Shown here: piece after piece, positions 1 to 64,000 of the stretch | Layout of the letters: the number at the start of each line of letters is the position of its first letter | How positions within the stretch are numbered: the stretch's first letter is position 1 | DNA from: Patescibacteria group bacterium | GTDB taxonomy: Bacteria; Patescibacteriota; Patescibacteriia; JAXHNJ01 | Assembly (NCBI GenBank): GCA_041649715.1 | Contig: JBAZMP010000001.1 | Span: 309,287-373,286 of the forward strand | Reading direction: 5' to 3' | DNA length: 64,000 nucleotides | Made by a program: the position numbers and the translations under genes | Notes under the pieces: model-generated | Databases searched by the model: none | The model's input: the letters and a program-made list of their open reading frames with translations, nothing else | What the model was told of the DNA's origin: nothing

Positions 1-35
1 CAGAGTTAAGCCGAATGTCTCTTGGAAACGAGTGA

Positions 36-76
36 TTTTTTGGCTTGAATAAAAGCAGGAAAAATGCTAAGGTAGG
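36..76 (+). promoter_or_regulatory. Conserved ~40-bp upstream element, copy 1 (TTGAAT-17 bp-TAAGGT promoter-like) in front of dinD
   Basis: The sequence TTTTTTGGCTTGAATAAAAGCAGGAAAAATGCTAAGGTA is repeated almost identically at 1086..1126 in front of the next operon. It reads as a -35 TTGAAT, a 17-bp spacer, a TGn motif and a -10 TAAGGT. Confidence 0.45.
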
Positions 77-118
77 GGAGTAACATATACGAATTTCGGT
101 GGCTGGGAGAAAAAATAT

Positions 119-973
119 ATGGAAAAACAGATCATTGTCCGGCTGCATAAAAATTTCGAGGATTGCGCCCGCGAAAAAGACGGCGTGGAATTTTGGTATG
201 CCCGCGAATTGCAGGAATTGCTCAACTATGACAAGTGGGGCAATTTTGAGAATGTCATAAATAAGGCGAAAATAGCCTGCCGGAACGCGAAACAAGAGGT
301 CGCCGACCATTTTGCCGACGTCGGGAAAATGGTTGATTTGGGTTCCGGAAGCCAGCGTGAAGTGCCTGATATTATGCTGACGCGTTATGCCTGCTACCTG
401 ATCGCCCAGAATGGCGATCCGCGAAAAGACGAGATTGCTTTCGCTATGACCTATTTCGCGGTGCAGACGCACAAGCAGGAAATAGTCGAGCAGCGCCTGG
501 TCCAGTGGGAACGGGTGCGCGACCGGGGAAAGCTTTCTACTTCTGAAAAATCTCTTTCCGGCGTGCTTTTTGAGCGCGGAGTGGACAGCCAGGGGTTTGC
601 CCGGATCAGGAGCAAAGGTGATGCCGAGCTTTTTGGCGGATTAACAACTCAGGATATGAAGCAGAAATTAGGCGTGCCGAACAGCCGACCGCTGGCTGAT
701 TTTTTGCCCAGCGTAACCATTAAGGCCAAGGATTTGGCGAATGAAATAACTAGCCATAATATCCGGAAAGATACGGATTTGCGGGGGGAAGTTCCCATTA
801 CTTCAGAGCACGTGAAAAGCAACCGCAATATGCGCCAGATGCTCGGCAAGAGCGGCATTTACCCCGAAGACTTGCCGGCGGAGGAAGACGTGAAAAAGCT
901 TGAACGCAAGCTTAAGTCGGAAAATAAAAAATTGCCAAAGGCGGTTAAGAAGCTGAAAGATAGCAAAAAATAA
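119..973 (+). CDS. dinD: DNA-damage-inducible protein D (DinD)-like protein
   Basis: 284 aa. Strong collinear similarity to E. coli DinD as I recall it: ...GSGSQREVPDIMLTRYACYLIAQNGDPRKD... matches GSGAQRELEDVHLSRYACYLVVQNGDP. It also has FWYARELQELLNYDKWGNF and a basic C-terminus. Confidence 0.8.
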   Translation: MEKQIIVRLHKNFEDCAREKDGVEFWYARELQELLNYDKWGNFENVINKAKIACRNAKQEVADHFADVGKMVDLGSGSQREVPDIMLTRYACYLIAQNGDPRKDEIAFAMTYFAVQTHKQEIVEQRLVQWERVRDRGKLSTSEKSLSGVLFERGVDSQGFARIRSKGDAELFGGLTTQDMKQKLGVPNSRPLADFLPSVTIKAKDLANEITSHNIRKDTDLRGEVPITSEHVKSNRNMRQMLGKSGIYPEDLPAEEDVKKLERKLKSENKKLPKAVKKLKDSKK

Positions 974-1062
974 TCCCACGTTGAGACATTAGAAAAACAG
1001 CCCAAGCTCTAAAGTGCCGCTTAAAGATTGAATTTGTTAAATAGATAATAATAGGCTTTGTG

Positions 1063-1092
1063 GCGCCTCGCTGCGGCTCGGCGCCTTTTTTG
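1063..1092 (+). terminator. Intrinsic terminator after dinD
   Basis: GGCGCC-tcgctgcggctc-GGCGCC hairpin followed by TTTTTT. Confidence 0.5.
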
Positions 1093-1126
1093 GCTTGAAT
1101 AAAAGTAAGAAAAATGCTAAGGTAAA
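1086..1126 (+). promoter_or_regulatory. Conserved ~40-bp upstream element, copy 2 (TTGAAT-17 bp-TAAGGT) in front of the restriction-modification operon
   Basis: TTTTTTGGCTTGAATAAAAGTAAGAAAAATGCTAAGGTA matches copy 1 at 38 of 41 positions. Confidence 0.45.
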
Positions 1127-1213
1127 GGCATAAAATAACACAAATTTTGGTGGAAAATAGATTATAATACGGAGGTAAATTAAAAGAATTTTTGGGCAAT
1201 TAAATAAAAATAT

Positions 1214-3586
1214 ATGAATAGAAATGTAGTTGAAGAATATTTAAAAAAACAGAAAATAAAAGTCGTTGAGGAATTTGATTTTGAAAAAAAGAAAGTAAAA
1301 TATTCCGAAAAGATAAGAGGTTGGAAGATTGATAAATTTAGGGGCGATGAGGAAATCGTTAGAGCTTTTGTTCTTGCTAAACTTGTAAACGAATTGGGAT
1401 ATAAACCTGAGAATATTGAATTGGAAAAAGAATATGATATTGGTAGACCAAAGGTAAATAAACCCAGAATTGATATTATAGTTAAAGACGATAAAGACAA
1501 CGTTTTTTTGTATATTGAATTAAAAAGCCCCGCAGATTATGAAAAAGATAAGGATGAAGTAATTGAGAAACAACTTTTTAATCTTGCTTCACAAGAACAG
1601 GGCCAAGGTAAAAAAGTAAAATATCTCGTATTATATACAATTGAAATTGTTGAAACCCAGATAAAAGACAAATGTATTTTGATTGACTATGAAAAATTTA
1701 ATTCATTCAACACGTGGAAAGAAGTACGAAATTACGCAGATGAATTACCCGAAAGATATGAAAAAGCTCAAAAAGAACCATACGTAAAAGGTGGAAAAAA
1801 AGATTTAGAGACAAACTTTTCATATGAACAGCTTGATGGGCTGAGAAAAAATCTACATAATGTACTTTGGGGAGGTGGTGGAACAGATGACAACGATATT
1901 TTTTCGTCATTAGTAAATATTATTTTGGCAAAAATTCAAGATGAAAGCGAAAAAGAGGAAGGCGGAGAATATGACTTCCAAATTCGTTCATTTAAAGATG
2001 GCGAAAGTTTTGAAACCAACCAGCAACTTTTTATAAAAATAAATGATCTTTATATAAGAGCGTTAAAACAAAGATTAAATATTATTGACGAAAATGAGTT
2101 AAAAGAAAGCTTTGTAATTGATAAAAAGAAATTTTCTCTTGCAAAATTAAAATACACTATAATGCAAATCGAGAGATATTCATTTGTGGACGGGAAAAAC
2201 AGCTTTGACGGTAAAGATATTCTAGGAGACTTTTTCGAGGGTATTATTAGAGAAGGATTTAAACAAACAAAAGGTCAATTTTTTACGCATGTTAATATTG
2301 TAAGGTTTTTGCTTTGGGGGTTGCAACTTGATAAGCTAGCAATTGATAAAGTGAATAAAGATTTAGAAATTCCCTACCTAATAGATCCAAGCGCCGGTAG
2401 CGGCACTTTCCTGATTGAATATATGAAGTTTATTACCGAAAATCTCAAGAGAAGATTTAAAAGTAGACTAGCAAAAAAAAGAGACGTAGAGGACAAATTT
2501 AATCAATGGTTTATCCCTGACCACCGAGAAAATAAATGGGCACAACATTATATTTATGGCATAGAAACTAATTTTAATCTAGGTACTGCTACTAAAGTAA
2601 ATATGATTTTGCATGGGGATGGCTCAACTAATGTTTTTGTTAAAGACGGACTATTACCTTTTAATTATTACGACAAAGAAACCGCGCCGAACTATTTGAA
2701 GCAAAGCGAACAAGACAAAAACTACTTTAATAAAGAAGTAAATAAGCAATTTGACGTGATTATAACTAATCCTCCATTTAGTGTCACTTTGGATAATGAA
2801 ACAAAAGAGCATCTTACTAAAGAGTTTATTTTTGGAAGCACAAAAAACTCGGAAAATTTGTTTGTAGAAAGATGGTATCAATTATTAAAACCTAACGGAA
2901 GATTTGGGGTAGTTTTGCCAGAAAGTGTTTTTGATACAACAGAAAATAAATACATTCGTCTATTTATTTACAAATATTTTAAAATTAAAGCAGTAGTTTC
3001 TTTACCACAACTTACTTTTCAGCCGTTTACAAGTACTAAGACTAGTCTTTTATTCGCTCAAAAGAAAACTGATAAGGAAATTGAAGAATGGAATAAACTT
3101 TGGAGTAAATATAGTAGTGAATGGAGTGCTCTAAAAAATAAGTGTAAAAATTTATTATTGGTCTATTTAGAAAACAAAGACAAAAAGAAATTATCTTCAA
3201 TCAAAGATTTGTTAGAATCGGAGAAAAAAGAGATATTATTAAGAATGCTTAAAGATAATATTGAAGAAGATGATAAAAAATTATTAGCAAAAGAGCTGAT
3301 ATATAAATACAAAAGTGAATTAGTTGAACTTTGTGAATATGATAACGATACTAAAGATGTTTTTGGTTTTGTCAATACCTGGTGGGTTTTTAGTGAGGTA
3401 GCAAAAATACTCAATTACAAAATTTTTATGGCAGAAGTAGAAAATATTGGATATAAAAGGACTAAAAGAGCTGAAAAACCTATGCCAAACGAACTTTATC
3501 GCGTAAATGATAAAGGAGAAGTTTTAGTTGATGATGGCAGGATAGAAACTGCTTTAGATTATTTAAGAAAAGTGATATGGGATTAA
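1214..3586 (+). CDS. Restriction-modification bifunctional subunit: N-terminal HSDR_N-type PD-(D/E)xK nuclease domain fused to a gamma-class N6-adenine DNA methyltransferase (BcgI-A-like Type IIB, or a Type I M-like subunit)
   Basis: 790 aa. The N-terminal region has PRIDIIVKDDKDNVFLYIELKSP, a D..ExK nuclease motif. Methyltransferase motif I is LIDPSAGSGTFLIEY and motif IV is ITNPPFSV. The gene overlaps the downstream S gene by 10 nt and is extremely AT-rich. Confidence 0.75.
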   Translation: MNRNVVEEYLKKQKIKVVEEFDFEKKKVKYSEKIRGWKIDKFRGDEEIVRAFVLAKLVNELGYKPENIELEKEYDIGRPKVNKPRIDIIVKDDKDNVFLYIELKSPADYEKDKDEVIEKQLFNLASQEQGQGKKVKYLVLYTIEIVETQIKDKCILIDYEKFNSFNTWKEVRNYADELPERYEKAQKEPYVKGGKKDLETNFSYEQLDGLRKNLHNVLWGGGGTDDNDIFSSLVNIILAKIQDESEKEEGGEYDFQIRSFKDGESFETNQQLFIKINDLYIRALKQRLNIIDENELKESFVIDKKKFSLAKLKYTIMQIERYSFVDGKNSFDGKDILGDFFEGIIREGFKQTKGQFFTHVNIVRFLLWGLQLDKLAIDKVNKDLEIPYLIDPSAGSGTFLIEYMKFITENLKRRFKSRLAKKRDVEDKFNQWFIPDHRENKWAQHYIYGIETNFNLGTATKVNMILHGDGSTNVFVKDGLLPFNYYDKETAPNYLKQSEQDKNYFNKEVNKQFDVIITNPPFSVTLDNETKEHLTKEFIFGSTKNSENLFVERWYQLLKPNGRFGVVLPESVFDTTENKYIRLFIYKYFKIKAVVSLPQLTFQPFTSTKTSLLFAQKKTDKEIEEWNKLWSKYSSEWSALKNKCKNLLLVYLENKDKKKLSSIKDLLESEKKEILLRMLKDNIEEDDKKLLAKELIYKYKSELVELCEYDNDTKDVFGFVNTWWVFSEVAKILNYKIFMAEVENIGYKRTKRAEKPMPNELYRVNDKGEVLVDDGRIETALDYLRKVIWD

Positions 3587-4989
3587 ATAAATTTACAGTT
3601 GATTTTCAAAATATTGGTGAACAACAATTTTTAAGACCCAATTTTGGTTACAGGTATTTTTTTGATATTCAGAATGCGGAAATTTATCCTACAAAAGATA
3701 GTATTAAATTAAAATATGTCTTGAATGAGATGCCGATGAAGAAAGTAAGCAAGGGTGAATTAGAAGAGTCAGAAATTCTGATTGATATAGGAAATATTGA
3801 AAGAAGATTTAATAATTTAATAAATTTAGTAGAAGTAGATAGAATAGGTTCTGATAAAAATATAATGCAATATGGAGACATCATTATACCTAAATTGCAA
3901 CCACAAATGGGGAATATTTTTTTAAATTCTGGTCATAAAAGATTTATAGGATCTACCGAATTGCTTGAATATAAAATTAATGAAAATTATAATCCCATAT
4001 TCATTTATTACTTAATTACTTCTAATAAATTTCTTTTTGATCTAGCAAAATTGGAAAGTGGAAAAGCGCATAGAAGGGTAAATTCAGTAGATCTGTTAAA
4101 AATTAGAATTCCCTTAATATCTAAAGAATCGCAAGATTTAATTGTTGCTCAAATATGGCCGATTGAAAAGAAAATTAATGAACTAAAAAAACAAATTGAA
4201 CAACCTCAAAATGTTATTAATAAAGTTTTTGCAAGAGAATTTGGTTTTGATTTAGAAAAATATGAAAAGTTAAAGAAAGATAAGTTTTCCGAAGTAGATT
4301 TAAAAGATATTTTGAGACATAATTTTGTTAGAATAAGTTTTCATTTTCATCATAAAACTCTTATTGCCATTGAAAATAAATTAAAAAATAAGAATTATTG
4401 GGCGCCGGTTAATTCATTATTTAGTTTATTCGGTGGAAAAAGAATACCAAAGGGTAAGAGTTTTTCGAATATCGAAACGGACTATTATTATTTAAGACCT
4501 ACGGAAGTAAGTATTTGGGGTATTGATAAGATTAACGTTCCATTTATCCCTGTATCAATTTATGATCAGTTAAAGAGATATAAAATAGTAACGGATGAAT
4601 TTTGTATTTCAATTGTCGGTACTTTAGGGAAAACCGCGTTAATTAACACAGATATTTTAGATATAGGAAAAGATAATTTAATATTAAGTGAAAACTTTAT
4701 TAAACTAAAACCTAAAAAACATATAAATAGTTTATTTTATATTTACTTTTTTTATAGTTTTATTTTTGAAGCGCAAATTAATAGAGAATATACCATAACA
4801 TCAATAAAAAAATTAGGTATTGATAAATGGAATAATATAAAAATTCCATGTATTTCTATTATAAAACAGCAAAAAATTGTTGATGAAATCAAGGGTGAAT
4901 TAGACAAACAAGAAAAATTTTATAAGAAAATTGAAATGGAAAGAGATAAAATTGATGAGATTATTGAAAAAGTGATTATTCGTGAATAG
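3577..4989 (+). CDS. hsdS: Restriction-modification specificity subunit (HsdS / BcgI-B-like, two target-recognition domains)
   Basis: 470 aa. Two variable domains are separated by the conserved central coiled-coil spacer (LISKESQDLIVAQIWPIEKKINELKKQIEQ). The C-terminus has a matching repeat (IKQQKIVDEIKGELDKQEKFYKKIE). It is translationally coupled to the methyltransferase gene. Confidence 0.8.
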   Translation: MGLNKFTVDFQNIGEQQFLRPNFGYRYFFDIQNAEIYPTKDSIKLKYVLNEMPMKKVSKGELEESEILIDIGNIERRFNNLINLVEVDRIGSDKNIMQYGDIIIPKLQPQMGNIFLNSGHKRFIGSTELLEYKINENYNPIFIYYLITSNKFLFDLAKLESGKAHRRVNSVDLLKIRIPLISKESQDLIVAQIWPIEKKINELKKQIEQPQNVINKVFAREFGFDLEKYEKLKKDKFSEVDLKDILRHNFVRISFHFHHKTLIAIENKLKNKNYWAPVNSLFSLFGGKRIPKGKSFSNIETDYYYLRPTEVSIWGIDKINVPFIPVSIYDQLKRYKIVTDEFCISIVGTLGKTALINTDILDIGKDNLILSENFIKLKPKKHINSLFYIYFFYSFIFEAQINREYTITSIKKLGIDKWNNIKIPCISIIKQQKIVDEIKGELDKQEKFYKKIEMERDKIDEIIEKVIIRE

Positions 4990-5064
4990 ACTCATATTTA
5001 AGTCATTTTTACAATATCCATTGACCTAATTTATTTCAATTAATAATTATTAATTAAGAATATT

Positions 5065-5985
5065 ATGGCAAATCTCTATTGGAAAAAGAATAAAAAAATA
5101 TTAGCCGCTACCGAGACACCATTTAAAACAGAAGATGAACTTGAACGTTATCTATTAGATACCCGGGGGATTTTAAGCGAAATCAATATAATAAATAGGC
5201 AAATTAGGTCCAAAACGGTTTCAGGAATAGAAATTCCAGATATGATCGGAGTTGATAGCGAGGGTTCCATTGTTATTATTGAAAATAAAAATGTTCCGGT
5301 TGATGAAAGGATTATTTCTCAGGTACTTAATTATGCTCTTTGGGCAGAATCTAATCCAGATTCAATAAAGAATTTATGGCTTCAAGCTGATCAAGAAGGC
5401 GTGGAACCAGAATGGGACAATTTACAAATTCGCATAATGATAGTTGCCCCAGAAATAAAACCACATTTAGCAAAATTCATTTCAAAAATTGGATACCCAA
5501 TTGATTTATTAGAGATAAAAAAATTTAATATTAGTAAAGATGAATTTATTGTGTTAAATAAAATAGAACCAAATATAATTGATACAAAACCAGTACATGC
5601 AAAAAGAAATTATGATTATTCATATTATTCAACCAATCATAATAAGGAAAGTGTAAAAAAACTTGAAAAAGCTGTAAATAGCGTTGAAAATTATGTTAAT
5701 AAAAACAAATGGAAATTAGAAAAAAAATTTAACCAAGGTTATGTGGGCTTTAAATATGGTTTTCCCTTAGTTTTTGGCATACAGTGGTTAGGAACCAGAT
5801 CCTTCGGGTTTTTTTTCAAAATGCCTAAAGCAAAAATGAAAAAAATTATTGTTCCGGGCCTTGAATTTAAGGGTTATAATGATCGGTGGGATCAAGTAGA
5901 ATATAAAATTATTTCACCTACTTTTGACGTTAAAAAATTAAAACCAGTGTTTCTAGCTTCATACAATTATGTCAAAGGAGAATAA
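5065..5985 (+). CDS. PD-(D/E)xK nuclease-like protein of unknown function (restriction-endonuclease-like fold, possible NucS/DUF91-like core)
   Basis: 306 aa. IPDMIGVDSEGSIVIIENKN followed by QVLNYALWAE reads as D...ExK plus a QxxxY motif. The gene is AT-rich and sits inside the defense island. Confidence 0.45.
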   Translation: MANLYWKKNKKILAATETPFKTEDELERYLLDTRGILSEINIINRQIRSKTVSGIEIPDMIGVDSEGSIVIIENKNVPVDERIISQVLNYALWAESNPDSIKNLWLQADQEGVEPEWDNLQIRIMIVAPEIKPHLAKFISKIGYPIDLLEIKKFNISKDEFIVLNKIEPNIIDTKPVHAKRNYDYSYYSTNHNKESVKKLEKAVNSVENYVNKNKWKLEKKFNQGYVGFKYGFPLVFGIQWLGTRSFGFFFKMPKAKMKKIIVPGLEFKGYNDRWDQVEYKIISPTFDVKKLKPVFLASYNYVKGE

Positions 5986-6031
5986 CATTTTTTCTTTAAA
6001 AGTTGCGCTATAATATAATAAGATATGCAGC

Positions 6032-6598
6032 ATGAGTAATCTTGAAACATTTTTCGAACAATTCGAAGAATGGGTGCTAAAAGATATTAAAATAGTACTA
6101 GAATTAGTAAATAAAGAAGGTAATTCATTAGCCCCTGATAGAAGAGTGGTGGTTTGGCGGCGCCCGCTTGTCGCCGGAGTTATATTAATATGTTGCGCTA
6201 TCGATACATTAGCCGCATTTCGTTATGGCCGAACTAATAATAATGTGGGAACATATTTTATGCGCTTTGTTAGAGATTATTTTGCGCAAAGCCGTGACAC
6301 TAGATATAATGATGAGCAAATCTATAAGGGGTTACGTAATGCATTATTACACGGCTATTCTCTTGGATCAGATTTAGCATTAAGTCATACTAGCGCTTCA
6401 CGGCATTTGACGAAAGAAGCAAACAAAATAGTTATAGATGTATTTTCACTGCAGCAAGATTTAGAAAAAGTATATTCTATCTATAAAAGTGAATTGAAAA
6501 ATGGACAACATATTCCAGAATTTAATGATAGATGGAATTACGCACCTCTTATTCAATATTTTCCTGATATAGATTTAAAACTTAATAGCAGAAATTAA
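6032..6598 (+). CDS. Hypothetical protein (defense-island associated)
   Basis: 188-aa ORF with no recognisable motif. It follows the nuclease-like gene 46 nt downstream and is followed by a strong terminator. Confidence 0.5.
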   Translation: MSNLETFFEQFEEWVLKDIKIVLELVNKEGNSLAPDRRVVVWRRPLVAGVILICCAIDTLAAFRYGRTNNNVGTYFMRFVRDYFAQSRDTRYNDEQIYKGLRNALLHGYSLGSDLALSHTSASRHLTKEANKIVIDVFSLQQDLEKVYSIYKSELKNGQHIPEFNDRWNYAPLIQYFPDIDLKLNSRN

Positions 6599-6652
6599 AG
6601 TAATTCAAACATAAGCTCATTTTTCCCTCCCCACTGGCGGTTTTTGCCTAAC

Positions 6653-6687
6653 AAAAAAATCCTCAAAAAAGCTGACGAGGATTTTTG
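6653..6687 (+). terminator. Intrinsic terminator
   Basis: AAAAAATCCTC-aaaaaagctgac-GAGGATTTTTG hairpin. Confidence 0.6.
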
Positions 6688-6691
6688 ACTA

Positions 6692-6871
6692 TTAAATAGT
6701 CAAATCGTGAATAGGTACACTAGCTGCCCAACGTTTTATCCATTGAACAGAATCTATAGCATTTTGTTTTGAGGAATAACCCTCACTCCAAGCAACGAAT
6801 TCGTTGTTTGCAGCAACAAGACGCCATCGGTACTCATTTGCGTTATCACGATAGATTTCGAATCTAATCAT
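6692..6871 (-). CDS. YegP/UPF0339 (DUF1508) family small protein, absent from the ORF track because it is under 60 aa
   Basis: Reverse-strand translation gives MIRFEIYRDNANEYRWRLVAANNEFVAWSEGYSSKQNAIDSVQWIKRWAASVPIHDLTI (59 aa), the classic DUF1508 pattern FEIYkDkageyRfRLkA.NGEiia.SegY.sk. Confidence 0.7.
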   Translation of the reverse strand: MIRFEIYRDNANEYRWRLVAANNEFVAWSEGYSSKQNAIDSVQWIKRWAASVPIHDLTI

Positions 6872-7293
6872 GATTTTTTTCCTTTGTTAGACTATACTTA
6901 GGAGTCGACCTTTAATTTACTCCCAGGACAAAAACCAAATAATTTAGTTCCTATCAGGGGAGAATTAAAAGCGACTTAATCTAGATATAGAATAAGCGCC
7001 GGATTTTACCTCGCCAGCTTTTTCAAAGAGTTTTTAACAGCTACATACTAACGAATAATAATGTCTCTGTCAAGTAGGTTTATTATTTTAGCTAAAAAGC
7101 TTATAATAAATCCATGTCCAAATACTACAACTCTAAGCGCACCAAACATCTTTTTGACCCTACCTTTTTTAACGCTATTTGTTATAAGCACTAAATCCGA
7201 AATACGAAACTCTAAACAAATTCTAATTTCTCAAATCCGAAATTCGAAACTGAGGGTTTTAAAAGCCAAAGACGATAACGAAAAACAAGCGGT

Positions 7294-7405
7294 AGAGGGG
7301 GTCCGGGGGAAAAACTGAAAGCCAAACGGCCATACGGAACAACCTTACCCACCTCTCGCGGTTTTTTTCCCCCGGAACTTTTGCTACTTTTAGTTATAAA
7401 AGTAG
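7294..7405. repeat. Structured repeat family A, copy 1 (GGGGTCCGGGGG ... CCCCCGGAAC long hairpin plus a small 3' hairpin)
   Basis: GGGGGTCCGGGGGAAAAACTG...CGGTTTTTTTCCCCCGGAAC, then CTACTTTTAGTTATAAAAGTAG. Related copies lie at 10409..10530, 12596..12755 and 12866..12955. Confidence 0.7.
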
Positions 7406-7409
7406 AAAT

Positions 7410-7525
7410 ATATCAGTACAGACAAAAAAGTAAGTAGGGGATAATCAAAAAAGACTGTCTACCCTTCGAGGCTCAAGCCTGTCCTGAGTGGCATCGAAGG
7501 ACACCTCAGAGTGACAGTTTTATTT
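7410..7525. repeat. Structured repeat family B, copy 1 (AGTAGGGGATAA..CTGTCTACCCTTCGAGGCT-[variable]-CACCTCAGAGTGACAGTTTTA)
   Basis: The conserved 5' and 3' arms can pair (CTGTCTACCC with GGGTGACAG) around a variable core. Copies lie at 10141..10215, 10560..10640, 10700..10795 and 12757..12790. Confidence 0.65.
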
Positions 7526-7695
7526 TGATTCTTTTTCACCAAAAAAACAAACAATCAACCAAGACATTTTTTATCCGCCCGCTAGCCTTAGCGTGTTTTT
7601 TGTATGAAGAAGTTTATCCACCTTGACTTAGAAAGGTATATATATTAGTGTTAAGTTAGTACTAATTCAGTAAATTAGCACAATCTACTAATTTT

Positions 7696-8283
7696 ATGAA
7701 ATGGCTAGATTTTGAGCGAAAAATTAAGAGTAAAAATATTAAGCTGTTCACGCCGCTTGATGTGCAGAGATTTTTAGGCCGGTCTAAAATAGCCGCCCGT
7801 TTTTTGATCCATCGCCTGAAAAAAAATGGCTATATTGTGAGCCTCAAACGCGGTTTGTATAAGCTGTCCGATGAACAAATTCCGGATCTGTATCTGGCCA
7901 ATAATATTTACGCCCCCTCGTATGTTTCCCTGGAATTCGCCCTTTCGTACCACGGAGTCATTCCCGAAACTGTCTATGAGATAACTTCGGTTACCACCAA
8001 GGCCACCCGCCGGTTTGAGGCGCTGGGAAAAGTTTTTTCTTACCACAAAATAAAAAAACCGGCTTTTACCGGCTATGTCATCCAAAAACAGGGCGGGTTG
8101 GGTTTTCACGTCGCCGAACCAGAAAAGGCTTTCGTGGATGCGAATTATTTTCGGCTCTTGGACGGCCGAAAACCGCTGTCCCGCTTCAACAAGGATAAAA
8201 TTGATTTAAAAAAGGCCTTGTTTTATGCCGCTCTTTTCGGCAATCAGAAACTTAACAATATAATTAAAACAACGCTTCAATGA
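7696..8283 (+). CDS. abiEi: Type IV toxin-antitoxin system antitoxin AbiEi (winged-HTH transcriptional regulator)
   Basis: 195 aa. The N-terminus MKWLDFERKIKSK...FTPLDVQRFLGRSKIAARFLIHRLKKNGYIVSLKRGLYKL is typical of AbiEi. The gene overlaps the downstream gene by 4 nt (ATGA). Confidence 0.75.
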   Translation: MKWLDFERKIKSKNIKLFTPLDVQRFLGRSKIAARFLIHRLKKNGYIVSLKRGLYKLSDEQIPDLYLANNIYAPSYVSLEFALSYHGVIPETVYEITSVTTKATRRFEALGKVFSYHKIKKPAFTGYVIQKQGGLGFHVAEPEKAFVDANYFRLLDGRKPLSRFNKDKIDLKKALFYAALFGNQKLNNIIKTTLQ

Positions 8284-9023
8284 TTTCCCAGGAATTAATA
8301 AAAAAAATAGCCAGTCAGAATAAAACAGCGGATTTTCCCAATATTGTCCGCGAGTATTTTCAGCACCTTTTTTTATCCGAGCTCTATAGATTATCCGGCG
8401 CCGAGAATTTGCTTTTTAAGGGCGGGACCGCTTTGCGCATTATCTACGGCAGTCCGCGCTTTTCCGAGGATTTGGATTTTACCCTGATCGGCGTTGAAGG
8501 TTACCGGAAAAAGGAATTCGCGGAAAGCCTGTTTCTCAGCGTTTTGACCGAGATTGAAAAAATCGGCATTAAGGTGGAGATAAACCGGAAGTCGGATGAG
8601 ACCCGCGAGGGTTATTTTGGCGATGCGAACTATCAGGTTTATGATTATCCCGAAACGTCCGTGAGTATAAATATATCCTCAAGAGAGGGAAAAGATATTA
8701 AGGGCGAGATTGATTCCATCGCCAATGATTTCATACCGACTTATAATATTCTGCATCTGTCAAAAAATGTGTTGGTGGAAGAAAAAATAACGGCCGCGAT
8801 CACTCGGGCGAAACCCAGAGATTTTTACGATGTCTATTTTATCCTTAGAAAAAATTTGCTGGCGACAGAAAATAAAAAAATACTCCCTGACATCCTTGAT
8901 AAATTGAATAACACTGATATTAATTTTACCCAGGAATTAGGCATTTTCTTGCCGAAGGATCAGCAGCAAATAGTGAAAGATTTCAAGAATATTTTAACTT
9001 CTGAAATAAAGCGTTATATTTAG
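8280..9023 (+). CDS. abiEii: Type IV toxin-antitoxin system toxin AbiEii (DUF1814 nucleotidyltransferase)
   Basis: 247 aa. It has the nucleotidyltransferase motif LFKGGTALRIIYGSPRFSEDLDFTL (GS...DxD), and its size and operon partner are typical. Confidence 0.75.
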   Translation: MISQELIKKIASQNKTADFPNIVREYFQHLFLSELYRLSGAENLLFKGGTALRIIYGSPRFSEDLDFTLIGVEGYRKKEFAESLFLSVLTEIEKIGIKVEINRKSDETREGYFGDANYQVYDYPETSVSINISSREGKDIKGEIDSIANDFIPTYNILHLSKNVLVEEKITAAITRAKPRDFYDVYFILRKNLLATENKKILPDILDKLNNTDINFTQELGIFLPKDQQQIVKDFKNILTSEIKRYI

Positions 9024-9036
9024 CCTTAACATATTT

Positions 9037-10059
9037 ATGGAAACCAAAAATCCAATGAAAACCAAAAAGTGGCTCTGGTACGCCGCAGCGGCTCTTTTAT
9101 GTTTTATCGCCATCGCCGCTTTTGCCTGGAGCGCGGCCAATAAGAGCAAGAATACGAACGCGGTGGCCGTGGCCAATAAAAACGTAAATTCGGCTGCTAA
9201 TTCCAACGCCGCAGCTGGTCAGAACGCCAATAGCAGTCTGGCCAATACCAATACGAACACCAATAATAATACTAATGCCAGCGCCAATACCAACGCTAGC
9301 CAGATCGTGACCGCGGCCAAGACCATTGATGAAACAGCCATTACGCTGGTGCAAAAAAGTACCGGCCACTGCGAAGCCTTGGCTCCTTTGGACTGGTCTT
9401 TTGTCACCAATGCCGAAGGGAGCGGCGCGGATCTTTATTCCGCCGATAAATCCTTGAAAGCCGCCATGCACGCCGGCTGGGGGATCTCGGCCGTCTATAC
9501 CTACATGTATCCGACCGTGGATTCTTTTCTTTCCGCCTGGCTCGGTTATGCTTATACCGGTTCATTTACCAACGGAGGCATTACCTTGGCCGCCGCCCAG
9601 GATGTTTATGAAGGTTTTATCCAGCGGGAATTTACCACCTCAAACGGCCGCAAAGGGGTGGCGATATACAAGACCTACAATTTCGGCGACCCGACCATGT
9701 ACGTGGTTTCCGTTTATATCGCCGATACGGCCAGCGACAAGTGGGAGACCAGCGGCGCTCAGCCATTTTACGTCGCCCTGACCATCCGCTGCGTCACCCA
9801 GCTCCGGCCGGTAACTTCCAGCGTTGATCCTTACACTTCTGATCCGGGCAGTTCTTCTGACAATCCCGAAGTGGGCCTGTCTGACAAATGGACCGAAGCC
9901 ATTATGGGTTATGAAAATGTCTATTCCCCGACCACGGGGGAGCATTACGAAGCGCCCCTTACTTCCGAGTGGCAGGGCGGTCCGCAAGGAACCGGTTATT
10001 ACCGCAGCCTTCCCAATGGCGGTTATGAAAAACTTGAACCGGGGTTTGGAGAGTACTAG
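9037..10059 (+). CDS. Membrane-anchored extracytoplasmic protein of unknown function with an Asn-rich linker
   Basis: 340 aa. A basic N-terminus and one TM helix (WLWYAAAALLCFIAIAAFAW) are followed by an NTN/NAN low-complexity linker and a globular domain. GC content is markedly higher than in the neighbouring genes. Confidence 0.6.
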   Translation: METKNPMKTKKWLWYAAAALLCFIAIAAFAWSAANKSKNTNAVAVANKNVNSAANSNAAAGQNANSSLANTNTNTNNNTNASANTNASQIVTAAKTIDETAITLVQKSTGHCEALAPLDWSFVTNAEGSGADLYSADKSLKAAMHAGWGISAVYTYMYPTVDSFLSAWLGYAYTGSFTNGGITLAAAQDVYEGFIQREFTTSNGRKGVAIYKTYNFGDPTMYVVSVYIADTASDKWETSGAQPFYVALTIRCVTQLRPVTSSVDPYTSDPGSSSDNPEVGLSDKWTEAIMGYENVYSPTTGEHYEAPLTSEWQGGPQGTGYYRSLPNGGYEKLEPGFGEY

Positions 10060-10830
10060 GCAGATAATATTATTGTCATACTGAGGAGCCATGAGATCCT
10101 GAGTCGCATCGAAGGACGAATGGCGTCTCGAAGTATGACCGTTTAGACACATAAAAGCCTGTCTATCCTTCGAGGCTCGCATTGCTCGCACCTCAGGGTG
10201 ACAGTTTTAGTTTTATTTGAAATTCGGTGCATCGGATTTAATCGTCAGGCGGCGAAGCGTTGACGAGCCGCCACTAAGAAAAAGTTAGCAGTAATTTAAG
10301 CTTTCAGCAGGCTGGGGTCTCTGCCTACGGCAGACAGGTGGGGGCTTCATCGCCTTAAATATTTTACAGCGTTTTTTGCTATTAAAAATAACGAAAATTT
10401 AATGGGCGAGGGGGTCCGGGGGAAAAACTGAAAGCGAATGGGCTACGCGGTAAAACCAACCCCCTGTGCTCGCGGTTTTTTTCCCCCGGGGCTTTTGGTT
10501 CTTTTGGCCTCAAAAGAACAAGACAATCAGCCTTGCCCCCTAAAATAAAAATTTTCTAAAGGTAAAAACTCACCCTTCGAGGCTCCCATTCGACGCGGCT
10601 CATGCTCGCACCTCAGGGTGACAGTTTTATTATTTTGGTTTTTGGAGTCTGCCCTGAGTGGCAACGAAGGGGTTACAAAAGTTGAAATACTTCGGCACAG
10701 ACTAAAGATTGAGTAAGGGATAAACAGAAGAAACCGTCTACCCTTCGAGGCTTAGGCGTTGCCTTCGCACCTCAGGGTGACAATTTTAGTTTGCATTTAT
10801 CAACTTTATAAGATTAAAATAAAAGACCCT
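10060..10830. repeat. Non-coding island densely packed with structured repeat modules (families A and B, a TTAGCAG..GCTTTCAGCA module and an AGCCTTGCCCCC..AAAATAAAA module)
   Basis: Family A copy at 10409..10530. Family B arms at 10158..10215, 10571..10640 and 10735..10795. A CTGCCCTGAGTGGCAACGAAGGGGTTACAAAAGTTGAAA module at 10644..10690. No credible ORF. Confidence 0.7.
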
Positions 10831-10879
10831 TTTGTTCAAGCAGTGGGTCTTTAGGCATCTGCTAGCTTGCGGATGGGCG

Positions 10880-11188
10880 CTACGAGAGGAACTGGATCCA
10901 GCCATGGCGGGTGCGAAAATCGAATTTGATGAGATGATCGTGCGGTCCCTCCCGGTCAACCGAGTAGGCCTTTATTATCCAGCGTTCGCCGGAGACGTCT
11001 GCCCGCTCCATCCCTCGGATAGCGGCGTTAACGGCGGTTTGAGGCGCCATGGGCGGCATACCTCGTTTCCACGGCTTCGGCGTGATCTTGAATTCTACCC
11101 ATTTCTGTTCGTGATTCTGGCCCACGAACAGAGCGATGAGGGCGTCGAACTTCGACGGCCCGTCGAGGATCTCAATACGCTGTGCCAT
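10880..11188 (-). CDS. Hypothetical protein (GC-rich)
   Basis: 102-aa ORF with an excellent Shine-Dalgarno sequence AGGAGGT 6 nt upstream of the ATG on the minus strand. The overlapping plus-strand 178-aa ORF is Arg/Pro-rich junk. Confidence 0.5.
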   Translation of the reverse strand: MAQRIEILDGPSKFDALIALFVGQNHEQKWVEFKITPKPWKRGMPPMAPQTAVNAAIRGMERADVSGERWIIKAYSVDREGPHDHLIKFDFRTRHGWIQFLS

Positions 11189-11375
11189 CCGGCACCTCCT
11201 GGGAAAAGAGCGGATTTCCTTGGGCTAGGCGGAAATCACCGGCCTACTTATTCCCGTTTTTGCCCGCGGGAACGACCTGCTCATCCGAGACAGGAATTAC
11301 GGATATTACAAATTAGCATAGAGACAAAACTTAGTCAAGAGTTTTTATTTTTTTCAATTAGAGTATAATAAACTT

Positions 11376-11627
11376 ATGGAAACCTCTAAAATCGAATCTT
11401 TTGCGCAAGCCATGGCCAGAGCGGAAACACTGGAAAGGGAAGGCGGTTTAACTGACGAAGTGATGGCTATAAGGATGTGGGTCAAAGAAAAATATCCAAC
11501 GGAGTTTGCCGGATATCTTAAGAATAAAACCGATAAAGCCGGCAGCGCCGGCGAAACCATCCATTCCAATGTCTACGGGAAAAAAAGAATGGATGACCTG
11601 AAAAATAAAAGAGAAATTAAATTCTAA
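11376..11627 (+). CDS. Hypothetical small protein
   Basis: 83-aa ORF with a TATAAT box about 10 nt upstream. The protein is charged and helical. No motif recognised. Confidence 0.4.
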   Translation: METSKIESFAQAMARAETLEREGGLTDEVMAIRMWVKEKYPTEFAGYLKNKTDKAGSAGETIHSNVYGKKRMDDLKNKREIKF

Positions 11628-11637
11628 AAATATCCAT

Positions 11638-12531
11638 ATGCAAAAAAAATCCTGGCTTAGCCTCATTTATTTTCTGGTTTTTGGCTTATTAATAATTTTT
11701 ACTTTCTTATTCAAAAGCCGTTCTCTGCTGTATGTAGTAATTCCCATTTTTTTTGGTTTTATCGTGGTTTTGAGTTTGATAAATGTTGGAGGCAAGATGT
11801 TTTCTTTTTCCAAAGGTTTGATGACCATGAGTAAAACCGGGCCGGTTTTTACCTCTAAGGTCTGGTCTTGGCGGGAAGGGGAAACGATTGATTTCGCCGA
11901 TATTTTTCCGGGGTTGAAGGACGTGACCTCATTTTTCAGTGAAATGCCACTGCCGAAAATAAAACCGGAGAGAGTGGCGATTGGAGAAAAAGAGGGGGTG
12001 AATTATAATATTTACCGGCTTAATTTCACGAATATCGTAAAAGTTCCGGCCAGCCGCAAACCGGGCTTCCGGCCGCTGATAATCCACGGGGTTAAAGCGC
12101 CGGGAATGAGCGGGGGCTTGAATTCAAGTGTGAGCCAGAGCTTTAATATTTTGCAGGCCAGATTGACTTTTCCTGGATCTTTCCCCGGCCGTTTGATTAT
12201 CCAAAGAGTTGCCGGGCCGACCTTGGGCCGTGATATTGATCTGGAAAGCGTGGAATTTAACAAAAAAGTTCAGGTCTATACCAATCAGGCCAAAATCGCT
12301 TACCAGATTTTATCCCCGGATTTTATGGACTGGTATTTGAAACTGCCTGATCAGCCGGTTATCGCTTTTGACCAACAGATATGTTATTACACCCTGATCG
12401 GATTCAGTAATAAGGGTGAGGAAGAGATTACCGCCGATATTGAACAATTGATTGACCGCGTCCTGCATTCAGGGGCTTTAACCTTATCCCAAATCCCAAA
12501 TCCTAAATCCAAAACAAATCCCAATATCTAA
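11638..12531 (+). CDS. Hypothetical membrane protein (two N-terminal TM helices plus a globular domain)
   Basis: 297 aa. TM helices are LSLIYFLVFGLLIIFTFLF and VVIPIFFGFIVVLSLINV. The last roughly 12 codons (PNPKSKTNPNI) are encoded by an AAATCC-type repeat. Confidence 0.55.
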   Translation: MQKKSWLSLIYFLVFGLLIIFTFLFKSRSLLYVVIPIFFGFIVVLSLINVGGKMFSFSKGLMTMSKTGPVFTSKVWSWREGETIDFADIFPGLKDVTSFFSEMPLPKIKPERVAIGEKEGVNYNIYRLNFTNIVKVPASRKPGFRPLIIHGVKAPGMSGGLNSSVSQSFNILQARLTFPGSFPGRLIIQRVAGPTLGRDIDLESVEFNKKVQVYTNQAKIAYQILSPDFMDWYLKLPDQPVIAFDQQICYYTLIGFSNKGEEEITADIEQLIDRVLHSGALTLSQIPNPKSKTNPNI

Positions 12532-13175
12532 ATCTGAAATTCGAAACACGGCGGCGTCGTCTCATTTTATGGTGAACAAAAGTAATCAGAAAGCGTGGGG
12601 GCTCCGGGGGTTTTCCTCAGTCCGCAGGGGTTTTAGCGTCTATTTACGCAAATCTTGAACGAATTAAAACCCCCGGGGCTCTTTGGTACTTTCTGGCCCC
12701 AGAAAGTACAAGCAAACAGCCTTGCCCCCAAAAATAAAATTTTCAAAAAAGTAAAACTAACCCTTCGACGCGGCTCAGGGTGACAAGAGGAGAAAGGCGG
12801 CGAAACCAGGGGCGAGCCGCCTAGTGAATAAAAATTAGCAGATACTTTATGCTTTCAGCAAAACAGGGGTCCGGGGGGAATGCTCGACTTTGCGGCTTTT
12901 AGCATTTATATGAGTTTTAAGGGGGCAATCATTCCCCCCGGAACTTTTGCTACTGGAGCCTGCCCTGAGTGGCACCGAAGGGGTTACAAAAGTTGAAAGA
13001 TAGCATCTAAAAAAACAGCTAAAGTAAAACAAAATAATAAACCAAAAAATTACTCTCGCCCGTCTTACGCATAGGTCGATCTTTTTGGCTAATTTAAGCA
13101 GAAATAACAAAAAGACGTTAATTTTGACTAAATCGGCTAAAATCGCTATAATAAAGTTAAATACAGGAGGGGAAA
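12532..13175. repeat. Non-coding island of structured repeat modules (family A copies 3 and 4, a family B fragment, and others)
   Basis: GGGGGCTCCGGGGGTTTTCC...AAAACCCCCGGGGCTC at 12596..12680. GGGGTCCGGGGGGAATG...CATTCCCCCCGGAAC at 12866..12955. CTGCCCTGAGTGGCACCGAAGGGGTTACAAAAGTTGAAA at 12958..13000. Confidence 0.7.
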
Positions 13176-14480
13176 TTGAGTAAACAAATGCCGTATATTT
13201 TGTTATCAGACATCAAGCAATATTTAGGCCAAGAGGTGCTTCTTAAAGGCTGGGTTTTTAACGCCCGGTCTTCCGGAAGCCTCTTTTTTTTACAGCTGCG
13301 GGACGGCTTGGGAGAGGTTCAGGGAGTAGTTTCCAAAAAAGAAGTCAGCCCGGAGGTTTTTGACGCCGCAAAGAAGCTTCAGATAGAATCTTCCGTGGAA
13401 GTCACCGGGATTTTGAAAGAAGAGGCTAAATCGCCCTCGGGTTTTGAAATTCAGGTTAAGGATTTGAAAGTCATTCAGATAGCCTCCGATTACCCGATCG
13501 CCAAAAAAGAGCACGGCCCGGATTTTCTGATGGATAACCGGCATTTGTGGCTTCGTTCTTCCCGCCAGCGGGCGATTTTAAAAATAAGGGATTCGGTTAT
13601 TTGGGCCGCCCGCAAATTTTTTAAAGACAATAATTTTACGCTGACGGATTCGCCGATCCTGACGCCGACCGCCTGCGAAGGGACGACCACGCTTTTTAAA
13701 ACCAAATATTTTGAGGAAGACGCTTATCTCGCGCAGTCCGGACAATTATACATTGAAGCGACGGCCGCCGCCCTGGGCCGGGTTTATGATTTCGGGCCTA
13801 CATTCCGGGCGGAAAAATCCAAGACCCGTCGTCACCTGATGGAATTCTGGATGCTGGACGCGGAAGCGGCTTTTGTGGAGCATGAGGAAAACTTAAAGAT
13901 CCAGGAAAATCTGATCAGTTCCATTGTTAAATATGTTTTGGAAAATAATAAAAAAGAGCTGGCAGTTTTGGAAAGAGACATAAAACCTTTGGAAAAAATT
14001 AAGCCGCCTTTTTACCGCAAGAAATATGAAGAGGTTATTAAGGATCTGCAAAGCAAGGGAAGCCCGATAAAATCCGGGGATGATTTCGGCGGAGACGAGG
14101 AAACCCTGATTTCCAAGGATCTGGACAAACCGGTTTTTGTCACGCATTGGCCGAAAAGTATAAAACCTTTTTACATGAAACAGGATCCCCGAAATCCCAA
14201 ATTAGTTTTGAATGCTGATTGCCTCGCCCCGGAAAGTTTTGGCGAGATCATCGGCGGTTCGCAAAGGGAAGATGATTATGAAACTTTGAAAGCCAACATG
14301 GAAAAAGCGAAAATTCCCATCAAGGATTACCAGTGGTATTTGGATTTGCGCCAATACGGCACTTTTCCGCACTCCGGTTTTGGCTTGGGAATTGAAAGAA
14401 CCGTGGCCTGGATCTGCGGATTAAAGCATATCCGCGAGACGATACCGTTTCCAAGAATGCTGAATAGACTTAGGCCATAG
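13176..14480 (+). CDS. asnS: Asparagine--tRNA ligase
   Basis: 434 aa. Class II motif 2 is FRAEKSKTRRHLMEFWMLDAE and motif 3 is GFGLGIERTVAWICGLKHIRETIPFPR. It has an N-terminal OB anticodon-binding domain and the size typical of AsnRS. A TTG start sits 5 nt after AGGAGG. Confidence 0.85.
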   Translation: MSKQMPYILLSDIKQYLGQEVLLKGWVFNARSSGSLFFLQLRDGLGEVQGVVSKKEVSPEVFDAAKKLQIESSVEVTGILKEEAKSPSGFEIQVKDLKVIQIASDYPIAKKEHGPDFLMDNRHLWLRSSRQRAILKIRDSVIWAARKFFKDNNFTLTDSPILTPTACEGTTTLFKTKYFEEDAYLAQSGQLYIEATAAALGRVYDFGPTFRAEKSKTRRHLMEFWMLDAEAAFVEHEENLKIQENLISSIVKYVLENNKKELAVLERDIKPLEKIKPPFYRKKYEEVIKDLQSKGSPIKSGDDFGGDEETLISKDLDKPVFVTHWPKSIKPFYMKQDPRNPKLVLNADCLAPESFGEIIGGSQREDDYETLKANMEKAKIPIKDYQWYLDLRQYGTFPHSGFGLGIERTVAWICGLKHIRETIPFPRMLNRLRP

Positions 14481-14499
14481 TTGGTATTAATTTGTTATT

Positions 14500-14672
14500 T
14501 TTAAATCCTAAATTCTAAATCCGAAAATCTAAACAAATCTTAAATTCTAAATTCCAAATTCAAAACCGGTTTGGAACATTGGAAAATTAGGGCTTCGAAT
14601 TTGTTTCGGATTTAGGATTTCGCGCTTCGAATTTATCTGAATTTTGGTGCTTGTAATTTGGAATTTTGAAGA
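14500..14672. repeat. Long AT-rich palindromic hairpin of the AAATYC/GAATTT family (probable bidirectional terminator)
   Basis: AAATCCTAAATTCTAAATCCGAAAATCT...TTTCGGATTTAGGATTT. The two arms are near-perfect reverse complements across more than 60 nt. Confidence 0.65.
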
Positions 14673-14699
14673 ATTATATCGTATAGATTATTAATTACC

Positions 14700-15125
14700 A
14701 TGCCTGAAACAATTTTCAACCCCCCTGGTTATCAGAAAAATAATAAATCAAAGAAAATTGTGATCATTGTTCTTGTCATTCTTGTTTTGTTAGTCGCGGC
14801 TTTCTTTTTCGGCTATTTTTACCAGAAAAATAAGTGGAGTGTAAGCGACATATTTACTTTTGAATCAGATTGCGCCAAAGAAGGCGGGAGTATTTCCGTT
14901 ACTGGTAAGTTCAAGAAGTGCTGCGGGTCTTTAAAGCCAGTCCGCCCATATAGGATGATAGATACGGCGCAAGACACAAAACCACTTCTATTAACAGTTG
15001 ATTTCTATAAGGGAGACATTGCTTGTACCGGTCTTCCTGGCGGTATGGATTGCGTCCGTTGCGGGAATGGCAAATGCGGTAAAGGCGAGAATATCTGTAA
15101 TTGCCCGCAGGATTGCAAGGAATGA
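14700..15125 (+). CDS. Signal-anchored Cys-rich extracytoplasmic small protein
   Basis: 141 aa. A TM anchor ending in GYFY is followed by a domain with 11 Cys (CCGSLKP, CTGLPGGMDCVRCGNGKCGKGENICNCPQDC). Confidence 0.6.
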   Translation: MPETIFNPPGYQKNNKSKKIVIIVLVILVLLVAAFFFGYFYQKNKWSVSDIFTFESDCAKEGGSISVTGKFKKCCGSLKPVRPYRMIDTAQDTKPLLLTVDFYKGDIACTGLPGGMDCVRCGNGKCGKGENICNCPQDCKE

Positions 15126-15146
15126 GAATATTAGTATTAAAATAAT

Positions 15147-16421
15147 ATGGAAGATCAAACTCAACCCAATCCGACAAAGGAAAAACGCCCTCAAAAAACC
15201 AGCTTGCTGGCCATTCTTATTTTGATCGCCGTCCTGCTCGGGGCGATCATTATCGCCGGCTACTTCTATTTTGTTCCGGCGGACAGGGAGAATAAAAACA
15301 CCAATCAGGTGGCGGTCAGTTCCAATTCTAATGAAAATCAGAACACCAGCCAGCTTTTAGGCGGAGATGAAGATGAGCACGGCTGCAAAGGTTCGGCCGG
15401 CTATTCTTGGTGCGAAGCTAAGCAGAAATGCTTGAGAATTTGGGAGGAGGTCTGCCCAAGTAGCTTTAATAATTTGGGAAATAGCGCCCCCACTTTATCG
15501 GGCGAATTCTGGATGATTCAAAATTATACCGCTAAATTAAAGAGTATTAATATTGCCAATAAAGAGATTAAAGAATGGACGGAATATCCAAATCAACCTC
15601 AAAATAGCGAAAATGAAATACCGGCGCCAAAAGGTAATCACATGTTATATAATAAAAAAGATACTGACGGAAATTGGGCCTTGTATGTTTCTGAGACCAA
15701 TGGTAAAAATGAAAAACTTATTACGACTGGCGGGGTGTGTACAGATGGTCCGTGTTCCAAAGAAAATACTTATGGAGTGGGCAAAATTTCTCCGGATGGG
15801 CAATATGTTTCATTCAGAAAAGGAGAAAATAGCATTGTTAAAAATCTTGTCACTGATAAAGAAACCATTCTGCCCTTAAAACTGACTCTCGCTCCTGCGG
15901 CTTTTACTCCTCTTCAGACATATGTTTACACAGTTTCACAAAAGGAAAATGAGGTTAATTATTACCTGGAAATCGGCAAGTTATCAGATACTGAATTTCG
16001 CTTGATTAATCCCGCACTTTCCCTTTTTTATGCCATTGATTTTTCGCCGGACGAAAATTATTTTGCCATTAGTGGTAATCAGGGAGTTTGCATCTATGAG
16101 ACAAAGACCGGCCAGTTATTAGACAAAAAAGAGAGTAATGATATGTCAGGAATTTACGAAATAGTTTGGCTATCAAACAATAAGCTTATTTTGCGGACTC
16201 ATAATTCAGTTTTGCATCAATTTACTTTAATCGATCATAAAATTACCGAAGAAATAATATACAAAGCCGAATATTTAGACTCCCTTTTTAGAATAGATGA
16301 CAATAATGTTCTTTTGCGATCCGGCGGTAATGATTTGATAGTGATTAATACGACTACCGGAACTATAACCGAAGTTTATTCAAGTGACGATTATTTCGCT
16401 ATTTTAGGGTCAAAGGAATAA
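15147..16421 (+). CDS. Signal-anchored secreted protein with a Cys-rich module and TolB-like beta-propeller repeats
   Basis: 424 aa. The N-terminal leader KEKRPQKTSLLAILILIAVLLGAIIIAGYFYFVPADRENKN is shared with the next gene. Repeats such as SPDGQYVSF and FSPDENYFAISG are propeller-like. Confidence 0.6.
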   Translation: MEDQTQPNPTKEKRPQKTSLLAILILIAVLLGAIIIAGYFYFVPADRENKNTNQVAVSSNSNENQNTSQLLGGDEDEHGCKGSAGYSWCEAKQKCLRIWEEVCPSSFNNLGNSAPTLSGEFWMIQNYTAKLKSINIANKEIKEWTEYPNQPQNSENEIPAPKGNHMLYNKKDTDGNWALYVSETNGKNEKLITTGGVCTDGPCSKENTYGVGKISPDGQYVSFRKGENSIVKNLVTDKETILPLKLTLAPAAFTPLQTYVYTVSQKENEVNYYLEIGKLSDTEFRLINPALSLFYAIDFSPDENYFAISGNQGVCIYETKTGQLLDKKESNDMSGIYEIVWLSNNKLILRTHNSVLHQFTLIDHKITEEIIYKAEYLDSLFRIDDNNVLLRSGGNDLIVINTTTGTITEVYSSDDYFAILGSKE

Positions 16422-16447
16422 TTATATTAAATAGTCGAAAAAAATAA

Positions 16448-17311
16448 ATGCCAAACCAACCTCAAATTAATCCGCCAAAGGAAAAACGCCCTCAAAAAAC
16501 CAGCTTGCTGGCCATTCTTATTTTGGTCGCCGTTCTGCTCGGCGCGATCATTGTCGCCGGCTATTTCTATTTTGTTCCGGCGGACAGGGAAAACAAAAAT
16601 GCCAGCCAGGCGGCGGAAAACTCTAATATTAATGTAAATTTAAATAATAATGAAAATCAGAATAATAATTCAAATAATAGCGCTAGCGCAAATGAGGTAA
16701 AGACAGCCATTGGCTTGGTCAGCTTAAGCTGTGCCACGAAATCTGACTGTGTGTTAATTGGTAAAGAGAAAGATTATGATTGTTGCGGCATTGGTAGTTG
16801 CCTCGACTATTCTCAGGGGATTTGGGTGGCGGTGAATAATCGTTCTTTCCAAGAAATTATCGAGCGACATAATTGTAATATAGCCTGCCCTGATAATATG
16901 GAGGTATGTTTTTATAATGATTATTATGAAGTAGGATGCCAGAATAACCGCTGTCAAACGATAAAAGTAACTAAGACTACTGAAAATTCCGATTCAAATG
17001 AAATAAGTGTAATCGGCGGTCAGGTGAGTTTGAGTTGTTCTTCAAAGCAAGATTGTCGATTGATTGACAAAGAAAAGGACTATACCGTTTGTTGTTCTCA
17101 ATATTCTCAACCGGACTATACCAAAGGGATTTGGGTAGCGGTCAATAGTAGTTCTTTCCAAAAAATTGTTGGCTCTAACAGCGCCTGCAAATTGAAAGTC
17201 TGCCCGGATAATATGGAAGTATATTATAGCGGTAATGTTCCGTATGAAGTGGCATGCCAGAATAACCGCTGTCAAACGATAAAAATAAACAGGACTATTG
17301 TTGAGTATTAA
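16448..17311 (+). CDS. Signal-anchored secreted protein with a tandem duplicated 8-Cys domain
   Basis: 287 aa. The leader is about 92 percent identical at the DNA level to that of 15147..16421. There are two roughly 90-aa repeats (VSLSC..DC.LI.KEKDY..CC......GIWVAVN..SFQ.I......C....CPDNMEV.Y......EV.CQNNRCQTIK). Confidence 0.65.
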   Translation: MPNQPQINPPKEKRPQKTSLLAILILVAVLLGAIIVAGYFYFVPADRENKNASQAAENSNINVNLNNNENQNNNSNNSASANEVKTAIGLVSLSCATKSDCVLIGKEKDYDCCGIGSCLDYSQGIWVAVNNRSFQEIIERHNCNIACPDNMEVCFYNDYYEVGCQNNRCQTIKVTKTTENSDSNEISVIGGQVSLSCSSKQDCRLIDKEKDYTVCCSQYSQPDYTKGIWVAVNSSSFQKIVGSNSACKLKVCPDNMEVYYSGNVPYEVACQNNRCQTIKINRTIVEY

Positions 17312-17317
17312 AGAATA

Positions 17318-17368
17318 TGGACCGAATATTCACTTCGCAAACCTTAGACAAGGTAGACAAAAAATAAA
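17318..17368 (+). pseudogene. Remnant duplicate of the aspS 5' end (encodes MDRIFTSQTLDKVDKK then a stop)
   Basis: About 50 of 55 nt identical to 18660..18714, the true aspS start. Confidence 0.7.
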
Positions 17369-17376
17369 TAAAATTT

Positions 17377-18648
17377 ATGTTAAATCAAATTCAACAAAAT
17401 CAGCCTAACCAAAAGAAGCCGAAAAAAAGTCTCGCTCCAATATTAACTCTCGGTTTCATCGCCGCCCTTTTAATAGCGGCCATGTCTTTTGGGTACGTGA
17501 AATACATCAAGAATGGGAACGAGAATGCGAACAATTCAGTGGCCTGCACCATGGAGGCCAAGCTCTGTTCGGACGGCTCGGCCGTTGGCCGCGTGCCGCC
17601 TACTTGCGAGTTCGCGCCCTGCCCCAATGAAAATGGGAATTCAAATGTTAATTTAAATGCCAATGTCTCGGTCAATGCCAATGAAAATTTGAATACCAAC
17701 ACAGCGGTCAGCGAAGTAGAAAAATGGCAGAATTATCAACTGGAATACGATAAATTTGGCAAGCTCACTTCTTTTTCCTATAAGTATACCTATAATCAAC
17801 AGACAAAGATTGTTACTCCATTTGATATCGCATTATATCGCGGCTCGGTGACTCCTTATGGTGTTATTTTTTTTAAAGTCGGAGAAATGAGGCAAGCCAC
17901 GGGTACGAATATCGGAGAATTTAGCTATGAATACGGTATCAATCCGGATTTTCAATTGTTTAATTATCAGACCCAGTCTTTTAAATCATTGCCGGCTTTT
18001 TCTTTGAAACTGGCCGGAAGCCAATTTGAAAGAATTTACGCCCTGCATTTTTCCGCGACCGAACCAAAGATATTGGTTGAAATCGGAGAATACGATACCA
18101 GTAGCTCTCATTTCGAGCCGGGACTGGTAGAAAGCCAGCCGGTGAAGACCCACGGGGTGGTCTATGACGTCGTCACCAACCAGTATTTGACCGGCGACCC
18201 CTTGACGATCTATTTAGATCTGATCGGCCAAACCACGACATTGTGGAACGGTATGTCCTGGGATAGTCTGCACCAGATCGCGGTGGCGGCGCCGGGCGGG
18301 GAAGGATGTGGCGCTTATAATTCTTTGACAGTTGTCTACCTGGATCAAGAAAGAGCCGTGACCGTCGGCGGTGAAGGCAGTTTCAATTTTAAAAAAGAAA
18401 TATGCAACCCAAGTAACGGGGTAAGCCCTGATCGTAAATGGTTTGTTTTAGATGGATGCAATAACGAAAATAAATTCGACGTCAATCTCTTTAATTACGC
18501 CAGTTTTCCTGAGCCAATTCTAAAAAAACTCTCCATCTCGGTTTCGAATAATAATGTTTGTCATGTTTATGTGAAAGAATGGAATATCAGTCAGACCTAC
18601 CCGATCATTACTTTTAATGACGGCACGATTATTAATTTTAACGAATAA
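17377..18648 (+). CDS. Signal-anchored secreted protein of unknown function (Asn-rich linker)
   Basis: 423 aa. An N-terminal TM anchor is followed by NGNSNVNLNANVSVNANENLNTN and a large globular domain. The gene is flanked by the aspS-start direct repeats. Confidence 0.6.
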   Translation: MLNQIQQNQPNQKKPKKSLAPILTLGFIAALLIAAMSFGYVKYIKNGNENANNSVACTMEAKLCSDGSAVGRVPPTCEFAPCPNENGNSNVNLNANVSVNANENLNTNTAVSEVEKWQNYQLEYDKFGKLTSFSYKYTYNQQTKIVTPFDIALYRGSVTPYGVIFFKVGEMRQATGTNIGEFSYEYGINPDFQLFNYQTQSFKSLPAFSLKLAGSQFERIYALHFSATEPKILVEIGEYDTSSSHFEPGLVESQPVKTHGVVYDVVTNQYLTGDPLTIYLDLIGQTTTLWNGMSWDSLHQIAVAAPGGEGCGAYNSLTVVYLDQERAVTVGGEGSFNFKKEICNPSNGVSPDRKWFVLDGCNNENKFDVNLFNYASFPEPILKKLSISVSNNNVCHVYVKEWNISQTYPIITFNDGTIINFNE

Positions 18649-18659
18649 AATATAAAATA

Positions 18660-20039
18660 ATGGACCGCATTTTCACTTCGCAAACCTTAGACAAGGTCGA
18701 TAAAAAAATAAAGCTGGCCGGCTGGGTGCACCGGACGCGCCGGATGGGCTCGATCGTTTTTATTGACCTGCGCGACCGCGAAGGCCTGATCCAGGTGGTT
18801 TTTGACAAGCATTTTAAAGAAGCCCGGGAATTGCGGCCGGAATTTGTCATTGAGTTGGAGGGTAAAGTAGTCAAGCGCGAATTAAAAAATATCAATACGG
18901 ATTCGCCGACCGGCGAAATAGAGGTGCAGGCCACAAGCCTGAAAGTGCTGGCCAAAGCGAAGACTCCGCCTTTTGAAATTGAAAATGAAGAGCGGCAGGC
19001 CAGCGAGGAATTAAGGCTTAAATACCGCTATCTGGATCTGCGGCACGAAAGAATGAAAAAGAACCTGATCTTGCGCCACAAAGTGATCAAATTCATCCGC
19101 GACTGGCTTTCTACCTCCGGTTTTATGGAAATTGAAACGCCGCTTTTGACCAAGGGCACGCCGGAAGGGGCCAGAGAGTACATCGTCCCTTCCCGCAATT
19201 TTGCCGGCCAATTCTATGTCCTGCCGCAAAGCCCCCAGCAGTTCAAGCAATTGCTGATGGTGGCGGGCTTGGAAAAATATTTCCAGATCGCCAGATGCTT
19301 CCGCGATGAAGACGCCAGGGGAGACCGGCAGGCGGAATTTACCCAATTAGACTTGGAAATGTCCTTTGTCTCCCAGGAAGATATATTGAAGCTTTCCGAG
19401 GAATTGTTCATTCAGCTGGTCCAAAAAATCTGTCCGGAGAAAAAGATCGCCAAGATTCCTTTTCCGCGCTTAAGTTATGATGAGTCCATGAAAAAGTATA
19501 AAAGCGACAAGCCGGATCTGCGGAAGAATAAAAAAGACAATAACGAACTGGCTTTTGCCTGGGTTTTGAATCCTCCGCTTTTTGAAAAAAGCGTGACGGA
19601 AAAAAAGTGGGTTTCCACCCACCATCCTTTTACTATGCCGGTCGAGGATGATATTGAATTATTAGATAAAGAGCCAAAAAAAGTTAAAGCGCAATCCTAT
19701 GATATAGTTTTAAATGGTTTTGAAATCGGTACCGGGAGTGTCAGAATCCACGAGGCTTCCTTACAGTACAAAATATTCCAAATTTTGGGTCTGAACGAAA
19801 AAGAGATCCAGGAGCGCTTCGGCCATATGCTGGAGGCTTTTTCCTACGGCGTGCCGCCGCACGCGGGCATCGCCCCGGGTTTAGACAGGTTAGTCATGAT
19901 ATTGGCCGGCGAGCCGAATATCCGGGAAGTGATCGCTTTCCCCAAGACCGCCGATGCCCGAGATTTAATGATGGGAGCACCGTCGGAGTTACCTGAGAGT
20001 CAGGTTAAAGAGGCATATATTAAGAAACTGAAAAATTAA
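18660..20039 (+). CDS. aspS: Aspartate--tRNA ligase (short form lacking the bacterial GAD insertion)
   Basis: 459 aa. Motif 2 is FQIARCFRDEDARGDRQAEFTQLDLEMSF. The GSVRIHE motif is present. Motif 3 is PPHAGIAPGLDRLVMILAGEPNIREVIAFPKT. Confidence 0.85.
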   Translation: MDRIFTSQTLDKVDKKIKLAGWVHRTRRMGSIVFIDLRDREGLIQVVFDKHFKEARELRPEFVIELEGKVVKRELKNINTDSPTGEIEVQATSLKVLAKAKTPPFEIENEERQASEELRLKYRYLDLRHERMKKNLILRHKVIKFIRDWLSTSGFMEIETPLLTKGTPEGAREYIVPSRNFAGQFYVLPQSPQQFKQLLMVAGLEKYFQIARCFRDEDARGDRQAEFTQLDLEMSFVSQEDILKLSEELFIQLVQKICPEKKIAKIPFPRLSYDESMKKYKSDKPDLRKNKKDNNELAFAWVLNPPLFEKSVTEKKWVSTHHPFTMPVEDDIELLDKEPKKVKAQSYDIVLNGFEIGTGSVRIHEASLQYKIFQILGLNEKEIQERFGHMLEAFSYGVPPHAGIAPGLDRLVMILAGEPNIREVIAFPKTADARDLMMGAPSELPESQVKEAYIKKLKN

Positions 20040-20067
20040 ACAAAATAATTTTAGAATATTGCTAATT

Positions 20068-20195
20068 ATAAATTTCAAATTACAAATCTCAAGTTCCAAA
20101 TAAATTCCAATGACCAAAATTTCAAACTTTTTAAACTATCTGGTGTTTTGGTCATTTGATCATTGAAAGTTGGTGCTTGGAATTTGGAATTTGTT
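20068..20195. repeat. Long palindromic hairpin of the AAATYC family after aspS
   Basis: ATTCCAATGACCAAAATTTCAAAC...GTGTTTTGGTCATTTGA...TTGGAATTTGGAATTT. The arms are reverse complements. Confidence 0.6.
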
Positions 20196-20280
20196 TGACT
20201 AATATTTACAAAATAGTCGTGAACATCTCAAAATTACAGAAATATATTCTTATCACGGCCTACCTAAACCGCGGCAAAAA

Positions 20281-20542
20281 AATGAGCCGAAAAGGGTTTG
20301 AGAAATTTTATTATTCATATAAAAACAAGCCGAAAAGAGAGGATATTCAGAATATCATTACCAAGTCTTCGGAGCGCCTGATAGACAAGGAAATGCTCGT
20401 CGGCTACGGCCGGAGGACGCCCCACAAATGGTTTATCGACGAGATAAGCCTGACCGCCAAAGGCAAAAGAACAGCCAAGAAAATGTTAGGGGAACAGCAG
20501 CAGCTTCCTTTTAAAATTAACACAAAGGGAAAAAAGAAATGA
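20281..20542 (+). CDS. Hypothetical small basic protein; start uncertain (the track ORF starts at 20156 inside the hairpin)
   Basis: MSRKGFEKFYY... (87 aa). It overlaps the next gene by 4 nt (ATGA). The upstream in-frame ATG at 20156 lies within the palindrome and is less likely. Confidence 0.4.
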
Positions 20543-22032
20543 AAAAAATCATCATTATTTTCGGCTTATTATTGATCCTGGTGCCGATTAAAACTTCCGC
20601 CGACGGGATGATTGTGCCGATGCCAGATTATTACATGTATGAATCCGACCAGCGGGCGGTCATTTTGTACGAAGGCGGCACCCAGACGGAAACCATGGTC
20701 TTGTCGGTTAAGTTCCAGGGCAATGCCAAAGATTTTGCCTGGATAATTCCCGTGCCGAACCAGCCGGAGATAACCAAGGGATCGGATACTTTGTTTACGG
20801 CTGTTTCGGAGTTGACACAAGGCAATTATTATAATTATTACGGTGCGTCCGAACTGGGCTTGGGCTCGACCCGGAATGTCACTCAAGATGTAAGCGTGGT
20901 CGAGACCAAAAAAGTCGATTATTACGATATCACGACGCTGACCTCTACTGATAGCCAGGCCTTAGTTAAGTGGCTGAACGACAACGGTTATCCGTATCCC
21001 GCCGGCAGTGAATATATTTTTAACAGTTACATTACCAATAACTGGTACTTTGTCGCCTTGAAGATCGACACCACCGCCCTGGCCGGTACGGCCGCCACCA
21101 CTGATCTAAGGGAGGGCCACGCCACCCCGCTCAAATTGACGTTTAAGGCCAAAAATTTGGTTTACCCTTTAAAAATCTCTTCTGTCGTTACGGAATCTAT
21201 CACTAAAAAAACCAATACCAATACGAATAACAACCTGAATACCAACAGCCCCTATATTTTGGAGGATACAAGCACCGGTCCGGCCGTCGATAGCGCCATT
21301 TATCCTTACTATCCTTCGCAGGTGAGCGTGGAGCTTTATATTCTGGCCGACCATAAAAAGACACTGGCGAATTTCACCACCGCTTACGGCAATTGGGTGA
21401 AAAAAAGCGTTATCGAAGATTGGGCGGCGAATGACCAGGGCGATCCCTTGCTTTCCCCCTCCCGGGACAAATATTTTTTGACCAAGCTGACCCGGCAAAT
21501 GACCTATTTCCAGATGAGCGAGGATCTGTTCCCGCGGGACGCCAGCGACAATAAGAAAGTGATCAGCGGCAGTCAGTATGATTGGCTGAATCTTGAAGTT
21601 ATCCTTATGTTCCTTTTGGCGGTCAGCCTGTACACGGTTTTTATCTTTGCCATCGGTATTTTTTCGCCCCTGGGTCTGGCCTTTGTTATTTTTACGCTGG
21701 TCCAGTTTAAGGCAAAGAGTAGGGCCTGGCGGATAATCGCCTGGATCGTTCAGATAGGAGTGACGGCGGTATATTATCTGGTTGCGGCCGTGATCATTCT
21801 CGCCTTTTTAGGCAGTCCATACGGTCTGGCCGAACTGCCCCGCAGCCTGATTTCCGGCGGTTACAGTTCCAGCGAATTTCTTTCCTCTGATAGTCTGATC
21901 TGGCTCTTTACCTTTTTGCTGCCCCTGGCCGTTTTCCTGGCCCTGCCGGTTTTGACCCTGGTCTGGCAGTCAAGATACCGGAAAAATCGGGCCTTAAAAC
22001 CCGCGGCCATTAACAATTTAAATAAAAAATAA
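20539..22032 (+). CDS. Secreted protein with a C-terminal 4-TM membrane domain, unknown function
   Basis: 497 aa. Signal peptide MKKIIIIFGLLLILVPIKTSA, a large extracytoplasmic domain with a TNTNTNNNLNTN linker, and C-terminal hydrophobic helices. Confidence 0.6.
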   Translation: MKKIIIIFGLLLILVPIKTSADGMIVPMPDYYMYESDQRAVILYEGGTQTETMVLSVKFQGNAKDFAWIIPVPNQPEITKGSDTLFTAVSELTQGNYYNYYGASELGLGSTRNVTQDVSVVETKKVDYYDITTLTSTDSQALVKWLNDNGYPYPAGSEYIFNSYITNNWYFVALKIDTTALAGTAATTDLREGHATPLKLTFKAKNLVYPLKISSVVTESITKKTNTNTNNNLNTNSPYILEDTSTGPAVDSAIYPYYPSQVSVELYILADHKKTLANFTTAYGNWVKKSVIEDWAANDQGDPLLSPSRDKYFLTKLTRQMTYFQMSEDLFPRDASDNKKVISGSQYDWLNLEVILMFLLAVSLYTVFIFAIGIFSPLGLAFVIFTLVQFKAKSRAWRIIAWIVQIGVTAVYYLVAAVIILAFLGSPYGLAELPRSLISGGYSSSEFLSSDSLIWLFTFLLPLAVFLALPVLTLVWQSRYRKNRALKPAAINNLNKK

Positions 22033-22035
22033 TCT

Positions 22036-22572
22036 ATGGTCCAATATTACATCCCGGAAAAGAAGGCGGCCGAGGAAAAATCCAAAATGGAGAAAAAGAA
22101 AAAAGACGAAATATACTCCTGGAGCATTTTTTTCGGCGTGCTTCTGACGGTCGTTCTCATCACCCTTTATGAAAAAACAATGCTCGATCTGCCCCGTTTT
22201 TTCAACCCCTATTATCAGGATTGCCATCGGGCCAACCTGATCCTTTGTGAGACGATCAAGTATGAGGCGGCCCGTCTGTTCTTGTTTTTGGCGATAGTTG
22301 CCCCTCTTCTGGTCATCGCCTTGATTTTGTATCTGGCCGGCCGAAAAAAACCGGTCAAAAGCCAGTCCAAGATCCTGAAAAGGGCTTATTACATTTCGGT
22401 CCTGGTCGTGGCCTCTCATCTGTTTATCGCCTTCGCCCTTTTCCTTTTTCGCCATTACCGCGAGATCGGCGTTTATGTCATCTTGGGCTGTTTTGCCCTC
22501 ACGTTCATCATTCTGATCATTTGGCTGCAGCGGCGGCACAACCGGCCGAAAGAAGGCATTATTAATCAATAA
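22036..22572 (+). CDS. Hypothetical integral membrane protein
   Basis: 178 aa with four predicted TM helices. The overlapping minus-strand ORF is charged low-complexity and was rejected. Confidence 0.5.
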   Translation: MVQYYIPEKKAAEEKSKMEKKKKDEIYSWSIFFGVLLTVVLITLYEKTMLDLPRFFNPYYQDCHRANLILCETIKYEAARLFLFLAIVAPLLVIALILYLAGRKKPVKSQSKILKRAYYISVLVVASHLFIAFALFLFRHYREIGVYVILGCFALTFIILIIWLQRRHNRPKEGIINQ

Positions 22573-22585
22573 CTATCTCAAATCT

Positions 22586-23083
22586 ATGTCCATCCCCGCT
22601 AAAATTAAAAATTATCTGACAAAAAACAAGCTTAAATTCGAGATCTTAAAGCATAAAACGGTATTTACCGCCTACGATCTCGCCCAGACGACCAGAACCA
22701 AGCTGGCTGAAATCGGCAAGACGCTCTTTGTCAAAGCGGACAAAGATTATTATCTGGTGGTTTTGCCGGCTCACCGGCGGCTGAACATCCCCAAGCTGAA
22801 AGGTCTTTTAAAGGCGAAGAAGATCAGCATCGCAAGAGAAAATGAGATGAAGACCAAGCTTGGGATAAAACCCGGCGCCATCACCCCCTTTGGCAGCCTC
22901 TATAAGATCTCCATCGTCATGGACAAATCGCTGGCCAAGGCGCAGAAAGCCTTGTTCGGGGCGGGCAGTTTCACGGAAAGCCTAAGGTTTAAACTGAAGG
23001 ATTACATCAAGTTTGAAAAACCGATCACCGGTGACGTGGGGGAGGCCTCGGACCTTAAATTGCAGGTAAAAAAGAAAAAATAA
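22586..23083 (+). CDS. YbaK/ProX-family aminoacyl-tRNA deacylase-like protein
   Basis: 165 aa. It follows the YbaK pattern: an N-terminal L..N.I.F...H, KTLFVK.D.....VV.P, and GIKPGAITPFG. Confidence 0.5.
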   Translation: MSIPAKIKNYLTKNKLKFEILKHKTVFTAYDLAQTTRTKLAEIGKTLFVKADKDYYLVVLPAHRRLNIPKLKGLLKAKKISIARENEMKTKLGIKPGAITPFGSLYKISIVMDKSLAKAQKALFGAGSFTESLRFKLKDYIKFEKPITGDVGEASDLKLQVKKKK

Positions 23084-23302
23084 AGGGAAAAATGAGGGAA
23101 AAGTTGAAAATCTGCGGGGCCGGTTTTTCGAGCCTGCCCGCGCGCTACGGCCGGAGAGCCCGGGCGTATTTTAAAAAGACCTTGGCATGTACCAAGCCAT
23201 CCGCCTTAGCCGGCTGAACAAAAAATCCCGGCATCACTTCCGGCCTTAATAAGCTGCGTCGGCATCGTTTTTCCAAAATGGCCACGTTAAAAATATCTTG
23301 CC

Positions 23303-24010
23303 ATGTACAAAATTAAGATCGAACAATTTGAGGGGCCGCTGGACTTATTGCTTCAGCTAATAGAGGAGCAGAAACTGGAAATTACCCAGGTGTCCTTATC
23401 AACCGTTACCGAACAGTATATCGCGATTCTGGACCAGAATACGTCCATCCCGCCCGAAGAGCTGGCGGATTTTCTGGTGGTGGCGGCCAAGCTTTTGTTC
23501 ATTAAATCAAGGGCCTTGTTGCCCTATTTGTCGCCCGACGAGGAAGACTTAGGCAGCGAGCTTGAACAGCAGCTTAAGATGTACCGGCTTTTTTACGAGG
23601 CCTCCAGGGTCATCCATAAGATGATCCTCAAAAAAAGGTTCTGTTTTTACCGGGAGACCAGCCGTCTGATCATCCCCGTCTTCATTCCGCCGGAAAACAT
23701 CACCGTCCGGGATCTGGGACATTTTTTTCGGGCGATTTTACGTGAGATCGAGCCGATTATCGAGATTCCCAGACAGGCGATGCACCGGACCATTTCTATC
23801 CGCGAGAAGATCAGCCAGATCAAGGAATTTATCTTCCAAAGCGAAGGCCTCAATTTCAAGAATTTGATCAAAGAAGCCAAATCCCGGACGGAAATCATCG
23901 TTACCTTTCTGGCTTTGCTGGAGCTGGTCAAGCAGCGGGACATCGCCGTTTGCCAAAACAGTATTTTTTGTGATATTAACATTAAAAAAATTAATCCATC
24001 AATAACATGA
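23303..24010 (+). CDS. scpA: Segregation and condensation protein A
   Basis: 235 aa. The N-terminus MYKIKIEQFEGPLDLLLQLIEEQKLEITQVSL is the ScpA signature. The gene overlaps scpB by 4 nt. Confidence 0.8.
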   Translation: MYKIKIEQFEGPLDLLLQLIEEQKLEITQVSLSTVTEQYIAILDQNTSIPPEELADFLVVAAKLLFIKSRALLPYLSPDEEDLGSELEQQLKMYRLFYEASRVIHKMILKKRFCFYRETSRLIIPVFIPPENITVRDLGHFFRAILREIEPIIEIPRQAMHRTISIREKISQIKEFIFQSEGLNFKNLIKEAKSRTEIIVTFLALLELVKQRDIAVCQNSIFCDINIKKINPSIT

Positions 24011-24639
24011 GTTTAAAAACAAAAATCGAAAGCCTACTCTTTGTTTCTTTAAGGCCGCTTTCTTCAACCAAGATCGCCGAACTTTTGGCGGCCGAAAAAG
24101 GGGAAGTGGAGACCGCTCTTGAAGATCTAAAAACCGAGATGAACGGAAGCGAACGCGGAATAACGCTGATGCAACTGGGGACAAAATATCAGCTTTCGAC
24201 TTCTCCGGACAACTCAAAGATCGTCCGGCAGTATCTCAAAGACGAGCAAACCGGCGAACTGACCCGTCCGGCCCTGGAAACCCTGACCATCATCGCTTAC
24301 CGGGGGCCCATCACCAAGGCCGATCTGGATGTCATCAGGGGCGTCAACTGCGCTCTTATTCTGCGCAACCTGATGATCAAGGGCCTGATAGAAGCGATTG
24401 AAGACAAGGCGAAAATGACCCATTATTACCAGGTGACTTTTGATTTTTTGAAATTTCTGGGGTTGGCTGAAGCGAAAGAGCTGCCTGACTTTGAAAAACT
24501 TAATAAGGACGAGAATCTTTTTAAACTTCTCCATCCGGACTCATCGCTTCCCCAGGGCGGGCCGGAAGAAGCGGCAAAAAAACCTGAAAATAGCCCGCCA
24601 AATCCTGAAAGCCTTCCGGTCGATCCGGCTCAAACCTGA
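24007..24639 (+). CDS. scpB: Segregation and condensation protein B
   Basis: 210 aa. Winged-helix motifs IESLLFVS..PLS and LETLTIIAYRGPITKADLDVIRGVN. Confidence 0.8.
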   Translation: MSLKTKIESLLFVSLRPLSSTKIAELLAAEKGEVETALEDLKTEMNGSERGITLMQLGTKYQLSTSPDNSKIVRQYLKDEQTGELTRPALETLTIIAYRGPITKADLDVIRGVNCALILRNLMIKGLIEAIEDKAKMTHYYQVTFDFLKFLGLAEAKELPDFEKLNKDENLFKLLHPDSSLPQGGPEEAAKKPENSPPNPESLPVDPAQT

Positions 24640-24789
24640 TTTACAATCATTGAAAAATATTGTATATTAAAGACTGATTACGCCGCCTTTTTCCCAAGTT
24701 TTCTTAAGGACTTGACGAATAGACCTCTTTTAAAGCCATCATTCCGATCGACGGGGTGCGGCCGAGGGCGGCATTTTACGAATTTACCC

Positions 24790-25605
24790 ATGATTCAGAA
24801 AATCAAAGGCAAAAAATCTTCTGTTTCTCCCCTGGTCATTGCCAACTGGAAGATGAATCTTCTTTATCAGTCAACTGAAGAATTGATCATTGAATTGCGC
24901 GAAAAGCTGAAAAATTTCCACCACAAGTGCCATATTGTTGTTTGTCCCTCTTCCGTCTATCTGGACCGGGCCAGGCAATTACTGATCGCTTCAAAGATCG
25001 AGCTCGGGGCGCAGGACGCTTTTTGGGAGTTAACGGGCAATTACACCTCGCAGATTTCCGTCAATATGCTCAAGGAATTCTTCTGCCGGTACGTCATTAT
25101 CGGGCATTCCGAGCGTCGGCTTTACACCGGGGAAAACGACGAGATAGTCGACCGGAAAACGGTGACCGCCGTCCGGAACGGCCTGATCCCGATTGTCTGC
25201 GTCGGCGAGACACAGGAACAGCGGCGCGAAGGGGTCCAGGCCATGGTGATCGCCGACCAGGTGAAGAAAGCTCTGCGCTACGTCAATCCTCTGTTTCCGC
25301 ATGAGCGGATTATCATCGCTTATGAGCCGGTCTGGTCGATTTATCCCGGTCAGCCCTGTCATCCCGCCCAGGCGCGGGAAGTCGCCCTGATCGTCAGGCA
25401 GGCCCTGATCGACAGTTATCCCGAAAGCGTGGTTGATAATAACATAAAGATCGTTTACGGCGGCAGCGTCAACGAGACGAACGTAAATGATTATGCCGAC
25501 GGCAGTTTTTTCCAGGGTGTTTTGGTGGGCAACGCTTCGCTTCAAGCCGATAAACTTATAAAAATAATAAAAAATATCAGTCATAAAAAGATAGAAAGGA
25601 GATAA
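24790..25605 (+). CDS. tpiA: Triosephosphate isomerase
   Basis: PLVIANWKMN, IIGHSERR, AYEPVWSI and IVYGGSVN are present. The track ORF starts at 24712, but the in-frame ATG at 24790 gives a more typical N-terminus. Confidence 0.85.
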   Translation: MIQKIKGKKSSVSPLVIANWKMNLLYQSTEELIIELREKLKNFHHKCHIVVCPSSVYLDRARQLLIASKIELGAQDAFWELTGNYTSQISVNMLKEFFCRYVIIGHSERRLYTGENDEIVDRKTVTAVRNGLIPIVCVGETQEQRREGVQAMVIADQVKKALRYVNPLFPHERIIIAYEPVWSIYPGQPCHPAQAREVALIVRQALIDSYPESVVDNNIKIVYGGSVNETNVNDYADGSFFQGVLVGNASLQADKLIKIIKNISHKKIERR

Positions 25606-25611
25606 GCCGCC

Positions 25612-27533
<1,922 letters not shown>

Positions 27534-27558
27534 AATCTTTCGAAAGGAGGTGAATAAG

Positions 27559-27741
27559 TTGAAACTTACTTATCGTGTCTTGGCCGAGTCTTTGTGGTGG
27601 TTTGGTTTTATCTGCGCCATTTTTGGCGTGGTAACCGAAATCTCCGGCCAGCAAGTTTATCTTTCCTCGTATTTTTATCTGGAAATGGCGGTCGTCTCCT
27701 TTTTGGGCGGTATTCTGGTCGTGCTCAAGGAGCGGAAATAA
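27559..27741 (+). CDS. Hypothetical 2-TM small membrane protein
   Basis: A TTG start sits 5 nt after GGAGGTG. Two hydrophobic helices. Low support. Confidence 0.3.
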   Translation: MKLTYRVLAESLWWFGFICAIFGVVTEISGQQVYLSSYFYLEMAVVSFLGGILVVLKERK

Positions 27742-27919
27742 CCGGCTTTCCAAACTCAATTCATTAAAAAAGGTTCTTCCCAAAATGTATGGCCTGGAGG
27801 AAGTATTAAATCGTCTAATTTTTCGTATTAAAAGATAAATTTTAGTATTTTTTTACCGCCTTTGCCTTTTTAAAAAAACTGGTCAAGCCCGGCGGAAAAT
27901 TGCCTTAGATTCAAATTTA

Positions 27920-27997
27920 GCCGCCTTCGTCTAGCCCGGTCCAGGACGCGTCCCTCTCACGGACGAAACATGGGTTCGAATCCCGTAGGCGGTACCA
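27920..27997 (+). tRNA. tRNA-Glu (anticodon CUC) with encoded CCA
   Basis: GCCGCCTTCGTCTAGCCCGGTCCAGGACGCGTCCCTCTCACGGACGAAACATGGGTTCGAATCCCGTAGGCGGTACCA. The acceptor stem has 7 base pairs and the T-loop is GGTTCGAATCC. The anticodon loop CTCTCAC places CTC at positions 34-36. It closely resembles E. coli tRNA-Glu. Confidence 0.9.
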
Positions 27998-28029
27998 GAT
28001 ATAAGTATTATAAACAACTAATATAATAA

Positions 28030-28674
28030 ATGATTATGTTCGAAACAACACCAAAATCATCCGACCCGCTTGATATGTTCGAGGTGACACCAAAATCGCC
28101 CGCCCCGCCTAATCTGCCGGCCGAAAAAAATACGGCGGTCGGCTCGCGACTTCCCGAGGAGCTATTGGATGAAGTGATGGAAGGCGGCTCCGGCAAGGGC
28201 AAGAAGATAATCCTGGTTATTTTAGGCGTTATCATCCTGGCGGGGCTGGTTTTTGGCGGTTATATTTTATACAACAAATATTTCGGCGCCCCTTCTGAAA
28301 ATGAAAATATCAGTAATATCAGTAATCAGGCCGGAAACAAGAATATCACGATCCCACCGGCCGATATCCAGGCCCTGGCTCTCTGCTATTTAAAAGAACA
28401 TGCTGACGCCTCTTTCTATTTTCCCGCCGGACTGATAAGGGGAGATTACGAAAAGGCGGCGGCTAACGCGGCCGGCTGCGCAAGTTTCAGCGCCGATGAA
28501 TTGAGCGCCATCTTTTATTATTTTACCCTTGATCCGGATCAGGACGGCCTGAATTACGTCGTGGAGCAAAAATACGGCACGGACAACAGCAAGAAGGACA
28601 CGGACGGGGATTCCTACGGCGATCTTGTCGAGATAAACGGCGGCTATAATCCTTTAGGGCCGGGAAAATTATAA
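28030..28674 (+). CDS. Membrane-anchored protein of unknown function
   Basis: 214 aa. A Pro-rich N-terminus and one TM helix (IILVILGVIILAGLVFGGYILY) are followed by an extracytoplasmic domain ending in DTDGDSYGDLVEINGGYNP. Confidence 0.55.
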   Translation: MIMFETTPKSSDPLDMFEVTPKSPAPPNLPAEKNTAVGSRLPEELLDEVMEGGSGKGKKIILVILGVIILAGLVFGGYILYNKYFGAPSENENISNISNQAGNKNITIPPADIQALALCYLKEHADASFYFPAGLIRGDYEKAAANAAGCASFSADELSAIFYYFTLDPDQDGLNYVVEQKYGTDNSKKDTDGDSYGDLVEINGGYNPLGPGKL

Positions 28675-28739
28675 ATTTATGGGTGCCAGAAACCTTTATT
28701 TTCCGCTTGTTTTAAGGCAAAATTTAATTTATAATATAT

Positions 28740-29339
28740 ATGGCATCAAATAAAGAAGGAGGAAATCCCATGAAAAAATATATAATATTAGGCTTAATCG
28801 TTATCGTGGTGGTAGCCGGATTGCTGGCCTTGTTTTGGTTTTATCCGGGGATTTTCCCTTTTGGGCAGAACAAAAATTCCGCCTCCCAGAATACCAATTT
28901 AACCGCGAACACTAATGCGTCGGTCAATCAAAACACGAACACGCCAGCCGTAAATCTTAACATCAGTCTCAAGACGGGGAGCATTCAGGTAAATAAGGCC
29001 GTCACCTACAGAAACATTGAATTTAAGGTCTTGACCGCTGACAAGTCAAGCGTATTTGAAAAGATGGAGGCAGGCAGCGGCCAGACGCTGGTCGGACTGT
29101 ATCTGGAAAGGATAACCGGAGGCAACATTGTTGACATCTCTTCCTGGCTGAGAACAGAGATCAAGCTTAAAAACAGCCAAGGCCGGGAGTTTTCGCTTTT
29201 CGGCTATAATTTGCCCGGGGGAAGCGCCCCTTCCTATTCCGCCAGTTATCTGGTCTTTGAAACCGGCCAGAAAGATAGCGGCTTTTCCCTGAATTTCGGC
29301 ACGGGCGAGGCCTTTCAGACTATCGATTTAGGTTTTTAA
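28740..29339 (+). CDS. Membrane-anchored protein of unknown function with an Asn-rich linker
   Basis: 199 aa. A TM anchor is followed by NTNLTANTNASVNQNTNTPAVNLN and a beta-rich domain. Confidence 0.55.
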   Translation: MASNKEGGNPMKKYIILGLIVIVVVAGLLALFWFYPGIFPFGQNKNSASQNTNLTANTNASVNQNTNTPAVNLNISLKTGSIQVNKAVTYRNIEFKVLTADKSSVFEKMEAGSGQTLVGLYLERITGGNIVDISSWLRTEIKLKNSQGREFSLFGYNLPGGSAPSYSASYLVFETGQKDSGFSLNFGTGEAFQTIDLGF

Positions 29340-29399
29340 GTTAATCCTTTAAAACTATCCTTTTTTAGATACTTTGGATAGTTTTAAAATTAATTATTT

Positions 29400-30527
29400 A
29401 TGAAAATAGCGATTGTCACGCAAAGTTATTATCCGATCAAGGGAGGGGTGGCGGAGCATGTCCATGCTCTTTCCGGAGAGCTGGAAAAATTAGGGCATAA
29501 AGTCGTCATCATCACCGCCAATTTTACCGGTTTGGACGATAATTATGGACGTTGTGTCTATCGGATCGGCCGCGACTTGACGATTCCGATAAACGGCGCC
29601 TTCAACAACATGACGGTCGGTTTTTCCTTAAAAAAACAGTTGGAGGAAATTGAAAGCAAGGAAAAATTTGATCTTATCCATATCCATCAGCCGATTGACC
29701 CGATCCTGCCTTTAATGGCTTTGAAATATTTAAAAGCCCCCAAAGTCGGCACTTTCCATACCTACAGCGAGGGAAGCTATATTTTGGAGACTTTAAAGAA
29801 TCAGGCCAAGCCTTTTTTTGATCGTCTTTCCGGCTTGATCGCGGTCTCGTCTTCCGCGCGGGAATACATCACCCGGTATCTGCCCGGTGATTACCGGATA
29901 ATCCCCAACGGCGTGGACACCACCCGGTTTTCTCCCGAAGTGGAGCCCTTGGAAGGATATAAAAATAGCCGCGATTTCAAGATATTATTTGTGGGCAGAA
30001 TGGACCCCCGCAAGGGTTTTAAGTATTTGTTGAGGGCTTTCCCTCTGATCTATCAAAAGATCACCAATGTCCGCCTGATCGTGGTGGGCAATGGATTTTT
30101 GCGGACGTTTTACCATTTATCCCTGCCTTCCGTTCTGCGGCCCAGAGTGGATTACCGGGGTTTTGTTTCAAGGGCCGATCTGCCCCGGTATTATGCCTCC
30201 TGTGATGTTTACTGTTCGCCGGCCACCATGGGCGAAAGTTTCGGCATCGTTCTTTTGGAAGCGATGGCCTCGGGCAAGCCGGTCATCGCCTCGGATATCC
30301 GGGGTTATAATTCCATTCTGGAAGACGGCCGCCAGGGATATTTAGTGCCCAAAGAAAATCCCCTGGCTTTGGCGGAAAAAATCATTGATTTGGCCTGTGA
30401 CCAGAAAAAAAGAGAAATGATGGGGGCGGCTGGCCGGCAAAAAGCCCTGACCTTTGATTGGGGGAGGGTGGCGAAAGAGATTGAGGGACTATACCGGGAA
30501 GTTCTGGGGAAAAAGGGAAAGTCATAA
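29400..30527 (+). CDS. Family 4 glycosyltransferase (GT4)
   Basis: 375 aa. The N-terminus MKIAIVTQSYYPIKGGVAEHV..L.KLGH.V is typical, as is the C-terminal E(x7)E motif region ESFGIVLLEAMASGKPVIASD. Confidence 0.8.
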   Translation: MKIAIVTQSYYPIKGGVAEHVHALSGELEKLGHKVVIITANFTGLDDNYGRCVYRIGRDLTIPINGAFNNMTVGFSLKKQLEEIESKEKFDLIHIHQPIDPILPLMALKYLKAPKVGTFHTYSEGSYILETLKNQAKPFFDRLSGLIAVSSSAREYITRYLPGDYRIIPNGVDTTRFSPEVEPLEGYKNSRDFKILFVGRMDPRKGFKYLLRAFPLIYQKITNVRLIVVGNGFLRTFYHLSLPSVLRPRVDYRGFVSRADLPRYYASCDVYCSPATMGESFGIVLLEAMASGKPVIASDIRGYNSILEDGRQGYLVPKENPLALAEKIIDLACDQKKREMMGAAGRQKALTFDWGRVAKEIEGLYREVLGKKGKS

Positions 30528-30531
30528 AATT

Positions 30532-32424
30532 ATGGAGGAAGGGGTAAAAAATATAAAGAGAGCAAAAGGGGCTTTTCGTTTTTTTATCTTGGCCGGCCTA
30601 GTGATTGTTTTGCCGCTTTTTGTTTTTATTTTTATCAATCAGCCGCTAAAACCCACCCTGGTCGTGATCAAGGAGGAAAGCAGGTTGAAAGTTGATTCAC
30701 CGCTGGAGATCCAGTTTGACTGGCCGGTCGCCCGCCAAGTAAATATCACCATTGAACCGGCGGTAACGGGCGAGGTGGCTTATAAGAATATGATCATCGG
30801 CCAGCATTTTTCGCGGACCGTGGTTTTTACCCCGGAGCTTAACTTTTGGCCGGACACCACCTACCAAGTGAGGGTTTCAAATGTGAAATCCGTTTTGCCG
30901 AGCTTGTTGCCGGCCCGGGAATATGTCTATACTTTTACCACGGAAAGTGTGCCGAAAATCAAATCCCTGACCCCGGAAGTTGTTGGGGAAATAAGGGCAG
31001 ACCAAGAATTCAAAATAACCCTGGATAAAAAACCGGCCAACCTGGCAGAATACGAATATCGTTTTTTGCCGGCTGTTGATTATGACACTCTGTTAAGCGA
31101 AGAGGGAAAAACCGTCACTTTAAAGCCTAAAAGCTTGCTTTCCCAGGGCCAGACTTATCAGTTATCTGTTTGGCAGAAAAAAATCCGGAATTTTTATCAG
31201 AAAAATGAGGCGGGTTTCCGGGCCGAGCCGGAAAGTATTTGGACCGGCAATTTTGCCGTCCGGGAGGCTCCCTTTCTTTCGGGCTTTTCCCCGAAAGGAG
31301 AAAATGTCGGCTTAAACGCCGAGATCACCGCGGTTTTTAACGAGCCGGTGGAAACTGCTTCTTTCAAAGAGAGCCTTTCCATCACGCCGGCTTTATCAGG
31401 CGATTGGCGGACCGAAGATCAAAAAACCTTTGTTTTGAAAGAAGCGACACTCGCCAAAGACACCGACTATAAAGTTTTGATCCGCCGGGGCTTAAAGACT
31501 CTCAAGGGCGGATATTTCACCGAAGACGCCACGCATACTTTTAAAACGATCGGCCCGGTGGAAATCGCTCGTTTTTCTCCGGCTGATGGCGCCGCCGGCG
31601 TTTCCGTCAGTCATTCTTTTTCCGTCACTTTTAACCAGGCAGTGGATAAAACATCGGCCCAAAGTCATTTTTCCCTTGAGCCGGCGGCTGCCGGAGATTT
31701 TTTGTGGTCAGGGGAGACATTGACTTTTAAGCCAAAGGCTTCCTTAGCTTTTAATACGACCTATCATCTCACGATATCCAAGGGAGTGAAAAGCTTGTCG
31801 GGTTTTGATTCGGAAGAAGACTATAAAACAAACTTTACCACCGAGCTTTCCCTGACGAAATTGGCCGTTCCCTTCCACCGGCAGGAGCATAATTTAAGCT
31901 GCGAGACCGCCACCCTGGTCATGGCCTTGGCCTACCGAGGGGTGAGCGTTTCGGAGGCCGCGATTATAGATTATATCGGCTTTGACCCCACGCCGAAATC
32001 AGGGGGCGTCTGGGGTAATCCTAACGTCGCTTTTGTCGGCGACATTGACGGCCACCAGCCTTCGACCGGCTACGGAGTCTATTGGGATCCGATCACCAGA
32101 GCCGCCGATCAATACCGGAGCGCTTATGATTTTACCGGCTGGAATATCTCCGATTTGACCGCGGAGATCAAGAAAGGCAATCCGGTGATCGTCTGGGGCA
32201 CGGCCGGTTCCGGAGCCAGGATTGACTGGAAGACGCCCGCCGGCGGCAACGTGGTGGCCGTCAGCGGCGAGCACACCCGGGTGGTTGTCGGTTTTATCGG
32301 TTCGGCCGAAAATCCGAGCAAAATCATTACTTTAGACCCGCTTTCCGGGGAAAAGTATTTTACCTTGAGCAGTTTTCTTTGGAACTGGGGGCTTTTGGGC
32401 CGAAGCGGCGTGGTGGTCGAATAG
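30532..32424 (+). CDS. Membrane-anchored multidomain protein with a C-terminal YvpB/C39-like cysteine peptidase domain
   Basis: 630 aa. An N-terminal TM helix is followed by repeated beta-sandwich-like segments. The C-terminal domain LAVPFHRQEHNLSCETATLVMALAYRGVSVSE ... GEHTRVVVGF matches the Peptidase_C39_2 (YvpB) pattern VP...Q....CE..S..M. Confidence 0.6.
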   Translation: MEEGVKNIKRAKGAFRFFILAGLVIVLPLFVFIFINQPLKPTLVVIKEESRLKVDSPLEIQFDWPVARQVNITIEPAVTGEVAYKNMIIGQHFSRTVVFTPELNFWPDTTYQVRVSNVKSVLPSLLPAREYVYTFTTESVPKIKSLTPEVVGEIRADQEFKITLDKKPANLAEYEYRFLPAVDYDTLLSEEGKTVTLKPKSLLSQGQTYQLSVWQKKIRNFYQKNEAGFRAEPESIWTGNFAVREAPFLSGFSPKGENVGLNAEITAVFNEPVETASFKESLSITPALSGDWRTEDQKTFVLKEATLAKDTDYKVLIRRGLKTLKGGYFTEDATHTFKTIGPVEIARFSPADGAAGVSVSHSFSVTFNQAVDKTSAQSHFSLEPAAAGDFLWSGETLTFKPKASLAFNTTYHLTISKGVKSLSGFDSEEDYKTNFTTELSLTKLAVPFHRQEHNLSCETATLVMALAYRGVSVSEAAIIDYIGFDPTPKSGGVWGNPNVAFVGDIDGHQPSTGYGVYWDPITRAADQYRSAYDFTGWNISDLTAEIKKGNPVIVWGTAGSGARIDWKTPAGGNVVAVSGEHTRVVVGFIGSAENPSKIITLDPLSGEKYFTLSSFLWNWGLLGRSGVVVE

Positions 32425-32446
32425 GAGATTTTGTTCTATAATAAGA

Positions 32447-33421
32447 GTGATTAAATATAAACTGATGTCCCATTGTGTTCTCATTTTCGAAAAAGAAACC
32501 ATCCGGGAAGCAGGCTTGGAGGATATCCACAAGGATGATCTGATCTGGGCGGATTTTCAAGATCCGACGGAAAAGGATTTAAAATTTGTTGCCGAACTGA
32601 TCGGGACCGGCATCCCGGAGATAAAAGAATGGTTTAAGCCCTCGCAAAGGCCGACTCTGTTCCAGCAGGATGATTACTCGGCCATTTTTTTAGGTTTCCC
32701 CGTGGCTAGCAATAAATCTATCCACGCTCATCCTTTGTTAATATTTGTTTCTAAAGACCGGAACGATATCATAACCCTGCATCGCGGCCCGTGCCTGGCT
32801 CTTGAAAAAGTCCATTCCTACAATGAATTGCGTAATTTGCGGGTTTTTAAGGGCGGTATTACTAACGTGCTTTTAGCCATCCTGGAAGAAGTGGTGGACA
32901 GTTTTTTTGATAACGTGGAAAAGATCAGCGACGATTTGGAAAATATTGAAGGCCATATGTTTGACTATAAAAACAGCCGGAACGTGATGAACCTAACTTT
33001 TACAGTAAAAAAAAGCCTGATCTATCTGAACCGGGCCCTGATCGCTGACCGCGAGGTCGTCATGGGGATAGAAAGGCAGTATGTAAAATTTTTCGACGAG
33101 GAACGACTAGGGGATTTCCGCGATCTATCCCTGAAGATCGTCCAGCTGATCGAAATGATGACCACCTACCGGGATATCATCACTTCGACCATTGAGATTC
33201 ATCTCTCGGCCATTTCCAATAACCTGAACGTGACCATGAAGAAAGTCACCTCCTGGGGCGCTCTAATCTTGGTGCCCAGTCTGATCGCCGGTATTTTTGG
33301 CATGAATTTCGAATACATCCCCATTTTGCATGAAAGAACTGGTTTCTATATATCCATAATATTAATGGTGTCATCGGTATATGTTCTGGCGCGGTATTTT
33401 CAAAAGAAAGACTGGCTGTAA
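32447..33421 (+). CDS. corA: Magnesium/cobalt transporter CorA
   Basis: 324 aa. The C-terminus has two TM helices with the GMN signature (IFGMNFEYIP) and the typical cytoplasmic domain. Confidence 0.8.
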   Translation: MIKYKLMSHCVLIFEKETIREAGLEDIHKDDLIWADFQDPTEKDLKFVAELIGTGIPEIKEWFKPSQRPTLFQQDDYSAIFLGFPVASNKSIHAHPLLIFVSKDRNDIITLHRGPCLALEKVHSYNELRNLRVFKGGITNVLLAILEEVVDSFFDNVEKISDDLENIEGHMFDYKNSRNVMNLTFTVKKSLIYLNRALIADREVVMGIERQYVKFFDEERLGDFRDLSLKIVQLIEMMTTYRDIITSTIEIHLSAISNNLNVTMKKVTSWGALILVPSLIAGIFGMNFEYIPILHERTGFYISIILMVSSVYVLARYFQKKDWL

Positions 33422-33426
33422 AAAAA

Positions 33427-34230
33427 ATGAAGAAGAAAATAATAATATTGTTATTAATCCTAACACTCGCCTGTCTTTTTTATTTCGGCCGGCACCAGAT
33501 CGCGGAATTATGGGAGAATTTCGTGGCCGAACCCCTGCCAGAACCGACTCCTCTGGAAAATATCAATACAAGGATAAATCAAAATACTAACGCAGCGGTC
33601 AATCAGAATCAAAATATTAACTTGTCGGTGAATAATAACCTTAACGCCGCGCCGCCCGTTTTACCGTCTGAATTCAATCTAGTCGTGCCTTTTACCACTC
33701 AGTCGCCGTTTGCGGAATGGACCGAGCAGGATAACGAATCCTGCGAAGAAGCGGCGATTTTGACCGTCCATTATTACTGGCAAAAAAAGACTTTTACCAA
33801 ACAAATTGCCAAAGAGGAGCTGCAAAAGATTGTGGATTATGAAATGGCGCATCTGGGTTTTTACAAAGATACGGATGCGGAAGAAACGGCCCAGTTGGCC
33901 AAGGATATGTGGGGCTACAAGCGCGTGGACGTGGTTTGGGATCCGACGCTTGAGGATATAAAACAGCAGGTCTATGCCGGCCGACCGGTGATCTTGCCGA
34001 CCGCGGGAAGAGAGTTAAAAAACCCGAATTTCAAAACGCCGGGGCCCATATACCACATGGTGGTGGTGCGCGGCTGGACCAAGGGTATGATCATTACCAA
34101 TGATCCGGGCACGCGCAAAGGTGAAAATTACCAATATTCCCCTGATATTTTAATGAATGCGGTGCATGACTGGAACGACGGGGATATAATGAATGGAAAA
34201 AAGGCGATGATTGTGATTTATCCGAATTAA
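33427..34230 (+). CDS. Signal-anchored YvpB/C39-like peptidase-domain protein
   Basis: 267 aa. A TM anchor and Asn-rich linker are followed by LVVPFTTQSPFAEWTEQDNESCEEAAILTVHYYWQ ... YHMVVVRGW, which matches the Cys and His regions. Confidence 0.55.
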   Translation: MKKKIIILLLILTLACLFYFGRHQIAELWENFVAEPLPEPTPLENINTRINQNTNAAVNQNQNINLSVNNNLNAAPPVLPSEFNLVVPFTTQSPFAEWTEQDNESCEEAAILTVHYYWQKKTFTKQIAKEELQKIVDYEMAHLGFYKDTDAEETAQLAKDMWGYKRVDVVWDPTLEDIKQQVYAGRPVILPTAGRELKNPNFKTPGPIYHMVVVRGWTKGMIITNDPGTRKGENYQYSPDILMNAVHDWNDGDIMNGKKAMIVIYPN

Positions 34231-34248
34231 TCTTTAATATCCTCAATT

Positions 34249-34701
34249 ATGCCGGAGAAAGAAAGAGATTTCTTAGTCCGTAAGCCGATTAGAGTGAGTA
34301 TCATTATGAATGTTGATGTAAGTGATTGGGCCCTTAAAGACAAGCTGCCCGAAGGCTATATATGCGGTGGTGGCGTATTTAGTTTTCCCGCCGGGTATCG
34401 GGAATCCTACATTGTCAATGGAAAAGAATATAATTGTGAGGGTAATTTGAGCTTAGAGGAGCAAAGGGCTGATATTACACATGACCTGACGGAAGGAGGC
34501 TTTTCTCTTCAGGAAGCGGAAGAGTATATGGTCAATCTTAAGACCGTAGAATGGTCAGTCAGCTATTTGAATTACGATGCTTCGCAAAAGTGGCTGGAAC
34601 TACATCCGGAATTTGAAGATGAAGCCATGAAAATCTTAAAAGAAGCTATCAATGAGCTTAAAGCGGAAGGAAATGAACAAGGGAGACGGGTCAGAAGGTG
34701 A
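34249..34701 (+). CDS. Hypothetical acidic protein
   Basis: 150-aa ORF with no motif recognised. It is flanked by an imperfect direct repeat of about 26 bp. Confidence 0.45.
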   Translation: MPEKERDFLVRKPIRVSIIMNVDVSDWALKDKLPEGYICGGGVFSFPAGYRESYIVNGKEYNCEGNLSLEEQRADITHDLTEGGFSLQEAEEYMVNLKTVEWSVSYLNYDASQKWLELHPEFEDEAMKILKEAINELKAEGNEQGRRVRR

Positions 34702-34724
34702 TGCTTGTGATTTATCCGAACGAT

Positions 34725-34862
34725 TGAAATAAATTCCAATATCCAAATTCAAAACACGCCCCAGAGGCGTTTTTTTGTATTAAAAAAATGGATCGTTAGA
34801 GTTTTGGATTTCGAATTTGGAATTTGGGTATTGTTTGGAACTTGGAATTTGTGATTTGGTAT
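34725..34862. repeat. AAATYC-family palindromic hairpin with a nested canonical terminator (ACGCCCCAGAGGCGTTTTTTT)
   Basis: ATTCCAATATCCAAATTCAAAAC ... GTTTTGGATTTCGAATTTGGAATTTGG. The inner GC hairpin plus T-tract lies at 34752..34776. Confidence 0.6.
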
Positions 34863-35002
34863 TTAGCGGCTAAATAGCGGCACAGTCAAGAATAGGGGAT
34901 AACCTTCCCTTTAAAATTTGACTCTCAAAAAGGGCGATGATATAATGTGGATAAGTATGTAATTGCATACTTTTCATACTTAATAAAATCAAGCAAAAAA
35001 CC

Positions 35003-35356
35003 ATGAAAAAAATCGCTTTAATCGCCACAATGGCTATCGCTTGCGTCTTGCCTCTTGCCGTTTTGGCCCAAACGCCGCTTTCTATTGAGAATGTCGGCAG
35101 TACCCTGGGTCTTGGCACGGCTGATCTCAAGGCCAGCGTTTTAAACATCCTCCAGTGGGTCCTGGGTCTGCTTGGCTTAATCGCGGTGATTATGATCATT
35201 ATCGGCGGCATAACACTGCTGGTGCCGACGAGCGCCGAAGCGGGAGAGAAAGCGAAAAAGATAATTACGGGGGCGGTCATCGGTTTGGTCGTTATCTTGC
35301 TCGCCTGGGCCATTATTATCTTTGTCATCAACACGACCACTAACGTGACGGTTTAA
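35003..35356 (+). CDS. Small secreted 2-TM protein: a candidate TrbC/VirB2-like pilin, or a hydrophobic bacteriocin-like peptide
   Basis: 117 aa. Signal peptide MKKIALIATMAIACVLPLAVLAQT, then two long hydrophobic helices separated by the basic loop PTSAEAGEKAKKIITG. The overlapping minus-strand ORF was rejected. Confidence 0.45.
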   Translation: MKKIALIATMAIACVLPLAVLAQTPLSIENVGSTLGLGTADLKASVLNILQWVLGLLGLIAVIMIIIGGITLLVPTSAEAGEKAKKIITGAVIGLVVILLAWAIIIFVINTTTNVTV

Positions 35357-35372
35357 AAATTAATATAAATAT

Positions 35373-35627
35373 ATGGTATCGACTAAGCAGCCGGAAATCT
35401 TCGGCACCGTGACCGTCGGAGAGCGCGGCCAGATCGTCATCCCCGCCCATCTGCGCGAGAAACTGCGCCTGAAAAAAGGCGACCAGCTGATGGTTTTCTG
35501 CCATTTAAACCAGATAATCGGTCTGGTCCGCTCAAATGAGATGTACGAATTTTTGAACCGGATCACCAACCGGATGGTCAAACAGGTGGATAAATTTAAA
35601 GAAGCCATTAAAAAACAGGGATTATAA
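35373..35627 (+). CDS. AbrB/MazE/SpoVT-family DNA-binding protein
   Basis: 84 aa. VTVGERGQIVIPAHLREKLRLKKGDQLMV is the swapped-hairpin AbrB-type motif. Confidence 0.7.
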   Translation: MVSTKQPEIFGTVTVGERGQIVIPAHLREKLRLKKGDQLMVFCHLNQIIGLVRSNEMYEFLNRITNRMVKQVDKFKEAIKKQGL

Positions 35628-35630
35628 CGA

Positions 35631-36440
35631 ATGGAAAATATCATCGAAGTCAAGAATCTAACCAAAAAATTCAAGGATCTGACCGCCGTGGATAGCATCT
35701 CTTTTAACGTCAAAAAGGGGGAGGTCTTCGGTTTTTTAGGGCCGAATGGGGCCGGTAAATCCACGACCATCCGGATGCTGACCACCTTGATGCGGCCGAC
35801 TTCCGGCCAGGCGACCGTGGCCGGACACGACGTTTCCAGCCAGCCGGATCTGGTGCGCGAGCACATCGGTTTAGTGGCGGAAAAAATCATCCTCTATGAT
35901 CGGCTGACGGCAATGGAAAATCTGATGTTTTTCGGTAACCTTTATCATTTACCAAAAAATGTCATTAAAGAAAGAGCGGCTAAGTGGCTGAAAGCCCTGG
36001 ATATGGATAAATGGGAAAAAAAGCAGACCGGTACTTTTTCCACGGGCATGAAGCAAAGAGTGAATATCGTCCGGGCCCTTTTGACCGAGCCGGAAGTGAT
36101 GTTTCTGGATGAGCCGACTTTGGGCCTGGATCCGCAGACGTCCCGCTCCATCCGGGATTTTATTAAAGATTTGCATGCCCACGGGGTGACGGTTATTTTG
36201 ACCACCCATATTATGCCCGAAGCGGACGAACTTTCCGATACCATTGCGATTATTGACCGCGGCCGGATTATCGCCTTAGACACTCCTTCTGACCTAAAAG
36301 CTCGCTGTAATAAGCCGAATGCTACCCTGGAAGACGTTTTTCTTTCTTTGACCGGCCGGGTCATGCGCGAGGAAACCCATAATAATATACCTTCGGCCCG
36401 AGGCCGCCATTTCATGGGTGGCCGGTCCCGGATCAGATAA
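35631..36440 (+). CDS. ABC transporter ATP-binding protein
   Basis: 269 aa. Walker A GPNGAGKST, signature FSTGMKQR, Walker B VMFLDEPTLGLD and a His-loop TTH. Confidence 0.85.
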   Translation: MENIIEVKNLTKKFKDLTAVDSISFNVKKGEVFGFLGPNGAGKSTTIRMLTTLMRPTSGQATVAGHDVSSQPDLVREHIGLVAEKIILYDRLTAMENLMFFGNLYHLPKNVIKERAAKWLKALDMDKWEKKQTGTFSTGMKQRVNIVRALLTEPEVMFLDEPTLGLDPQTSRSIRDFIKDLHAHGVTVILTTHIMPEADELSDTIAIIDRGRIIALDTPSDLKARCNKPNATLEDVFLSLTGRVMREETHNNIPSARGRHFMGGRSRIR

Positions 36441-36458
36441 TTAACTCCTTATATTAAT

Positions 36459-37670
36459 ATGAAAAAGTTCGGACAAATTTTCATTGACAGCTTCCGGATG
36501 GCCCGCAAAGACCTGCTGGATTTTTCCCGCGACCGGATGCAGCTGGTTTTTTTCATGATCATGCCCGTTTTTATGATGATCATGACGGGTTTTATTTTTC
36601 CCTCGCAAAGCTCTTTGAAGGATATCTCTCTGGGCCTGGCCAATCAGGACAAGGGACAGATGGGGGTAATCCTGACCAAAGTGCTGACCGAGATGAAGAC
36701 TTCAAGCGGCGCCGCGATCTTTAAGATTAAGACATATGCCGATGTGGACGGCCTGAAGCAGGGGATCCGGGCCCAAGCCATAAATGGCGGCGTCTTTATC
36801 GGTTCTGATTTTTCAAGTCTCGTCCAGAACAATCAGCAAGCCACGGTTTCCCTCGTTCCGGATCAATCAAATCCACAAATTTCCCAGATTCTCACCCAGA
36901 TCTTGGAGCGGGTTATTGCCGGTACGGGGAATAGCGTCGCCCAGGCCAAGGTGGGCGAAATGTTAAAACTGACCGCCACCGCCAATCCGAGCCTGTCGCA
37001 GGTTGACCCGGAAGCCATCATTAGTCCGATCCAAACCACTTTGGATAATTTGATTCCCGGCGAGACGAATTATTTTCAGTTTATCGCCCCGGGGATAATG
37101 GCCTTGATCGTGATGATGTCGGTGATGGCGGGCTTAGCCGCTTCCGTGTCCCGGGAACGGGAATCTGGCACTCTGGACGGTTTGCTCATCGCGCCGGTTT
37201 CGCGGCTTTCCATAATCTTGGGCAAATCACTTTCTCAAACCGTCCGCGGCATGGTCCAGGGTCTGGTGGTTCTGTTTTTGGCCATTCTTATCTTTGGCGT
37301 GCACGTCTACGGCAACTGGCTGATCATGATTTTACTGATGTTCCTTGGGGTGTTTGCTTTCATGGGTGTTGGCATCCTTGTTTCCGCGATGGCCACCGCC
37401 CAGGAAACGGCCATGACCATCATGATGACCCTGCAGTTTCCCATGATGTTCTTATCCGGCACTTTTTTCCCGATTCAGCAGATGCCTCACTTCATGCAAT
37501 ATATTTCGAAAGTGATACCGCTAACTTATGAATCTACGGCCCTGCGCAAGGTCATTGTCCTAAGCGCGGGATTTAGCGCCGTCTGGACCGAGATAGTAAT
37601 ACTTTTTGTTTTCGGGGCGGTGATGCTGGCGATTGCCGTGCCGATGTTTCGGAGGATGGTGACAAGGTAA
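36459..37670 (+). CDS. ABC-2 type transporter permease
   Basis: 403 aa. An N-terminal TM helix and large extracytoplasmic loop are followed by 5 C-terminal TM helices, the typical ABC-2 architecture. It lies downstream of the ATPase. Confidence 0.75.
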   Translation: MKKFGQIFIDSFRMARKDLLDFSRDRMQLVFFMIMPVFMMIMTGFIFPSQSSLKDISLGLANQDKGQMGVILTKVLTEMKTSSGAAIFKIKTYADVDGLKQGIRAQAINGGVFIGSDFSSLVQNNQQATVSLVPDQSNPQISQILTQILERVIAGTGNSVAQAKVGEMLKLTATANPSLSQVDPEAIISPIQTTLDNLIPGETNYFQFIAPGIMALIVMMSVMAGLAASVSRERESGTLDGLLIAPVSRLSIILGKSLSQTVRGMVQGLVVLFLAILIFGVHVYGNWLIMILLMFLGVFAFMGVGILVSAMATAQETAMTIMMTLQFPMMFLSGTFFPIQQMPHFMQYISKVIPLTYESTALRKVIVLSAGFSAVWTEIVILFVFGAVMLAIAVPMFRRMVTR

Positions 37671-37671
37671 A

Positions 37672-37845
37672 CAAACTAAATTCTAAATCCGAAATCCTAA
37701 ATTCTAAACAAATCATAATATCTAAATCACAAATTCGAAACCCCATTAGAAATTCTATTTTTAAATAGGAAACCGGTTTGGGACATTGGAAAATTATTGC
37801 TTCGAATTTGTTTAGGATTTAGAAATTGAGATTTGGAATTTTATC
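37672..37845. repeat. AAATYC-family long palindromic hairpin
   Basis: AAATTCTAAATCCGAAATCCTAAATTCTAAACAAATC ... GATTTGTTTAGGATTTAGAAATT. The arms are complementary. Confidence 0.65.
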
Positions 37846-37928
37846 CTTGATATTAATTAGAAAAAAGGGGGAGATAATGGAATTTTGCTCTTTTTTTTGG
37901 TATACTTAAAAGGAAAGGAATAAAAATT

Positions 37929-40199
37929 ATGGATAATGAATCAATTAAGCCCAAGCCTCCGGTTAAAAAGGCCAATTTTACCATTTGGATCGTTTTGGGA
38001 GCGATCATAGTCATTGTTTTAGCTTTTGGCGGTTATTATCTGTACAGCCAAAGAGCCGGCAACAAAAATACCAATACAGTCAGCCAAACGAATATCAATG
38101 CCAATATCAACGAGAGCGAGAATCTGAATAATAATCTGAACTTGAATGTCAATCAGGCGGTTAACGGCAATACCAATACCTCGGTGGCCAAAACCGGCTG
38201 GCAGCTTATTACCTATCAGCGGGCGGACCACGGTTTCACTTTCCAGCTACCGGAAAATTGGACGACCTGGGGCGGCTGGAACGGCTTTCGCGAAACAGAC
38301 CCTTTGGCTGGCGCTCATTTGGCGGATAATGACAAATATCTGGACTTGACTCTCAATTATTTTGTAAATACCGAGCCGTCTTTTGAAACCTGGCTGGCGA
38401 AACGCAAAGAAGCCATAAGCAAGGACGAAACGATTATCAATGAACAGATAAAAACGATTAACGGCTCTGAGGCGGCCGTAATAGACACCCAATACGATTA
38501 TGTCATTAGCGGAGGCGGAATATATTTAAAAGTCTACGCTTTCGTACCGCGCGGCGATAAGATTTATAAACTTGAAGCAAGTGGGAAAAAGGATTTTTTT
38601 GAAAGCCAAAGCCAAGGTGTTGACGGAATAATTGAGTCTTTTAAATTTATCGACGTAAAACCAATCGCAGAGATCAATACAATTTCTTACGGGCAGAAGA
38701 TATCCTCAAACCTTGCCTATAACCTTGAAGTTGATTGGCTGGCCGAACCCTTGAGTATCAATATGAAAGAACCTTCCCTGTTAAAATCCGATAGCGGCGT
38801 TATGAACCGGGATTACTATCAAGTCGGAACGATCACTAACGGCCGCTATAAAGACAAGAAGCTGCTCGATATTTTTGAAACACCGGATGGGCCGGCTTTT
38901 TATCCTGACTTGTATCGGGTGGTATACGACGAGGAGAGTCGGACATTCACGTATCTGGAAAAACTTTCGGCCACCCTTTCCGATTACGTCAAGGAGAATT
39001 TTGCTTACGACACGGGTTCCACAATCAGCTCTTTGTCTGGAATGCCCGCCGAAATTTCCATTCCTGATTCACAGATAAAACTGGCGGCCGAAGCTTATTC
39101 TTTAAACGGACGCTTTTCCTCCTATGAAAATTTAGAGCTATTATTTACGGATACGACAGCGGGAAAAGTATATTTTGACTCGGTGAAAAAATGTTTTCTG
39201 ATCGAGACACCAGACAGTTTGGTCAAGCTCTATTATCTTAAACTGGACTTTGTCAGCAATTTCACGCCGCCGGAATATTCTTCATCCACGATTTCTCTCA
39301 TCCCAGCGGTTACTTGGACGGATGGCAGCAAAGTGACGAAAGAATACACGTACAGTGAGCCCACCGGCTGTGGGTCAAGCTATTGTCAGTCATTGTTTAC
39401 CGCCGAAGAACTCGGCGGGGCTGACGTGCTCCAAGTCGCCGGCAAGACATCGGCCGGAGATAACGTCTATGAATATAAGGATAAAAACGCCCAATTGCTG
39501 CAGGATACCTACAAAGAATACGGAGTGCCATATCAGGGCGAAAAGGTCGGTTACGAGCAATTTATAAGCGGTCACCCGGTTTTTTACTGGCCGGACCCGT
39601 TTGGCCGATATTTGCGGTTTAAGAAGTCTGAATTTTTGCCCATGGTTGAGTGTGCAAAACCCGTGATCTATCTTTATCCGGAAAAAACGGAAAAAATAAG
39701 GGTGGAAGTGGCGCCGAACGGCGGTTTCTCTGAAACGATCCCGACCTATCCAGATGACGGTTGGCTGGTAACGGCTTCTCCGGCCGGCGAGCTATTAGCC
39801 GAAGATGGCGGAATATACCCATATCTTTTCTGGGAAGGTTTTGGCTTCAACTACAAAATTCCGGACAGAGGTTTTATCGTGGCTAAAAAAGATGTCGGTG
39901 TTTTCCTCTCGGAAAAATTAATAGCCTTGGGCTTGAATGAAAAAGAGGTCGGCGAGTTCAAGGATTTCTGGCTGCCCAAGATGTCAGAAAAACCCTATTA
40001 TTTTATCACTTTCGTCGATCAGAATGTCTTTAACGAACTTGCGCCCTTGAAAGTGACGCCGCAACCCGACCGGATCATCCGGGTTTTTATGGATTATAAA
40101 CCATTGGACGCCCCGATAAGCGTGGAGCCTCTGGAGATTTCGACGCCGGAAAGATCCGGTTTCACCGTGGTGGAGTGGGGCGGTGCCCTGCACCGATAA
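37929..40199 (+). CDS. Large membrane-anchored extracytoplasmic protein of unknown function
   Basis: 756 aa. A TM anchor ending in GGYYLY is followed by an NTNTVSQTNINANINESENLNNNLNLNVN linker and no recognisable catalytic motif. Confidence 0.6.
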   Translation: MDNESIKPKPPVKKANFTIWIVLGAIIVIVLAFGGYYLYSQRAGNKNTNTVSQTNINANINESENLNNNLNLNVNQAVNGNTNTSVAKTGWQLITYQRADHGFTFQLPENWTTWGGWNGFRETDPLAGAHLADNDKYLDLTLNYFVNTEPSFETWLAKRKEAISKDETIINEQIKTINGSEAAVIDTQYDYVISGGGIYLKVYAFVPRGDKIYKLEASGKKDFFESQSQGVDGIIESFKFIDVKPIAEINTISYGQKISSNLAYNLEVDWLAEPLSINMKEPSLLKSDSGVMNRDYYQVGTITNGRYKDKKLLDIFETPDGPAFYPDLYRVVYDEESRTFTYLEKLSATLSDYVKENFAYDTGSTISSLSGMPAEISIPDSQIKLAAEAYSLNGRFSSYENLELLFTDTTAGKVYFDSVKKCFLIETPDSLVKLYYLKLDFVSNFTPPEYSSSTISLIPAVTWTDGSKVTKEYTYSEPTGCGSSYCQSLFTAEELGGADVLQVAGKTSAGDNVYEYKDKNAQLLQDTYKEYGVPYQGEKVGYEQFISGHPVFYWPDPFGRYLRFKKSEFLPMVECAKPVIYLYPEKTEKIRVEVAPNGGFSETIPTYPDDGWLVTASPAGELLAEDGGIYPYLFWEGFGFNYKIPDRGFIVAKKDVGVFLSEKLIALGLNEKEVGEFKDFWLPKMSEKPYYFITFVDQNVFNELAPLKVTPQPDRIIRVFMDYKPLDAPISVEPLEISTPERSGFTVVEWGGALHR

Positions 40200-40200
40200 A

Positions 40201-41067
40201 ATGAAAAAGTTCTGGCCGATAATACTGCTCGCGCTTTTTTTGAGTGGCTGCGGAAAATGCGTTTCGGTTAACAGAGTCGGTCCGGTAAGCGGTGATGGCA
40301 TTACGCACCGTTCATTTTTGCTGGACCGGGATTTTTTCAGCCGCGCTTACTATTCGGGCCGCGCCACTACGGTCAAGGAAAAAGTAACCGCCGGCATTAT
40401 TCCGCATCATTTGCTGGCCGCCTATTTAATCGGAGATTTTTTTAGAGGTTTGCAAGCTTATAATCAACCTTCCACGGTTGTTTTAATCGGCCCTAACCAT
40501 GCGAATTTCGGCCGGAGCCAGATTATTTCCTCACAAGGCTTCTGGCGGACGCCCTATGGCTATTTGGACCCGGATTTTAGGATCATAAACGCTCTGGTCA
40601 AAAAAGATATCGTAACGGTGGAAGAAGGGGTTTTTATCTCGGAACACTCTATTTCCGCGGAGGTGGCCTTCATAAAAAAGAGTTTTCCGCGGGCAAAAAT
40701 TGTGCCGATAATATTAAAGAACAGCACGTCCGAGCAAAAAGCCGAGCAGCTGGCGGCCGCCTTATCAAAAATATTGCCGCGCGACGCTTTAGTGGTTGCC
40801 AGTCTGGATTTTTCCCATTACGTCAGTCCGGCCGAAGCCAGGCGACAAAACAAGGTTAATATAGAGATTTTAAAAAGAAACGACCCGGCGGAAGTGGCCG
40901 ACATGTTCGTCGATTCCCGCCCGACTGCCCAGACTTTAATGTATTATTTGAAAGAAAAAGGATTCCATAAGCCTTTGATCTTATCCGATTCTAATACCGC
41001 CGAAGTGATCGGTAATCCCGATCTTGCCGAGGTAACGAGTTATATCACGGCTTATTACTACCGATGA
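40201..41067 (+). CDS. MEMO1-family protein (AmmeMemoRadiSam system protein B), lipoprotein
   Basis: Lipobox LLALFLSGC. Motifs GIIPHH, LIGPNH, SEHSISAEVAFIKKSF and ASLDFSHY match MEMO1. The start was moved to 40201 from the track's 40183. Confidence 0.65.
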   Translation: MKKFWPIILLALFLSGCGKCVSVNRVGPVSGDGITHRSFLLDRDFFSRAYYSGRATTVKEKVTAGIIPHHLLAAYLIGDFFRGLQAYNQPSTVVLIGPNHANFGRSQIISSQGFWRTPYGYLDPDFRIINALVKKDIVTVEEGVFISEHSISAEVAFIKKSFPRAKIVPIILKNSTSEQKAEQLAAALSKILPRDALVVASLDFSHYVSPAEARRQNKVNIEILKRNDPAEVADMFVDSRPTAQTLMYYLKEKGFHKPLILSDSNTAEVIGNPDLAEVTSYITAYYYR

Positions 41068-41092
41068 TGAATTAAAGCAGGGGAAATGGCTA

Positions 41093-41119
41093 TTAGCACT
41101 CTTGACCCGAGAGTGCTAA
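41093..41119 (+). promoter_or_regulatory. CIRCE operator (HrcA binding site), overlapping a TTGACC-18 bp-TATAAT promoter
   Basis: TTAGCACTC-ttgacccga-GAGTGCTAA is a perfect 9-N9-9 inverted repeat. The -10 TATAAT sits at 41126..41131, only 8 nt before the hrcA ATG, so the mRNA is possibly leaderless. Confidence 0.9.
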
Positions 41120-41139
41120 TTAAGATATAATAGTATTGT

Positions 41140-41847
41140 ATGGTTTTAGATGAGAGAAAAAGCGCTTTACTTAGCGCAATTATCAAGGAACACATAAAAA
41201 GCGGCTTGGCCGTTGGTTCTAAAATACTTGTGGATAAGTACGGTTTTCATCTGTCGCCGGCCACGATCCGCCATGAAATGACGGTTTTGGAAAAAAAAGG
41301 CTATATTTTTCAGCCTCATACATCCGCCGGCCGGATCCCAACGGAAGCTGGCTGGCAGTTTTATCTGAATAATTCCCTTAAAGATAAAAGCTTATCCGCC
41401 AAGGAAAAAGGCGATTTGGACGCCGTCTTTAAAACTTTTGAAGAGTCGGAACTCAAGGTAAAAAACTTAGCGAAAAAACTGGCGGAGATCAGCCGCGAAG
41501 CAGTGATTGTCGGTTTTAATCCTGACTACATTTATTATACCGGCCTTTCCCAGCTTTTTCGCCAGCCGGAATTTACCGAATATCATCTGATTTTCCATCT
41601 CTCGGAAGTTATCGATCATCTTGAGGAAGTGATAACCCGCTTGTTCAAAGAAGTGGCGGAAAATGATTTTAAAATTTTGGTGGGGCAGCAGAATCCGTTC
41701 GGTCCGGAGTGCGGAGCGATAGTTTCCAAATTCAAAAATAAAAAGGGAGAAGCGGGCATCTTCACGCTGTTGGGTCCGGCCAGGATGGCCTACGAGAACA
41801 ATCTGGCTCTCCTAAAATATTCTCATTCATTATTAAGCACTATTTAA
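41140..41847 (+). CDS. hrcA: Heat-inducible transcription repressor HrcA (short form)
   Basis: 235 aa. The N-terminal wHTH RKSALLSAIIKEHIKSGLAVGSKIL ... ATIRHEMTVLEKKGYIFQPHTSAGRIPTEAGWQ is HrcA-like. Confidence 0.8.
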   Translation: MVLDERKSALLSAIIKEHIKSGLAVGSKILVDKYGFHLSPATIRHEMTVLEKKGYIFQPHTSAGRIPTEAGWQFYLNNSLKDKSLSAKEKGDLDAVFKTFEESELKVKNLAKKLAEISREAVIVGFNPDYIYYTGLSQLFRQPEFTEYHLIFHLSEVIDHLEEVITRLFKEVAENDFKILVGQQNPFGPECGAIVSKFKNKKGEAGIFTLLGPARMAYENNLALLKYSHSLLSTI

Positions 41848-41859
41848 GGAAACTTATTC

Positions 41860-42372
41860 ATGGATAAACAGAGTGAACAAAAATCCTCTTTCGCTAAAGC
41901 TTCAGAGGACAAGAAAGAAGATCATGACAGCGTTGAATTTTGGAAAGCCAAGGCGGAAGAACATCTAAATGGCTGGAAGCGGGCGAAAGCGGATTACCTC
42001 AATTTAAAAAAGGATGCGCAGAAAGAAAAAGAAGATCTGATCAAATTTTCCAACGCCGCTTTGGTGATAGAGATACTGCCGATTTATGATCATTTAAAAC
42101 TGGCTTTTTATCATCTGCCGAAAGAGCTGGAAAATAGCAATTGGGTAAAAGGCATTTCCGGCATAAAAAAACAGACCCAGGATTTTTTGGAAAGTCTAGG
42201 AATCAAGGAAATTAAAACAATCGGCGAAAAATTCGATCCCAACTTTCATGAAGCCGTTGTCCACGAAAAAAAGGAAGGTTTTAAAACGGACATAATTTTT
42301 GAAGAGATAAAGCCGGGGTATATGATGGAAGGCAAGGTGCTTTATCCGGCGAAGGTGAAAGTGGCTAAATAA
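41860..42372 (+). CDS. grpE: Nucleotide exchange factor GrpE
   Basis: 170 aa. WKRAKADYLNLKKDAQKEKEDLIKFSNAALVIEILPIYDHLKLA. Confidence 0.85.
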   Translation: MDKQSEQKSSFAKASEDKKEDHDSVEFWKAKAEEHLNGWKRAKADYLNLKKDAQKEKEDLIKFSNAALVIEILPIYDHLKLAFYHLPKELENSNWVKGISGIKKQTQDFLESLGIKEIKTIGEKFDPNFHEAVVHEKKEGFKTDIIFEEIKPGYMMEGKVLYPAKVKVAK

Positions 42373-42434
42373 ATCGAGATTCGAGATTGGTGATTCGTGA
42401 TTCGTATCCGAATCCCGGATCTCGAATCACGAAC
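42373..42434. repeat. Palindromic hairpin of the GATTCG/CGAATC family
   Basis: CGAGATTCGAGATTGGTGATTCGTGATTCG ... CGAATCACGAAC. Confidence 0.55.
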
Positions 42435-42465
42435 ATATAATAATTAACAGAAGGAGAACAAAACT

Positions 42466-42882
42466 ATGGCAATTATCAGATATCGGCCCTTTTGGCCGGA
42501 ATTCGACGAAGATTTTTTTAACCTGCCGGACAAGATGATGGGTTTCACTCCCGCCGTGGATATTTATGAGGACAAAGACAATGTCATTGTGGAATCACCC
42601 TTAGCCGGACTTGACCCGGAGAAAGTGAATATTGAGATTGAGGATAATGTTCTGAAGATATCCGGAGCCAGCGAAAAAAAGAGCGAGGTAGACGAAAAGA
42701 ATTATTACCGCAAGGAAATCCGCGCCGGCTCTTTTTACCGGGCGGTCGCCCTGCCTAAGGCGGTGGAAGGCTCTAAAGCCGAAGCGACTTTCGACAAAGG
42801 AATCCTTAAAGTCGTGATCCCGAAAAAAGAAGAAGCCCGGCCGAAAAAAATCGCGATTAAAGCCAAGAAAGCGGCTAAATAA
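42466..42882 (+). CDS. Hsp20/alpha-crystallin family small heat-shock protein
   Basis: 138 aa. PAVDIYEDKDNVIVESPLAGLDPEKVNIEIEDNVLKISG ... ILKVVIPKK. Confidence 0.85.
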   Translation: MAIIRYRPFWPEFDEDFFNLPDKMMGFTPAVDIYEDKDNVIVESPLAGLDPEKVNIEIEDNVLKISGASEKKSEVDEKNYYRKEIRAGSFYRAVALPKAVEGSKAEATFDKGILKVVIPKKEEARPKKIAIKAKKAAK

Positions 42883-42982
42883 CGAGATACCGGACCCCGT
42901 GAAGGTTTGCCTTCACATGGCTTTCCGGGCGGGAAGAGGAAAATCTCGTCTTTCCACCTGGAAGATAATTAATCATAAAAAT

Positions 42983-43336
42983 ATGAACGGTTTCGATAAC
43001 AAATTTAATCAACAGTCCAATCCCGGTTTCCGGCAGATGAAATTAAACGGCCGCTGCCCGATTTGTCAGGCAATGTATGATTTCCAGAAGCTGCAAATAT
43101 TAGGCGAGCAGGACCAGTCGATTTTGGTGTATTTGGAATGTCCGGTCTGCCGTGCGGCCATTCTTTCTATTTTGTCCATGGATCCGCGCGGCTTGTCCGC
43201 CCAAGGCATGGTCACGGATCTGACCTCAGAGGAAGTGATGGACTTGAACGACTACGAGCCGGTGGATACAGATGATGTCTTGACTCTGCATGAATCATTG
43301 GAGGAAGACAAGCCGGCTGACAATTTTTTGGGATAA
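42983..43336 (+). CDS. Zinc-ribbon protein of unknown function (heat-shock operon member)
   Basis: CPICQAMYDF ... CPVCRAAIL gives two CxxC pairs. The start was moved to 42983 because the track ORF start at 42899 overlaps a terminator-like hairpin. Confidence 0.45.
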   Translation: MNGFDNKFNQQSNPGFRQMKLNGRCPICQAMYDFQKLQILGEQDQSILVYLECPVCRAAILSILSMDPRGLSAQGMVTDLTSEEVMDLNDYEPVDTDDVLTLHESLEEDKPADNFLG

Positions 43337-43342
43337 GGCTAA

Positions 43343-43435
43343 CGTGATTCGAAACTCGAGACTCGTGATTCAACCGAATCCCAAATCACGAATTACCAAT
43401 CACAAATCAATCACCAATCTTGAATCCCGAAATCA
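43343..43435. repeat. Hairpin-rich low-complexity repeat (CGAATC/AAATCA units)
   Basis: CGTGATTCGAAACTCGAGACTCGTGATTCAACCGAATCCCAAATCACGAATTACCAATCACAAATCAATCACC. Confidence 0.5.
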
Positions 43436-43483
43436 AAATAATTAACAAATTAACTAACGAATATTAAATAAAGGAAAAACAAT

Positions 43484-45394
43484 ATGTCAAAAATTCTAGG
43501 TATCGATTTAGGCACAACCAATTCCGCCATGGCGATTATTGAAGGCGGCGAGCCGAAAGTCTTGGAAAACTCCGAAGGCAACCGGACCACGCCGTCGGTC
43601 GTCGCCATTTCAAAAAAAGGCGAACGGATGGTCGGCCAGGTCGCCAAACGTCAGGCCGTGATTAACCCCACCAACACCCTTTATTCCCTGAAACGCTTGA
43701 TCGGCCGCCATTTTTCCGATGAAGAAGTGCAGAGAGATATAAAGGTTTTGCCTTTCAAAATCAAGCAGTCAGGCGAAGGCGTTAAAATAGAAATGGCGGG
43801 CAAGGATTACACCCCGCAGGAGATCTCCGCCATGGTTTTGGCGAAATTGAAAGCGGACGCAGAGAATAAATTAGGCGAGAAGATCACCGAAGCGGTCATT
43901 ACCGTGCCGGCTTATTTCGACGATTCGCAAAGACAGGCGACCAAAGACGCCGGCCGGATCGCCGGTTTTGAAGTCAAGAGAATCATCAATGAACCGACGG
44001 CCGCCGCCCTGGCCTATGGCTTTAATAAAAAGAAAGACGAGAAGATCGCGGTCTACGATCTGGGGGGCGGGACTTACGATATTTCCATTTTGGAAGTGTC
44101 GCAGGATACCGTGGAAGTGAAATCGACCAACGGCGACACCCATCTGGGCGGTGATGACTTCGACCAGAGGATCATCCAGTGGCTTGTTTCCGAGTTCAAA
44201 AAAGACCAAGGCATTGATTTATCCAATGATATCATGGCTTTGCAACGCCTGAAAGAAGCGGCGGAAAAAGCCAAGCATGAGCTTTCCACTGTGACCGAAA
44301 CGGAAATTAACCAGCCGTTCATCACCACCGACGCTTCAGGGCCCAAACATTTGCAGCTGAAAATGACCCGGGCCAAGCTGGAAAGTCTGGTCGGCGATCT
44401 GGTGGAAGCGACTAAGGCGCCCATGCAGAAAGCTTTGGATGACGCCGGTTTGAAAACTTCGGACATTAATGAAGTGATTTTAGTCGGCGGCATGACTCGT
44501 ATGCCCATGGTTCAAGCGACTGTCGAAAAATTCTTCGGCAAAAAGCCGAATATGACCGTTAACCCGGATGAAGTGGTGGCGGTCGGCGCCGCGGTGCAAG
44601 CCGGTGTGCTGCAAGGTGATGTCAAAGACATCTTGCTGCTTGATGTGACGCCTTTAACCTTAGGTTTGGAAACTTTGGGTAGCGTCATGACGCCATTAAT
44701 CAATCGTAATACAACCATTCCCACGGCCAAGACGCAGGTCTTTTCCACGGCCGCGGATAATCAGACCAGTGTGGAAATTCATGTTTTGCAGGGAGAAAGA
44801 CCGATGGCCGGAGACAACAAGACTTTAGGCAGATTCATGTTGTCTGGAATTCCGCCGGCGCCCCGCGGCATGCCGCAGATTGAAGTGACTTTTGACATTG
44901 ATGCTAACGGCATCTTGAATGTCAAAGCCAAAGACAAAGCCACGGGCAAGGAACAGGGGATCACTATTACCGCTTCCACGACATTGTCCAAAGACGAAGT
45001 GGAAAAGATGAAAAAAGAAGCGGAAATCCACGCGGCCGAAGACTTGAAGAAAAAAGAACTGGTGGATTTGCAAAACCAGGCCGAATCCCTAATCTTCATG
45101 TCCGAAAAAGCTTTGAAAGACGCGGGAGCCAAAGTGCCCGACAAAGATAAGAAAGAAATTGAAAGCAAGATTGAAGCCGTCAAAAAAGTCCAGAAATCCG
45201 AAAACAAAGATGAGATCAAGAAAGCCGTTGACGAATTGAACCAGGCCATTCAAAAGATCGGCCAGGCCATGTATGGTCAGCAAGGACCCCAGGCGGGAGC
45301 GCCAGGCGGTAAGGCCGGCCCGCAACCCGGTTCCCAAGAGCCAAAAGACGATAAAGGCCCGGTAGATGCGCAGTATGAAGAGGTAAAGAAATAA
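43484..45394 (+). CDS. dnaK: Chaperone DnaK (Hsp70)
   Basis: 636 aa. [18 protein letters not shown], the EKAK substrate-binding domain and an acidic C-terminal tail. Confidence 0.95.
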
Positions 45395-45411
45395 CGACTT
45401 AAATAAACTCA

Positions 45412-45440
45412 AGGGGCGGAAATACTCCGCCCCGTTGGGT
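45412..45440 (+). terminator. Intrinsic terminator after dnaK
   Basis: GGGGCGGAAATACTCCGCCCC followed by a T-rich run. Confidence 0.55.
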
Positions 45441-45735
45441 GTTTAAGAATATGAGCGACTTGGATCTTAGTGAAATTAGTAAAACAGTTCCAAAAAATTG
45501 GGATACTTCTTCAATGTCTTCAGAGCCCAAGCCCGAGATTACCACCGATAGAGATTATAACCAATTATACATGGATAATTTAGACCTGAAGCGTGAAATA
45601 AAAAATCTTGAAAAAGAACTTGGGGAACAGAAAGACAGATATAAAAGACTGAAAAATTATCTTATTGAAATTGTTATAGGAGTAATAATAGTTATTATTG
45701 GCGCTTTTTTAATAAGCATATTAAATATTAATTAA
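45439..45735 (+). CDS. Hypothetical coiled-coil protein with a C-terminal TM helix
   Basis: 98 aa. The C-terminus is IEIVIGVIIVIIGAFLISIL. Confidence 0.4.
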   Translation: MFKNMSDLDLSEISKTVPKNWDTSSMSSEPKPEITTDRDYNQLYMDNLDLKREIKNLEKELGEQKDRYKRLKNYLIEIVIGVIIVIIGAFLISILNIN

Positions 45736-45743
45736 TATAATTT

Positions 45744-46037
45744 ATGAACGGAGAATCACAACAAAAAGTTAACATCAAGGCCAATGATGAGACCATGATA
45801 GGCGCTTACGCCAATAACATGATGGTGGCGCATTCCAAAGAGGAATTTGTTATGGATTTTATTCATCTTTTTCCGCCCCAAGGGTTGCTCGTTTCCCGAG
45901 TTATTACATCTCCTGGTCACATGAAACGGATTATCTCTGCCTTACAGGACAATTTAAAGAAGTACGAAGAAAAATTCGGAAAGGTTGAGCAGGCCGAAGC
46001 GCCTAAACAAGAAGGAGTAGGGTTTGAAACAAGGTAA
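45744..46037 (+). CDS. DUF3467 family protein, copy 1
   Basis: 97 aa. YANNMMVAHSKEEFVMDFIHLFPPQGLLVSRVITSPGHMKR fits the DUF3467 pattern. It is about 85 percent identical to 48453..48743. Confidence 0.65.
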   Translation: MNGESQQKVNIKANDETMIGAYANNMMVAHSKEEFVMDFIHLFPPQGLLVSRVITSPGHMKRIISALQDNLKKYEEKFGKVEQAEAPKQEGVGFETR

Positions 46038-46258
46038 ATCTAATGTTTACCCCCGGCGAAATCGCGGACGGGCTACGCCTAGCCGTCATTCCGAACTTGG
46101 TTCGGAATCTCCCACTAGAATACGCGTAATTAATAACGGAGATCCTGAAACGAGTTCAGGATGACGGGTGGGGGAATAGGCGGAAAAATTTATTTGAAAA
46201 ATAAAAGAAGCCCAAACTCCGTTGAGTCGGGCTTCACCGTAAGTTCGAAATGATCTTT

Positions 46259-46651
46259 CTACTTCCTAATCCGAGTGTCGCTACTATAAGATTGAATACC
46301 GTAGATGGGATCGCGGAGATTCGTTTTCAGTTCGATTCTGCAATCCCAGCCGGGGAAACTCTTACGGTGGTGCGAAATGACGGCTTTTGCCTCTTGAAAG
46401 GCTCTGCGCCAGAATGGCCGCATGATTTTCTTGTCAGCTTCCGGCGTGGGTTTCCAGTTGTACTCGTGCTCAGGGCTGGTTATTTTTGCCGGCACCAGGT
46501 CATTTTTTTTCAGACCGGGGAAATCCACCTTGATCTTGCCGTAGACACTAATCGCGCCCACTCTCACTAGGCGATCATCAGCCAAATGAGGCGGGGTTAA
46601 GGTGTAAGCGACTTCTATTTCAACTTTCTGCGCACTAACCGTAATGTCCAT
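46259..46651 (-). CDS. Hypothetical protein
   Basis: 130-aa ORF on the minus strand, convergent with DUF3467 copy 1. No motif recognised. Confidence 0.45.
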   Translation of the reverse strand: MDITVSAQKVEIEVAYTLTPPHLADDRLVRVGAISVYGKIKVDFPGLKKNDLVPAKITSPEHEYNWKPTPEADKKIMRPFWRRAFQEAKAVISHHRKSFPGWDCRIELKTNLRDPIYGIQSYSSDTRIRK

Positions 46652-46749
46652 AGTCAGACCCCCAAAGGTTAAGTTTTCACGTTTTCTCCAATTCAGTTTT
46701 TCAACTTAACATATTAATATTATACTGTCAAGCCTAAAAAGCCGGCCAA

Positions 46750-47178
46750 ATGGCGGAAAAATATATGAAACACGTCAAAGCAATTATCATAGAGAACAAT
46801 AAAATTCTTTTGCTGAAAAGAAACAGAGAAGGCCGGATTTATTGGGTTTTTCCCGGCGGACAGGTGGAAAGTGGAGAGACGGATGAGCAGGCTTTGAAGA
46901 GGGAAGTCAAAGAAGAGGTTGGAGTAGACGTTTCCGTCGGGAAGCTGATTTTTCAGACGAAATATAAATTGCCAAAAAAAGAGACTAAAGAAGATGAATA
47001 TTTTTATCTTTGCCGCTACATCGGCGGTGAAATCGGTACAGGCCAGGGGCCGGAATATCAGCCCAATTCCGGCTATGTCGGCACTTATGAACCGCAGTGG
47101 GTGGCAATAAAAGACTTAAGGAAAATGAAAGTATTACCGGAAGAAGTGAAAAATCTGGTGCCGGAAAAATTTCTTTGA
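46750..47178 (+). CDS. NUDIX hydrolase
   Basis: 142 aa. The Nudix box is GGQVESGETDEQALKREVKEEVGV. Confidence 0.85.
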   Translation: MAEKYMKHVKAIIIENNKILLLKRNREGRIYWVFPGGQVESGETDEQALKREVKEEVGVDVSVGKLIFQTKYKLPKKETKEDEYFYLCRYIGGEIGTGQGPEYQPNSGYVGTYEPQWVAIKDLRKMKVLPEEVKNLVPEKFL

Positions 47179-47188
47179 AAATAAAAAA

Positions 47189-47208
47189 GGGCTGTCGAAT
47201 GACAGCCC
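47189..47208. terminator. Bidirectional terminator hairpin
   Basis: GGGCTGTCGAATGACAGCCC lies between convergent genes. Confidence 0.55.
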
Positions 47209-47250
47209 GTGGTTTCTCAAAATTTCGAGGTAAAATGTACTCTGCTATTC

Positions 47251-47466
47251 CTAGCTCTCGAGTTTAGCGCGGAGATTCAGTAGTTTCCCGCGGACTCCCA
47301 GAAGTTTTTCTTCTTTCTTTTTAACCTCGTCATAATGATCAGCGAGAGAAACGGGGAGATGCCGAGCTCTGTTCAACCCATCCTCGGCCCCTGCGAGCTC
47401 TTTTTGGGCTCGGTCTTGCTCAAGCATGATGTCAATCAAGGCTTTGACCGCTTCCATGGCCTTCAT
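47251..47466 (-). CDS. Hypothetical small coiled-coil protein
   Basis: 71 aa. The Shine-Dalgarno sequence GAGGAGG sits 6 nt upstream on the minus strand. Confidence 0.5.
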   Translation of the reverse strand: MKAMEAVKALIDIMLEQDRAQKELAGAEDGLNRARHLPVSLADHYDEVKKKEEKLLGVRGKLLNLRAKLES

Positions 47467-47653
47467 TCTAAGCCTCCTCTCAAGGTTTATTGTTTTTGTC
47501 CCGTCTGCTAGTTATAAAAGGACAGATGATTAGTCTATATCTTATTAGAGGAAATTATCTTTGTCAAGTTTATAAATGAGGCGGAAAAATTTCTTTGAAA
47601 AATAAAAAGGAAGCGACGTGGGTCGCTTCCGAAAATGTGCTCTTGTTGAATTT

Positions 47654-47920
47654 TCAGCTCATGATCCGGTACTTGGAACCGTCCGGCCGAACGATGTAAA
47701 TGCGGTCCTGGATACCCATTGAAGATTGTCCGCCGGAGGTGGCGGACGGTTGGGTTTTCTCCAACCCGGCGAGCTGCTTTTTAGCGGCGGCAATGGCCTT
47801 TTTCTCCGTCGGGTAGGAACCCGGAATCGGATAATCCTCATTTGAGAAAGTATCGTACCCCTCCAGATGCCATCTTCCTGCTTCCGACTTTTTCTTCGCC
47901 GCAGGACGTTTCTTTTCCAC
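47654..47920 (-). CDS. Hypothetical small basic protein
   Basis: 88 aa. A GTG start sits 7 nt after AAAGGAGGT, and the terminator hairpin GGAAGCGACGTGGGTCGCTTCC lies downstream. Confidence 0.5.
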   Translation of the reverse strand: MEKKRPAAKKKSEAGRWHLEGYDTFSNEDYPIPGSYPTEKKAIAAAKKQLAGLEKTQPSATSGGQSSMGIQDRIYIVRPDGSKYRIMS

Positions 47921-48030
47921 TAAGGACCTCCTTTGTTTAACGAGAAAAGTACCAGACGGATTGATTAAAACAAGTTAGCATTAATGTTTTTTATTGTCAA
48001 GCCCTCTTTTTCCGGCGCGGATGGGCGAAT

Positions 48031-48060
48031 AAAAAAAGAGCGGCTTTAAAAAAGCCGCTC
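48031..48060 (-). terminator. Intrinsic terminator for the 48080..48337 gene
   Basis: GAGCGGCTTTaaaaaAAGCCGCTC, with a T-tract on the minus strand. Confidence 0.6.
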
Positions 48061-48079
48061 GGCAATGAACAATATTGTT

Positions 48080-48337
48080 TTAATGAAAGATACGGCACTC
48101 TCCTTGGTTGAAATCATCAAAGGGTTTGTCGCTGAAGTCTATTATCCCTCTGGCACTCCATTTTACGCGGATTGAATCACGTTGTGAAGGATTGGTCAGA
48201 TTGACGATGACGATTCCGCCGGCCTCCTGGTCTAGGCGGCCGATCACCAGATAAACGATAGAGGGTTTTTCCGGGATCTTGACTTCAATCTTCTCGCCAC
48301 CGTTAAGAGCAAAAAATTCCCGGCTGCTTAAGCTCAT
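48080..48337 (-). CDS. Hypothetical small protein
   Basis: 85-aa ORF. GGAGG sits upstream on the minus strand (AAAGGAGGAATCAACC ATG) and a terminator lies downstream. Confidence 0.5.
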   Translation of the reverse strand: MSLSSREFFALNGGEKIEVKIPEKPSIVYLVIGRLDQEAGGIVIVNLTNPSQRDSIRVKWSARGIIDFSDKPFDDFNQGECRIFH

Positions 48338-48452
48338 GGTTGATTCCTCCTTTTAAACATTTTCTCAAAACAACATCCCGATAATTCCAGTATTAGTCCG
48401 GATTCATTATTTTGTCAAGTCATTTATATTAATTAACTAAGTATTTAAACCT

Positions 48453-48743
48453 ATGAACGGACAGCAACAACAAGTAAACATCAAGGCCAGTGACGAGGTC
48501 ATAAAAGGCGTTTACGCCAACAATATGATGGTGGCACATTCAAAGGAGGAATTTGTTATGGATTTCATTCATCTTTTCCCGCCTCAAGGATTATTGGTTT
48601 CTCGCGTCATTACTTCTCCCGGTCACATGAAAAGAATCCTGGCTGCTCTGGCCGATAACCTGAAAAAGTACGAGGAAAAATTCGGCAAGATTGAAACGGC
48701 CGAAGCGCCTAAGCAAGAAGGCATTGGTTTCGCGACCAAATAA
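48453..48743 (+). CDS. DUF3467 family protein, copy 2
   Basis: 96 aa. It is a paralog of 45744..46037. Confidence 0.65.
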   Translation: MNGQQQQVNIKASDEVIKGVYANNMMVAHSKEEFVMDFIHLFPPQGLLVSRVITSPGHMKRILAALADNLKKYEEKFGKIETAEAPKQEGIGFATK

Positions 48744-48786
48744 AAAACTCCCCTAGCGTGTAAGGGAGTTTCGGAAAAATTCAAAT

Positions 48787-49215
48787 CTACTTGCTTTTTT
48801 GCGCGAGCAGACGGGGCGCGAAACGAGCTAAAGCGCTCATCAAACTGACGGCAAGGATCAGGTGGAAATAATGGTAATCGTATTGGGGATCTGGCGCGAA
48901 AAGCGATCTTTTGGGGTTTTCGATGAGGAAAAAGGGCAGCAGGGAAGCCAAGGATAAAAGCACGATCACCCAAGAGCAGCACTCGTCGCCGTAGGGAAGC
49001 AGAATGTAGCAGAGAGCGGCCAAAGCCGTCAGGGGAACGAGGCAGTACAAAAGGGAAAAAGGAAACTGGAAGTACTGCCAGTAATAGATGGAGAAAGCCG
49101 CGACAAAAATCAGTAATGCCATTAAGATCAGCCAGTCGTTTTTTCTCAAGAGGTTCCCCCTCTCTTTTGAAGAACAAAGACACAAGAAAAACAATTTAGT
49201 GAGGGCGGCACTCAA
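48787..49215 (-). CDS. Hypothetical 4-TM membrane protein; start uncertain (non-ATG start in the track)
   Basis: Hydrophobic helices. It is the first of three tandem minus-strand small membrane proteins. Confidence 0.4.
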   Translation of the reverse strand: MSAALTKLFFLCLCSSKERGNLLRKNDWLILMALLIFVAAFSIYYWQYFQFPFSLLYCLVPLTALAALCYILLPYGDECCSWVIVLLSLASLLPFFLIENPKRSLFAPDPQYDYHYFHLILAVSLMSALARFAPRLLAQKSK

Positions 49216-49216
49216 A

Positions 49217-49639
49217 TTAAGAATTCTTTGATTTCAGATATTGCTCAGCGATCTGACGGCCGTGATTGAAGGCGACCTCCATTTCGTTTCGGATAAGAAG
49301 ATTCATAAACCAGGCGGCGCCATGTCCGAGACTGATGACAAAGATCCATAGCCCGCCATAGGTAAGAAAAACCTTGGAATCGAATTTATGGAAGTAGAGG
49401 GTGCCAAAACCCAGGAGGATAAGAGAGGCGATCAAGTCGGAGTAGAAGACATACAGCGAGCGCTGGCCATGGGAAAGGTAGAAATAAGCGGCCGCCGCGG
49501 TGATGGGGATGAGGAAAGAAAGTAAAGAAAGGGAAGAGAGGCGGTTATCGGTCGCCACGAGAACGAACCAGGTAACATAAGCAGACATAGCCGCTAGAGC
49601 GATAATAATCGCCAGCATGAACCATTTCATCTGTTTCAT
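49217..49639 (-). CDS. Hypothetical 4-TM membrane protein
   Basis: 140 aa. Its architecture is similar to its neighbours. Confidence 0.5.
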   Translation of the reverse strand: MKQMKWFMLAIIIALAAMSAYVTWFVLVATDNRLSSLSLLSFLIPITAAAAYFYLSHGQRSLYVFYSDLIASLILLGFGTLYFHKFDSKVFLTYGGLWIFVISLGHGAAWFMNLLIRNEMEVAFNHGRQIAEQYLKSKNS

Positions 49640-49794
49640 CTCGCACGCTCCTTGTTAAAGGACAAAGGAATCCGAGAAGAAGTTTAATGCCATAAAATTA
49701 GCAAAGGTTAGATTTTTTGTCAATAAATCCCGTTAGAAAAGCGATTTCTATCGGGATAAAAAATCCCCTGATGGCAGGGGATTAGACGTTAAGT

Positions 49795-50241
49795 TCACTT
49801 ATCTTCCGGATCATCGTTGATCCAGGGAAATTGTTTTCGGAGTTCTTCTATCCTGGCTTCTTCCTTTTCCTCCAGATATATCCGGAAGTTATCGTACAAA
49901 GCCCGGGTGGCCCAGCCGAGCAGACCAGAAATGAAAAGGCAGCCGAAAACCAGCGTGGAATATTCCAAGAGATGTTTCCTCGCGAACGGATCCAAGATGA
50001 CATCGGGAGTAAGTATCAGTGTTCCTAGCGTCAAGATAAAAATCAGCCGCAGAGTTTCCACGGGATGCCAGCGGCGCAGCAGAGTGAGCAGATAAGGAAC
50101 CAGAGCGATAACGAGGAATGCGGCAAAGGGCAGTATGAATCTTTTTTCCATGCGCAGACCGCTGATGACCGAGGCAACCACAATAAGAATCAGACCGAAA
50201 GAGGCCATGGCCGCCAAAACTTTGGCCGATTTGATGACCAT
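49795..50241 (-). CDS. Hypothetical 4-TM membrane protein
   Basis: 148 aa. GGAGGAG sits upstream on the minus strand. Confidence 0.5.
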   Translation of the reverse strand: MVIKSAKVLAAMASFGLILIVVASVISGLRMEKRFILPFAAFLVIALVPYLLTLLRRWHPVETLRLIFILTLGTLILTPDVILDPFARKHLLEYSTLVFGCLFISGLLGWATRALYDNFRIYLEEKEEARIEELRKQFPWINDDPEDK

Positions 50242-50564
50242 CGGTTAGCTCCTCCTTTTGTTTGAAAGAACGATTAGACCGTCAAATTCAAACCCACCTT
50301 AACAAATAATATTTGCTTTGTCAATAACTTGCCTGCCTATAAAAAAATTGCTCTTCGAATTTTTCCCGGAAAGACACGGTGATTCCTTCAGACATGATCA
50401 GTTCTCCTTTTGATTTTTACTTTCGTGATTTAAGATGAATAAGGACAAAACTGCGCCAATAAATTACCCCGTCAGCCGAATGTTGTCGAGCAGAACAGCT
50501 GTTTTATAGTTGATTGTACCCTCAAAATATGGTAATATTTAAACATTAAATTTAATGACAGAAA

Positions 50565-51749
50565 ATGCAACAAAATAAAATAGCCGAAAGTAAAAATGAG
50601 GGTAAAAAAGAAATAAAGTTGACCCGAGGCCAGACGATCAAGTCGATGGTGCTGGGCGTTCTGACCTTGGGGGCAGGATTTTTGGCGTGGTTCGCCATTG
50701 CCCGCATCTTAAATAACGGTTTGCGGTTTGACAGCGCGAATATCTGGTTATTTATTTTTGATGTTATTTTTCCGGTTTTAGCTTTTTGCCTCTGGGTGGC
50801 TTTTATCGGAATAGACGCCATTTTTATTCGGAAAAAAATCTGGGTTTATCCCCTTGCCTTGCTGTCAATTATACCCTTGTTTATGTTTTTTCCTCTTAAT
50901 ATTTATGCCCTTATCGCTTTTACCATCATTGTTTTAGCCTATTTGTATTTTATACGTGGTGCCAGGCGGGAGCGCAGGGATCGGATAAAATTTCATTTAA
51001 TCAATTGCCTAAAAGTTCATTTAGGCTTGACCCTTATTTTTTGTATCGCCGCCATCTCTCTGCTTTTTTACAGTCACATGGCCGAAAAGCAGAAAAACGG
51101 CCAAACAAACACCAATGATGTGGTGGCTTCAAGCACGGCTGATTTGGTCAATCTATTTTTGGAAAGTCAATTCAGCAACTATAATCCGGACCAGACTTTA
51201 GATGAATTCATTTTACAGTCCGGCCAGCAGTTCATCGAACAACTCGGACCCCAGCTGGGCGAGGGAGTAAAAGTCGAATCGAGCTTCCAAACCGAGAATT
51301 TAATCAACAAGATTGAAGAAGCGATAAACAGGGGTGAAATTAAAAGAGATGATCTGCCGGCGGAATTATTACAAAAATTGGATGAGGGCCGGTTAACCGC
51401 CAGTGACGTGGTGGATGCCCAATTGACTTCGCTCTTTACGGACCAGCTGGCGGCTGGCCGGGATGATTTTTTAAAACAGCTTGGCGTCGAGGCGAAAGGT
51501 ACGGATAAGATATCCGAGGTGGTGAAAAAGATCGTCAGTCATTTGCTGAGCGAGGGTTTACTGCCGTTTGTGACCTGGTTGCCGCCTTTTTTGGCGATTT
51601 CCTTGTTTTTTACCCTGGCGATTTTTGATTTTCTCTACGTCATTTTCGTCAAGATCATCGCTCTTCTAATATATCTCGTTTTGTTAATTTCTAAGTTTAT
51701 TATTGTAAAGAAGGAGACTAAAGAAGTGGAAGTGGCGGAGCTTTCTTAA
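50565..51749 (+). CDS. Hypothetical polytopic membrane protein
   Basis: 394 aa. About 5 TM helices in the N-terminal half and 2 at the C-terminus, with an acidic helical middle region. Confidence 0.55.
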   Translation: MQQNKIAESKNEGKKEIKLTRGQTIKSMVLGVLTLGAGFLAWFAIARILNNGLRFDSANIWLFIFDVIFPVLAFCLWVAFIGIDAIFIRKKIWVYPLALLSIIPLFMFFPLNIYALIAFTIIVLAYLYFIRGARRERRDRIKFHLINCLKVHLGLTLIFCIAAISLLFYSHMAEKQKNGQTNTNDVVASSTADLVNLFLESQFSNYNPDQTLDEFILQSGQQFIEQLGPQLGEGVKVESSFQTENLINKIEEAINRGEIKRDDLPAELLQKLDEGRLTASDVVDAQLTSLFTDQLAAGRDDFLKQLGVEAKGTDKISEVVKKIVSHLLSEGLLPFVTWLPPFLAISLFFTLAIFDFLYVIFVKIIALLIYLVLLISKFIIVKKETKEVEVAELS

Positions 51750-51758
51750 GTATATTTT

Positions 51759-52892
51759 ATGGCTAAGGATTATTACAATCTGCTGGGTGTGGAAAAATCC
51801 GCTTCCGAAGAGGAAATCAAGCGGGCTTTTCGGCGCCTCGCCCACCAGCATCACCCGGACAAGAGCGGCGGTAATGAGGCTAAATTCAAAGAAATCAACG
51901 AGGCTTATCAGGTTTTGGGCAACAAGGAAAAACGGCAGCAGTATGATCAATACGGCACGACCTTTGATGACGCCGCCCGCGGCGGCGCCGGCGGCTGGCA
52001 GGATTTTTCTAGGGGGGCCGGCGGTTTTAATTGGTCGGATTTTTTCCGCCAAGGGCAGGCGGGCGGTACCCAGGAACAGGAGCAGGAATTTGATTTTGGA
52101 AATATCGGCGATATTTTTGGCGATATCTTTGGCTTTAGCGGCGGGAGGCAGACAAGAACCAGAAAAACCAAAGCTCGCGACATTACCGTGAGCCTAAACA
52201 TTGATTTCAAGGAGGCGGTTTTTGGGGCGGAAAAATTAATTGATCTTCATAAATCCGTAGCCTGTCCGCGTTGCGGCGGAACAGGAGCCGAGCCCGGCGC
52301 CAAAGTGGAAACCTGCCCGACCTGCCATGGTGCCGGCCAGGTACAAAGGATCCAAAATAGTTTTTTTGGCCAGATCCGCAGTTATGGCGTCTGCCCGGCC
52401 TGCCACGGACAGGGAAGTGTCATGAGCAAGAAATGCGCGGAGTGTAAAGGCAAGGGAACGATAAAAGATACGAAAAGAATAAAAGTAAAAATTCCCGCCG
52501 GCATTGACTCCGGTCAGACGATCCGGCTGACGGGGGAAGGGGAGGCGGCCGGTTTGGCCGGCCGTCCGGGCGATTTATTTCTTCAGGTTGAAGTAAATCC
52601 GGACTCATACTTTAGGCGGGAAGGGGAGGATATTTACACCGAAAAAGAAATCACGTTTTCCCAAGCCGCTTTAGGAGCGACCGCCGAAATTGAGACCGTG
52701 GATGGACCAGTTAAATTGAAAATTCCCGGCGGCACCCAGTCGGAAAAGTTATTTCGTTTAAAGGATAAAGGGGTGCCGCACTTGCAAGGCCGCGGGAGAG
52801 GGGATCATTACGTCAAGATTATTGTAAAAACGCCAACTCATATAAACCGGCGGGCCAGGGGATTACTAGAGGAGTTATCTGGCGAAGAATAA
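51759..52892 (+). CDS. dnaJ: Chaperone DnaJ
   Basis: 377 aa. J-domain DYYNLLGVEKSASEEEIKRAFRRLAHQHHPDK, a G/F-rich region and four CxxCxGxG zinc-finger repeats. Confidence 0.95.
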   Translation: MAKDYYNLLGVEKSASEEEIKRAFRRLAHQHHPDKSGGNEAKFKEINEAYQVLGNKEKRQQYDQYGTTFDDAARGGAGGWQDFSRGAGGFNWSDFFRQGQAGGTQEQEQEFDFGNIGDIFGDIFGFSGGRQTRTRKTKARDITVSLNIDFKEAVFGAEKLIDLHKSVACPRCGGTGAEPGAKVETCPTCHGAGQVQRIQNSFFGQIRSYGVCPACHGQGSVMSKKCAECKGKGTIKDTKRIKVKIPAGIDSGQTIRLTGEGEAAGLAGRPGDLFLQVEVNPDSYFRREGEDIYTEKEITFSQAALGATAEIETVDGPVKLKIPGGTQSEKLFRLKDKGVPHLQGRGRGDHYVKIIVKTPTHINRRARGLLEELSGEE

Positions 52893-52953
52893 ATATTGCT
52901 TATTCTCGTAAATTATGCTATAATATAAGAGCTGGATAAATAAAAACAAACAA

Positions 52954-53511
52954 ATGCCTTTTATTTTAGGCAATGTCATCACTAACGTATCGAGTTCGGC
53001 CTCAAGTTACGTGGCCAACATAAACTGGGGACAGCCCACTTGGGATCTGTTTATTGTCCTCTTTTTTATTATCGCTGGCTTCCTGTATGGCTTATCTTTG
53101 GGACGGGACCGCATTATCGTGATAATTGTCTCTATTTACATGGCTCTTGCGGTCATTAACACGCCACCGGTCATGTCGGTCTTGCGCGAACTGACCATGT
53201 GGAAAATGTCCACATTTTTGGTTGTTTTTATCGCCTTGTTTTTCCTTTTGTCACGCTCGGCCCTGATGAAAACTTTCGGCGCCGAGGCCCAGGGTTCCTG
53301 GTGGCAGGTGATCTTATTCAGCGTGGTCCATGTCGGTCTGTTGGTGAGCGTAGTCCTGTCTTTTTTGCCGGCCGAGGCGGTGGCCAAGCTTTCTCCCTTA
53401 ACCCGGACTTTATTCGTTTATGATTATGCGCGGTTCGCCTGGATTGTCGGACCAATCCTTTTATTGATATTTCTCAAAAGCAAAGAGAAAAAGATAAAAT
53501 ACGATATCTAA
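52954..53511 (+). CDS. Hypothetical membrane protein
   Basis: 185 aa with 5 predicted TM helices. Confidence 0.5.
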   Translation: MPFILGNVITNVSSSASSYVANINWGQPTWDLFIVLFFIIAGFLYGLSLGRDRIIVIIVSIYMALAVINTPPVMSVLRELTMWKMSTFLVVFIALFFLLSRSALMKTFGAEAQGSWWQVILFSVVHVGLLVSVVLSFLPAEAVAKLSPLTRTLFVYDYARFAWIVGPILLLIFLKSKEKKIKYDI

Positions 53512-53563
53512 GTTTACGCGAATATAAAAAAGATCGTATCCCAGGGTCTTTTTTTGTTTGGGC

Positions 53564-53592
53564 TTGACAAATTCGCCCAGTTATGATAATCT
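53564..53592 (+). promoter_or_regulatory. Candidate sigma70-like promoter (TTGACA -35; weak -10)
   Basis: TTGACA, a 17-nt spacer, then TAATCT, with a TATGAT just upstream, about 120 nt before the 53711 gene. The -10 is poor. Confidence 0.3.
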
Positions 53593-53710
53593 ACCTGGTC
53601 ATCTCAATGTACTTCTGTGCTCATATAATTATATATAATTATAAAATAAATTCATCCAGGCCTCATTTTAGCAGGACAACGCATCTACATCATAGGAGCT
53701 CTGATCAGCT

Positions 53711-54034
53711 ATGGAGGGGAAGGCTGCCCAACAGGACAAGCTGTCTTACGTTCTGATTGACCCGACCGATAAGGGTTTGATCATTTATGGTCCGGTCGCG
53801 CGTTTTCCGGGCGACAAAATCTGCGCCGAGATTAAGCGGCGGCTGTCGGAAAAAGGTTTTTGGTTCGATGAATCAAAAACCATGGTCTTTATCAGTTTGA
53901 CGCCTCTTTCAGAGGAGCGCTTGGCAAGCTTCATTGATTTAAGAATCAATGCCAGGGAGGTTGTCATCTCATATTCGTATCTCCGCCAAAAAAGCGCCAA
54001 GTGGGTCAATCTGAACGGCAATCACGAGGGCTAG
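53711..54034 (+). CDS. Hypothetical protein
   Basis: 107-aa ORF. No motif recognised. Confidence 0.45.
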   Translation: MEGKAAQQDKLSYVLIDPTDKGLIIYGPVARFPGDKICAEIKRRLSEKGFWFDESKTMVFISLTPLSEERLASFIDLRINAREVVISYSYLRQKSAKWVNLNGNHEG

Positions 54035-54038
54035 TCCG

Positions 54039-54938
54039 CTAGCCCTTTTTTATTTGGGGTGGTTTATTTGCCGGTAAAAATATGGTGGCGACCAGACTTC
54101 TTTCCTTGCCGTATTTTTCATAGTTTTTTAGAGCCAAGCGTTTGGAAAAAGAGACAAGTTTTTTAGGCATTAATTTAGAATTTTTCTGGTATATTTTAGC
54201 AAAGAAATTCCTATTTTTTAGGGTTTCTATAAATCCGTCGGAATAGAAAACTAGCAAATCCCCTTTGGTTAATTTTATTTTACCCTGGCCAATGAACGGT
54301 TCAGCCGACTTTTCTCCGGTCAAGGCGCCGTAGGAAACTAATCTAGAATTAAATATTTTATTAGGCCGGTTTCTGTGTTTGGTTCTGATCAGGTAGCGAT
54401 AGGCGGGCAGTGAATAATTCAAATTTTTTGTTTTCAGGTGTTTCTTTTCAAAATCAGTGAACTTTTTCATATCGTCTTCCGTCTGAAATTTCAAGCGGCC
54501 GTTTTTATCAAAAATAGCCAGACCGCCATCGCAGATATAGCCGTAATACAAGACATCGTATTTTATCAGACCGCCGCTCGCCACACAGCCGAAATAGTCA
54601 TTGACGAGATAGTCGACATTTTTTATTTTTTTCCGGTTATAATTTCTAATCAATCCGTTTATTTTGATAAAAATTTTTTTGATGTCATTAGTGTTTCGGC
54701 CAAGTCGAATAAAATTTTTGCAGAAAATATCGGCGACAGCTTTGGCGCCGCTGGGATTAGGATAATATTTTAATATCTTCCTGATATTTCTGCTATCTTT
54801 TGGGAAATCCTTCGGTAATTTCGGGTCGCGCGTAATACCGTCCGCCACGCAAAAAATATGGTGGTGGGCGGCCACGGCGTCTTCGGACGGAATTAGTTGG
54901 CCGTATTTAATATTCGGTAGTTGAATTTTTATTATCAT
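54039..54938 (-). CDS. PP2C-like (SpoIIE-type) protein phosphatase-fold protein
   Basis: 299 aa. AAHHHIFCVADGIT, GCVASGG...YICDGGLAIF and LVFYSDGFIETL resemble the PP2C metal-binding motifs, though the usual GGH is absent. Confidence 0.45.
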   Translation of the reverse strand: MIIKIQLPNIKYGQLIPSEDAVAAHHHIFCVADGITRDPKLPKDFPKDSRNIRKILKYYPNPSGAKAVADIFCKNFIRLGRNTNDIKKIFIKINGLIRNYNRKKIKNVDYLVNDYFGCVASGGLIKYDVLYYGYICDGGLAIFDKNGRLKFQTEDDMKKFTDFEKKHLKTKNLNYSLPAYRYLIRTKHRNRPNKIFNSRLVSYGALTGEKSAEPFIGQGKIKLTKGDLLVFYSDGFIETLKNRNFFAKIYQKNSKLMPKKLVSFSKRLALKNYEKYGKERSLVATIFLPANKPPQIKKG

Positions 54939-54943
54939 ATTTT

Positions 54944-55924
54944 TTATTTCCGGCTGTTTTGGGCCGGAGTTTTTAAATTCAGCGTTTTAACGATTGAGCT
55001 TATAGATGAGGTAATAACGAGCTTTTGTCGCAGTTTTGAAGCGTCGGGTTGACCCGAAACATACCAGGCCAGATGTTTGCGCAGTTCCACTAGGCCGTAT
55101 TCACCCTTACTCTGAAAGGCTAATTCCGCGTGGCGGAGCATTACTTTCTTGATTTGTTCCCAGTGAAATTCTTGGTAGCGGCCGGCCCCCAAATAATCTT
55201 TTATCTGTTGGAATAGCCAAGGCCGGCCGCGCACGCCGCGGGCCAAGCCTAAGCCGTCAGCCTTGGTTTTTTCTAACATGATTTTAGCTTCTTCGGGTTT
55301 ATTTATTCCGCCGTTGGCCAAGACCGGAACACTGACCATGGTTTTTGCTTTTTTTATCATTTCATAATCAACAGGTCCGGCAAACTCCTGTTCGTAAGAG
55401 CGGCCGTGGATCATAATAGCGGCAACCGGGAGGGCGTTTATCCTCTTTATAAAATCAATGGCGGTTATTTTTCCGCCCCTATCATTGATTGAAGTCCTTA
55501 TCTTGACGGAAACAGGCAAAGAGGTGCCTTTTAGCGTGTGTATTATTATTTCGTAACATTTGTCCAGGTTTTTCATCAATGTCACGCCGCCGCCATGGGC
55601 CACGACCTTTTTGGCCGGGCAGCCGAAGTTGATGTCAATTCCCGAGGCCCCCGAATTTTCTACTTGCGCGGCGGCGGCCGTAAACTTTTCCGGCCTTTTT
55701 CCGAAGAGTTGAATAACCAGGGGTCTTTCCTTTTTATTGAATTTTAGCAGTTCTAGAGTTTTTTTCCCGCCGTAGAATAAACCGTCAGCCGAGGTCATTT
55801 CCGAATATAAAACATCCGCCCCGTATTCCCGGCAGATCTGACGGAAAGCGGAATCGGTGATGCCGGCCATGGGGGCCAGAGCTAGGATTGGCTTGCCTGA
55901 TTTTTGCCAGAAGTTTTTCGCCAT
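54944..55924 (-). CDS. dus: tRNA-dihydrouridine synthase
   Basis: 326 aa. ILALAPMAGITDSAFRQICREYGADVLYSEMTSADGL, with a TIM barrel and the catalytic Cys region. Confidence 0.85.
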   Translation of the reverse strand: MAKNFWQKSGKPILALAPMAGITDSAFRQICREYGADVLYSEMTSADGLFYGGKKTLELLKFNKKERPLVIQLFGKRPEKFTAAAAQVENSGASGIDINFGCPAKKVVAHGGGVTLMKNLDKCYEIIIHTLKGTSLPVSVKIRTSINDRGGKITAIDFIKRINALPVAAIMIHGRSYEQEFAGPVDYEMIKKAKTMVSVPVLANGGINKPEEAKIMLEKTKADGLGLARGVRGRPWLFQQIKDYLGAGRYQEFHWEQIKKVMLRHAELAFQSKGEYGLVELRKHLAWYVSGQPDASKLRQKLVITSSISSIVKTLNLKTPAQNSRK

Positions 55925-55968
55925 CTAATCATTCTAGTTTAAAAATTTAGACAAAGCAAATCCCCCAT

Positions 55969-56193
55969 CTACGCGCCGTAAATGGGGGACTGGGTAATTA
56001 AAATTCTACTTACCCTTACGAAAGGACGATTAAATGCCCAACAGGGCAATGCAGAAAAGGCCTAGGCAGGAGACGATCGTGCTGGCCAGGGTAATACCGC
56101 CAGCGATTTCTCCCATGACATGTGTGTCTTTCTTGCCCTTGCCTTCAGGATTATTTCCCTCGGGTGGGATGGGCTTTGTTTGGTTTTTTTCCA
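55969..56193 (-). CDS. Possible small tail-anchored membrane protein, not in the ORF track
   Basis: Minus-strand translation gives MEKNQTKPIPPEGNNPEGKGKKDTHVMGEIAGGITLASTIVSCLGLFCIALLWAFNRPFVRVSRILITQSPIYGA (74 aa), in the gap between dus and the Clp-like gene. A weak Shine-Dalgarno sequence AAAGGAAAA is present. Support is low. Confidence 0.3.
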
Positions 56194-56260
56194 TTTTTGT
56201 TTTCCTTTTTGTTTTTGTTTTTCCGAAAAGTTATTTTTCGGATATATTATTTCGACCTTT

Positions 56261-57208
56261 TTATTTTTTTGTTTGAGGGAGTCGGAAACTGTCGTGCGCC
56301 CAGTCGTCAGTTACCGATTGAACGTCTTGTTCCGTAACTATCGCTTTTTGTTTTTCGTATTTTTGGGGATTCGTGATGCTATCCAGCCTTACCTTAGCGG
56401 CGGTTTCGTCCATCAGGTCAATCGCTTTATCCGGAAAAGTGCGACCGGAGAAGACGGAGGCGGAAAGATTGACGCAGGCGGCCAGCGCTTGATCAGAGAT
56501 TTTAACGGAATGATGGCGTTGGTAGCGGTGCCTTAATCCTTTCAATATTTCCAAAGTTTGCTGGGGGGATGGTTCATCGACAAACACCGGCTGAAATCTT
56601 CTTTCTAGTGTTCTGTCCTTAGCGATGGATTTTTCATAATCTTGCAGGGTAGTGGCCCCGATGGCCTGCAGCTCTCCGCGCGCCAAAGCCGGTTTTAAGA
56701 TATCAGCCGCGTCAATGGCTCCGGTGGCTTCGCCCGCTTCGGCTAATGAATGGAGTTCGTCAATAAAAATAATAATATTTCTTTTGGAAGCGATTATTTC
56801 GTCCACCACCATTTTTAATCTTTTTTCAAATTCGCCGCGGTACTTTGTGCCGGCGACCAGACCGGAAAGGTCAAGGGCGAGAAGCCTTTTATCTTTTAAG
56901 GGTTCGGGTACCTCGCCCCTTACGATCTCGTTAGCCAGTTCTTCAACAATCGCGGTTTTGCCCACGCCCGACTTGCCGATTAACACAGGATTATTTTTCG
57001 TCCGTCGGGTCAAAATCTGGATGACTCTTTGGATTTCGTGGCTGCGGCCGACCACTGGGTCAAGTTTACAGGCCCTGGCCAGGTCAGTTAAATCCTTGGA
57101 GTATAGGGCCAAAGTGTTGGTACGCGCCGTTACTTTTTGGCTGCGCTGGTAAAGGAATATGACAACCACGAGGCCGAGTAAACCGATGATATATATGTAG
57201 ATATTCAT
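56261..57208 (-). CDS. Membrane-anchored ClpB/ClpC-like AAA+ ATPase consisting of the D1 domain only
   Basis: 315 aa. An N-terminal TM helix ([18 protein letters not shown]) runs directly into [53 protein letters not shown] (Clp D1 Walker A), then FIDELH (Walker B) and a sensor region. There is no N-domain, M-domain or D2. Confidence 0.6.
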
Positions 57209-57214
57209 AATTTT

Positions 57215-57501
57215 TTATAGGCCGGTATTAAACTCCAGATCGTTATTTCCCGCGTTGGCATTCAGGGGATCTGTTTGATTAGTCGCGGCGTTATTATTCA
57301 GCTGCCTGTTAAGGTTTGATAAATTGGAGGGTTGATTGACATTTAAAGAGTCAGTTTTGGCGGAATTATTCATGATCAAGGTGTAGGCGCCGGCGAAAAC
57401 GATGACACCAACCGTGAGAAAGCAGGTGGCGAGCATAAAGCCCAAAGAAAGCCGGGTTTGAAGATTGGTTTTTGTCGCAATCTGAACTTCGCTTTTTTTC
57501 A
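57215..57501 (-). CDS. Small signal-anchored Asn-rich protein (start trimmed to MKKSEVQ)
   Basis: A TM anchor ending in GAYTLI is followed by NNSAKTDSLNVNQPSNLSNLNRQLNNN. It is tightly packed between the CorA-like and Clp-like genes. Confidence 0.4.
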
Positions 57502-57507
57502 TATCCT

Positions 57508-58434
57508 TTATAAAAACTTTTTTTTCTTGAAAAATTGCCAGCTGACCAAGGTGGCGAACAAGAGAACAACGAGAATAATCCAAAAGCCCCAGCGGAAATG
57601 GAGGAAGGGGGTGTCTTTAGCGTTAATGGCAAAAATGGAGGCGATCAAGGTGAGAATGAAAATAATCACCGAGATGCTGGTAAAGGTTTTCATGATGTCG
57701 TTCAAACGGTTTGAGATCAATGATTCATTCGTTTCGTGCAGCGCCTCGATTGATTCCTTGAAGCTTTCCAGATGATCCCAGATTTCCTTACTTAGTTCAA
57801 TCAGATCGTTATAATAAATCGACATTTTTTGGTTTCTGGAGAAGCCCGTGTCTTTTATGATTATACTGAGCTTTTTCAGGGTATTTTTATGAGCCTGCAT
57901 AATTTGACGGAAATCGGTGATATTGCGCCGAATGATTAGAATTTCAGAGACCATCTTTTTTTCCGAGCCGCTGAAAATCTCCCTTTCGATGCTCCTGATG
58001 TCGAGACTGACATGATCGAGCATCGGATAGCAGTAACAGAGGAGTTTGTCCAGGATCTGGTAAAGCAGGAAGACGGAGCCTTCGGACAATATTTCGTATT
58101 TGACTTTTTCCTCGGTCTGGCAGGATTGAAAAAGCCCTCTTAGGGGCGCTAAATTATTATTGTGGACAGTGACAAAATAATCTTCTCCGATAAAGAAATC
58201 TATTTCCGAGGGCTCGATTTCGCGCGTTTTTCGGTTATAAACCGGGAATAAGAGAACCAGAAAAATATATTTTGGATACTTTTCGATTTTTGGCCTTTGG
58301 CCGTAAATCAAACAATCCTCTAGATCAAGAGGATGGAAAGGGAAGTTATTCCTTAGGAAATCAATCTCGCCTTTTTCCGGATTGACAATATTAATCCAGC
58401 GTAAATTTTTCGTCCTAATTTCCGCTAAACTCAT
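57508..58434 (-). CDS. CorA-family divalent cation transporter-like protein with a non-canonical AIN in place of GMN
   Basis: 308 aa. The N-terminus is CorA-like (FPFHPLDLEDCLIYGQRPKIEKYPKYIFLVL). Two C-terminal TM helices carry FAINAKDTPF where YGMNF is expected. Confidence 0.55.
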   Translation of the reverse strand: MSLAEIRTKNLRWINIVNPEKGEIDFLRNNFPFHPLDLEDCLIYGQRPKIEKYPKYIFLVLLFPVYNRKTREIEPSEIDFFIGEDYFVTVHNNNLAPLRGLFQSCQTEEKVKYEILSEGSVFLLYQILDKLLCYCYPMLDHVSLDIRSIEREIFSGSEKKMVSEILIIRRNITDFRQIMQAHKNTLKKLSIIIKDTGFSRNQKMSIYYNDLIELSKEIWDHLESFKESIEALHETNESLISNRLNDIMKTFTSISVIIFILTLIASIFAINAKDTPFLHFRWGFWIILVVLLFATLVSWQFFKKKKFL

Positions 58435-58566
58435 GTGATTTTTTGTTTTTGTTTTATTTAACTTCTGCTTTTATTGTAGCACACTTTTCCTGTTTTGTAA
58501 AGGGTGTCGTCTTTAAGAAAAGTCCCCTTCGATTCTCTCAAAGGGGACATCTGCATCATGTGCATA

Positions 58567-59445
58567 TTACTTTTGGTCAAAGCCCGACGGGATTTTTACC
58601 GCGTCGACGCTTTTTCGCATCCCGGGGTTAGTCAGGAATATTTCCGGGATGAGATCGCGGCCGTCTCTGCCATAGAGCCGGCCGTTGCCGGTGACCACGA
58701 ACTCATAGCCTCCGGAATTTCTTCCGTTGACGTTTCCGCTCACGGAATACTGGCCCGGTAGAAAATCATAGGGGCACGCTCGGTTAGGCGGGACGATGAC
58801 TTCACGGGGGACGACGTCGTAAACCAACTTCGACTCATACCTCATTCCGTTGTCGTCTTCCCACTTGTTGACCACATTGCGCGGCGAACCATTTTTTTCC
58901 AGCCAGGAAAGCCGGATAGGGACACCCCACTTGTTGATGAAGGTAACCCGCGTCGCCTGATAGGTGAGTGGATGGGCGAACGAACGGTTCAGCCGTTCCG
59001 CGCCGTAGGGCGTGATATCCACGATTCGGGGCAGAAGAATATTTTCCATTCCGCGATTCGTGTCAAATGTCTTTCCTCCTCCGCCGGGGATTAGAAGAAA
59101 GCCGATCCGGGCGTTGTATTGCGTGTTTGCCGGCAGGTCCACTCTCACTTTTTTGCCCGGCCCAACTTCGATCCGGTACCAGGCCGTCCGGTACAAAAAA
59201 GGATTGGCTTGGTTCGGGTCAAAGTACCGCAGTACCCGGAATTCAAACTGGGCAAAAACGGGTTCTGTCGCCCAATTTTGGAATTCGACCGGGAACCAAG
59301 GTTCGGCGTACTGTTGCCGGATGTCTTGGGCCCTGGTTTCCGCCGAAACGGAATATACCGGCGTGGCCAACTGCTGGAATACGCTTCCGCAGCCCGCATT
59401 TGCGCTCATCAAAAGTATGATGAAAAGAACATGCGCCTTTTTCAT
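58567..59445 (-). CDS. Secreted lipoprotein of unknown function
   Basis: 292 aa. Signal and lipobox MKKAHVLFIILLMSANAGC, followed by a beta-rich domain. Confidence 0.55.
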   Translation of the reverse strand: MKKAHVLFIILLMSANAGCGSVFQQLATPVYSVSAETRAQDIRQQYAEPWFPVEFQNWATEPVFAQFEFRVLRYFDPNQANPFLYRTAWYRIEVGPGKKVRVDLPANTQYNARIGFLLIPGGGGKTFDTNRGMENILLPRIVDITPYGAERLNRSFAHPLTYQATRVTFINKWGVPIRLSWLEKNGSPRNVVNKWEDDNGMRYESKLVYDVVPREVIVPPNRACPYDFLPGQYSVSGNVNGRNSGGYEFVVTGNGRLYGRDGRDLIPEIFLTNPGMRKSVDAVKIPSGFDQK

Positions 59446-59572
59446 GACCAGACCTCCTGTGTTTTCGCCTTTTTTCGTATTCTATTTCCGCAACTCGTTA
59501 TGCTAGCATATTTTTACTCTCTTGTCAAGAGGCGAAATTTATGGTATACTATAAACATAATCAAGCGATTTT

Positions 59573-60115
59573 ATGGTCAATCTTTCGGTCGGACAAATTG
59601 AACAAGAAAAAAAAGAGCCTGTTTTGAAAGAACCGGCGAAAGATTTTGAAGTCAAAAAAGAGACGGAGGTTTTTCCGGAAAAATCGGTCGAAAGGGCCGT
59701 GGAAGTCCGAACTGAGAAGGAAGCCGCTAAAAAAGAAGAACAGCCGCCGGCGATAATAGAGAAAGAAGCGGCCGGCCAACCCTCATCATCCGTGGGGGTG
59801 ACGGCGCCTAAGGTCGCAAAGACCCCGGTCATAAGGGAAATTGAAGGGATTATGGAAGAAGATCTGGCTGAGATTTATAACCGCCTGGACGAAAAGCAAA
59901 AGATAGTTTTTAAGGTGGAGGGGGAGAAAACGGCGACGAAAATAGGGGAGCTGCTTCAATCGGTTAAGACAAAGGCCAGGCAGATTTTAGAGCTGATAAA
60001 GCGCTGGCTGAAGGTTATTCCTGGCTATAACAGGTTTTTTTTGGAGCAGGAAGCAAAAATAAAGACAGACAAAATTTTGCGCCTAAAAGACAAAGAACAA
60101 AAAGGGGGAGATTAA
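59573..60115 (+). CDS. Hypothetical Lys/Glu-rich protein
   Basis: 180 aa. Its stop lies 2 nt before the TTG start of the downstream ATPase, so the two genes are probably an operon. Confidence 0.45.
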   Translation: MVNLSVGQIEQEKKEPVLKEPAKDFEVKKETEVFPEKSVERAVEVRTEKEAAKKEEQPPAIIEKEAAGQPSSSVGVTAPKVAKTPVIREIEGIMEEDLAEIYNRLDEKQKIVFKVEGEKTATKIGELLQSVKTKARQILELIKRWLKVIPGYNRFFLEQEAKIKTDKILRLKDKEQKGGD

Positions 60116-60117
60116 GC

Positions 60118-62697
60118 TTGTTTCATCTTCTACAAACATTATTGATTTCGAACCAAACAGCTCTGCCGGCCTTGACTAATTTAGGGGGCAAGCAGGCCGG
60201 TTTTTGGCAAAATCCCATACTGGTGGCCGTTTTATATTTTATCGCGGTATTGTTATTTTTGGCGGCGCTCATGTTTTTGGTTCGATATCTTCTGACGCGG
60301 CGCCAGGCCAGACCGGCCTCTTTAAGAAAAATCATCCTTTTAGTGACGCTGCCCAAGGAAGTCGGGAGTAAAGAAAAGCAGCCGGAAAAACCACTCAGGG
60401 AACTTATTGATGAAGCGGAAGCGATGTTTTCTTCTTTGGGCGGTATGCGGGCGCAGCGAGGCTTGGAAGTTTTTTTTACCGGGCGCACTGATCATTTTTC
60501 TCTGGAGATCGCCGCCTATGACGGTTTGATCTCATTTTACGTGGTTGTCCCGGCTTTTTTGCGGACTTACACCGAAGAGCAGATTCATTCCCAGTATCCG
60601 AAAGCGAACATCGAAGAAGTTGAGGATTATAATATTTTTACACCGGAAAGCCAGATCGTGGCCACTTCCCTCCGATTCAAAAAATCCTATATTTTTCCCA
60701 TCAAGACCTACCGTTTGATGGATGTCGATCCCTTAAGCTCGTTGACTAACGTTTTGTCAAAGATCCCGAAAGGAGAAGGGGCGGTTATCCAGTATATTGT
60801 TCGTTCGGCTAAAGCCCAATGGCACGGCCGCGGGGCCGGCGTGGCAAAAAAAATGCACGAAGGCAAAAATTTGAAGGAGGCGCAGGGCGTTCACGGCGTA
60901 AACGCGATCTTTTCGAATTTCGCCAGCATTTTTTTTCCCAAGAAGAAAAAAGAAGAAATGGATTTGCGGCCTAATTTTCGGGTATCCCCGCGCGATGAGG
61001 AAATCGCCAAAAGTTTGGAAGAGAAGACTTCCCGGGCGGGCATGGATGTAAATATACGCCTTATCGTCTCGGCTAAAACGAAAGAACGGGCCCTCGCGCT
61101 GAACCGGGAGATTGTTAATGCTTTTAGCCAGTATAACCTATACGAATACGGTAACGGTTTAGTCAAACGAAACCTCTGGACGCCCTGGAGCCAAAATAAG
61201 TTAGTGATGAGTTATATCTACCGGATGTATAACGAGCGTCATAAATTAATACTTAATTCCGAAGAAATGGCCAGCTTATTTCATTTTCCTCTGGAAAGCA
61301 CCGAAACCCCGAACATCCGCTGGCTGCTCGCCCGCAAGGCGCCCGCGCCGGTTAATCTTCCGTCAGAAGGCATAATCCTGGGGCAAAATATTTTCCGCGG
61401 AGAAAAGAAGCTTGTCCGCCTTAAGCGGGATGACCGTCGCCGGCACGTCTACATGATCGGGATGACCGGCTCGGGTAAATCAGTTCTCATGCAGGAAATG
61501 GTCAAGCAGGATATTCGGAATGGGGACGGTGTCTGCGTGATCGATCCGCATGGCGGACTAGTCGAGGACATTCTGGCCTGTATTCCTAAAGAAAGGGCGG
61601 AAGATGTCGTGCTGTTTGAACCATCTGACGTGGAAAGACCGGTGGGTTTGAATATGCTGGAAGCGACCAGCCCGGAAGAAGCGGATTTTGCCGTTCAGGA
61701 AATGATCGCCATTTTTTACAAGCTTTTTCCGCCGGAGATGATCGGTCCTATGTTTGAGCATAATATGCGCAATGTGATGCTGACCCTAATGGCCGATAAA
61801 GAATATCCCGGCACGATCGCCGATATTCCCCGTATGTTCACCGACAAGGCCTACCAGGAGTACAAATTGAAAAAGGTCACGGATCCGGTCGTGCGGTCAT
61901 TCTGGGAAAAAGAGATGGCGAAAACGACGGATTTCCACAAATCAGAAATGCTGGGCTACTTAATTTCTAAAGTCGGCCGTTTTGTGGAGAACCAGATGAT
62001 GCGCAATATAATCGGTCAGCCGCACTCGGGTTTTAATTTTCGGGAGGTGATGGATAAGCAGAAGGTTTTACTCGTAAATCTCTCCAAAGGAAAAACGGGC
62101 GAAGTTAACAGCAATTTGCTCGGCTTAATCCTTGTTTCCAAACTGCAGATGGCCGCTTTAGCCCGGGCGGATATGCCCGAGAGCGAAAGAAAGGACTTTT
62201 ATCTTTATATCGACGAATTCCAGAATTTCATCACTCCATCCATCGCGACCATTCTGTCTGAGGCAAGGAAATACAAATTGAATTTGATCATGGCTCATCA
62301 ATATCTGGGTCAATTGACGCAGGGGCAAAATAATAATATTCGCGACGCGGTTTTGGGGAACGTCGGCACGCTTATCGCTTTCCGTATCGGCGTTGAAGAC
62401 GCAGAAATTATCGCCCGTCAGCTGGATCCCGTTTTTTCCGAATACGACGTGGTGAATATCGCTCGTTTTAACGCGTATATAAAACTTTTAATTGATAATG
62501 CCACGGCTAAGGCTTTTAATATTGCTACTTTTCCTCCCACTATCGGCAATCCTTTAATTAGCAAAAAAATCAGGGAACTTTCTCGTTTGAAATATGGACG
62601 ATCAAGAATACAGGTTGAGGCAGAATTGATGGAGCGGACAAAATTGGGCGAAGTGATAAAAACACCGTTCCCGAGTTCAGGCGAGAAGAATATTTAG
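60118..62697 (+). CDS. VirB4/TrbE-like (AAA_10/DUF87 superfamily) P-loop ATPase, membrane-anchored
   Basis: 859 aa. A TTG start sits after AAAGGGGGAG. The N-terminus has a TM helix. Walker A is GMTGSGKS, Walker B is LYIDEFQNF, and the conserved EARKYKLNLIMAHQYLGQL motif is as in the VirB4/TraG families. Confidence 0.55.
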   Translation: MFHLLQTLLISNQTALPALTNLGGKQAGFWQNPILVAVLYFIAVLLFLAALMFLVRYLLTRRQARPASLRKIILLVTLPKEVGSKEKQPEKPLRELIDEAEAMFSSLGGMRAQRGLEVFFTGRTDHFSLEIAAYDGLISFYVVVPAFLRTYTEEQIHSQYPKANIEEVEDYNIFTPESQIVATSLRFKKSYIFPIKTYRLMDVDPLSSLTNVLSKIPKGEGAVIQYIVRSAKAQWHGRGAGVAKKMHEGKNLKEAQGVHGVNAIFSNFASIFFPKKKKEEMDLRPNFRVSPRDEEIAKSLEEKTSRAGMDVNIRLIVSAKTKERALALNREIVNAFSQYNLYEYGNGLVKRNLWTPWSQNKLVMSYIYRMYNERHKLILNSEEMASLFHFPLESTETPNIRWLLARKAPAPVNLPSEGIILGQNIFRGEKKLVRLKRDDRRRHVYMIGMTGSGKSVLMQEMVKQDIRNGDGVCVIDPHGGLVEDILACIPKERAEDVVLFEPSDVERPVGLNMLEATSPEEADFAVQEMIAIFYKLFPPEMIGPMFEHNMRNVMLTLMADKEYPGTIADIPRMFTDKAYQEYKLKKVTDPVVRSFWEKEMAKTTDFHKSEMLGYLISKVGRFVENQMMRNIIGQPHSGFNFREVMDKQKVLLVNLSKGKTGEVNSNLLGLILVSKLQMAALARADMPESERKDFYLYIDEFQNFITPSIATILSEARKYKLNLIMAHQYLGQLTQGQNNNIRDAVLGNVGTLIAFRIGVEDAEIIARQLDPVFSEYDVVNIARFNAYIKLLIDNATAKAFNIATFPPTIGNPLISKKIRELSRLKYGRSRIQVEAELMERTKLGEVIKTPFPSSGEKNI

Positions 62698-62733
62698 ATT
62701 GTCCGGAATAAAAATAAGTGCTATCATAAAAAC

Positions 62734-63264
62734 ATGGATAGTCTTTTTTTTATTCTATATTTTTGCCTTATTATCGTTATTGTTGGTACAGCTGCCTGGG
62801 CCGGAATAAAAGCCGCCCCCTGGGTGCCGACACGCCAAAAAGATATTAAACGGATGCTTGAGTTGGCCAGAATAAAACCGTCGGATTTAGTTTACGATCT
62901 GGGGGCGGGAGACGGTCGCTTAGTCGTCGCCGTGGCTAAAGAATATCCGTCTAAAGTGGTCGGCTTTGAATTATCCGTGCTTCCGTATTTGGTCGCTCGC
63001 CTAAGAGTGAGGCTGGCCGGTTTTGGTCCGCGTACAAAAATTTTGTTCAAAGATTTCTATCATTATGATGTTTCGGGAGCGGATGTCATCTTATGTTTCT
63101 TGACCCCTAAGGCGATGAGCCGTCTCAGCCCTAAATTCAGCCGTGAATTAAAAAGCGGGGCCAGGATAATAAGCTATGCCTTCAAAATTAAGGATTGGCC
63201 GATTGCTGAAATAAGCAAGCCTCAGGCGAAAGATACCCCCATATTCCTGCATGTTAAAAAGTAG
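62734..63264 (+). CDS. Small class I SAM-dependent methyltransferase with an N-terminal TM helix
   Basis: 176 aa. Motif I is VYDLGAGDGRLVVAVAKEY. Confidence 0.6.
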   Translation: MDSLFFILYFCLIIVIVGTAAWAGIKAAPWVPTRQKDIKRMLELARIKPSDLVYDLGAGDGRLVVAVAKEYPSKVVGFELSVLPYLVARLRVRLAGFGPRTKILFKDFYHYDVSGADVILCFLTPKAMSRLSPKFSRELKSGARIISYAFKIKDWPIAEISKPQAKDTPIFLHVKK

Positions 63265-63444
63265 CTTGACGAATTTTTGAGGCTATGTTATTATTCTTTG
63301 GCGACTAAAAATAAAAAAAACAAACTATAAACAAACAATATAAACAAAACCTAAAATTAAAAATAAAACAATTTGTAACGAAAACACAAAAATACAAATC
63401 AGTAAAAAACAAAAGACTAAAAAATAAAATAAAGGAAAATAAAA

Positions 63445-63990
63445 ATGCCAAAACAAAATAAGCTCCAATTAATAAAAAAATTGATTGATTCGGCGGTAGA
63501 CAGCATTAATCAGGCCAAATCCCTTTTAGCCGAATTAACCGGACAGGCGGTATCTTCGGAAGCGGAAGAGAAAGCGCGGGAAGTGGGCAGCGTTGACCTC
63601 TCCACTGACAACACAAAAATAATTGAAGGGGTTTTTGACGGGCAGAATATGATCGGCCCGGACGGCAAGCAGTATTCCATCCCCGCCAATTATGCCTCAA
63701 AATCAAAACTCGTCGAAGGTGACATCTTAAAATTGACCATCATGCCCGATGGTTCTTTTGTTTACAAGCAGATCGGTCCGGTGGAAAGAAAAAGACTCGT
63801 CGGAACCCTCATCAAGGACGAAAGTACCGAGGATTTCAAGGTTTTGTCCGAAAACAAGACTTATGGGTTGCTTTTGGCGAGTGTTACCTATTTCAAGGGT
63901 GATGTCGGTGATGAAGTGGTGATTTTAGTGCCGGAGAAAGGGGAAAGCAGCTGGGCGGCGGTTGAAAATATCATAAAAAAGTCGTTATAA
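63445..63990 (+). CDS. Hypothetical protein
   Basis: 181-aa ORF preceded by an A-rich leader. No motif recognised. Confidence 0.45.
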   Translation: MPKQNKLQLIKKLIDSAVDSINQAKSLLAELTGQAVSSEAEEKAREVGSVDLSTDNTKIIEGVFDGQNMIGPDGKQYSIPANYASKSKLVEGDILKLTIMPDGSFVYKQIGPVERKRLVGTLIKDESTEDFKVLSENKTYGLLLASVTYFKGDVGDEVVILVPEKGESSWAAVENIIKKSL

Positions 63991-64000
63991 CTTTTTCGTA

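What the first reader, a model, noticed from the sequence alone, without database searches (positions are those of the whole stretch)
17318..18714. Gene 17377..18648 is bracketed by about 55-bp direct repeats copied from the start of aspS
ATGGACCG(A/C)AT(A/T)TTCACTTCGCAAACCTTAGACAAGGT(A/C)GA(C/T)AAAAAAATAAA occurs at 17318..17368, where it encodes MDRIFTSQTLDKVDKK then a stop. It occurs again at 18660..18714, which is the real aspS N-terminus. The intervening gene therefore looks inserted, with duplication of the target. Alternatively it was exchanged by recombination between copies of this sequence. A 55-bp duplication is much longer than a typical transposon target-site duplication.
Basis: seen in the sequence. 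Interest (0 to 1): 0.65.

Follow-up and report, generated by a model that had tools for sequence, protein, structure and literature searches.

The report
Orphaned aspS start: a recombination scar
A 52-base copy of the start of the essential aspS gene sits upstream of an inserted surface-protein gene in an uncultured Patescibacteria genome, and it is best read as a scar left when two versions of a fast-changing gene array were recombined, not as a transposon footprint.

Summary
The repeat is real. Copy A lies at 17317..17368 and copy B at 18660..18712. Copy B is the true aspS start. They match at 44 of the first 48 bases, and copy A has one A fewer in an A-run, which creates a stop after 16 codons. 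A separately assembled contig shows the same structure.

Relatives show that asnS and aspS were originally adjacent. In this genus the gap between them holds a variable array of membrane-anchored surface-protein genes, which differs even between genomes whose AspRS is 90% identical. None of more than 90 related loci carries an aspS-start remnant.

All four differences between the copies are synonymous third-codon changes (P about 0.001-0.004). Two of copy A's variants occur in a real aspS of a relative. Copy A therefore looks like the head of a second, diverged aspS allele, not a decayed duplicate of copy B.

No transposase, integrase, terminal inverted repeats or attC-like structure was found.

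Best reading: an illegitimate join, probably helped by nearby homology, fused two array versions. This is inferred, not shown. A possible second 15-base relic precedes the neighbouring cassette and ends at the same aspS position.

This is an ordinary kind of scar in an interesting hotspot.

The parts
13176..14480 (+). asnS (asparaginyl-tRNA synthetase), the conserved left border of the variable array
   Evidence: Pfam tRNA-synt_2 plus an OB anticodon domain. It lies directly upstream of aspS in L011 (33-nt gap), L018 and L009. Identity with L094 is 81% nt and runs to 14680.
14700..15125 (+). Cassette p141: short tail, one transmembrane helix and a Cys-rich extracellular part
   Evidence: ORF. 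Hydrophobic helix at residues 20-38. No counterpart at this position in relatives. GC3 is 0.43 against 0.52-0.65 in flanking core genes.
15147..16421 (+). Cassette p424: type-2 anchor, Asn-rich linker and a variable domain
   Evidence: Its first 200 nt, starting 8 nt before the ATG, are 84% identical to the start of p287 (D1). The anchor is homologous to L094 p356 and L095 p363. GC3 is 0.38.
16434..16448 (+). Possible second, shorter relic of the aspS head (GTCGAAAAAAATAAA, equal to aspS +37..+53 minus 2 nt), abutting the ATG of p287
   Evidence: The pattern GTCGA-N0-2-AAAAAATAAA occurs twice in the window (here and in the real aspS) against 0.01 expected. A local alignment score of 23 was reached by 6 of 2875 random windows and 16 of 2000 shuffles. 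The pattern was chosen after seeing the match, so this is tentative.
16448..17311 (+). Cassette p287: type-2 anchor and two repeated Cys-rich domains
   Evidence: ORF. Internal repeats at 16805-16982 and 17114-17300. Only its N-terminal anchor has homologues elsewhere. In L095 a type-2-anchor cassette abuts aspS directly. GC3 is 0.40.
17317..17368 (+). Copy A: orphaned aspS head of 16 codons followed by TAA (17365..17367); no gene body follows
   Evidence: It starts 5 nt after the p287 stop and ends 8 nt before the p423 ATG. It differs from copy B only at 4 synonymous sites and by 1 nt in the A-run.
17377..18648 (+). Cassette p423: chimeric head, type-1 anchor, Cys motif, Asn-rich linker and a roughly 300-aa conserved domain with a beta-propeller-like predicted fold
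   Evidence: Homologues P0002-P0007 lie in unrelated contexts with no flanking repeats. The anchor at 17422-17513 is 81.5% identical in nt to L094 p260, the aspS-proximal cassette there. The AlphaFold model has pLDDT 72, and its Kelch/TolB matches have low TM-scores of 0.3-0.44. There is no Pfam hit.
18660..18712 (+). Copy B: the functional head of aspS
   Evidence: It is contiguous with the full aspS reading frame.
18660..20039 (+). aspS (aspartyl-tRNA synthetase, 459 aa), the conserved right border of the array
   Evidence: Pfam tRNA-synt_2 at 3.6e-117. Orthologues of 90% aa and 81% nt identity occur in L094, L095 and L088. Downstream synteny is conserved.

Best explanation
Copy A is the orphaned 5' head of a second, diverged aspS allele. 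In this Patescibacteria genus, asnS and aspS flank a fast-evolving array of genes for membrane-anchored surface proteins. Relatives hold at least two arrangements. In one, a 'type-2 anchor' cassette abuts aspS. In the other, a 'type-1 anchor' cassette abuts aspS. The window looks like the first arrangement, cut 53 nt into its aspS, joined to the second arrangement with its own intact aspS. The most likely route is uptake of DNA from a congeneric relative. Integration would then use one homologous crossover in conserved flanking sequence and one illegitimate join in the A-rich tract at aspS +43..+53. This is homology-facilitated illegitimate recombination. Only products that keep an intact aspS can survive, so the displaced head remains as a scar. 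Shown: the repeat, its allele-like divergence, the variable hotspot, and the absence of mobile-element features. Inferred: the mechanism, the route of DNA entry, and which side was the incoming DNA.
For: 1. The hotspot. asnS lies next to aspS in L011, L018 and L009, and 1.6-4.6 kb of unrelated genes lie between them in L021, L024, L010, L089 and L092. Genomes with 90% identical AspRS (L094, L095) have different cassette sets, while synteny outside the array is conserved.
2. The cassettes. Every cassette has a short tail, one transmembrane helix, an Asn-rich linker and a variable domain. The 5' anchors are shared while the bodies differ. Cassette GC3 is 0.38-0.49, against 0.52-0.65 in core genes.
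3. Both parental arrangements exist. In L095 a type-2 cassette abuts aspS. In L094 and L092 a type-1 cassette abuts aspS. The window has type-2 p287, then the aspS head, then type-1 p423, then aspS.
4. Allele-like divergence. All 4 differences are synonymous third-position changes, with P = 0.0013-0.0044 depending on transition bias. Copy A's CGA and ATA match AGA ATA in the real aspS of L094. Divergence between A and B (4/48) equals that between copy B and the aspS heads of other species (L095 4/48, L088 5/48).
5. The scar is lineage-specific. No aspS-head remnant occurs in more than 90 related loci.
6. Scars are a feature of this hotspot. L092 carries an orphan cassette head at 9900-9957, just before its aspS. 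The window has a possible second relic before p287 that ends at the same aspS position, +53.
7. No mobile-element features. No transposase or integrase Pfam domain was found among the window's called genes and ORFs of at least 100 aa. There are no terminal inverted repeats, and p423 has no phage or plasmid relatives.
8. Precedent. [quoted passage not shown] Natural competence has been shown in Saccharibacteria, which belong to Patescibacteria (PMC10633639).
Against: No parental genome was found; the closest relatives are about 81% identical in nucleotide sequence. The donor, the direction of transfer and the homologous crossover point are therefore all unknown. A test for mosaicism along aspS showed nothing, because synonymous sites are near saturation at this distance. 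The statistical argument rests on only four substitutions. Recombination between alleles as diverged as the two heads suggest is inefficient. L094 has the same type-2 then type-1 cassette order with no relic between them, so the history may be more complex than a single join. If both relics truly end at +53, that regularity fits a site-preferring process better than random illegitimate joining. Competence genes were not examined in this genome.
Confidence: 0.55

Rival explanations
1. Local duplication within the genome. The gene was inserted, or the region rearranged, by a process that copied the first 52 nt of the resident aspS, such as repair synthesis, replication slippage or unequal exchange. 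The two copies then drifted apart.
For: The copies are each other's closest match over the first 48 nt, tied with L095 (44/48). The event is specific to this lineage. Only four substitutions exist, so a chance pattern cannot be strictly excluded.
Against: An unconstrained copy A should change at any codon position, yet 4 of 4 differences are synonymous (P about 0.001-0.004). With L088, L094 and L095 as outgroups, three of the four changes fall on copy A's branch, and all are silent. If the four silent changes had accumulated in copy B alone, the implied elapsed time would predict many changes in a neutral copy A. Two of copy A's variants occur in a functional aspS elsewhere.
Confidence: 0.15
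2. Docking-site model. The conserved 53-nt aspS head acts as a recurrent attachment site. A circular or linear cassette carrying a copy of the head integrates by a single crossover within it, either Campbell-type through RecA or through an unrecognised site-specific recombinase. Each event pushes an older head-plus-cassette unit upstream, as in an integron but without an integrase.
For: The direct repeats bracket exactly one gene and share a 26-nt identical core long enough for a crossover. A possible second relic lies directly before the next cassette, p287, and ends at the same aspS position, +53. All cassettes share one orientation with tiny spacers.
Against: No integrase or recombinase was found in the 64-kb window. 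No attC-like hairpins or significant structure were found. No other genome of the genus carries head relics in its array, although the arrays turn over. Homologues of p423 elsewhere are not flanked by repeats. The second relic is only 15 nt long and was recognised after the fact.
Confidence: 0.12
3. Copy A is kept because it is useful. It preserves the aspS translation-initiation region as a 16-codon upstream ORF that ends 9 nt before the p423 start, so that ribosomes are delivered to p423 by termination and reinitiation.
For: The ATG and all 16 codons are intact, and the peptide is identical to the AspRS N-terminus. The stop lies 9 nt before the p423 ATG and is in frame with it. p423 has no obvious Shine-Dalgarno sequence. 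Silent-only differences would also fit purifying selection on the peptide.
Against: Translational coupling needs an ORF, not a conserved peptide sequence, so it does not explain silent-only change. Other cassettes, and p423 homologues elsewhere, manage without such an ORF. The possible second relic has no ATG. This reading explains retention, not origin, and it is compatible with the main explanation.
Confidence: 0.08
4. Assembly artefact: a chimeric join, or a collapse of strain variants, created a false duplicate.
For: The source is a metagenome-assembled genome. Strain mixtures can produce local misassemblies.
Against: The same structure appears in a 382-kb ENA contig and in a separately built Logan contig from run SRR8542065. 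The protein database also records these proteins on a 608-kb contig of an NCBI MAG, but its DNA was not read here. The longest exact repeat is 26 nt, shorter than the assembly k-mers. Copy A is joined to unique sequence on both sides.
Confidence: 0.02

Closest known systems
Orphan gene fragments left by sequential displacement or homology-facilitated illegitimate recombination, as in Vibrio cholerae T6SS effector-immunity arrays and Rhs/CDI orphan arrays (PMC5361080 and references therein)
   Same: A conserved anchor gene borders a variable region. New modules arrive next to the anchor, and older material is pushed away. Truncated gene pieces remain as scars. No dedicated recombinase is involved.
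   Different: Here the anchor is an essential housekeeping gene, aspS. The relic is its 5' head rather than a toxin 3' end or an immunity gene. The cargo is single-pass surface-protein genes in a Patescibacteria genome. The mechanism is inferred from one scar and possibly a second.
Homology-facilitated illegitimate recombination in naturally transformable bacteria: Acinetobacter, Streptococcus pneumoniae and Pseudomonas stutzeri (de Vries and Wackernagel 2002; Prudhomme et al. 2002; Meier and Wackernagel 2003, as cited in PMC5361080); also E. coli conjugation (PMC3240628)
   Same: One homologous crossover plus one illegitimate join, often at a short microhomology, inserts foreign DNA beside a conserved anchor. 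The topology gives exactly the observed product if the illegitimate join falls at +53 of the resident aspS.
   Different: The donor sequence is unknown, so microhomology at the junction cannot be verified. Transformation in this organism is assumed from work on Saccharibacteria (PMC10633639).
Integrative elements that insert into the end of a gene and carry a replacement end, for example SXT in the 5' end of prfC and many islands in tRNA 3' ends (from general knowledge, not checked here)
   Same: Direct repeats derived from a gene end flank the inserted DNA, and the target gene stays intact.
   Different: Those elements encode an integrase and are kilobases long with many genes. Here the insert is a single 1.3-kb gene with no recombinase, and the repeats differ in an allele-like way.
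Integron gene-cassette arrays
   Same: A same-orientation array of single-gene cassettes, with new cassettes possibly entering at one end.
   Different: There is no intI, no attI and no attC hairpins. The cassettes share 5' coding anchors rather than 3' recombination sites.

Membership tests
Transposon / insertion-sequence target-site duplication | Short direct repeats (typically 2-15 bp) that are identical when made | tested here: not met
   The repeat is 52/53 nt with four substitutions, all synonymous, and one indel.
Transposon / insertion-sequence target-site duplication | Terminal inverted repeats at the ends of the inserted segment | tested here: not met
   No inverted pair has arms near both 17369-17376 and 18649-18659.
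Transposon / insertion-sequence target-site duplication | A transposase gene in the element or nearby | tested here: not met
   The insert encodes only p423, which has no Pfam hit. No transposase domain was found among the window's called genes and ORFs of at least 100 aa.
Site-specific integrative element (attL/attR plus integrase) | A tyrosine or serine recombinase encoded by or next to the element | tested here: not met
   None was found among the called genes of window 8.6-64 kb (precomputed Pfam) or the ORFs of at least 100 aa in 1-13 kb.
Site-specific integrative element (attL/attR plus integrase) | An identical core shared by the two flanking repeats | tested here: met
   A 26-nt identical core, TTCACTTCGCAAACCTTAGACAAGGT, is shared. 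It is equally expected from conserved coding sequence.
Site-specific integrative element (attL/attR plus integrase) | The same element is found at the same site in other genomes, or in an excised form | tested here: not met
   p423 homologues lie in unrelated contexts without flanking repeats. No relative has the insert. No viral, plasmid or phage relatives were found. Circular forms cannot be tested with these tools.
Integron cassette array | An intI integrase with an adjacent attI site | tested here: not met
   No integrase domain was found in the window.
Integron cassette array | An attC imperfect palindrome at the 3' end of each cassette | tested here: not met
   Spacers between cassettes are 5-26 nt. 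No inverted repeats lie at cassette ends. Folding of the junction regions is not exceptional: z = -2.3 for a flank-to-flank stem and z = 0.7.
Integron cassette array | Single-gene cassettes in one orientation whose content varies between relatives | tested here: met
Recombination scar of the HFIR / sequential-displacement kind | A conserved anchor gene directly bordering a region whose content differs between close relatives | tested here: met
   asnS and aspS are conserved. The genes between them differ in the window, L094, L095, L089 and L092 and are absent in L011.
Recombination scar of the HFIR / sequential-displacement kind | A truncated copy of the anchor or displaced gene retained beside the inserted gene | tested here: met
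   Copy A at 17317..17368. There is also an orphan cassette head in L092 at 9900-9957.
Recombination scar of the HFIR / sequential-displacement kind | The relic and the functional copy differ as two alleles would, that is, divergence accrued under coding constraint | tested here: met
   4 of 4 differences are synonymous (P = 0.0013-0.0044). Copy A's variants are shared with the L094 aspS. The sample is small.
Recombination scar of the HFIR / sequential-displacement kind | Microhomology between donor and recipient at the illegitimate junction | tested here: inconclusive
   The junction lies in AAAAAA(A)TAAA next to an AT-rich leader. No donor sequence is available.
Recombination scar of the HFIR / sequential-displacement kind | A mosaic (donor versus recipient) tract in the anchor gene next to the insert | tested here: inconclusive
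   Sliding-window identity and 2:2 site patterns along aspS show no clear breakpoint. The relatives are about 19% diverged and roughly star-like.
Recombination scar of the HFIR / sequential-displacement kind | A route for DNA entry (competence or conjugation) in the organism | not tested
   Only a T4SS-pilin-like gene and a TraG/VirD4-like gene were seen in the window. Competence has been shown for Saccharibacteria (PMC10633639), not for this lineage.

The most novel reading that the evidence does not exclude
The first 53 nt of the essential aspS gene serve as a recurrent docking site, free of any dedicated recombinase, for capturing surface-protein gene cassettes. Each capture would bring a fresh aspS head and leave the old one upstream, building the array stepwise. 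The window would preserve two successive captures: the full relic before p423 and the 15-nt relic before p287, both ending at +53. This would be an integron-like cassette acquisition system in Patescibacteria that relies only on a conserved essential-gene head and host recombination.
Probability: 0.12. Interest if true: 0.6.

Novelty: new member of a known kind. Interest (0 to 1): 0.35.

Why it matters
Patescibacteria have tiny genomes and depend on cell-surface contact with hosts, but how they renew their surface-protein repertoire is poorly known. The scar marks a specific, datable recombination event at a hotspot between two conserved tRNA-synthetase genes. At that hotspot, membrane-anchored proteins with shared anchors and swapped outer domains turn over even between genomes of one genus. 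The silent-only divergence of the two heads points to DNA exchange between diverged lineages. If closer relatives or population reads are examined, the locus offers a direct way to measure how often, and by what mechanism, these uncultured bacteria import surface genes. As a single feature, however, it is an ordinary by-product of recombination.

Tried and rejected
1. Other copies of the repeat. There are none in the window. Two JGI metagenome scans, one strict and one codon-degenerate, found nothing. That collection evidently lacks these samples, because even the L095 head, which fits the second pattern, was not returned. The IMG/VR scan also found nothing.
2. Mobile-element links for p423. 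There was no match in phages, plasmids or viral contigs.
3. A recombinase in the window. None was found.
4. A mosaic breakpoint in aspS, to decide which head is foreign. No signal was seen; the relatives are too distant.
5. RNA structure in the repeat. Copy B is not exceptional. The z = -2.3 around copy A comes from a flank-to-flank stem and was not pursued.
6. Head relics in the relatives' arrays, searched by blastn-short and tblastn. None was found.
7. A relic upstream of p424 and p141. Alignment scores there are at chance level.
8. A close homologue of p287, to find an uninterrupted p287-aspS locus. Only its N-terminal anchor has relatives.
9. GC3 as a guide to direction. The cassettes are AT-richer than the core genes, but this does not show which cassette came last.
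10. Rfam search of the non-coding repeats at 7.2-13 kb. No match.
Full report
**Observation**

The window holds two direct copies of the start of aspS. Copy A is at 17317..17368 and copy B at 18660..18712; copy B is the beginning of the real 459-codon aspS.
- The first 48 nt match at 44 positions, with a 26-nt identical core.
- Copy A then has six A's where copy B has seven, followed by a shared TAAA. Copy A therefore reads MDRIFTSQTLDKVDKK and stops at 17365..17367.
- The core occurs only twice in 64 kb, against zero expected. Similarity does not extend upstream of the ATGs or past +53.
Otherwise the description is correct.
- A separately assembled Logan contig (L003) carries copy A, the gene and copy B. 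It was checked base-for-base upstream (146 nt) and matches at protein level for p423 and the first 42 aspS codons. The longest exact repeat is 26 nt, so an assembly artefact is unlikely.

**Context**

The organism is an uncultured Patescibacteria bacterium; a source names the protein 'MAG: hypothetical protein WC528_01665'. All genes from asnS (13176..14480) to aspS run on the + strand with tiny spacers. Four genes lie between them: p141, p424, p287 and p423.
- Each encodes a short N-terminal tail, one transmembrane helix, an Asn-rich linker and a variable outer domain.
- p423 is a real, conserved protein. Six homologues share 35-44% identity with it in a multiple alignment, with invariant motifs such as PGGEGCG and CNP.N.
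- Its predicted C-terminal domain is all-beta and resembles beta-propellers only loosely (pLDDT 72; Kelch/TolB matches with TM-scores of 0.3-0.44).
- Its homologues lie in unrelated neighbourhoods, not next to aspS, and have no flanking repeats.

**Comparative evidence for a hotspot**

Among species representatives whose AspRS is 54-64% identical, asnS lies directly upstream of aspS in L011 (33-nt gap), L018 (about 190 nt) and L009 (about 300 nt). In L021, L024 and L010, 1.6-3.9 kb separates the two genes.

Closer relatives keep the surrounding synteny. The conserved order is cation ATPase, DUF2238, asnS, then the array, then aspS, small genes, a YbaK-like editing protein, ScpA/B, TIM, aldolase and GAPDH. 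The array content differs in each genome:

| Genome | Relation to the window's AspRS | Genes between asnS and aspS |
|---|---|---|
| Window | – | p141, p424, p287, p423 |
| L089 | 78% aa | five genes, including a serpin |
| L092 | 75% aa | a serpin and p281 |
| L094 | 90% aa, 81% nt | p433, p356, p260 |
| L095 | 90% aa, 81% nt | p363 next to aspS |

- The cassettes share 5' anchors across genomes while their bodies differ.
- The 'type-1' anchor (LAPILTLG...FGYVKYIKN) occurs in window p423, L094 p260, L092 p281 and L089 p250.
- The 'type-2' anchor (LLAILIL...AGYFYF) occurs in window p424 and p287, L094 p356 and L095 p363.
- Cassette GC3 (0.38-0.49) is below that of the flanking core genes (0.52-0.65).
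- The insertion reading for the region is therefore well supported.

**The scar is lineage-specific**

No aspS-head remnant occurs in any of more than 90 related loci, by nucleotide or translated search.

**What kind of duplicate this is**

The four differences between the copies are CGA/CGC, ATA/ATT, GTA/GTC and GAC/GAT. All are third-position and synonymous.
- Only 19-26% of random single-base changes in this segment are synonymous. Four of four therefore has P = 0.0013-0.0044, and all four falling at third positions has P = 0.009.
- In an alignment with the aspS heads of L088, L094 and L095, three of the four changes fall on copy A's side. Two of them (..GA ATA) are present in the functional aspS of L094.
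- The A-B distance (4/48) equals that between copy B and the heads of other species: L095 4/48 and L088 5/48.
- A copy made from the resident gene and left to decay should change at any position. Instead, copy A looks like an undecayed head of another aspS allele that diverged while still coding. This argues against a true target-site duplication and against an old neutral remnant.

**No mobile-element features**

- The bracketed segment has no terminal inverted repeats.
- The junction regions have no notable structure.
- No transposase or integrase domain was found among the window's called genes and ORFs of at least 100 aa.
- p423 has no relatives in phage, plasmid or viral collections.

**Most likely mechanism (inferred)**

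Both arrangements needed as parents exist in the genus. In L095 a type-2 cassette abuts aspS. In L094 and L092 a type-1 cassette abuts aspS.

The window reads as the first arrangement cut at aspS +53, joined to the second arrangement with its own complete aspS. A linear DNA fragment from a relative can produce exactly this with one homologous crossover in conserved flanking sequence and one illegitimate join. If p423 was the incoming DNA, the homologous crossover was in aspS. If p287 was incoming, it was in a shared anchor or in asnS. No duplication of recipient DNA is required, because the 'repeat' arises from the donor piece carrying its own head.

This is homology-facilitated illegitimate recombination. 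It is known from transformable bacteria and has been proposed for T6SS effector-immunity and Rhs orphan arrays (PMC5361080, PMC3240628). Natural competence has been demonstrated in Saccharibacteria (PMC10633639) but not in this lineage.

The illegitimate join lies in the only A/T-rich tract of the head, AAAAAAATAAA, next to an AT-rich cassette leader. Because aspS is essential, only outcomes that keep an intact head on the gene body survive. I could not determine which side was incoming: the nearest relatives are about 19% diverged, and no breakpoint is visible in aspS.

**Other scars in the same hotspot**

- In L092, the 134-nt spacer before aspS contains an orphan cassette head. The shared leader plus ATGAACAAAAAAGGCTT is 88% identical to the serpin cassette's start and runs straight into a stop.
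- In the window, the 15 nt immediately before the p287 ATG (16434..16448, GTCGAAAAAAATAAA) match aspS +37..+53 apart from a 2-nt gap.
- That pattern occurs only there and in the real aspS, against 0.01 expected. The alignment score is reached by 0.2% of random windows and 0.8% of shuffles.
- AAAAAATAAA occurs eight times on both strands of the window, and three of these lie in this 2.3-kb stretch.
- I recognised this second relic after the fact, so I treat it as tentative.
- If it is real, both relics end at the same aspS position. That would fit repeated use of a microhomology, or alternatively a docking-site process in which cassettes enter at the aspS head one after another. I give the docking-site reading about 12%, because no other genome of the genus shows head relics and no recombinase or recombination-site structure is present.

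**Other rivals**

- Translational coupling could explain why the intact 16-codon ORF persists 9 nt upstream of, and in frame with, p423. It does not explain the ORF's origin or the silent-only divergence, and other cassettes lack such an ORF.
- A local duplication followed by chance silent changes cannot be fully excluded with four substitutions.

**Verdict**

- The feature is best classed as a recombination scar, a known kind of by-product. Here it involves the head of an essential tRNA-synthetase gene at a surface-protein cassette hotspot in Patescibacteria.
- Interest is moderate to low for the scar itself. It is somewhat higher for the hotspot and for the untested possibility of recurrent, site-preferring cassette capture.

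Noticed in passing
L092 9900-9957 (relative with 75% identical AspRS): An orphan cassette head lies in the spacer just before aspS. It consists of a 40-nt shared leader plus ATGAACAAAAAAGGCTT, is 88% identical to the start of the serpin cassette, and is followed at once by a stop. This is an independent scar in the same hotspot.
   Followed up: yes
window 15139-15338 vs 16440-16639; 17377-17513; L094 10001-10163 and 11074-11171: The cassettes are modular. p424 and p287 share an 84% identical 200-nt 5' end. p423 combines a p287-like first 13 codons with the anchor of L094 p260. The same two anchor types recur across genomes with different outer domains, which suggests domain swapping behind conserved membrane anchors.
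   Followed up: partly
window 7185-7259, 12483-12557, 14502-14680, 20070-20205, 34791-34826, 37677-37841: A family of intergenic repeats is built from AAATCC/AAATTC-like units that form long imperfect hairpins. One sits right after asnS at the left edge of the array, and a related piece sits right after aspS. They may be terminators or a small repeated element.
   Followed up: no
window 7275-7485, 10388-10764, 12945-12998: Non-coding repeats of about 200 nt (76-89% identical in blocks) have a GGGGGTCCGGGGG...CCCCCGG stem. They flank the AbiEii toxin-antitoxin gene block upstream of asnS. Part of the repeat is also found inverted in L094. There is no Rfam match, even at E = 1.
   Followed up: partly
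window 17545-17625 (p423 residues 57-83): A short Cys motif, C.MEAKLC.DGS.VGR.PP.CEF.PCP, follows the membrane anchor. It is shared at 60-84% identity with dozens of otherwise unrelated Patescibacteria proteins (P0008-P0038). No Pfam family covers it.
   Followed up: no
window 16805-16982 vs 17114-17300: p287 contains an internal tandem duplication of a Cys-rich domain of about 100 aa, 83-86% identical in nucleotide sequence in blocks.
   Followed up: no
window 18660-20039: AspRS is only 459 aa. Tblastn matches to ordinary bacterial aspS genes span about 1.7 kb, against 1.38 kb here and in related Patescibacteria. The enzyme therefore appears to lack the usual bacterial insertion domain.
   Followed up: no
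window 20156-22572 vs L011, L008: The stretch between aspS and the YbaK-like editing gene is also variable. The two genes are separated by only 62-200 nt in L008 and L011. The window has three genes there (p128, DUF2330, p178), and L094, L095 and L089 have other sets.
   Followed up: partly
window 1214-3586, 8280-9023, about 35000, 60118-62697: Accessory genes elsewhere in the window include a fused type IIG/type I-like restriction-modification methylase, an AbiEii toxin, a T4SS-pilin-like gene and a TraG/VirD4-like coupling ATPase. The last two hint at a DNA-transfer apparatus.
   Followed up: no
window 45759-46038 vs 48465-48744: A 280-nt direct repeat (79% identical) corresponds to two DUF3467 paralogues separated by small genes of unknown function.
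   Followed up: no

Follow-up and report, generated by a model that had tools for sequence, protein, structure and literature searches.

The locus lies within a 64,000-nucleotide window of Patescibacteria (CPR) DNA, the whole stretch that was analysed, and all coordinates are positions within this window. Its genes and features are as follows.

28030..28674, + strand: protein A, 214 aa, with one transmembrane (TM) segment at residues 60-78
28740..29339, + strand: protein B, 199 aa, with a TM anchor at residues 15-33, an Asn-rich linker and a beta-rich globular domain
29400..30527, + strand: GT4 (GT-B fold) glycosyltransferase, 375 aa, cytoplasmic, PF00534 and PF13439
30532..32424, + strand: protein D, 630 aa, with a TM anchor, four Big_5 domains and a C-terminal Peptidase_C39_2 domain
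30580-30636: TM anchor of D, residues 17-35
30649-31842: Ig-like stalk of D, four Big_5 domains, residues ~40-437
31852-32421: YvpB-type Peptidase_C39_2 domain of D, residues 441-630
31882-31884, 31900-31902, 32272-32274 and 32335-32337: catalytic residues Q451, C457, H581 and D602 of D, respectively
32447..33421, + strand: CorA-type Mg2+/Co2+ channel, 324 aa, PF01544 (4.8e-50)
33427..34230, + strand: protein F, 267 aa, with a TM anchor, an Asn-rich linker and a divergent Peptidase_C39_2 domain
33439-33495: TM anchor of F, residues 5-23
33556-33651: Asn-rich low-complexity linker of F, residues ~44-75
33664-34227: Peptidase_C39_2 catalytic domain of F, residues ~80-267
33700-33702, 33742-33744, 34054-34056 and 34099-34104: catalytic residues Q92, C106, H210 and N225/D226 of F, respectively
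34249..34701, + strand: protein G, 150 aa, the last gene before the terminator-like site
34756-34770, + strand: terminator-like GC-rich hairpin followed by a T-run, after G (consensus scan)
34918-34946: strong promoter-like site for the T4SS-type pilin gene (consensus scan)
35003-35356: T4SS-type pilin gene (PF18895, T4SS_pilin), 300 bp downstream of the locus

The genes from GT4 to G are separated by gaps of only 4, 22, 5 and 18 bp, with the ATG of D at 30532 standing 4 nt past the GT4 stop codon, and the consensus scan gave no promoter-like site inside the locus. Together with the hairpin after G, this spacing is consistent with a single transcription unit. The hairpin is the probable end of that unit, although terminator-like sites were called by consensus scan only and their total count was not above the shuffled expectation. 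Whether A belongs to the unit is uncertain. About 1 kb downstream, an ABC-2-type exporter with a separate ATPase is found in a separate transcription unit, and the D/F locus as a whole sits in a conserved block running from TPI-FBA-GAPDH to the ABC transporter.

Among the genes around the two peptidases, the glycosyltransferase contains both GT-B halves (Glycos_transf_1, PF00534, 1.9e-41; Glyco_transf_4, PF13439, 1.9e-26) and no TM segment, and all of its matches to NCBIfam equivalogs fell far under their cut-offs. The CorA-type channel carries PF01544, two C-terminal TM helices and the GMN motif (GMNF), which ends the first of the two C-terminal hydrophobic segments; it scored 179.6 bits against TIGR00383, under the equivalog cut-off of 200.75. 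Neither A nor B was assigned to a family by Pfam or NCBIfam at threshold. The acidic C-terminal region of A resembles bacterial TSP3 Ca-binding repeats (DPDQDG...DTDGD...GYNPLGPGKL), and its weak matches (1e-8 to 1e-11) are FN3+TSP3 proteins encoded directly upstream of F in L032, L045, L048 and L056. Orthologues of A were found only in the closest relative (L005/L006) and those of B only in L006 and L011. Protein G has no TM segment and no match in Pfam, NCBIfam, PHROGs or PADLOC; it is missing from L005/L006 and from the remaining 79 loci, and is probably a lineage-specific addition. The sole match of the locus to the PADLOC defence models was a trivial one, of 19.8 bits, between CorA and a CorA-like model.

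The domain calls of the first-pass annotation (GT4, Big_5 plus Peptidase_C39_2, CorA and Peptidase_C39_2) were all reproduced by Pfam, and the search against PF13529 that it had proposed gave 71.5 bits for D (1.5e-19) and 37.5 bits for F (4.3e-9), both over the gathering threshold of 24 bits. In D, Pfam places four stretches of Big_5 (6.9e-36) ahead of the peptidase domain, which matches the "putative C39-like peptidase" of PDB entry 3ERV (8e-16). The AF2 model of D (pLDDT 89.4) superposes on 3ERV in Foldseek with a TM score of 0.83 and 28% identity, and its stalk resembles the BIg domains of LdtMt2 and is also S-layer-protein-like. The nearest relatives of the D peptidase domain come from free-living phyla. 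F is the more divergent of the two: a profile search of the PDB returned no sequence-level relative, and an 8-residue insertion separates Gln from Cys (Q92...C106) in comparison with D (Q451...C457). Additional motifs (W98, CEE, YH, TNDPG and HDW) are invariant in F. The F family is found mainly in Patescibacteria; it occurs in at least 549 species-representative genomes and forms 2046 clusters at 50% identity.

Catalytic residues were conserved in both families. In the D family, Q451 and C457 were present in 39 of 39 sequences, H581 in 37 and D602 in 36, the exceptions being gaps save for one Ala at H581; stand-alone relatives kept the Cys in 110 of 111 cases and the His in 111 of 111. All four residues of F (Q92, C106, H210 and D226) were present in 121 of 121 F-family sequences, and mean column identity across divergent lineages was 50%. 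The Gln, Cys, His and Asp positions of the two families align with each other (hhalign), and both models adopt a papain-like fold, that of clan CA, in which, as in papain itself, a helix starts at the Cys and a beta-strand at the His. The motifs quoted earlier from the sequence (VPF..Q, the C-E at a helix start and the His region) thus correspond to invariant residues of this set, and the possibility that the domains are pseudo-peptidases, raised at the same time, fails because the residues are conserved. Proteins A, B, D and F each have a lone N-terminal hydrophobic segment that Lys/Arg residues flank on the N-terminal side, from which an N-in/C-out orientation is predicted; the earlier view of D and F as membrane-anchored, extracytoplasmic proteins is borne out to that extent. 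D and F are very likely to be active extracytoplasmic cysteine peptidases with a role in the cell envelope.

The gene neighbourhood was less constant than the peptidases themselves. Of 61 species-representative loci, 15 had a D-type gene in the 6 kb upstream of F; all 15 came from one Patescibacteria clade and had F identity at or above about 44-48%. Most other F homologues in Patescibacteria lacked a D-type gene out to 8 kb. GT4 directly precedes D in only 2 of these 15 loci; its close orthologues (E<=1e-70) turn up in the vicinity of F in only 7 of 80, where their position varies, and in the closest relative the gene is broken into two ORFs. CorA directly precedes F in 6 loci and stands no more than four genes away in 8 of 80, and MurJ takes its position in L024, L026 and L035. 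Depending on the relative, the space between D and F holds nothing, CorA, MurJ or large surface proteins, so that CorA is a variable insert, and GT4 and CorA are lineage neighbours of D and F rather than obligatory partners. A conserved cluster of GT4 with paired peptidases was considered and rejected on these counts, with A and B each recurring in only 1-2 loci. The first-pass annotation had read the locus as a unit in which paired peptidases beside a glycosyltransferase suggest envelope remodelling, surface-protein processing or an episymbiont-host interaction. The envelope role remains plausible; the unit of GT4 and peptidases does not hold, and the pairing of peptidases is confined to one clade instead of being a general feature. 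Overall, that interpretation is only partly supported.

A more recurrent association of F was with flippase-type genes. Of 75 loci, 36 had one within 4 genes of F and 29 had one directly beside it; the counts span related genomes and represent perhaps 5-6 independent synteny classes rather than 36 independent events. By type, the genes were LPG_synthase_TM (16 loci), MurJ (13), DedA/VTT (4) and Wzx-like (3), with MurJ on the opposite strand to F in 10 of its 13 loci. The density of such genes fell from 21.8 per 100 kb at up to 1 kb from F to 0-2.4 per 100 kb at 1-8 kb, a difference of about tenfold.

D and F, members of a family that is already annotated, are probably ordinary enzymes of the cell envelope. 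The account that we tentatively prefer is that they are housekeeping envelope peptidases, for which peptidoglycan peptides are the leading candidate substrate. Both would be anchored in the cytoplasmic membrane, the only membrane of this Patescibacteria cell, and face outwards, D carrying its peptidase on a rigid four-Ig stalk that would let it act some 10-15 nm from the membrane, and F working close to the membrane on a short, flexible, Asn-rich tether. A Cys thiolate, activated by the His-Asp pair, would attack an amide bond of the envelope substrate, and the resulting acyl-enzyme would be resolved by hydrolysis. The likeliest substrates are stem peptides or cross-links of the cell's own peptidoglycan, or nascent lipid-linked precursors, and the enzymes would serve as autolysins or remodelling enzymes in growth and division. 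A peptidoglycan substrate is favoured by the adjacency of F-family genes to lipid-II/polysaccharide flippase-type genes across several Patescibacteria lineages, and by the nearest functionally characterised structural neighbour, PeiR, a cell-wall cross-link cleaver. PeiR, which comes from a methanogen virus, is a lytic endoisopeptidase acting on pseudomurein (PMC6189367), and its relatives PeiW and PeiP cut the Ala-epsilon-Lys isopeptide bond of pseudomurein (PMC4592898). A further point in favour is the listing of PF13529 among the catalytic domains that endolysins use in phages of Gram-positive bacteria (PMC8223927); the N5 domain of mycobacteriophage LysA likewise matches 3ERV (PMC3314691). 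The wide distribution of F fits a housekeeping role, and the anchoring, the strong conservation and the conserved block around the locus argue that such a role is self-directed.

Several observations weigh against the peptidoglycan reading. Wall-binding modules (LysM, SH3b, PG_binding) were not found fused to D, F or their close relatives, no flippase-type gene occurs in the present 64-kb window, and searches for a PHROG family or a genuine phage homologue of either protein gave none. The 8-residue insertion of F may also bear on the geometry of its oxyanion hole. Fold does not fix the substrate, since structural neighbours include leader peptidases, transpeptidases and amide synthases as well as PeiR. 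For the reference proteins YvpB and 3ERV, the literature searched gave no published substrate. A more specific proposal, which we consider rather unlikely, would make F a near-Patescibacteria-only wall enzyme at the exit of flippases (MurJ, LPG_synthase_TM-type, DedA, Wzx), with D as its stalked partner in the outer wall. F would then use papain-type acyl-enzyme chemistry to trim or cleave stem peptides, or even to cross-link them, and might thereby stand in for the conventional endopeptidases, carboxypeptidases or transpeptidases that these reduced genomes have lost.

Maturation, trimming or shedding of surface proteins by D and/or F (S-layer subunits, pilins, adhesins or the nearby TM-plus-Asn-linker proteins) is possible, though we regard it as doubtful. 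A parallel would be the papain-like Cwp84, which processes SlpA in Clostridioides. True proteases (ComA/PCAT1 C39, streptopain, staphopain and papain) are numerous among the closest folds, the Ig stalk of D is S-layer-like, several relatives have unannotated surface proteins of 1,200-1,500 aa between D and F, and FN3+TSP3 surface proteins stand immediately upstream of F in 5 loci. Across lineages, however, no constant candidate substrate gene accompanies F, and its recurrent neighbours are of flippase type. The pilin gene downstream would suit this explanation as well as another, that D and F are local wall-opening hydrolases for T4SS or pilus assembly standing in for VirB1, which most pilin-bearing Patescibacteria genomes lack (PMC12102498); it is likewise just downstream in L001, L005 and L007, and L028 and L043 carry a T4 coupling-protein gene two genes ahead of F. 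Both explanations are weakened because a pilin gene follows F in only 2 of 60 loci, and the second is made very improbable by the pilin's own promoter-like site past the terminator-like hairpin and by the lack of an adjacent VirB4, VirB6 or VirB3 gene.

Patescibacteria are commonly epibionts, and a stalk of about four domains could carry D beyond its own wall, so that D and/or F, whose catalytic domain class is found in endolysins, might open the wall of a host or prey cell at the contact site. Such a use seems improbable, as both proteins are anchored, not secreted, and sit in a housekeeping block, F is strongly conserved instead of diversifying, no toxin-immunity or secretion-system pairing is seen, and the D domain has its closest relatives in free-living phyla. 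Still less probable is non-hydrolytic chemistry, in which an amine resolves the acyl-enzyme in transpeptidase- or sortase-like cross-linking or attachment of wall components, or a glycan-acting domain: matches to transpeptidase and amide-synthase folds are no better than those to hydrolases, and the archaeal C39-like protein recently claimed to act on glycans carries Asn where D and F keep the triad Asp, and has a reported rate of 16.15 uM/h on synthetic p-nitrophenyl substrates. The family name, the fold that they have in common with the ComA and PCAT1 peptidase domains and the ABC transporter downstream would recommend D and F as canonical C39 bacteriocin or double-glycine leader peptidases, a proposal largely refuted by their architecture and topology and to which we give hardly any weight. 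PF03412 gave no Pfam match to either protein at E<=0.1, their peptidase domains are C-terminal and predicted to lie outside whereas PCAT domains are cytoplasmic, and the exporter belongs to another transcription unit, with no double-glycine peptide gene evident. No evidence of host attack, bacteriocin processing or defence was found for D or F.

Compared with known systems, the closest is YvpB/Peptidase_C39_2 (PF13529; 3ERV, B. anthracis), from which D differs by its TM anchor and its stalk of four Big_5 domains, and of which F represents a divergent, mainly Patescibacteria subfamily with its insertion and extra motifs. Peptidase C39 proper (PF03412; ComA/PCAT1/LahT) is fused to ABC exporters and cytoplasmic, whereas D and F are unfused and predicted to be extracytoplasmic, with no GG-leader substrates nearby. 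PeiW, PeiP and PeiR (MEROPS C71; PDB 8Z4H) show only 15-16% sequence identity; these lytic enzymes of phages or prophages have archaeal pseudomurein as their target and carry repeats that bind pseudomurein, in contrast to the chromosomal, membrane-anchored bacterial proteins described here, which are without wall-binding repeats. Phage endolysins (LysA N5, PF13529) use the same Pfam family as a wall-degrading module (PMC3314691, PMC8223927), but D and F are cellular and membrane-tethered.

The locus mainly confirms the automatic annotation ("C39 family peptidase", "Ig-like domain-containing protein") and presents no new kind of system. Patescibacteria account for much of bacterial diversity, and it is poorly understood how their very small genomes suffice to build and remodel an envelope; F-type C39_2 proteins, being widespread, intact in their catalytic residues and flippase-adjacent, are reasonable candidates for wall-remodelling enzymes typical of the lineage, and tractable targets for biochemistry. 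As for D, the mycobacterial L,D-transpeptidases LdtMt2 and LdtMt5 likewise combine an N-terminal membrane anchor, tandem Ig spacers and a C-terminal Cys-dependent domain in the wall layer, and its Ig region matches theirs in Foldseek at 5e-8 to 1e-7; the likeness is one of architecture and generic Ig domains, as their catalytic domain has the YkuD fold and that of D the papain fold.

Every gene between 28030 and 34701 lies on the + strand, and upstream are a TPI-FBA-GAPDH block and, directly before the first gene, a tRNA-Glu gene (27920–27997).

Genes of the region, with Pfam E-values where a family matched
28030–28674, +, A, single-pass membrane protein
28740–29339, +, B, single-pass membrane protein with an Asn-rich linker
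29400–30527, +, GT4 glycosyltransferase (Glycos_transf_1, 1.9e-41; Glyco_transf_4, 1.9e-26)
30532–32424, +, D, four Big_5 stretches (6.9e-36) and Peptidase_C39_2 (1.5e-19)
32447–33421, +, CorA (4.8e-50)
33427–34230, +, F, Peptidase_C39_2 (4.3e-9)
34249–34701, +, G, 150 aa, no family match

From the glycosyltransferase through D, CorA, and F to G, the genes are packed in an operon-like manner with intergenic gaps of 4, 22, 5, and 18 bp. No promoter-like sites were found inside the region, and a terminator-like hairpin is present 3' of G at 34756–34770. The next gene encodes a T4SS-type pilin and is preceded by a strong promoter-like site (11/12 matches, with TG). A, B, D, and F each contain one N-terminal hydrophobic segment with Lys/Arg at its N-terminal flank, from which most of each chain is predicted to be on the outer side of the membrane. 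All domains named in the first-pass annotation were reproduced by Pfam, and the observation is confirmed. G contains no transmembrane segment and had no match in Pfam, NCBIfam, PHROGs, or PADLOC; because it sits between F and the hairpin and neither the closest relative (L005/L006) nor any of the 80 related loci has an orthologue, it is read as an orphan insertion in the operon. It was also noted that B, F, and a 756-aa protein (37929–40199) have a common architecture of transmembrane anchor, Asn-rich low-complexity linker (10–14 Asn per 30 residues), and globular ectodomain, in which anchor and linker look like a lineage-typical tether.

Family alignments were used to examine the catalytic residues of the two C39-like proteins. 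In the F family, Gln92, Cys106, His210, and Asp226 were each present in 121/121 sequences. Among 39 sequences of the D family, Gln451 and Cys457 were invariant (39/39 each), with His581 in 37 and Asp602 in 36, the exceptions being gaps or truncations save for one Ala at His581. Stand-alone relatives of D's domain (n = 111) retained the Cys in 110 and the His in all 111. Profile–profile comparison of the two families (probability 95.8%, E = 7e-9) matched the Cys, His, and Asp of one family to their counterparts in the other. Confident AlphaFold models (pLDDT 92.4 for F and 89.4 for D) place the Cys at a helix N terminus and the His where a beta-strand begins, as in papain. The peptidase domain of D matched 3ERV, the crystal structure of a Bacillus anthracis "putative C39-like peptidase", by sequence (8e-16) and by superposition (TM 0.83), and no sequence-level PDB relatives of F were found, also when the F-family profile was searched. 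Spacing between the Gln and the Cys is papain-like in D (Gln-x5-Cys) and 8 residues longer in F. The catalytic Cys and His proposed in the first-pass annotation were thus borne out by the alignments, and on alignments and models together D and F are predicted to be active enzymes rather than pseudo-peptidases. Both are very probably active extracytoplasmic cysteine peptidases with a role in the envelope.

The two peptidases belong to different subfamilies. The domain of D is of the common YvpB type, with relatives of 240–310 aa and ~50% identity in Patescibacteria and in metagenome-assembled genomes (MAGs) labelled Bdellovibrionia, Cyanobacteria, Verrucomicrobiae, and Methylomirabilis. Its complete architecture of anchor, four Big_5 domains, and peptidase was recovered in only ~40 clusters, whose source names, where given, indicate Patescibacteria. 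F represents a divergent subfamily nearly confined to genomes labelled Patescibacteria, with 845 matches in a word-indexed search and relatives in at least 549 species-representative genomes. Against cluster representatives at 50% identity, F gave 2046 matches (1245 at E ≤ 1e-30), nearly all of 240–300 aa with the domain C-terminal. NCBI already names such proteins "C39 family peptidase" or "Ig-like domain-containing protein"; D and F are further members of a known, functionally uncharacterised, and publicly annotated family. Many MAG records with F homologues are titled "uncultured Gammaproteobacteria bacterium" (binchicken, SRP co-assemblies; L008, L010, L012, L021, L027, L030, and others) and one "Pirellulales". 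The homologues in these records sit in typical Patescibacteria gene contexts, and the organism names look unreliable.

Synteny was surveyed across 80 species-representative loci with an F homologue and flanks of up to 8 kb per side, scored with the window's proteins as queries and by clustering of neighbour genes. In 15 of the 61 loci with sufficient upstream sequence, a D-type gene was found no more than 6 kb upstream of F, and in all 15 the F homologue is roughly ≥44–48% identical. The interval between them may be empty or hold CorA, a same-strand MurJ (L024, L026, and L035; Pfam 6e-78 and 8e-88), or very large unannotated proteins; CorA is directly upstream of F in 6 loci and within four genes in 8. 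A GT4 gene directly precedes D in only two loci (L006 and L011). Close orthologues of the GT4 (E ≤ 1e-70) were located near F in 7/80 loci, at varying positions, which is at best a loose association; orthologues of A and B were found in one or two loci. In the closest relative (L005, GCA_043812155.1, 3965–5094), the GT4 orthologue was called as two open reading frames (ORFs), 104 and 271 aa long. The split reflects either an error of assembly or a frameshift or pseudogene; a genuine split would suggest that the glycosyltransferase is dispensable for the peptidase pair. The census thus identifies the D–F pair, inside one clade, as the conserved element and rejects GT4 as a conserved partner. 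The earlier interpretation is supported in part: the anchored peptidases are predicted to be active, but the GT4 flanked by anchored proteins did not hold as a conserved unit and is lineage-specific. A GT4-conflict Pfam match (26.9 bits, cut-off 26) was dwarfed by generic GT4 matches, and PADLOC gave nothing relevant and no defence signature.

In several distinct synteny classes, the gene adjoining F encodes a flippase-type polytopic membrane protein. LPG_synthase_TM is found in 16 loci, usually as the gene that follows F, and MurJ in 13, for the most part on the opposite strand; DedA/VTT accounts for 4 loci and Wzx-like Polysacc_synt for 3. None of these genes occurs in the window. Such a gene lies within four genes of F in 36/75 loci and immediately adjacent in 29/75. 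As an internal control, density was binned by distance from F, giving 21.8 flippase-type genes per 100 kb at <1 kb versus 2.2, 2.4, 0.4, and 0 at 1–2, 2–4, 4–6, and 6–8 kb, respectively. Because the genomes are related, the association stands for only a few independent arrangements. The single addition of interest concerns the F subfamily: it has many members, its catalytic residues are always intact, and flippase-type genes are linked to it, so that a role in remodelling the wall becomes testable.

D and F are proposed to hydrolyse an amide bond in the envelope through a papain-type acyl-enzyme. D would reach away from the membrane on a stalk of four Ig domains, and F would work near it on a flexible Asn-rich tether. 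By Foldseek, the membrane-anchored L,D-transpeptidases LdtMt2 and LdtMt5 have the same stalked design as D, and S-layer proteins have similar Ig arrays. Peptidoglycan peptide is the leading candidate substrate, tentatively and at somewhat less than an even chance, because of the flippase context and the structural similarity to PeiR, and because endolysins use PF13529 or 3ERV-like modules (PMC8223927, PMC3314691). PeiR is a pseudomurein endoisopeptidase with lytic activity; the related PeiW and PeiP cut a wall isopeptide bond (PMC4592898, PMC6189367). Against this substrate, D and F carry no wall-binding modules, no close relative has been experimentally characterised, and the fold is shared with leader peptidases, transpeptidases, amide synthases, and even a reported glycosidase (PMC13642728). 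The literature on YvpB, C39-like proteins, and Patescibacteria yielded no functional study of either subfamily. Fusion to wall-binding domains was of no help as a substrate clue, as a large homology search with D's domain alone gave almost exclusively single-domain proteins. One distant match containing LysM (P0160) was also seen.

That no genuine phage homologues were found counts further against peptidoglycan. D's domain, F, A, B, and G matched no PHROGs family, and tblastn of 50,697 phage records matched only four contigs labelled "Listeria phage LM 4-x" (L086 (OR848349.1), OR847007.1, OR848350.1, and OR846819.1; UNVERIFIED_ORG). These carry acetolactate synthase, an MCP chemotaxis receptor, a YvpB-like peptidase, and GlmS, and are probably bacterial chromosome fragments rather than phage DNA; they therefore provide no evidence for an endolysin relationship. 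Host-directed lysis by D and F is improbable given their membrane anchoring, strong conservation, and housekeeping synteny. Non-hydrolytic or non-peptidase chemistry is a slighter prospect still. Processing of surface proteins, although less likely than a peptidoglycan substrate, is favoured by the large surface proteins and FN3+TSP3 proteins that are frequent neighbours. Canonical bacteriocin processing is the least credible, as there is no PF03412 match or ABC fusion and the location is predicted to be outside. Scarcely more credible is a VirB1-like function serving the nearby pilin or a T4SS, VirB1 being mostly missing (PMC12102498); coupling of F to pilin or T4SS genes is weak (2/60 loci).

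In seven loci (L009, L012, L013, L017, L020, L021, and L022), the D-type and F-type genes are separated by ORFs of 700–1,526 aa that lack a Pfam match, and in L009 a remnant of a D-type C39 domain, 71 aa long, remains immediately upstream of CorA; the interval appears to be a hotspot where surface-protein genes insert. In one synteny class (L032, L045, L048, L055, and L056), the gene directly upstream of F encodes a ~485-aa protein that combines FN3/purple-acid-phosphatase-N-like domains with a bacterial TSP3 repeat and has the motif GYNPLGPGKL in common with the C terminus of A. Downstream, at 35003–37670, the pilin gene (PF18895) precedes genes for an 84-aa SpoVT/AbrB (MazE-like) protein, an ABC ATPase, and an ABC-2 permease, a trio that recurs downstream in L001, L003, L005, L007, L010, and L020 with the pilin before or after it. 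Elsewhere in the window, a low-GC island at 1200–6600 (also 119–973; GC 0.27–0.29 versus ~0.46 elsewhere), preceded by a Bro-N domain protein, encodes an N6_Mtase/Eco57I-type restriction–modification methylase fusion (1214–3586) and three ORFs with no Pfam match, and was probably acquired horizontally as a defence or mobile island.

Follow-up and report, generated by a model that had tools for sequence, protein, structure and literature searches.

In the 64,000-nucleotide stretch of Patescibacteria DNA analysed here (the window), a gene-sized insertion of ~0.45-0.5 kb, consisting essentially of one complete ORF, lies behind the stop codon of a conserved C39-like peptidase gene and ahead of the terminator of that gene, bounded by two copies of the gene end. 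Copy 1 (34201..34227, + strand; AAGGCGATGATTGTGATTTATCCGAAT) forms the working last nine codons of the peptidase gene (33427-34230) and is followed by TAA, the stop codon of that gene, while copy 2 (34695..34721, + strand; AAGGTGATGCTTGTGATTTATCCGAAC) is a fossil peptidase terminus that reads KVMLVIYPN. The two are identical at 24 of 27 ungapped positions, differ by C/T, A/C and T/C mismatches, and have a longest perfect run of 16 nt, TTGTGATTTATCCGAA. A sequence-only reading of this DNA had reported a 26-bp direct repeat matching the 3′ end of the peptidase gene; the repeat and its match are real, but its length is 27 nt. When an 8-nt gap is allowed the similarity extends into the spacer (34224-34242 against 34726-34744, 74%), so that the duplicated stretch may be 42-50 nt, and the inserted piece may then be little more than the ORF at 34249-34701. 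Inverted repeats sought at the insert ends were not found, Rfam and tRNA scans returned nothing at the locus, and the RNA fold of 34680-34790 was, the terminator aside, no better than that of shuffles (z -0.28).

The non-chance origin claimed for the repeat was confirmed by randomisation, as the 2 kb downstream, simulated 20,000 times as a first-order Markov sequence, never attained 24/27 (most simulations gave 14-17/27, maximum 23/27), and the analytic expectation for such a match is ~2e-8. We further compared the last 27 coding bases of each ORF of at least 90 aa in the window (n = 108) with its own downstream 2 kb. Best matches were 14-18/27, with one of 20, and the peptidase gene, at 24, gave the sole value above 20. 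A chance similarity or an assembly chimera could draw on the fact that the sequence is MAG-derived, and on the 0.3% of random 27-mers of the native sequence that find a partner at 24/27 or better no more than 2 kb away; this last rate arises because the genome contains real repeats. Against it stand the simulations, the longest exact identity of 16 nt, which is shorter than usual assembly k-mers, and the same architecture with other inserts in two other samples. In addition, the locus matches an independent Logan assembly of SRR8542065 (L112) without a single difference over 6.8 kb, and therefore the repeat is not one assembler's artefact. We consider an origin by chance or chimera barely credible.

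The target gene (33427..34230, +) encodes a membrane-anchored protein of 267 aa ending in KAMIVIYPN, and its predicted activity as a peptidase is assigned from a match to Pfam PF13529 (Peptidase_C39_2; 37.5 bits against a cut-off of 24, residues 88-227). Among its 845 homologues the closest are 79-85% identical and come from Patescibacteria MAGs. The ORF is complete and ends as its homologues do, in K[AV]M[IL]V[IV][YW]PN plus 0-2 residues, a pattern to which the fossil KVMLVIYPND also conforms. The gene lies in the order GT4 glycosyltransferase, Big_5-C39 protein, CorA, C39 peptidase, small gene, T4SS-pilin-like, MazE-like and ABC transporter. Downstream of copy 1, the stop TAA and an 18-nt spacer ahead of the inserted ORF (34228..34248, +) are weakly like the native spacer after copy 2. 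Copy 2 itself continues into GAT TGA (34722..34727, +), the in-frame Asp and stop of the fossil terminus, PND-stop being a natural ending in the family. It is followed by a native A/T-rich spacer and intrinsic terminator (34728..34777, +; terminator 34756-34777, with a hairpin at 34756-34770 and a T-run). This region contains 19 nt identical to the corresponding region of one related genome (L004) and resembles the sequence behind the single terminus of another (L002). Beyond it, a conserved non-coding region (34831..34983, +; 90-94% identical to L001 and L003) forms the right-hand flank of the variable site and leads to the T4SS-pilin-like gene (35003..35356, +; Pfam PF18895), whose synteny is kept in L001 and L003.

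Given that copy 2 reads KVMLVIYPND-stop and runs into the native spacer and terminator, it is a displaced terminus of the peptidase gene. Copy 2 with its right flank is thus the intact former gene end, pushed downstream, and copy 1 is the terminus in use. This upholds the earlier description of copy 2 as a fossil of the peptidase 3′ end, since it carries the family peptide K[AV]M[IL]VIYPN[D/E] with an in-frame stop and the native spacer and terminator behind it. The term frame-shifted, which was also applied to it, is true only of the phase of copy 2 relative to the inserted ORF, in whose -1 frame KVMLVIYPND-stop is read. That copy 2 is a plausible peptidase C-terminus with a stop, and that a second C39-domain gene lies nearby at 30454-32424, might suggest a tandem paralogue remnant, in which a second, downstream peptidase gene was deleted except for its last 27 nt. 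Against this, the C39 frame upstream of copy 2 shows no similarity and is full of stops, and the gap holds a complete gene of another family, with different genes again in L003 and L004. A tandem copy of the peptidase gene is absent in relatives, and the nearby C39 gene has a different ending (...GVVVE-stop) with no similarity to the repeat. We therefore regard a paralogue remnant as very improbable. The label paralogous finds no support in these comparisons, relatives having either one terminus or the same duplication around other genes, and for copy 2 a displaced terminus of allelic or orthologous origin, left behind by an insertion, is the better description.

The inserted gene (34249..34701, +) encodes a soluble α/β protein of 150 aa. 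Its last 7 nt are overlapped by copy 2, placing its stop codon (TGA, 34699-34701) inside the repeat. The protein had no match in Pfam, PHROGs, PADLOC or NCBIfam, and a word-index search recovered almost no relatives, whereas an exhaustive HMMER search gave 26 representative relatives of 130-180 aa with E-values down to 9e-35. The family shares the motifs LPEG, FPAG..ESY.VNGK.YN and WL..HPE, has basic C-terminal tails, and shows the ORF at 34249-34701 to be full length at both ends. An AlphaFold2 model was confidently α/β (pLDDT 93.5), and a search for structural relatives of this model found no convincing one. The ORF is a real gene, a member of a small CPR protein family without assigned function. 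We rejected a -1 frameshift fusion of the small ORF to the fossil, as inspection found no slippery heptamer in phase. A promoter scan found no promoter-like site before the small gene, the only one (34918-34946) preceding the pilin-like gene, and co-transcription of the small gene with the peptidase gene is therefore most likely. The predicted transcription unit of the two most likely now ends at the old terminator, 34756-34777.

Elsewhere, relatives of the small gene occur in housekeeping contexts (TruB-X-RNase Y, ABC ATPase-X and X-UppS), and those at L006 and L104-L107 have no flanking duplications. The absence of flanking repeats around these relatives indicates that the target site, not the cargo, defines the event, and mobility specific to the cargo was rejected on the same grounds.

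We then compared the site across the close clade, which comprises six genomes in the databases searched, at 78-84% nucleotide identity in the peptidase gene. Where a synteny break in relatives had been raised as a possibility, the gene order proved to be kept: L001, L002, L003 and L004 have the arrangement of the window (GT4, Big5-C39, CorA, C39, then pilin, MazE-like and ABC), and it is the site alone that is filled, empty or differently filled. The window holds the gene for the 150-aa soluble protein and a fossil copy of 24/27. L001 (GCA_043812155) has one terminus and no gene at the site, where a non-coding stretch contains a copy of a repeat element also found at 12670-12711 of the window, and L002 has one terminus followed by a spacer and terminator, again with no gene. 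In these two genomes the best downstream matches to the terminal 27-mer are 15-16/27. L003 carries instead a gene for a 112-aa membrane protein and a second copy of 24/27 (30/35 when extended) ending AMIVIYPND-stop, with a native-type spacer behind its left copy and a different terminator behind its right copy. L004 carries a gene for a 130-aa membrane protein followed by a 16/19 copy ending IVIHPN-stop, and in L024 the contig ends before the site can be scored. The three inserted proteins are mutually unrelated. The presence of different small genes at one spot in relatives makes the end of the peptidase gene an insertion hot spot.

Across ~90 homologous loci, background best matches were 13-18/27, with 19/27 at L020 in A-rich, low-complexity sequence, and 24/27 was reached in the window and L003 only. 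More distant peptidase loci (identity ≤74%) lack the duplication, and their downstream synteny is unconserved. All three fossil copies (window, L003 and L004) keep the C39 frame with an in-frame stop within 0-1 codons (PND-stop, PND-stop and PN-stop). The right boundary of the duplication is constant in the three cases, just after CC(G/C)AAY, and the left boundary varies, lying ~12, 11 and 5 nt left of a GTGAT core in these three cases only, a spread looser than that of a classic att core. Repeat length differs between events: 27 nt ungapped in the window (42-50 nt with the 8-nt gap), 35 nt in L003 and 19 nt in L004.

A second gene in the same window had also been said to sit between duplicated gene termini, and this is borne out at the 5′ end of aspS. 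The intact aspartate-tRNA ligase gene (18660..20039, +; NCBIfam NF001750, 658 bits) begins with 48 nt (18660-18707) that are 44/48 identical to a fossil aspS 5′ end at 17317..17364 (+), MDRIFTSQTLDKVDKK, which is followed by TAA. Between the two aspS 5′ ends lies an ORF for a membrane-anchored protein of 423 aa (17377..18648, +), and all four differences between the copies are at synonymous third positions. This shows that the insertion of one ORF beside a resident gene, with duplication of the gene terminus, is not unique to the peptidase site. Possible further cases of the pattern in the window are at 36/1086 and 46178/47159/47579.

The manner in which the copies differ bears on how they arose, and we evaluated this by pooling the four repeat pairs (window, L003, L004 and aspS), which hold 14 differences in all. 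Synonymous or stop-to-stop changes account for ten of these working-versus-fossil differences, and of the four replacements all but one are conservative (A/V, I/L and E/D). The A/V and E/D variants occur in close homologues, while Leu at the I/L position is seen only in more distant ones. Were the fossil non-coding and decaying neutrally, 20-25% of the differences should be synonymous (p 4e-5 to 4e-4); if synonymous changes in the working copy are added, the expected share rises to 33-40% (p 0.003-0.02). The copy-to-copy identity of 0.889 is close to the mean orthologue identity of 0.884 for the same segment in the clade genomes, so that the copies differ as orthologous termini do, by mostly synonymous or conservative changes, which further argues against their being paralogous. 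The predominance of synonymous differences implies that both copies evolved as coding sequence until recently. They seem, on these patterns of substitution, to be of coding type until recently and like the termini of two lineages joined together, and they seem unlike either a fresh duplication in situ that then decayed or an old paralogue remnant. The synonymous bias of the scar suggests that DNA of a related lineage was recombined in via very short homology. Over the terminal 27 nt, third positions are mildly more conserved than elsewhere in the gene (rank 14-16 of 182 windows); this mild conservation gives no sign of a DNA-level recombination site, and extra nucleotide constraint on the 27-mer as such a site was set aside. 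Mosaic breakpoints in the peptidase gene were likewise rejected, as sliding-window identity showed no clear nearest-neighbour switch, the relatives all being ~80% identical.

These data allow us to propose, as somewhat more probable than the contrary, that the insert arrived through the integration of incoming DNA, a single crossover having taken place within a short stretch resembling the terminus. The incoming DNA would most simply be a small circular molecule, with one crossover within a segment of ~20-50 bp matching the peptidase terminus, catalysed either by a site-specific recombinase acting in trans, in an att-like manner, or by RecA on near-minimal homology. The outcome would be two hybrid termini of different lineage origins, and recombination between the copies could delete the insert to leave a single terminus, as in L001 and L002. 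Two hybrid termini of different lineages would explain the synonymous and conservative differences and the orthologue-like divergence, and integration at a terminus segment would explain both the hot spot and the possible clean loss of the insert. Counting against the crossover reading are the lack of a recombinase, the loose left boundary, the mild conservation of the 27-mer and the lack of a free form, together with a close clade of six genomes and a synonymous bias calculated from 14 differences. The insert, its neighbours and the ~45 window ORFs scanned yielded no integrase, transposase or other recombinase, none of the cassettes was seen in circular or plasmid form, and a search of viral contigs found neither the small gene nor any meaningful match to the site. 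A phage or plasmid attP was rejected, as a degenerate 21-mer matched one phage lineage, inside its tape-measure gene, which we attribute to chance.

The same architecture could be produced by a true long target-site duplication, in which staggered breaks ~27-50 nt apart are made at the gene end and a linear, ORF-sized fragment is inserted, with fill-in giving identical copies that later diverge (Nobusato and Furuta). This accommodates an insert without a mobility gene, a repeat that is single in the empty genomes L001 and L002, and a repeat length that varies by event (27-50, 35 and ~19 nt, and 48 nt at aspS). The known class includes 46-bp duplications overlapping a gene 3′ end, mostly in naturally competent species (PMC2853133). 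If the copies began identical, however, the fossil should decay at random positions, yet 10 of the 14 differences are synonymous or stop-to-stop (p 0.003-0.02 on the more lenient expectation), and frame and stop are kept in all three fossils. Furthermore, three events at one site among five relatives need a hot spot, which this model does not supply. On balance we think a long target-site duplication unlikely.

Homology-facilitated illegitimate recombination (HFIR) during natural transformation would account for the nature of the two termini, which resemble alleles of different lineages. Here a linear fragment from a relative, bearing the small gene behind its peptidase gene, would recombine homologously inside the peptidase gene and be joined at its far end through the microhomology AAGGTGA, 27 nt before the resident stop. 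Seven nucleotides are indeed shared at the junction by the end of the small ORF (..AGA AGG TGA) and the resident AAG GTG ATG, and the flanks of L003 look as if the loci of two lineages had been spliced. The conserved flank upstream of the pilin gene (90-94%), however, permits an ordinary double-crossover replacement without duplication, a fossil-free arrangement of peptidase gene and then small gene was found in no genome, and three independent illegitimate joins within ~8 nt are improbable. We hold HFIR to be decidedly unlikely, and favour integration by a single crossover.

As a single locus, the peptidase site is a well-documented CPR example of a broadly familiar terminus-duplicating insertion, tidy and unsurprising. 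Gene gain in the tiny genomes of uncultured CPR bacteria is little understood, and this locus gives a clean comparison of filled and empty sites, with a scar that marks where, and roughly how, one complete gene entered behind a conserved gene. It is a speculative and rather doubtful extension that Patescibacteria have a general capture of single ORFs at gene termini without an element-encoded recombinase. ORF-sized DNA would then be integrated with duplication of 25-50 bp of the resident gene end, the resident gene staying whole and driving the newcomer. If true, these reduced genomes, which are probably naturally competent, would have in terminus-duplicating cassettes a separate route of gene gain, with an integron-like outcome in which resident coding ends serve as attachment sites. 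Should the pattern prove frequent, CPR gene gains could be dated and counted from such scars, which could also help to find the responsible enzyme. A search of the literature on CPR cassette systems found nothing relevant.

Among known systems, integron gene cassettes share with this locus promoterless single-ORF units at a fixed site, a resident promoter, and cassettes that vary by strain. In contrast to integrons, there is here no attC-type imperfect inverted repeat, IntI or array, and the boundary is the coding end of a resident gene. An integron cassette was rejected, as inspection found the GTTRRRY core in neither copy and the insert ends have no inverted repeats; in place of IntI and attI, the neighbours are CorA, C39 peptidase, pilin-like, MazE-like and ABC transporter genes. 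The orphan 3′ modules of polymorphic toxin loci (cdiA-CT/cdiI, rhs) are similar in having a former 3′ end behind a newly acquired gene, displaced via recombination with incoming DNA from relatives. They differ in that here nine codons are duplicated with no toxin domain and the peptidase domain is unchanged; since three unrelated proteins follow peptidases that are ~80-85% identical, the inserts are not matched immunity genes. A diversity-generating retroelement was rejected because the repeat is 27 nt, against at least ~100 bp for TR/VR pairs, its mismatches have no adenine bias, and there is no RT, the next gene being pilin-like. A transposon, IS or MITE was also rejected, given the lack of terminal inverted repeats and a duplication of at least 19-27 nt, against 2-15 bp.

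As a description, the term insertion with long target duplication appears to fit the locus (Nobusato et al. 2000; Furuta et al. 2010, PMC2853133). As in that class, a gene unit carrying no mobility genes is flanked by direct duplications of a sequence found once in the empty genome, the duplication overlaps the 3′ end of a neighbouring gene and varies in length, and the mechanism is unsettled. The cargo in that class consists of restriction-modification genes, and the duplications are nearly identical and exceed 30 bp, the cut-off by which the authors keep att cores out (PMC2853133). Here, by contrast, the cargo is a small gene, the ungapped duplication measures 27 bp with 89% of bases identical, and its differences have the look of selection and not of neutral change.

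In its working, the locus appears by analogy to be most like the att-site duplication produced by integrative elements that target gene ends and bring a replacement end with them. Such elements (phages, ICEs and genomic islands, at tRNA, tmRNA and protein genes) differ from the present case in that here there is one 150-aa ORF (~0.45 kb) with no integrase within or nearby, the repeat is of different extent from event to event, and no free element was found. In common with them, however, the insert is flanked by direct repeats equal to the gene terminus, the target gene stays intact with one copy as a non-functional leftover, both copies are of coding type, and the cargo differs by strain at one site. 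The single-copy empty site of att elements is matched here by L001 and L002.

The protein encoded by the inserted gene (34249-34701) belongs with its relatives P0122-P0147 to a small CPR-type family. Its fold is predicted with very high confidence (pLDDT 93.5) and found no match in PDB or BFVD. In other genomes, relatives of this protein have housekeeping neighbours, lying between TruB and RNase Y or before UppS.

We compared the flanks of the peptidase gene with those of the homologous loci L001-L004 from close relatives. In the window, L001, L002 and L003, corA stands between the Big_5-C39 gene and the C39 peptidase gene; L004 (151-2871) lacks this corA gene. The 150 nt of non-coding sequence 5' of the T4SS-pilin-like gene (34831-34983) are 90-94% identical to L001 and L003, whereas the neighbouring coding genes are clearly less conserved, at about 82%. 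This segment contains a sigma-70-like promoter (34918-34946; 11/12, with an extended -10 element) and had no match in Rfam; it may represent a conserved leader or regulatory RNA.

Two kinds of repeat recur in the window, and both are also found 3' of the peptidase gene in relatives. GC-rich intergenic elements of one family lie at 7446-7530, 10097-10217, 10574-10793 and 12670-12998, share blocks including CACCTCAGGGTGACAGTTTTA and CCCCCGGGGCT, and had no match in Rfam. In L001 the otherwise empty site 3' of the peptidase gene is filled by a member of this family (L001 5806-5847; inverted, 93% over 42 nt). A/T-rich arrays of ~8-nt units (AAATYCNAAATYC...) occur at 7186-7250, 12484-12547, 14489-14566, 34728-34755 and 37678-37741, and in L002, L003 and L004 the peptidase gene is followed by the same ~8-nt motif. 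The array at 34728-34755, the only one read in context, has a stop codon on one side and its terminator hairpin on the other. Amid the repeat-rich intergenic regions near the window start lies the segment 7696-9023, in which a 195-aa ORF that could be the antitoxin precedes and overlaps an AbiEii-type nucleotidyltransferase toxin gene (8280-9023).

Duplicated sequence also borders genes elsewhere in the window. Between two small paralogues that are 79% identical to each other (45744-46037 and 48453-48743), the island 46040-48450 holds three copies of the 29-mer AGGCGGAAAAATTT(A/C)TTTGAAAAATAAAA (46178-46206, 47159-47187 and 47579-47607), a common boundary sequence that marks the limits of small genes. 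Each copy adjoins a different hairpin, and all three form the T-rich tail of minus-strand terminators; the second of the three runs across the stop codon of a plus-strand 142-aa gene (46750-47178) that is not annotated. At the window start, a promoter-like region is duplicated (36-87 and 1086-1150; core 37/39, with weaker likeness to ~65 nt) on either side of a Bro-N domain gene (119-973), directly followed by a fused restriction-modification-type methylase gene (1214-3586; N6_Mtase, Eco57I, HSDR_N_2).

A further duplication involves aspS, encoding aspartate-tRNA ligase. A 48-nt fossil of its 5' end (17317-17364) matches the real start (18660-18707) at 44/48 positions, all four differences being synonymous third positions, and sits 5' of a 423-aa membrane-anchored ORF held in the intervening insert (17365-18659). 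The design is the same as at the peptidase locus, but here it is the 5' end of the gene that is duplicated.

Follow-up and report, generated by a model that had tools for sequence, protein, structure and literature searches.

Four tightly packed genes occupy the forward strand at 35003-37670 of the window, the whole 64-kb stretch of Patescibacteria (CPR) chromosome that was analysed, and encode a VirB2-like pilin, an AbrB-type protein, an ABC ATPase and an ABC-2 permease (Table 1). The gaps between the genes are 16, 3 and 18 nt, and no terminator was seen in the 16-nt gap between the pilin gene and abrB. The upstream boundary of the unit is a terminator-like hairpin, before which a 150-aa ORF ends at 34701. 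The downstream boundary is a palindromic element of the repeat family that also surrounds this hairpin, and past it the first gene begins at 37929. An Rfam scan of 34000-38500 returned no credible family. Because the four genes have a common promoter and operator-like site and are separated by tiny gaps, they are taken to be one transcription unit. Each feature that the original prediction had placed at this locus is present there. Its proposal that the four genes make up one module holds at the level of transcription. The AbrB-exporter pair is an efflux cassette that also occurs without pilins in other phyla.

Table 1. Features of the pilin-abrB-exporter locus (positions in the window).
Feature	Position	Strand	Details
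G+C hairpin and T run, terminator-like	34756..34770	+	Centre of an AT-rich palindromic element, 34730-34851
Sigma-70-like promoter, TTGACT-17-TATAAT, extended -10 TG	34918..34946	+	11/12 matches to the consensus; Patescibacteria promoters are uncharacterised
Operator-like site, AAGTATG-N6-CATACTT-TT-CATACTT	34953..34981	+	Three CATAC/GTATG cores
VirB2-like pilin paralogue, 117 aa	35003..35356	+	PF18895 T4SS_pilin match
AbrB/SpoVT-domain protein, 84 aa, predicted autoregulator	35373..35627	+	Invariant core GTVTVGERGQIVIP
DrrA-like ABC transporter ATPase, 269 aa	35631..36440	+	PF00005, 117 bits
ABC-2 permease, 403 aa, ABC2_membrane_3 type	36459..37670	+	PF12698, 164 bits
AT-rich palindromic intergenic element	37690..37839	+	Repeat family of 34730-34851; folding z-score -3.1

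The relatives L002 and L088 have a conserved promoter region, and in both the operator-like sequence is nearly invariant. The operator-like site follows directly after the -10 box, at -50 to -22 from the pilin ATG, and is thus located upstream of the pilin gene, not of abrB. Cores in opposite orientation are 11 nt apart and those in the same orientation 9 nt apart, and the site is the sole cluster of at least three CATAC/GTATG cores in the window. Nucleotide identity to L002 and L088 is 81-86% in the leader, 81-85% in abrB and the ATPase gene, and 63% in the pilin coding sequence. By these comparisons, the pilin evolves much faster than the remaining operon.

The AbrB protein and the exporter

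The AbrB-type regulator noted after the small protein scores above the cut-offs of both TIGR01439 (46.7 bits, cut-off 28.3) and PF04014 (34.7 bits, cut-off 24.7). All eight distant homologues that were looked up head efflux operons of the types AbrB-OEP-MFP-MacB, AbrB-OEP-ABC-ABC2 or AbrB-OEP-MFP-RND, often with an overlap of 4-14 nt with the next gene. In a metagenome scan, efflux components were the first downstream gene in 31 of 53 abrB loci. The first downstream genes of the other 22 encode methyltransferases, FMN reductases, DUF998 proteins and Rce1-like proteins, so the subfamily is not exclusive to efflux. The AbrB protein is a member of a subfamily that spans several phyla and mostly stands at the head of efflux or detoxification operons, in which four pump architectures (ABC-2, type-IV ABC, MacB and RND) occur.

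The hexamer TCATAC/GTATGA is the most enriched 6-mer upstream of abrB genes of this subfamily, with 81 sites in 56 of 70 loci from other phyla (17-fold, p = 9e-69), and it occurs in 10 of 121 control intergenic regions (odds ratio 44, p = 1e-24). Among same-strand copies, 50 pairs are 9 nt apart, and copies on opposite strands are 7 or 11 nt apart. A phase of 9 nt falls short of one turn of the DNA helix and is unusual for a DNA-binding protein. The motif varies among the metagenome loci, of which there are at least 565; L093, for example, has CATGAT where others have CATAC. The repeats are mostly found 20-60 nt before the abrB start codon, and where loci were checked visually, the repeats come just after a -10-like box. 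On the strength of this enrichment, the AbrB protein is predicted to bind a TCATAC operator.

The protein shares with AbrB, Abh, SpoVT, MazE and MraZ a SpoVT/AbrB domain, a small size and short repeated motifs near the promoter, and it heads an operon presumably controlled by its own product, as mraZ does in the dcw operon. It differs from other AbrB/SpoVT factors in its core GTVTVGERGQIVIP, in its association with efflux and detoxification operons across phyla, and in the 9-nt phase of TCATAC. Regulation of efflux is usually credited to TetR, MarR, MerR or two-component regulators. As with TetR/AcrR, MarR and BmrR-type regulators, a small regulator adjoins pump genes and its operator would lie over the pump promoter. 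In contrast to their helix-turn-helix, the AbrB fold is a swapped hairpin, and no obvious ligand-binding domain accompanies it. No description of an AbrB-type efflux regulator or of a TCATAC subfamily was found in the searchable literature, which covers few subscription journals and is therefore weak evidence; the subfamily and its operator appear to be undescribed. A pump regulator of the AbrB fold whose candidate site can be predicted would be directly testable, and the AbrB/TCATAC pairing would help to annotate pumps in uncultured phyla.

The ABC ATPase and ABC-2 permease that had been read after the AbrB protein are confirmed by their family scores (Table 1), and the permease also matches the general ABC-2 family PF01061. 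The pair resembles DrrAB-type exporters (TIGR01188/TIGR01247) in having separate adjacent genes for ATPase and permease and in the score of the ATPase against the DrrA model TIGR01188, which at 311.5 bits falls just under the cut-off of 312.45. The permease is far below the cut-off of the drrB model (109.9 bits, cut-off 223) and differs from DrrB in its long, ABC2_membrane_3-type N-terminal loop. Behind its first transmembrane helix the permease has a hydrophilic stretch of about 150 residues, which is presumably extracytoplasmic. The exporter is probably an ordinary drug-type ABC pump.

The pilin and its relatives

The signal peptide, two hydrophobic helices and intervening loop described originally for the 117-aa protein are all seen in its sequence. 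The signal peptide comprises residues 1-22, as read from the sequence and from an alignment of 31 sequences; it has the form MKKIALIATMAIACVLPLAVLA followed by QTP, with a KK n-region, a hydrophobic core and a V-L-A cleavage motif, and the cleavage column is A-x-A-like across the 31 aligned homologues. A lipoprotein reading based on Cys14 was rejected, as this residue is not conserved in the family alignment. The two long hydrophobic helices span about residues 45-73 and 88-112 and are joined by the loop PTSAEAGEKAKK, a basic loop predicted to be cytoplasmic. A GLGTADLK motif and a C-terminal N-V-T are further features. In the AlphaFold2 model, helices span residues 2-22, 28-35, 39-73 and 78-116.

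The pilin-like reading is borne out by the match to PF18895, which at 43.5 bits exceeds the Pfam gathering threshold of 26.6 and covers positions 10-68 of the 71 in the profile. The suggested family PF04956 (TrbC/VirB2) has no match in the window protein at E <= 0.01; some of the homologues do carry it. A profile search with the pilin alignment against the sequences of solved structures (PDB) gave as its best hit a chance match to an unrelated protein (E = 0.73). A Foldseek search of the PDB with the AlphaFold2 model returned only generic helical hairpins (best E = 1.7), which is uninformative for a two-helix protein. Like Agrobacterium VirB2, RP4 TrbC and F TraA, the protein has a hairpin of two helices that is preceded by a short helix. 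It has an ordinary short signal peptide whereas theirs is long, shows no sign of cyclisation or acetylation and has no VirB machinery nearby. The assignment of a pilin role to this subfamily is based on homology.

The homologue search yielded 387 proteins; PF18895 is present in all 120 that were listed, nearly all of the named ones are from Patescibacteria, and several are called "pilin" or "VirB2 component" by NCBI and JGI. VirB2-like pilins of the PF18895 type and their arrays have already been described in Patescibacteria (PMC12102498, Microb Genom 2025). The family occurs as arrays and also as the N-terminal anchors of proteins of 2,700-3,350 aa. The window pilin shares with the Patescibacteria members a Sec signal peptide, a two-helix hairpin with a basic loop, a length of about 117 aa, fast sequence evolution and the presence of several divergent paralogues per genome; a three-gene pilin array is found elsewhere in the same genome. 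The 5' half of the window pilin gene has 79% identity to an array copy of this genome, which may reflect gene conversion. Unlike the array pilins, it is a solo copy at the head of an efflux operon, and no further copy was found among all window ORFs of at least 40 aa. Its loop has a one-residue deletion relative to the family and has lost the conserved Trp. This altered loop is common to the AbrB-adjacent orthologues only, and on these sequence characters they are a distinct orthologue group.

Among 80 pilin loci from other genomes, only that of the closest relative, L002, has the pilin-AbrB-ABC linkage, and the other 79 have no AbrB or ABC genes nearby. Linkage of the pilin to an ABC exporter is therefore not a family trait and is limited to one narrow clade. 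The relatives L088 and L089/L090 retain pilin-AbrB. In L089 the pilin is kept and two ABC_membrane half-transporters replace the ABC-2 pair. That pilin and AbrB stay together despite this swap of the pump could mean a functional tie of the pilin to the cassette.

Origin of the operon and alternative readings

None of the genes by itself is unusual in a genome of Patescibacteria: the pilin family has been published together with its arrays, and ABC-2 exporters are widespread. The order of promoter, operator, pilin, abrB, ATPase and permease is best read as the capture of a pilin paralogue, within a single narrow clade, by an efflux operon under AbrB control, and we put the probability of this reading at roughly 70%. 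The ancestral unit would have been abrB plus an exporter, with abrB as the first gene across several phyla and the type of pump variable. AbrB would bind the TCATAC site and repress its own operon until some signal lifts the repression, and the DrrAB-like ABC-2 pump would then export a hydrophobic or toxic compound. Within a single narrow clade, a paralogue of the VirB2-like pilin array of the genome lies between the operator and abrB, and the pilin would as a result share transcription and regulation with the pump. If the VirB2 analogy holds, the pilin would be exported by Sec, cleaved after residue 22 and anchored in the membrane as a hairpin of two helices, its KAKK loop facing the cytoplasm. 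It could take part in pilus assembly as a variable subunit, or serve as a surface-exposed membrane protein, of a chromosomal T4SS-like system encoded elsewhere. If so, the locus shows clearly how a foreign regulatory circuit can capture a pilin paralogue, and a surface protein of an ultra-small episymbiont has been placed under a stress or efflux regulator.

The CATAC repeats could act in RNA, as a 5'-UTR element that is bound by protein or forms a hairpin, instead of as a DNA operator for AbrB. The repeats are downstream of the -10 box and probably transcribed, AAGUAUG-N6-CAUACUU can pair as a 7-bp hairpin, and the 9-nt phase is odd for a protein that binds DNA. However, many loci (L082, L084 and L093) have direct repeats alone, from which a hairpin is impossible, and there is no Rfam match. 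Furthermore, the SpoVT/AbrB fold is a DNA-binding fold and repressor operators commonly overlap the transcription start, so that action in RNA seems rather improbable. The AbrB protein could alternatively be the MazE-type antitoxin of a toxin-antitoxin pair, in view of its match to PF04014 (MazE_antitoxin) and weak matches to the PrlF and MazE models of NCBIfam. All of these scores are far under the antitoxin equivalog cut-offs. No MazF, Doc, PIN or YhaV gene is adjacent here or in the homologue loci whose precomputed Pfam tables were consulted, and what follows abrB is an ABC ATPase gene here and a gene for part of a pump in all eight loci looked up. Genomic context thus removes the antitoxin reading, which we regard as the least probable of all. 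The original prediction had also offered a bacteriocin or immunity module. In such a module the 117-aa protein would be a secreted two-helix antimicrobial processed by the upstream C39-like peptidases, with the ABC pair for export or self-immunity. The protein is indeed small, hydrophobic and secreted and adjoins an ABC-2 exporter, and the ATPase somewhat resembles lantibiotic-protection ATPases, with 191 bits for TIGR03740 (cut-off 310). Upstream there are indeed two Peptidase_C39_2 (PF13529) proteins, encoded at 30454-32424 and 33427-34230. A CorA gene and the 150-aa ORF lie between them and the pilin. Both are stand-alone proteins not fused to ABC domains, one carries Big_5 domains, and the ABC proteins of the operon have no peptidase domain. 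The 117-aa protein itself is a clear PF18895 member with a Sec signal peptide and no double-glycine leader, and its family forms arrays and anchors very large proteins, which is not how bacteriocins behave. Modification and immunity genes are absent, 79 of the 80 pilin loci are without AbrB or ABC genes, and a close relative keeps pilin-AbrB with a different type of exporter. The PF18895 match, the Sec leader and the unfused C39_2 proteins largely rule out this module, and we consider it very unlikely.

A further possibility is that the pilin and the exporter are partners in a dedicated pilin-biogenesis module, in which the pump would draw the pilin out of the membrane, export it, or flip a lipid that its assembly requires. 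A single promoter and operator serve all four genes, and the AbrB-adjacent pilins have a clade-specific cytoplasmic loop. The pilin-AbrB-exporter order is found in every clade member seen, namely L002, L088, L089/L090 and short contigs that apparently pair P0003 with P0122, P0005 with P0128 and P0010 with P0127, a pairing that we infer because the contigs are of equal length. Some ABC families, such as LolCDE and LptB2FG, pull hydrophobic cargo from membranes. Against a partnership, all but one of the 80 pilin loci are without an AbrB or ABC neighbour, and the AbrB-pump cassette with its operator is found without pilins in other phyla. In addition, the ABC heterodimer beside the same pilin in L089 is of a structurally unrelated type (type IV), which is hard to fit to a machine specific for handling pilin. 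We regard such a partnership as unlikely. It is a little harder still to credit that the pilin is no passenger, and that in one Patescibacteria clade a chemical or envelope stress signal induces both a specialised VirB2-like surface filament or anchor, its cytoplasmic loop altered, and an AbrB-controlled pump to handle it; if true, this would represent a T4SS-independent, ABC-driven route for extraction or display of a pilin.

Type IV secretion genes and recurrent neighbours

The capture reading places the T4SS-like system outside the operon. A search for other T4SS genes, proposed originally together with the pilin reading, was successful for a VirD4-like coupling protein at 60118-62697, which is 25 kb from the pilin and is the only T4SS gene in the window. 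It was unsuccessful for VirB4 and VirB6, as the Pfam-scanned ORFs of the window include no VirB4, VirB6 or VirB3/TrsD. Many Patescibacteria pilins are located away from virB4 (PMC12102498). Across the 80 related loci, Walker-A ORFs within 10 kb of the pilins include no VirB4-type protein, and those near the pilins include a VirD4-like protein in 2 loci. Recurrent neighbours of the pilins in these 80 loci are DUF2079 proteins, GT-C-like membrane proteins, an NTP-transferase, a solute-binding protein and housekeeping genes.

Composition and setting of the four-gene unit

The stretch 35003-37670 holds four ORFs separated by gaps of 16, 3 and 18 nt, which encode a pilin, an AbrB-type protein and the two subunits of an ABC exporter. 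The gene description in the original prediction is correct, with all of its features present in the sequence. The exporter is an ordinary member of a known family. Between the C39-like peptidase genes and the pilin gene lie CorA and an ORF of 150 aa; one of the two CorA genes of the window sits between the two peptidase genes. Housekeeping chromosome genes (glycolysis, aminoacyl-tRNA synthetases, hrcA-grpE-dnaK-dnaJ) surround the unit.

Coordinates of features in the window and, where a locus is named, in related loci
Feature	Location	Strand	Match or remark
VirB2-like pilin, 117 aa	starts 35003	+	PF18895; first ORF of unit
C-terminal N-V-T of pilin	35339-35353
AbrB/SpoVT domain protein	35373-35627	+	TIGR01439, 46.7 bits (cut-off 28.3)
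DrrA-like ABC ATPase	35631-36440	+	TIGR01188, 311.5 bits (cut-off 312.45)
ABC-2 permease	36459-37670	+	PF12698, 164 bits
Two Peptidase_C39_2 proteins	30454-32424; 33427-34230		PF13529; upstream of pilin
CorA-type magnesium transporter	32447-33421	+
CorA-type magnesium transporter	57508-58434	-
Promoter-like site	34918-34946		TTGACT-17-TATAAT, near-consensus; extended -10 TG
Operator-like site	34953-34981		AAGTATG-N6-CATACTT-TT-CATACTT
AT-rich palindromic elements bracketing unit	34730-34851; about 37680-37842		TTTGGAA-like 7-mers
Terminator-like hairpin	34756-34770		inside upstream palindromic element
Similar AT-rich palindromic elements	14548-14667; 20076-20193
VirD4/TrwB-like coupling protein, solo, 859 aa	60118-62697	+	PF10412, 49 bits; PF02534, 41 bits
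Low-GC island	1-9023		27-29% vs about 46%
AbiEii toxin gene	8280-9023		after other ORFs of island
Paralogous class-II (Asp/Asn/Lys-type) aminoacyl-tRNA synthetase genes	13176-14480; 18660-20039		4 kb apart
Three-gene pilin array	L001 9174-10357		other contig, same genome
DUF2079 and other GT-C-like or GT87 membrane proteins	L001 10465-12492, 12539-18594		flanking pilin array
Giant ORFs with pilin module	L054 9890-19963; L060 5182-13491; L062 9944-19996		also L063, L064, L068, L073, L077

The pilin family and type IV secretion genes

By its sequence, the 117-aa protein falls into an established pilin family, of which it is an ordinary member. It is 100% identical to the database entry ‘hypothetical protein WC528_01770’ of a Patescibacteria-group MAG, and scores 43.5 bits against PF18895 (T4SS_pilin, cut-off 26.6) and 32.6 bits against the NCBIfam model ‘Mbov_0395 pilin-like conjugal transfer protein’, under its cut-off of 40. 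In a large protein collection 387 homologues were found; PF18895 is present in every one of the 120 listed and PF04956 (TrbC) in several as well, and some homologues bear the source names ‘pilin’ or ‘VirB2 component’. These matches bear out the guess of a pilin in the original prediction. Its alternative, a bacteriocin, is very improbable and effectively refuted, since the protein belongs to the PF18895 family.

The N-terminus reads MKKIALIATMAIACVLPLAVLA, followed after the predicted cleavage point by QTP, and beyond it lie two long hydrophobic segments with the loop PTSAEAGEKAKK between them. An AlphaFold2 model based on 31 homologues (helices 2-22, 28-35, 39-73 and 78-116; mean pLDDT 76.6) predicts a signal helix and then a helical hairpin. 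Profile and fold searches against solved structures returned nothing specific; for a two-helix hairpin this is no surprise, and it speaks neither for nor against the assignment. Conserved across the family are a cleavage site of A-x-A type, a GLGTADLK motif in the N-terminal part of the mature protein, a pair of transmembrane helices with a basic loop, Trp-Ala in helix 2 and a C-terminal N-V-T. This N-V-T end, predicted to face outward, is similar to an N-x-T sequon, and in 36 loci the main pilin arrays have DUF2079 and other GT-C-like or GT87 membrane proteins as neighbours; together these hint at possible glycosylation of the pilin or envelope. Some related genomes have giant ORFs of about 2,700-3,350 aa that begin with an entire pilin module (signal peptide, GLGTADL motif, two transmembrane helices, ..KVT), connected to the remainder via a Gly/Ser linker, and these look like pilin-anchored giant surface proteins.

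Using PF18895, VirB2-like pilins have been reported in 1,948 Patescibacteria assemblies, adjoining virB4 in 1,135 of them, together with 441 arrays, each with 2-11 strongly diverged pilin genes; the same study cites an essential pilin array of Southlakia epibionticum, and finds coupling-protein homologues to be nearly universal in Patescibacteria and usually far from virB4 (PMC12102498, Microb Genom 2025). Of type IV secretion genes, the window encodes a VirD4-like coupling protein; VirB4 and VirB6 were not found among the window ORFs scanned. The coupling protein gene stands between an unknown ORF of 180 aa and a methyltransferase gene, with other T4SS genes not nearby. There is no second pilin gene in the window; the three-gene array of the same genome has as neighbours an NTP-transferase, a solute-binding protein, a PG_binding protein, DUF2079 and GT-C-like membrane proteins.

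The ORFs of 80 pilin loci from species-representative genomes were searched with the neighbours of the window pilin as queries. The gene order was matched in one locus, that of the closest relative (L002: GT, Big_5/C39, CorA, C39, pilin, AbrB, ABC, ABC-2, HrcA), and in the other 79 neither AbrB nor ABC genes adjoin the pilin. The tandem array is the usual context, in 31-36 loci with the same flanking genes as the window genome's own array (L001). The pilin-AbrB-ABC arrangement is thus not a property of the pilin family. Among representative Walker-A ORFs within 10 kb of the pilins in these loci, no VirB4-type family was found, only a VirD4-like protein; in one locus (L040) this is the orthologue of the window coupling protein, and a pilin follows 620 nt later.

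The AbrB subfamily and its candidate operator

Close orthologues of the AbrB protein (75-90% identity) are confined to a narrow clade, of which L088 has the gene order of the window; beyond it, identity is about 50% or less (Omnitrophota, Armatimonadota, metagenome bins). All eight distant homologues whose contigs were inspected head a pump operon, in many cases with an overlap of 4-14 nt with the gene that follows, and the operons are of the types AbrB-OEP-MFP-MacB, AbrB-OEP-ABC-ABC2 and AbrB-OEP-MFP-RND. The AbrB alignment, used to scan metagenomes, brought in a further 80 loci, with identities of 33-53% (73% for one truncated match), in which pump parts account for 31 of 53 callable first downstream ORFs: 14 OEP, 12 ABC ATPases (9 with a DrrA C-terminal domain), 4 HlyD-type adaptors and 1 ABC_membrane protein. 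The remainder includes methyltransferases, FMN reductases, DUF998 and Rce1-like proteins. Linkage to four unrelated pump architectures argues for a regulator and not a pump subunit. An antitoxin role has next to no probability and is effectively refuted, as no toxin gene adjoins abrB in the window or in the homologue loci whose Pfam gene tables were read. These loci define a subfamily of AbrB-fold proteins linked with efflux and detoxification operons, for which a candidate operator can be predicted; no description of it was found in the literature searchable, which is itself incomplete, so this may reflect the search and not the literature.

In the window, the operator-like site directly follows the promoter-like site, and the 113-nt leader upstream of the pilin is 81-86% identical between the window and L002/L088. 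On inspection, distant AbrB operons also have a CATAC-type core between a -10-like box and abrB (e.g. TCATACAtttCATACA; CATACAAAA in 3-4 copies; TGTATGA-ttat-TCATACA). In an unbiased count of 6-mers, made for 70 non-redundant loci over 120 nt of sequence ahead of abrB, TCATAC/GTATGA came out on top (81 sites, 56 of 70 loci, 17-fold over locus background, p = 9e-69), with the -35 hexamer TTGACA at only 7-fold. The motif occurs in 10 of 121 control intergenic upstream regions of the same loci (odds ratio 44, p = 1.4e-24). Most CATA[CT] cores fall between -60 and -20 relative to the abrB start; adjacent cores are 9 nt (50 pairs) or 18 nt (8 pairs) apart in the same orientation, and 7 or 11 nt apart in opposite orientation.

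Three CATAC/GTATG cores fall within 40 nt at only one place in the 64-kb window (34955, 34966 and 34975; spacings 11 nt, opposite, and 9 nt, same), and this cluster stands at -48 to -24 from the pilin ATG. No CATAC-type cluster directly precedes the window abrB; only 16 nt separate its start from the pilin stop, with no terminator between the two genes. The motif would therefore place the pilin inside the AbrB circuit, as a candidate operator. Action of the CATAC repeats at the RNA level is unlikely.

Origin of the arrangement and other features of the window

The simplest reading is an ancestral cassette of operator, abrB and pump, in which a pilin is now the first gene, co-transcribed and co-regulated, in this clade; an efflux operon has probably captured a pilin paralogue in this one lineage. 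That pilin and pump are true functional partners, as their joint retention in the narrow clade could imply, is quite improbable given the pilin-free AbrB-pump cassettes of other phyla and the exchange of the pump in L089. In L089/L090 the pilin C-terminus and an 88% identical AbrB are kept, but two ABC_membrane+ABC_tran half-transporters follow instead of the ABC-2 pair, with hrcA next as in the window clade.

The captured pilin appears to have diverged quickly. Between the window and L002/L088, identity is 84-85% for abrB, 81-84% for the ATPase and 74-78% for the permease, but only 63% for the pilin (56-58% at the protein level). The AbrB-adjacent pilins (the window gene, L002, L088, the L089 fragment and P0003, P0005 and P0010, adjacency of these last three being presumed from contigs of matching length) all have the loop GGV.L..PT-S.E...EKAKK with a one-residue deletion, where array copies have GGFQWMTAGGNEEK; P0009 and P0012 carry the same deleted loop. 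The AbrB-adjacent pilins form a distinct, fast-evolving orthologue group. Residues 1-66 of the window pilin (35003-35200) are 79% identical to P0002, an array copy of the same genome on another contig, 71% to P0003 and 48-56% to most AbrB-adjacent copies, whereas for residues 67-117 the trend is reversed, which suggests gene conversion of the 5' half.

A scheme may be drawn from the observed family memberships, gene order, compact operon, promoter-like site, motif enrichment and phasing, and restricted range of pilin linkage. The AbrB protein, which has only about 40 residues outside its DNA-binding domain, would bind the TCATAC repeats and repress its own operon until some signal relieved the repression, and the ABC-2 pump would export some hydrophobic or toxic compound. 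The pilin would be Sec-exported, cleaved after Ala22 and held in the membrane with its KAKK loop inside, for use by a T4SS-like system encoded elsewhere.

All four AT-rich palindromes are intergenic inverted arrays of 7-nt TTTGGAA/AATTTGG-like repeats at transcription-unit ends (folding z-scores -1.6 to -3.8), and could serve as bidirectional terminators or represent a small family of repeat elements; Rfam has no family in the region of the unit. Several ORFs without a Pfam match lie between the paired aminoacyl-tRNA synthetase genes. Ahead of the AbiEii toxin gene, the low-GC island has genes for a Bro-N protein and an N6-methylase/Eco57I-like protein of 790 aa, along with three ORFs that lack a Pfam match, and it is probably a mobile or defence island.
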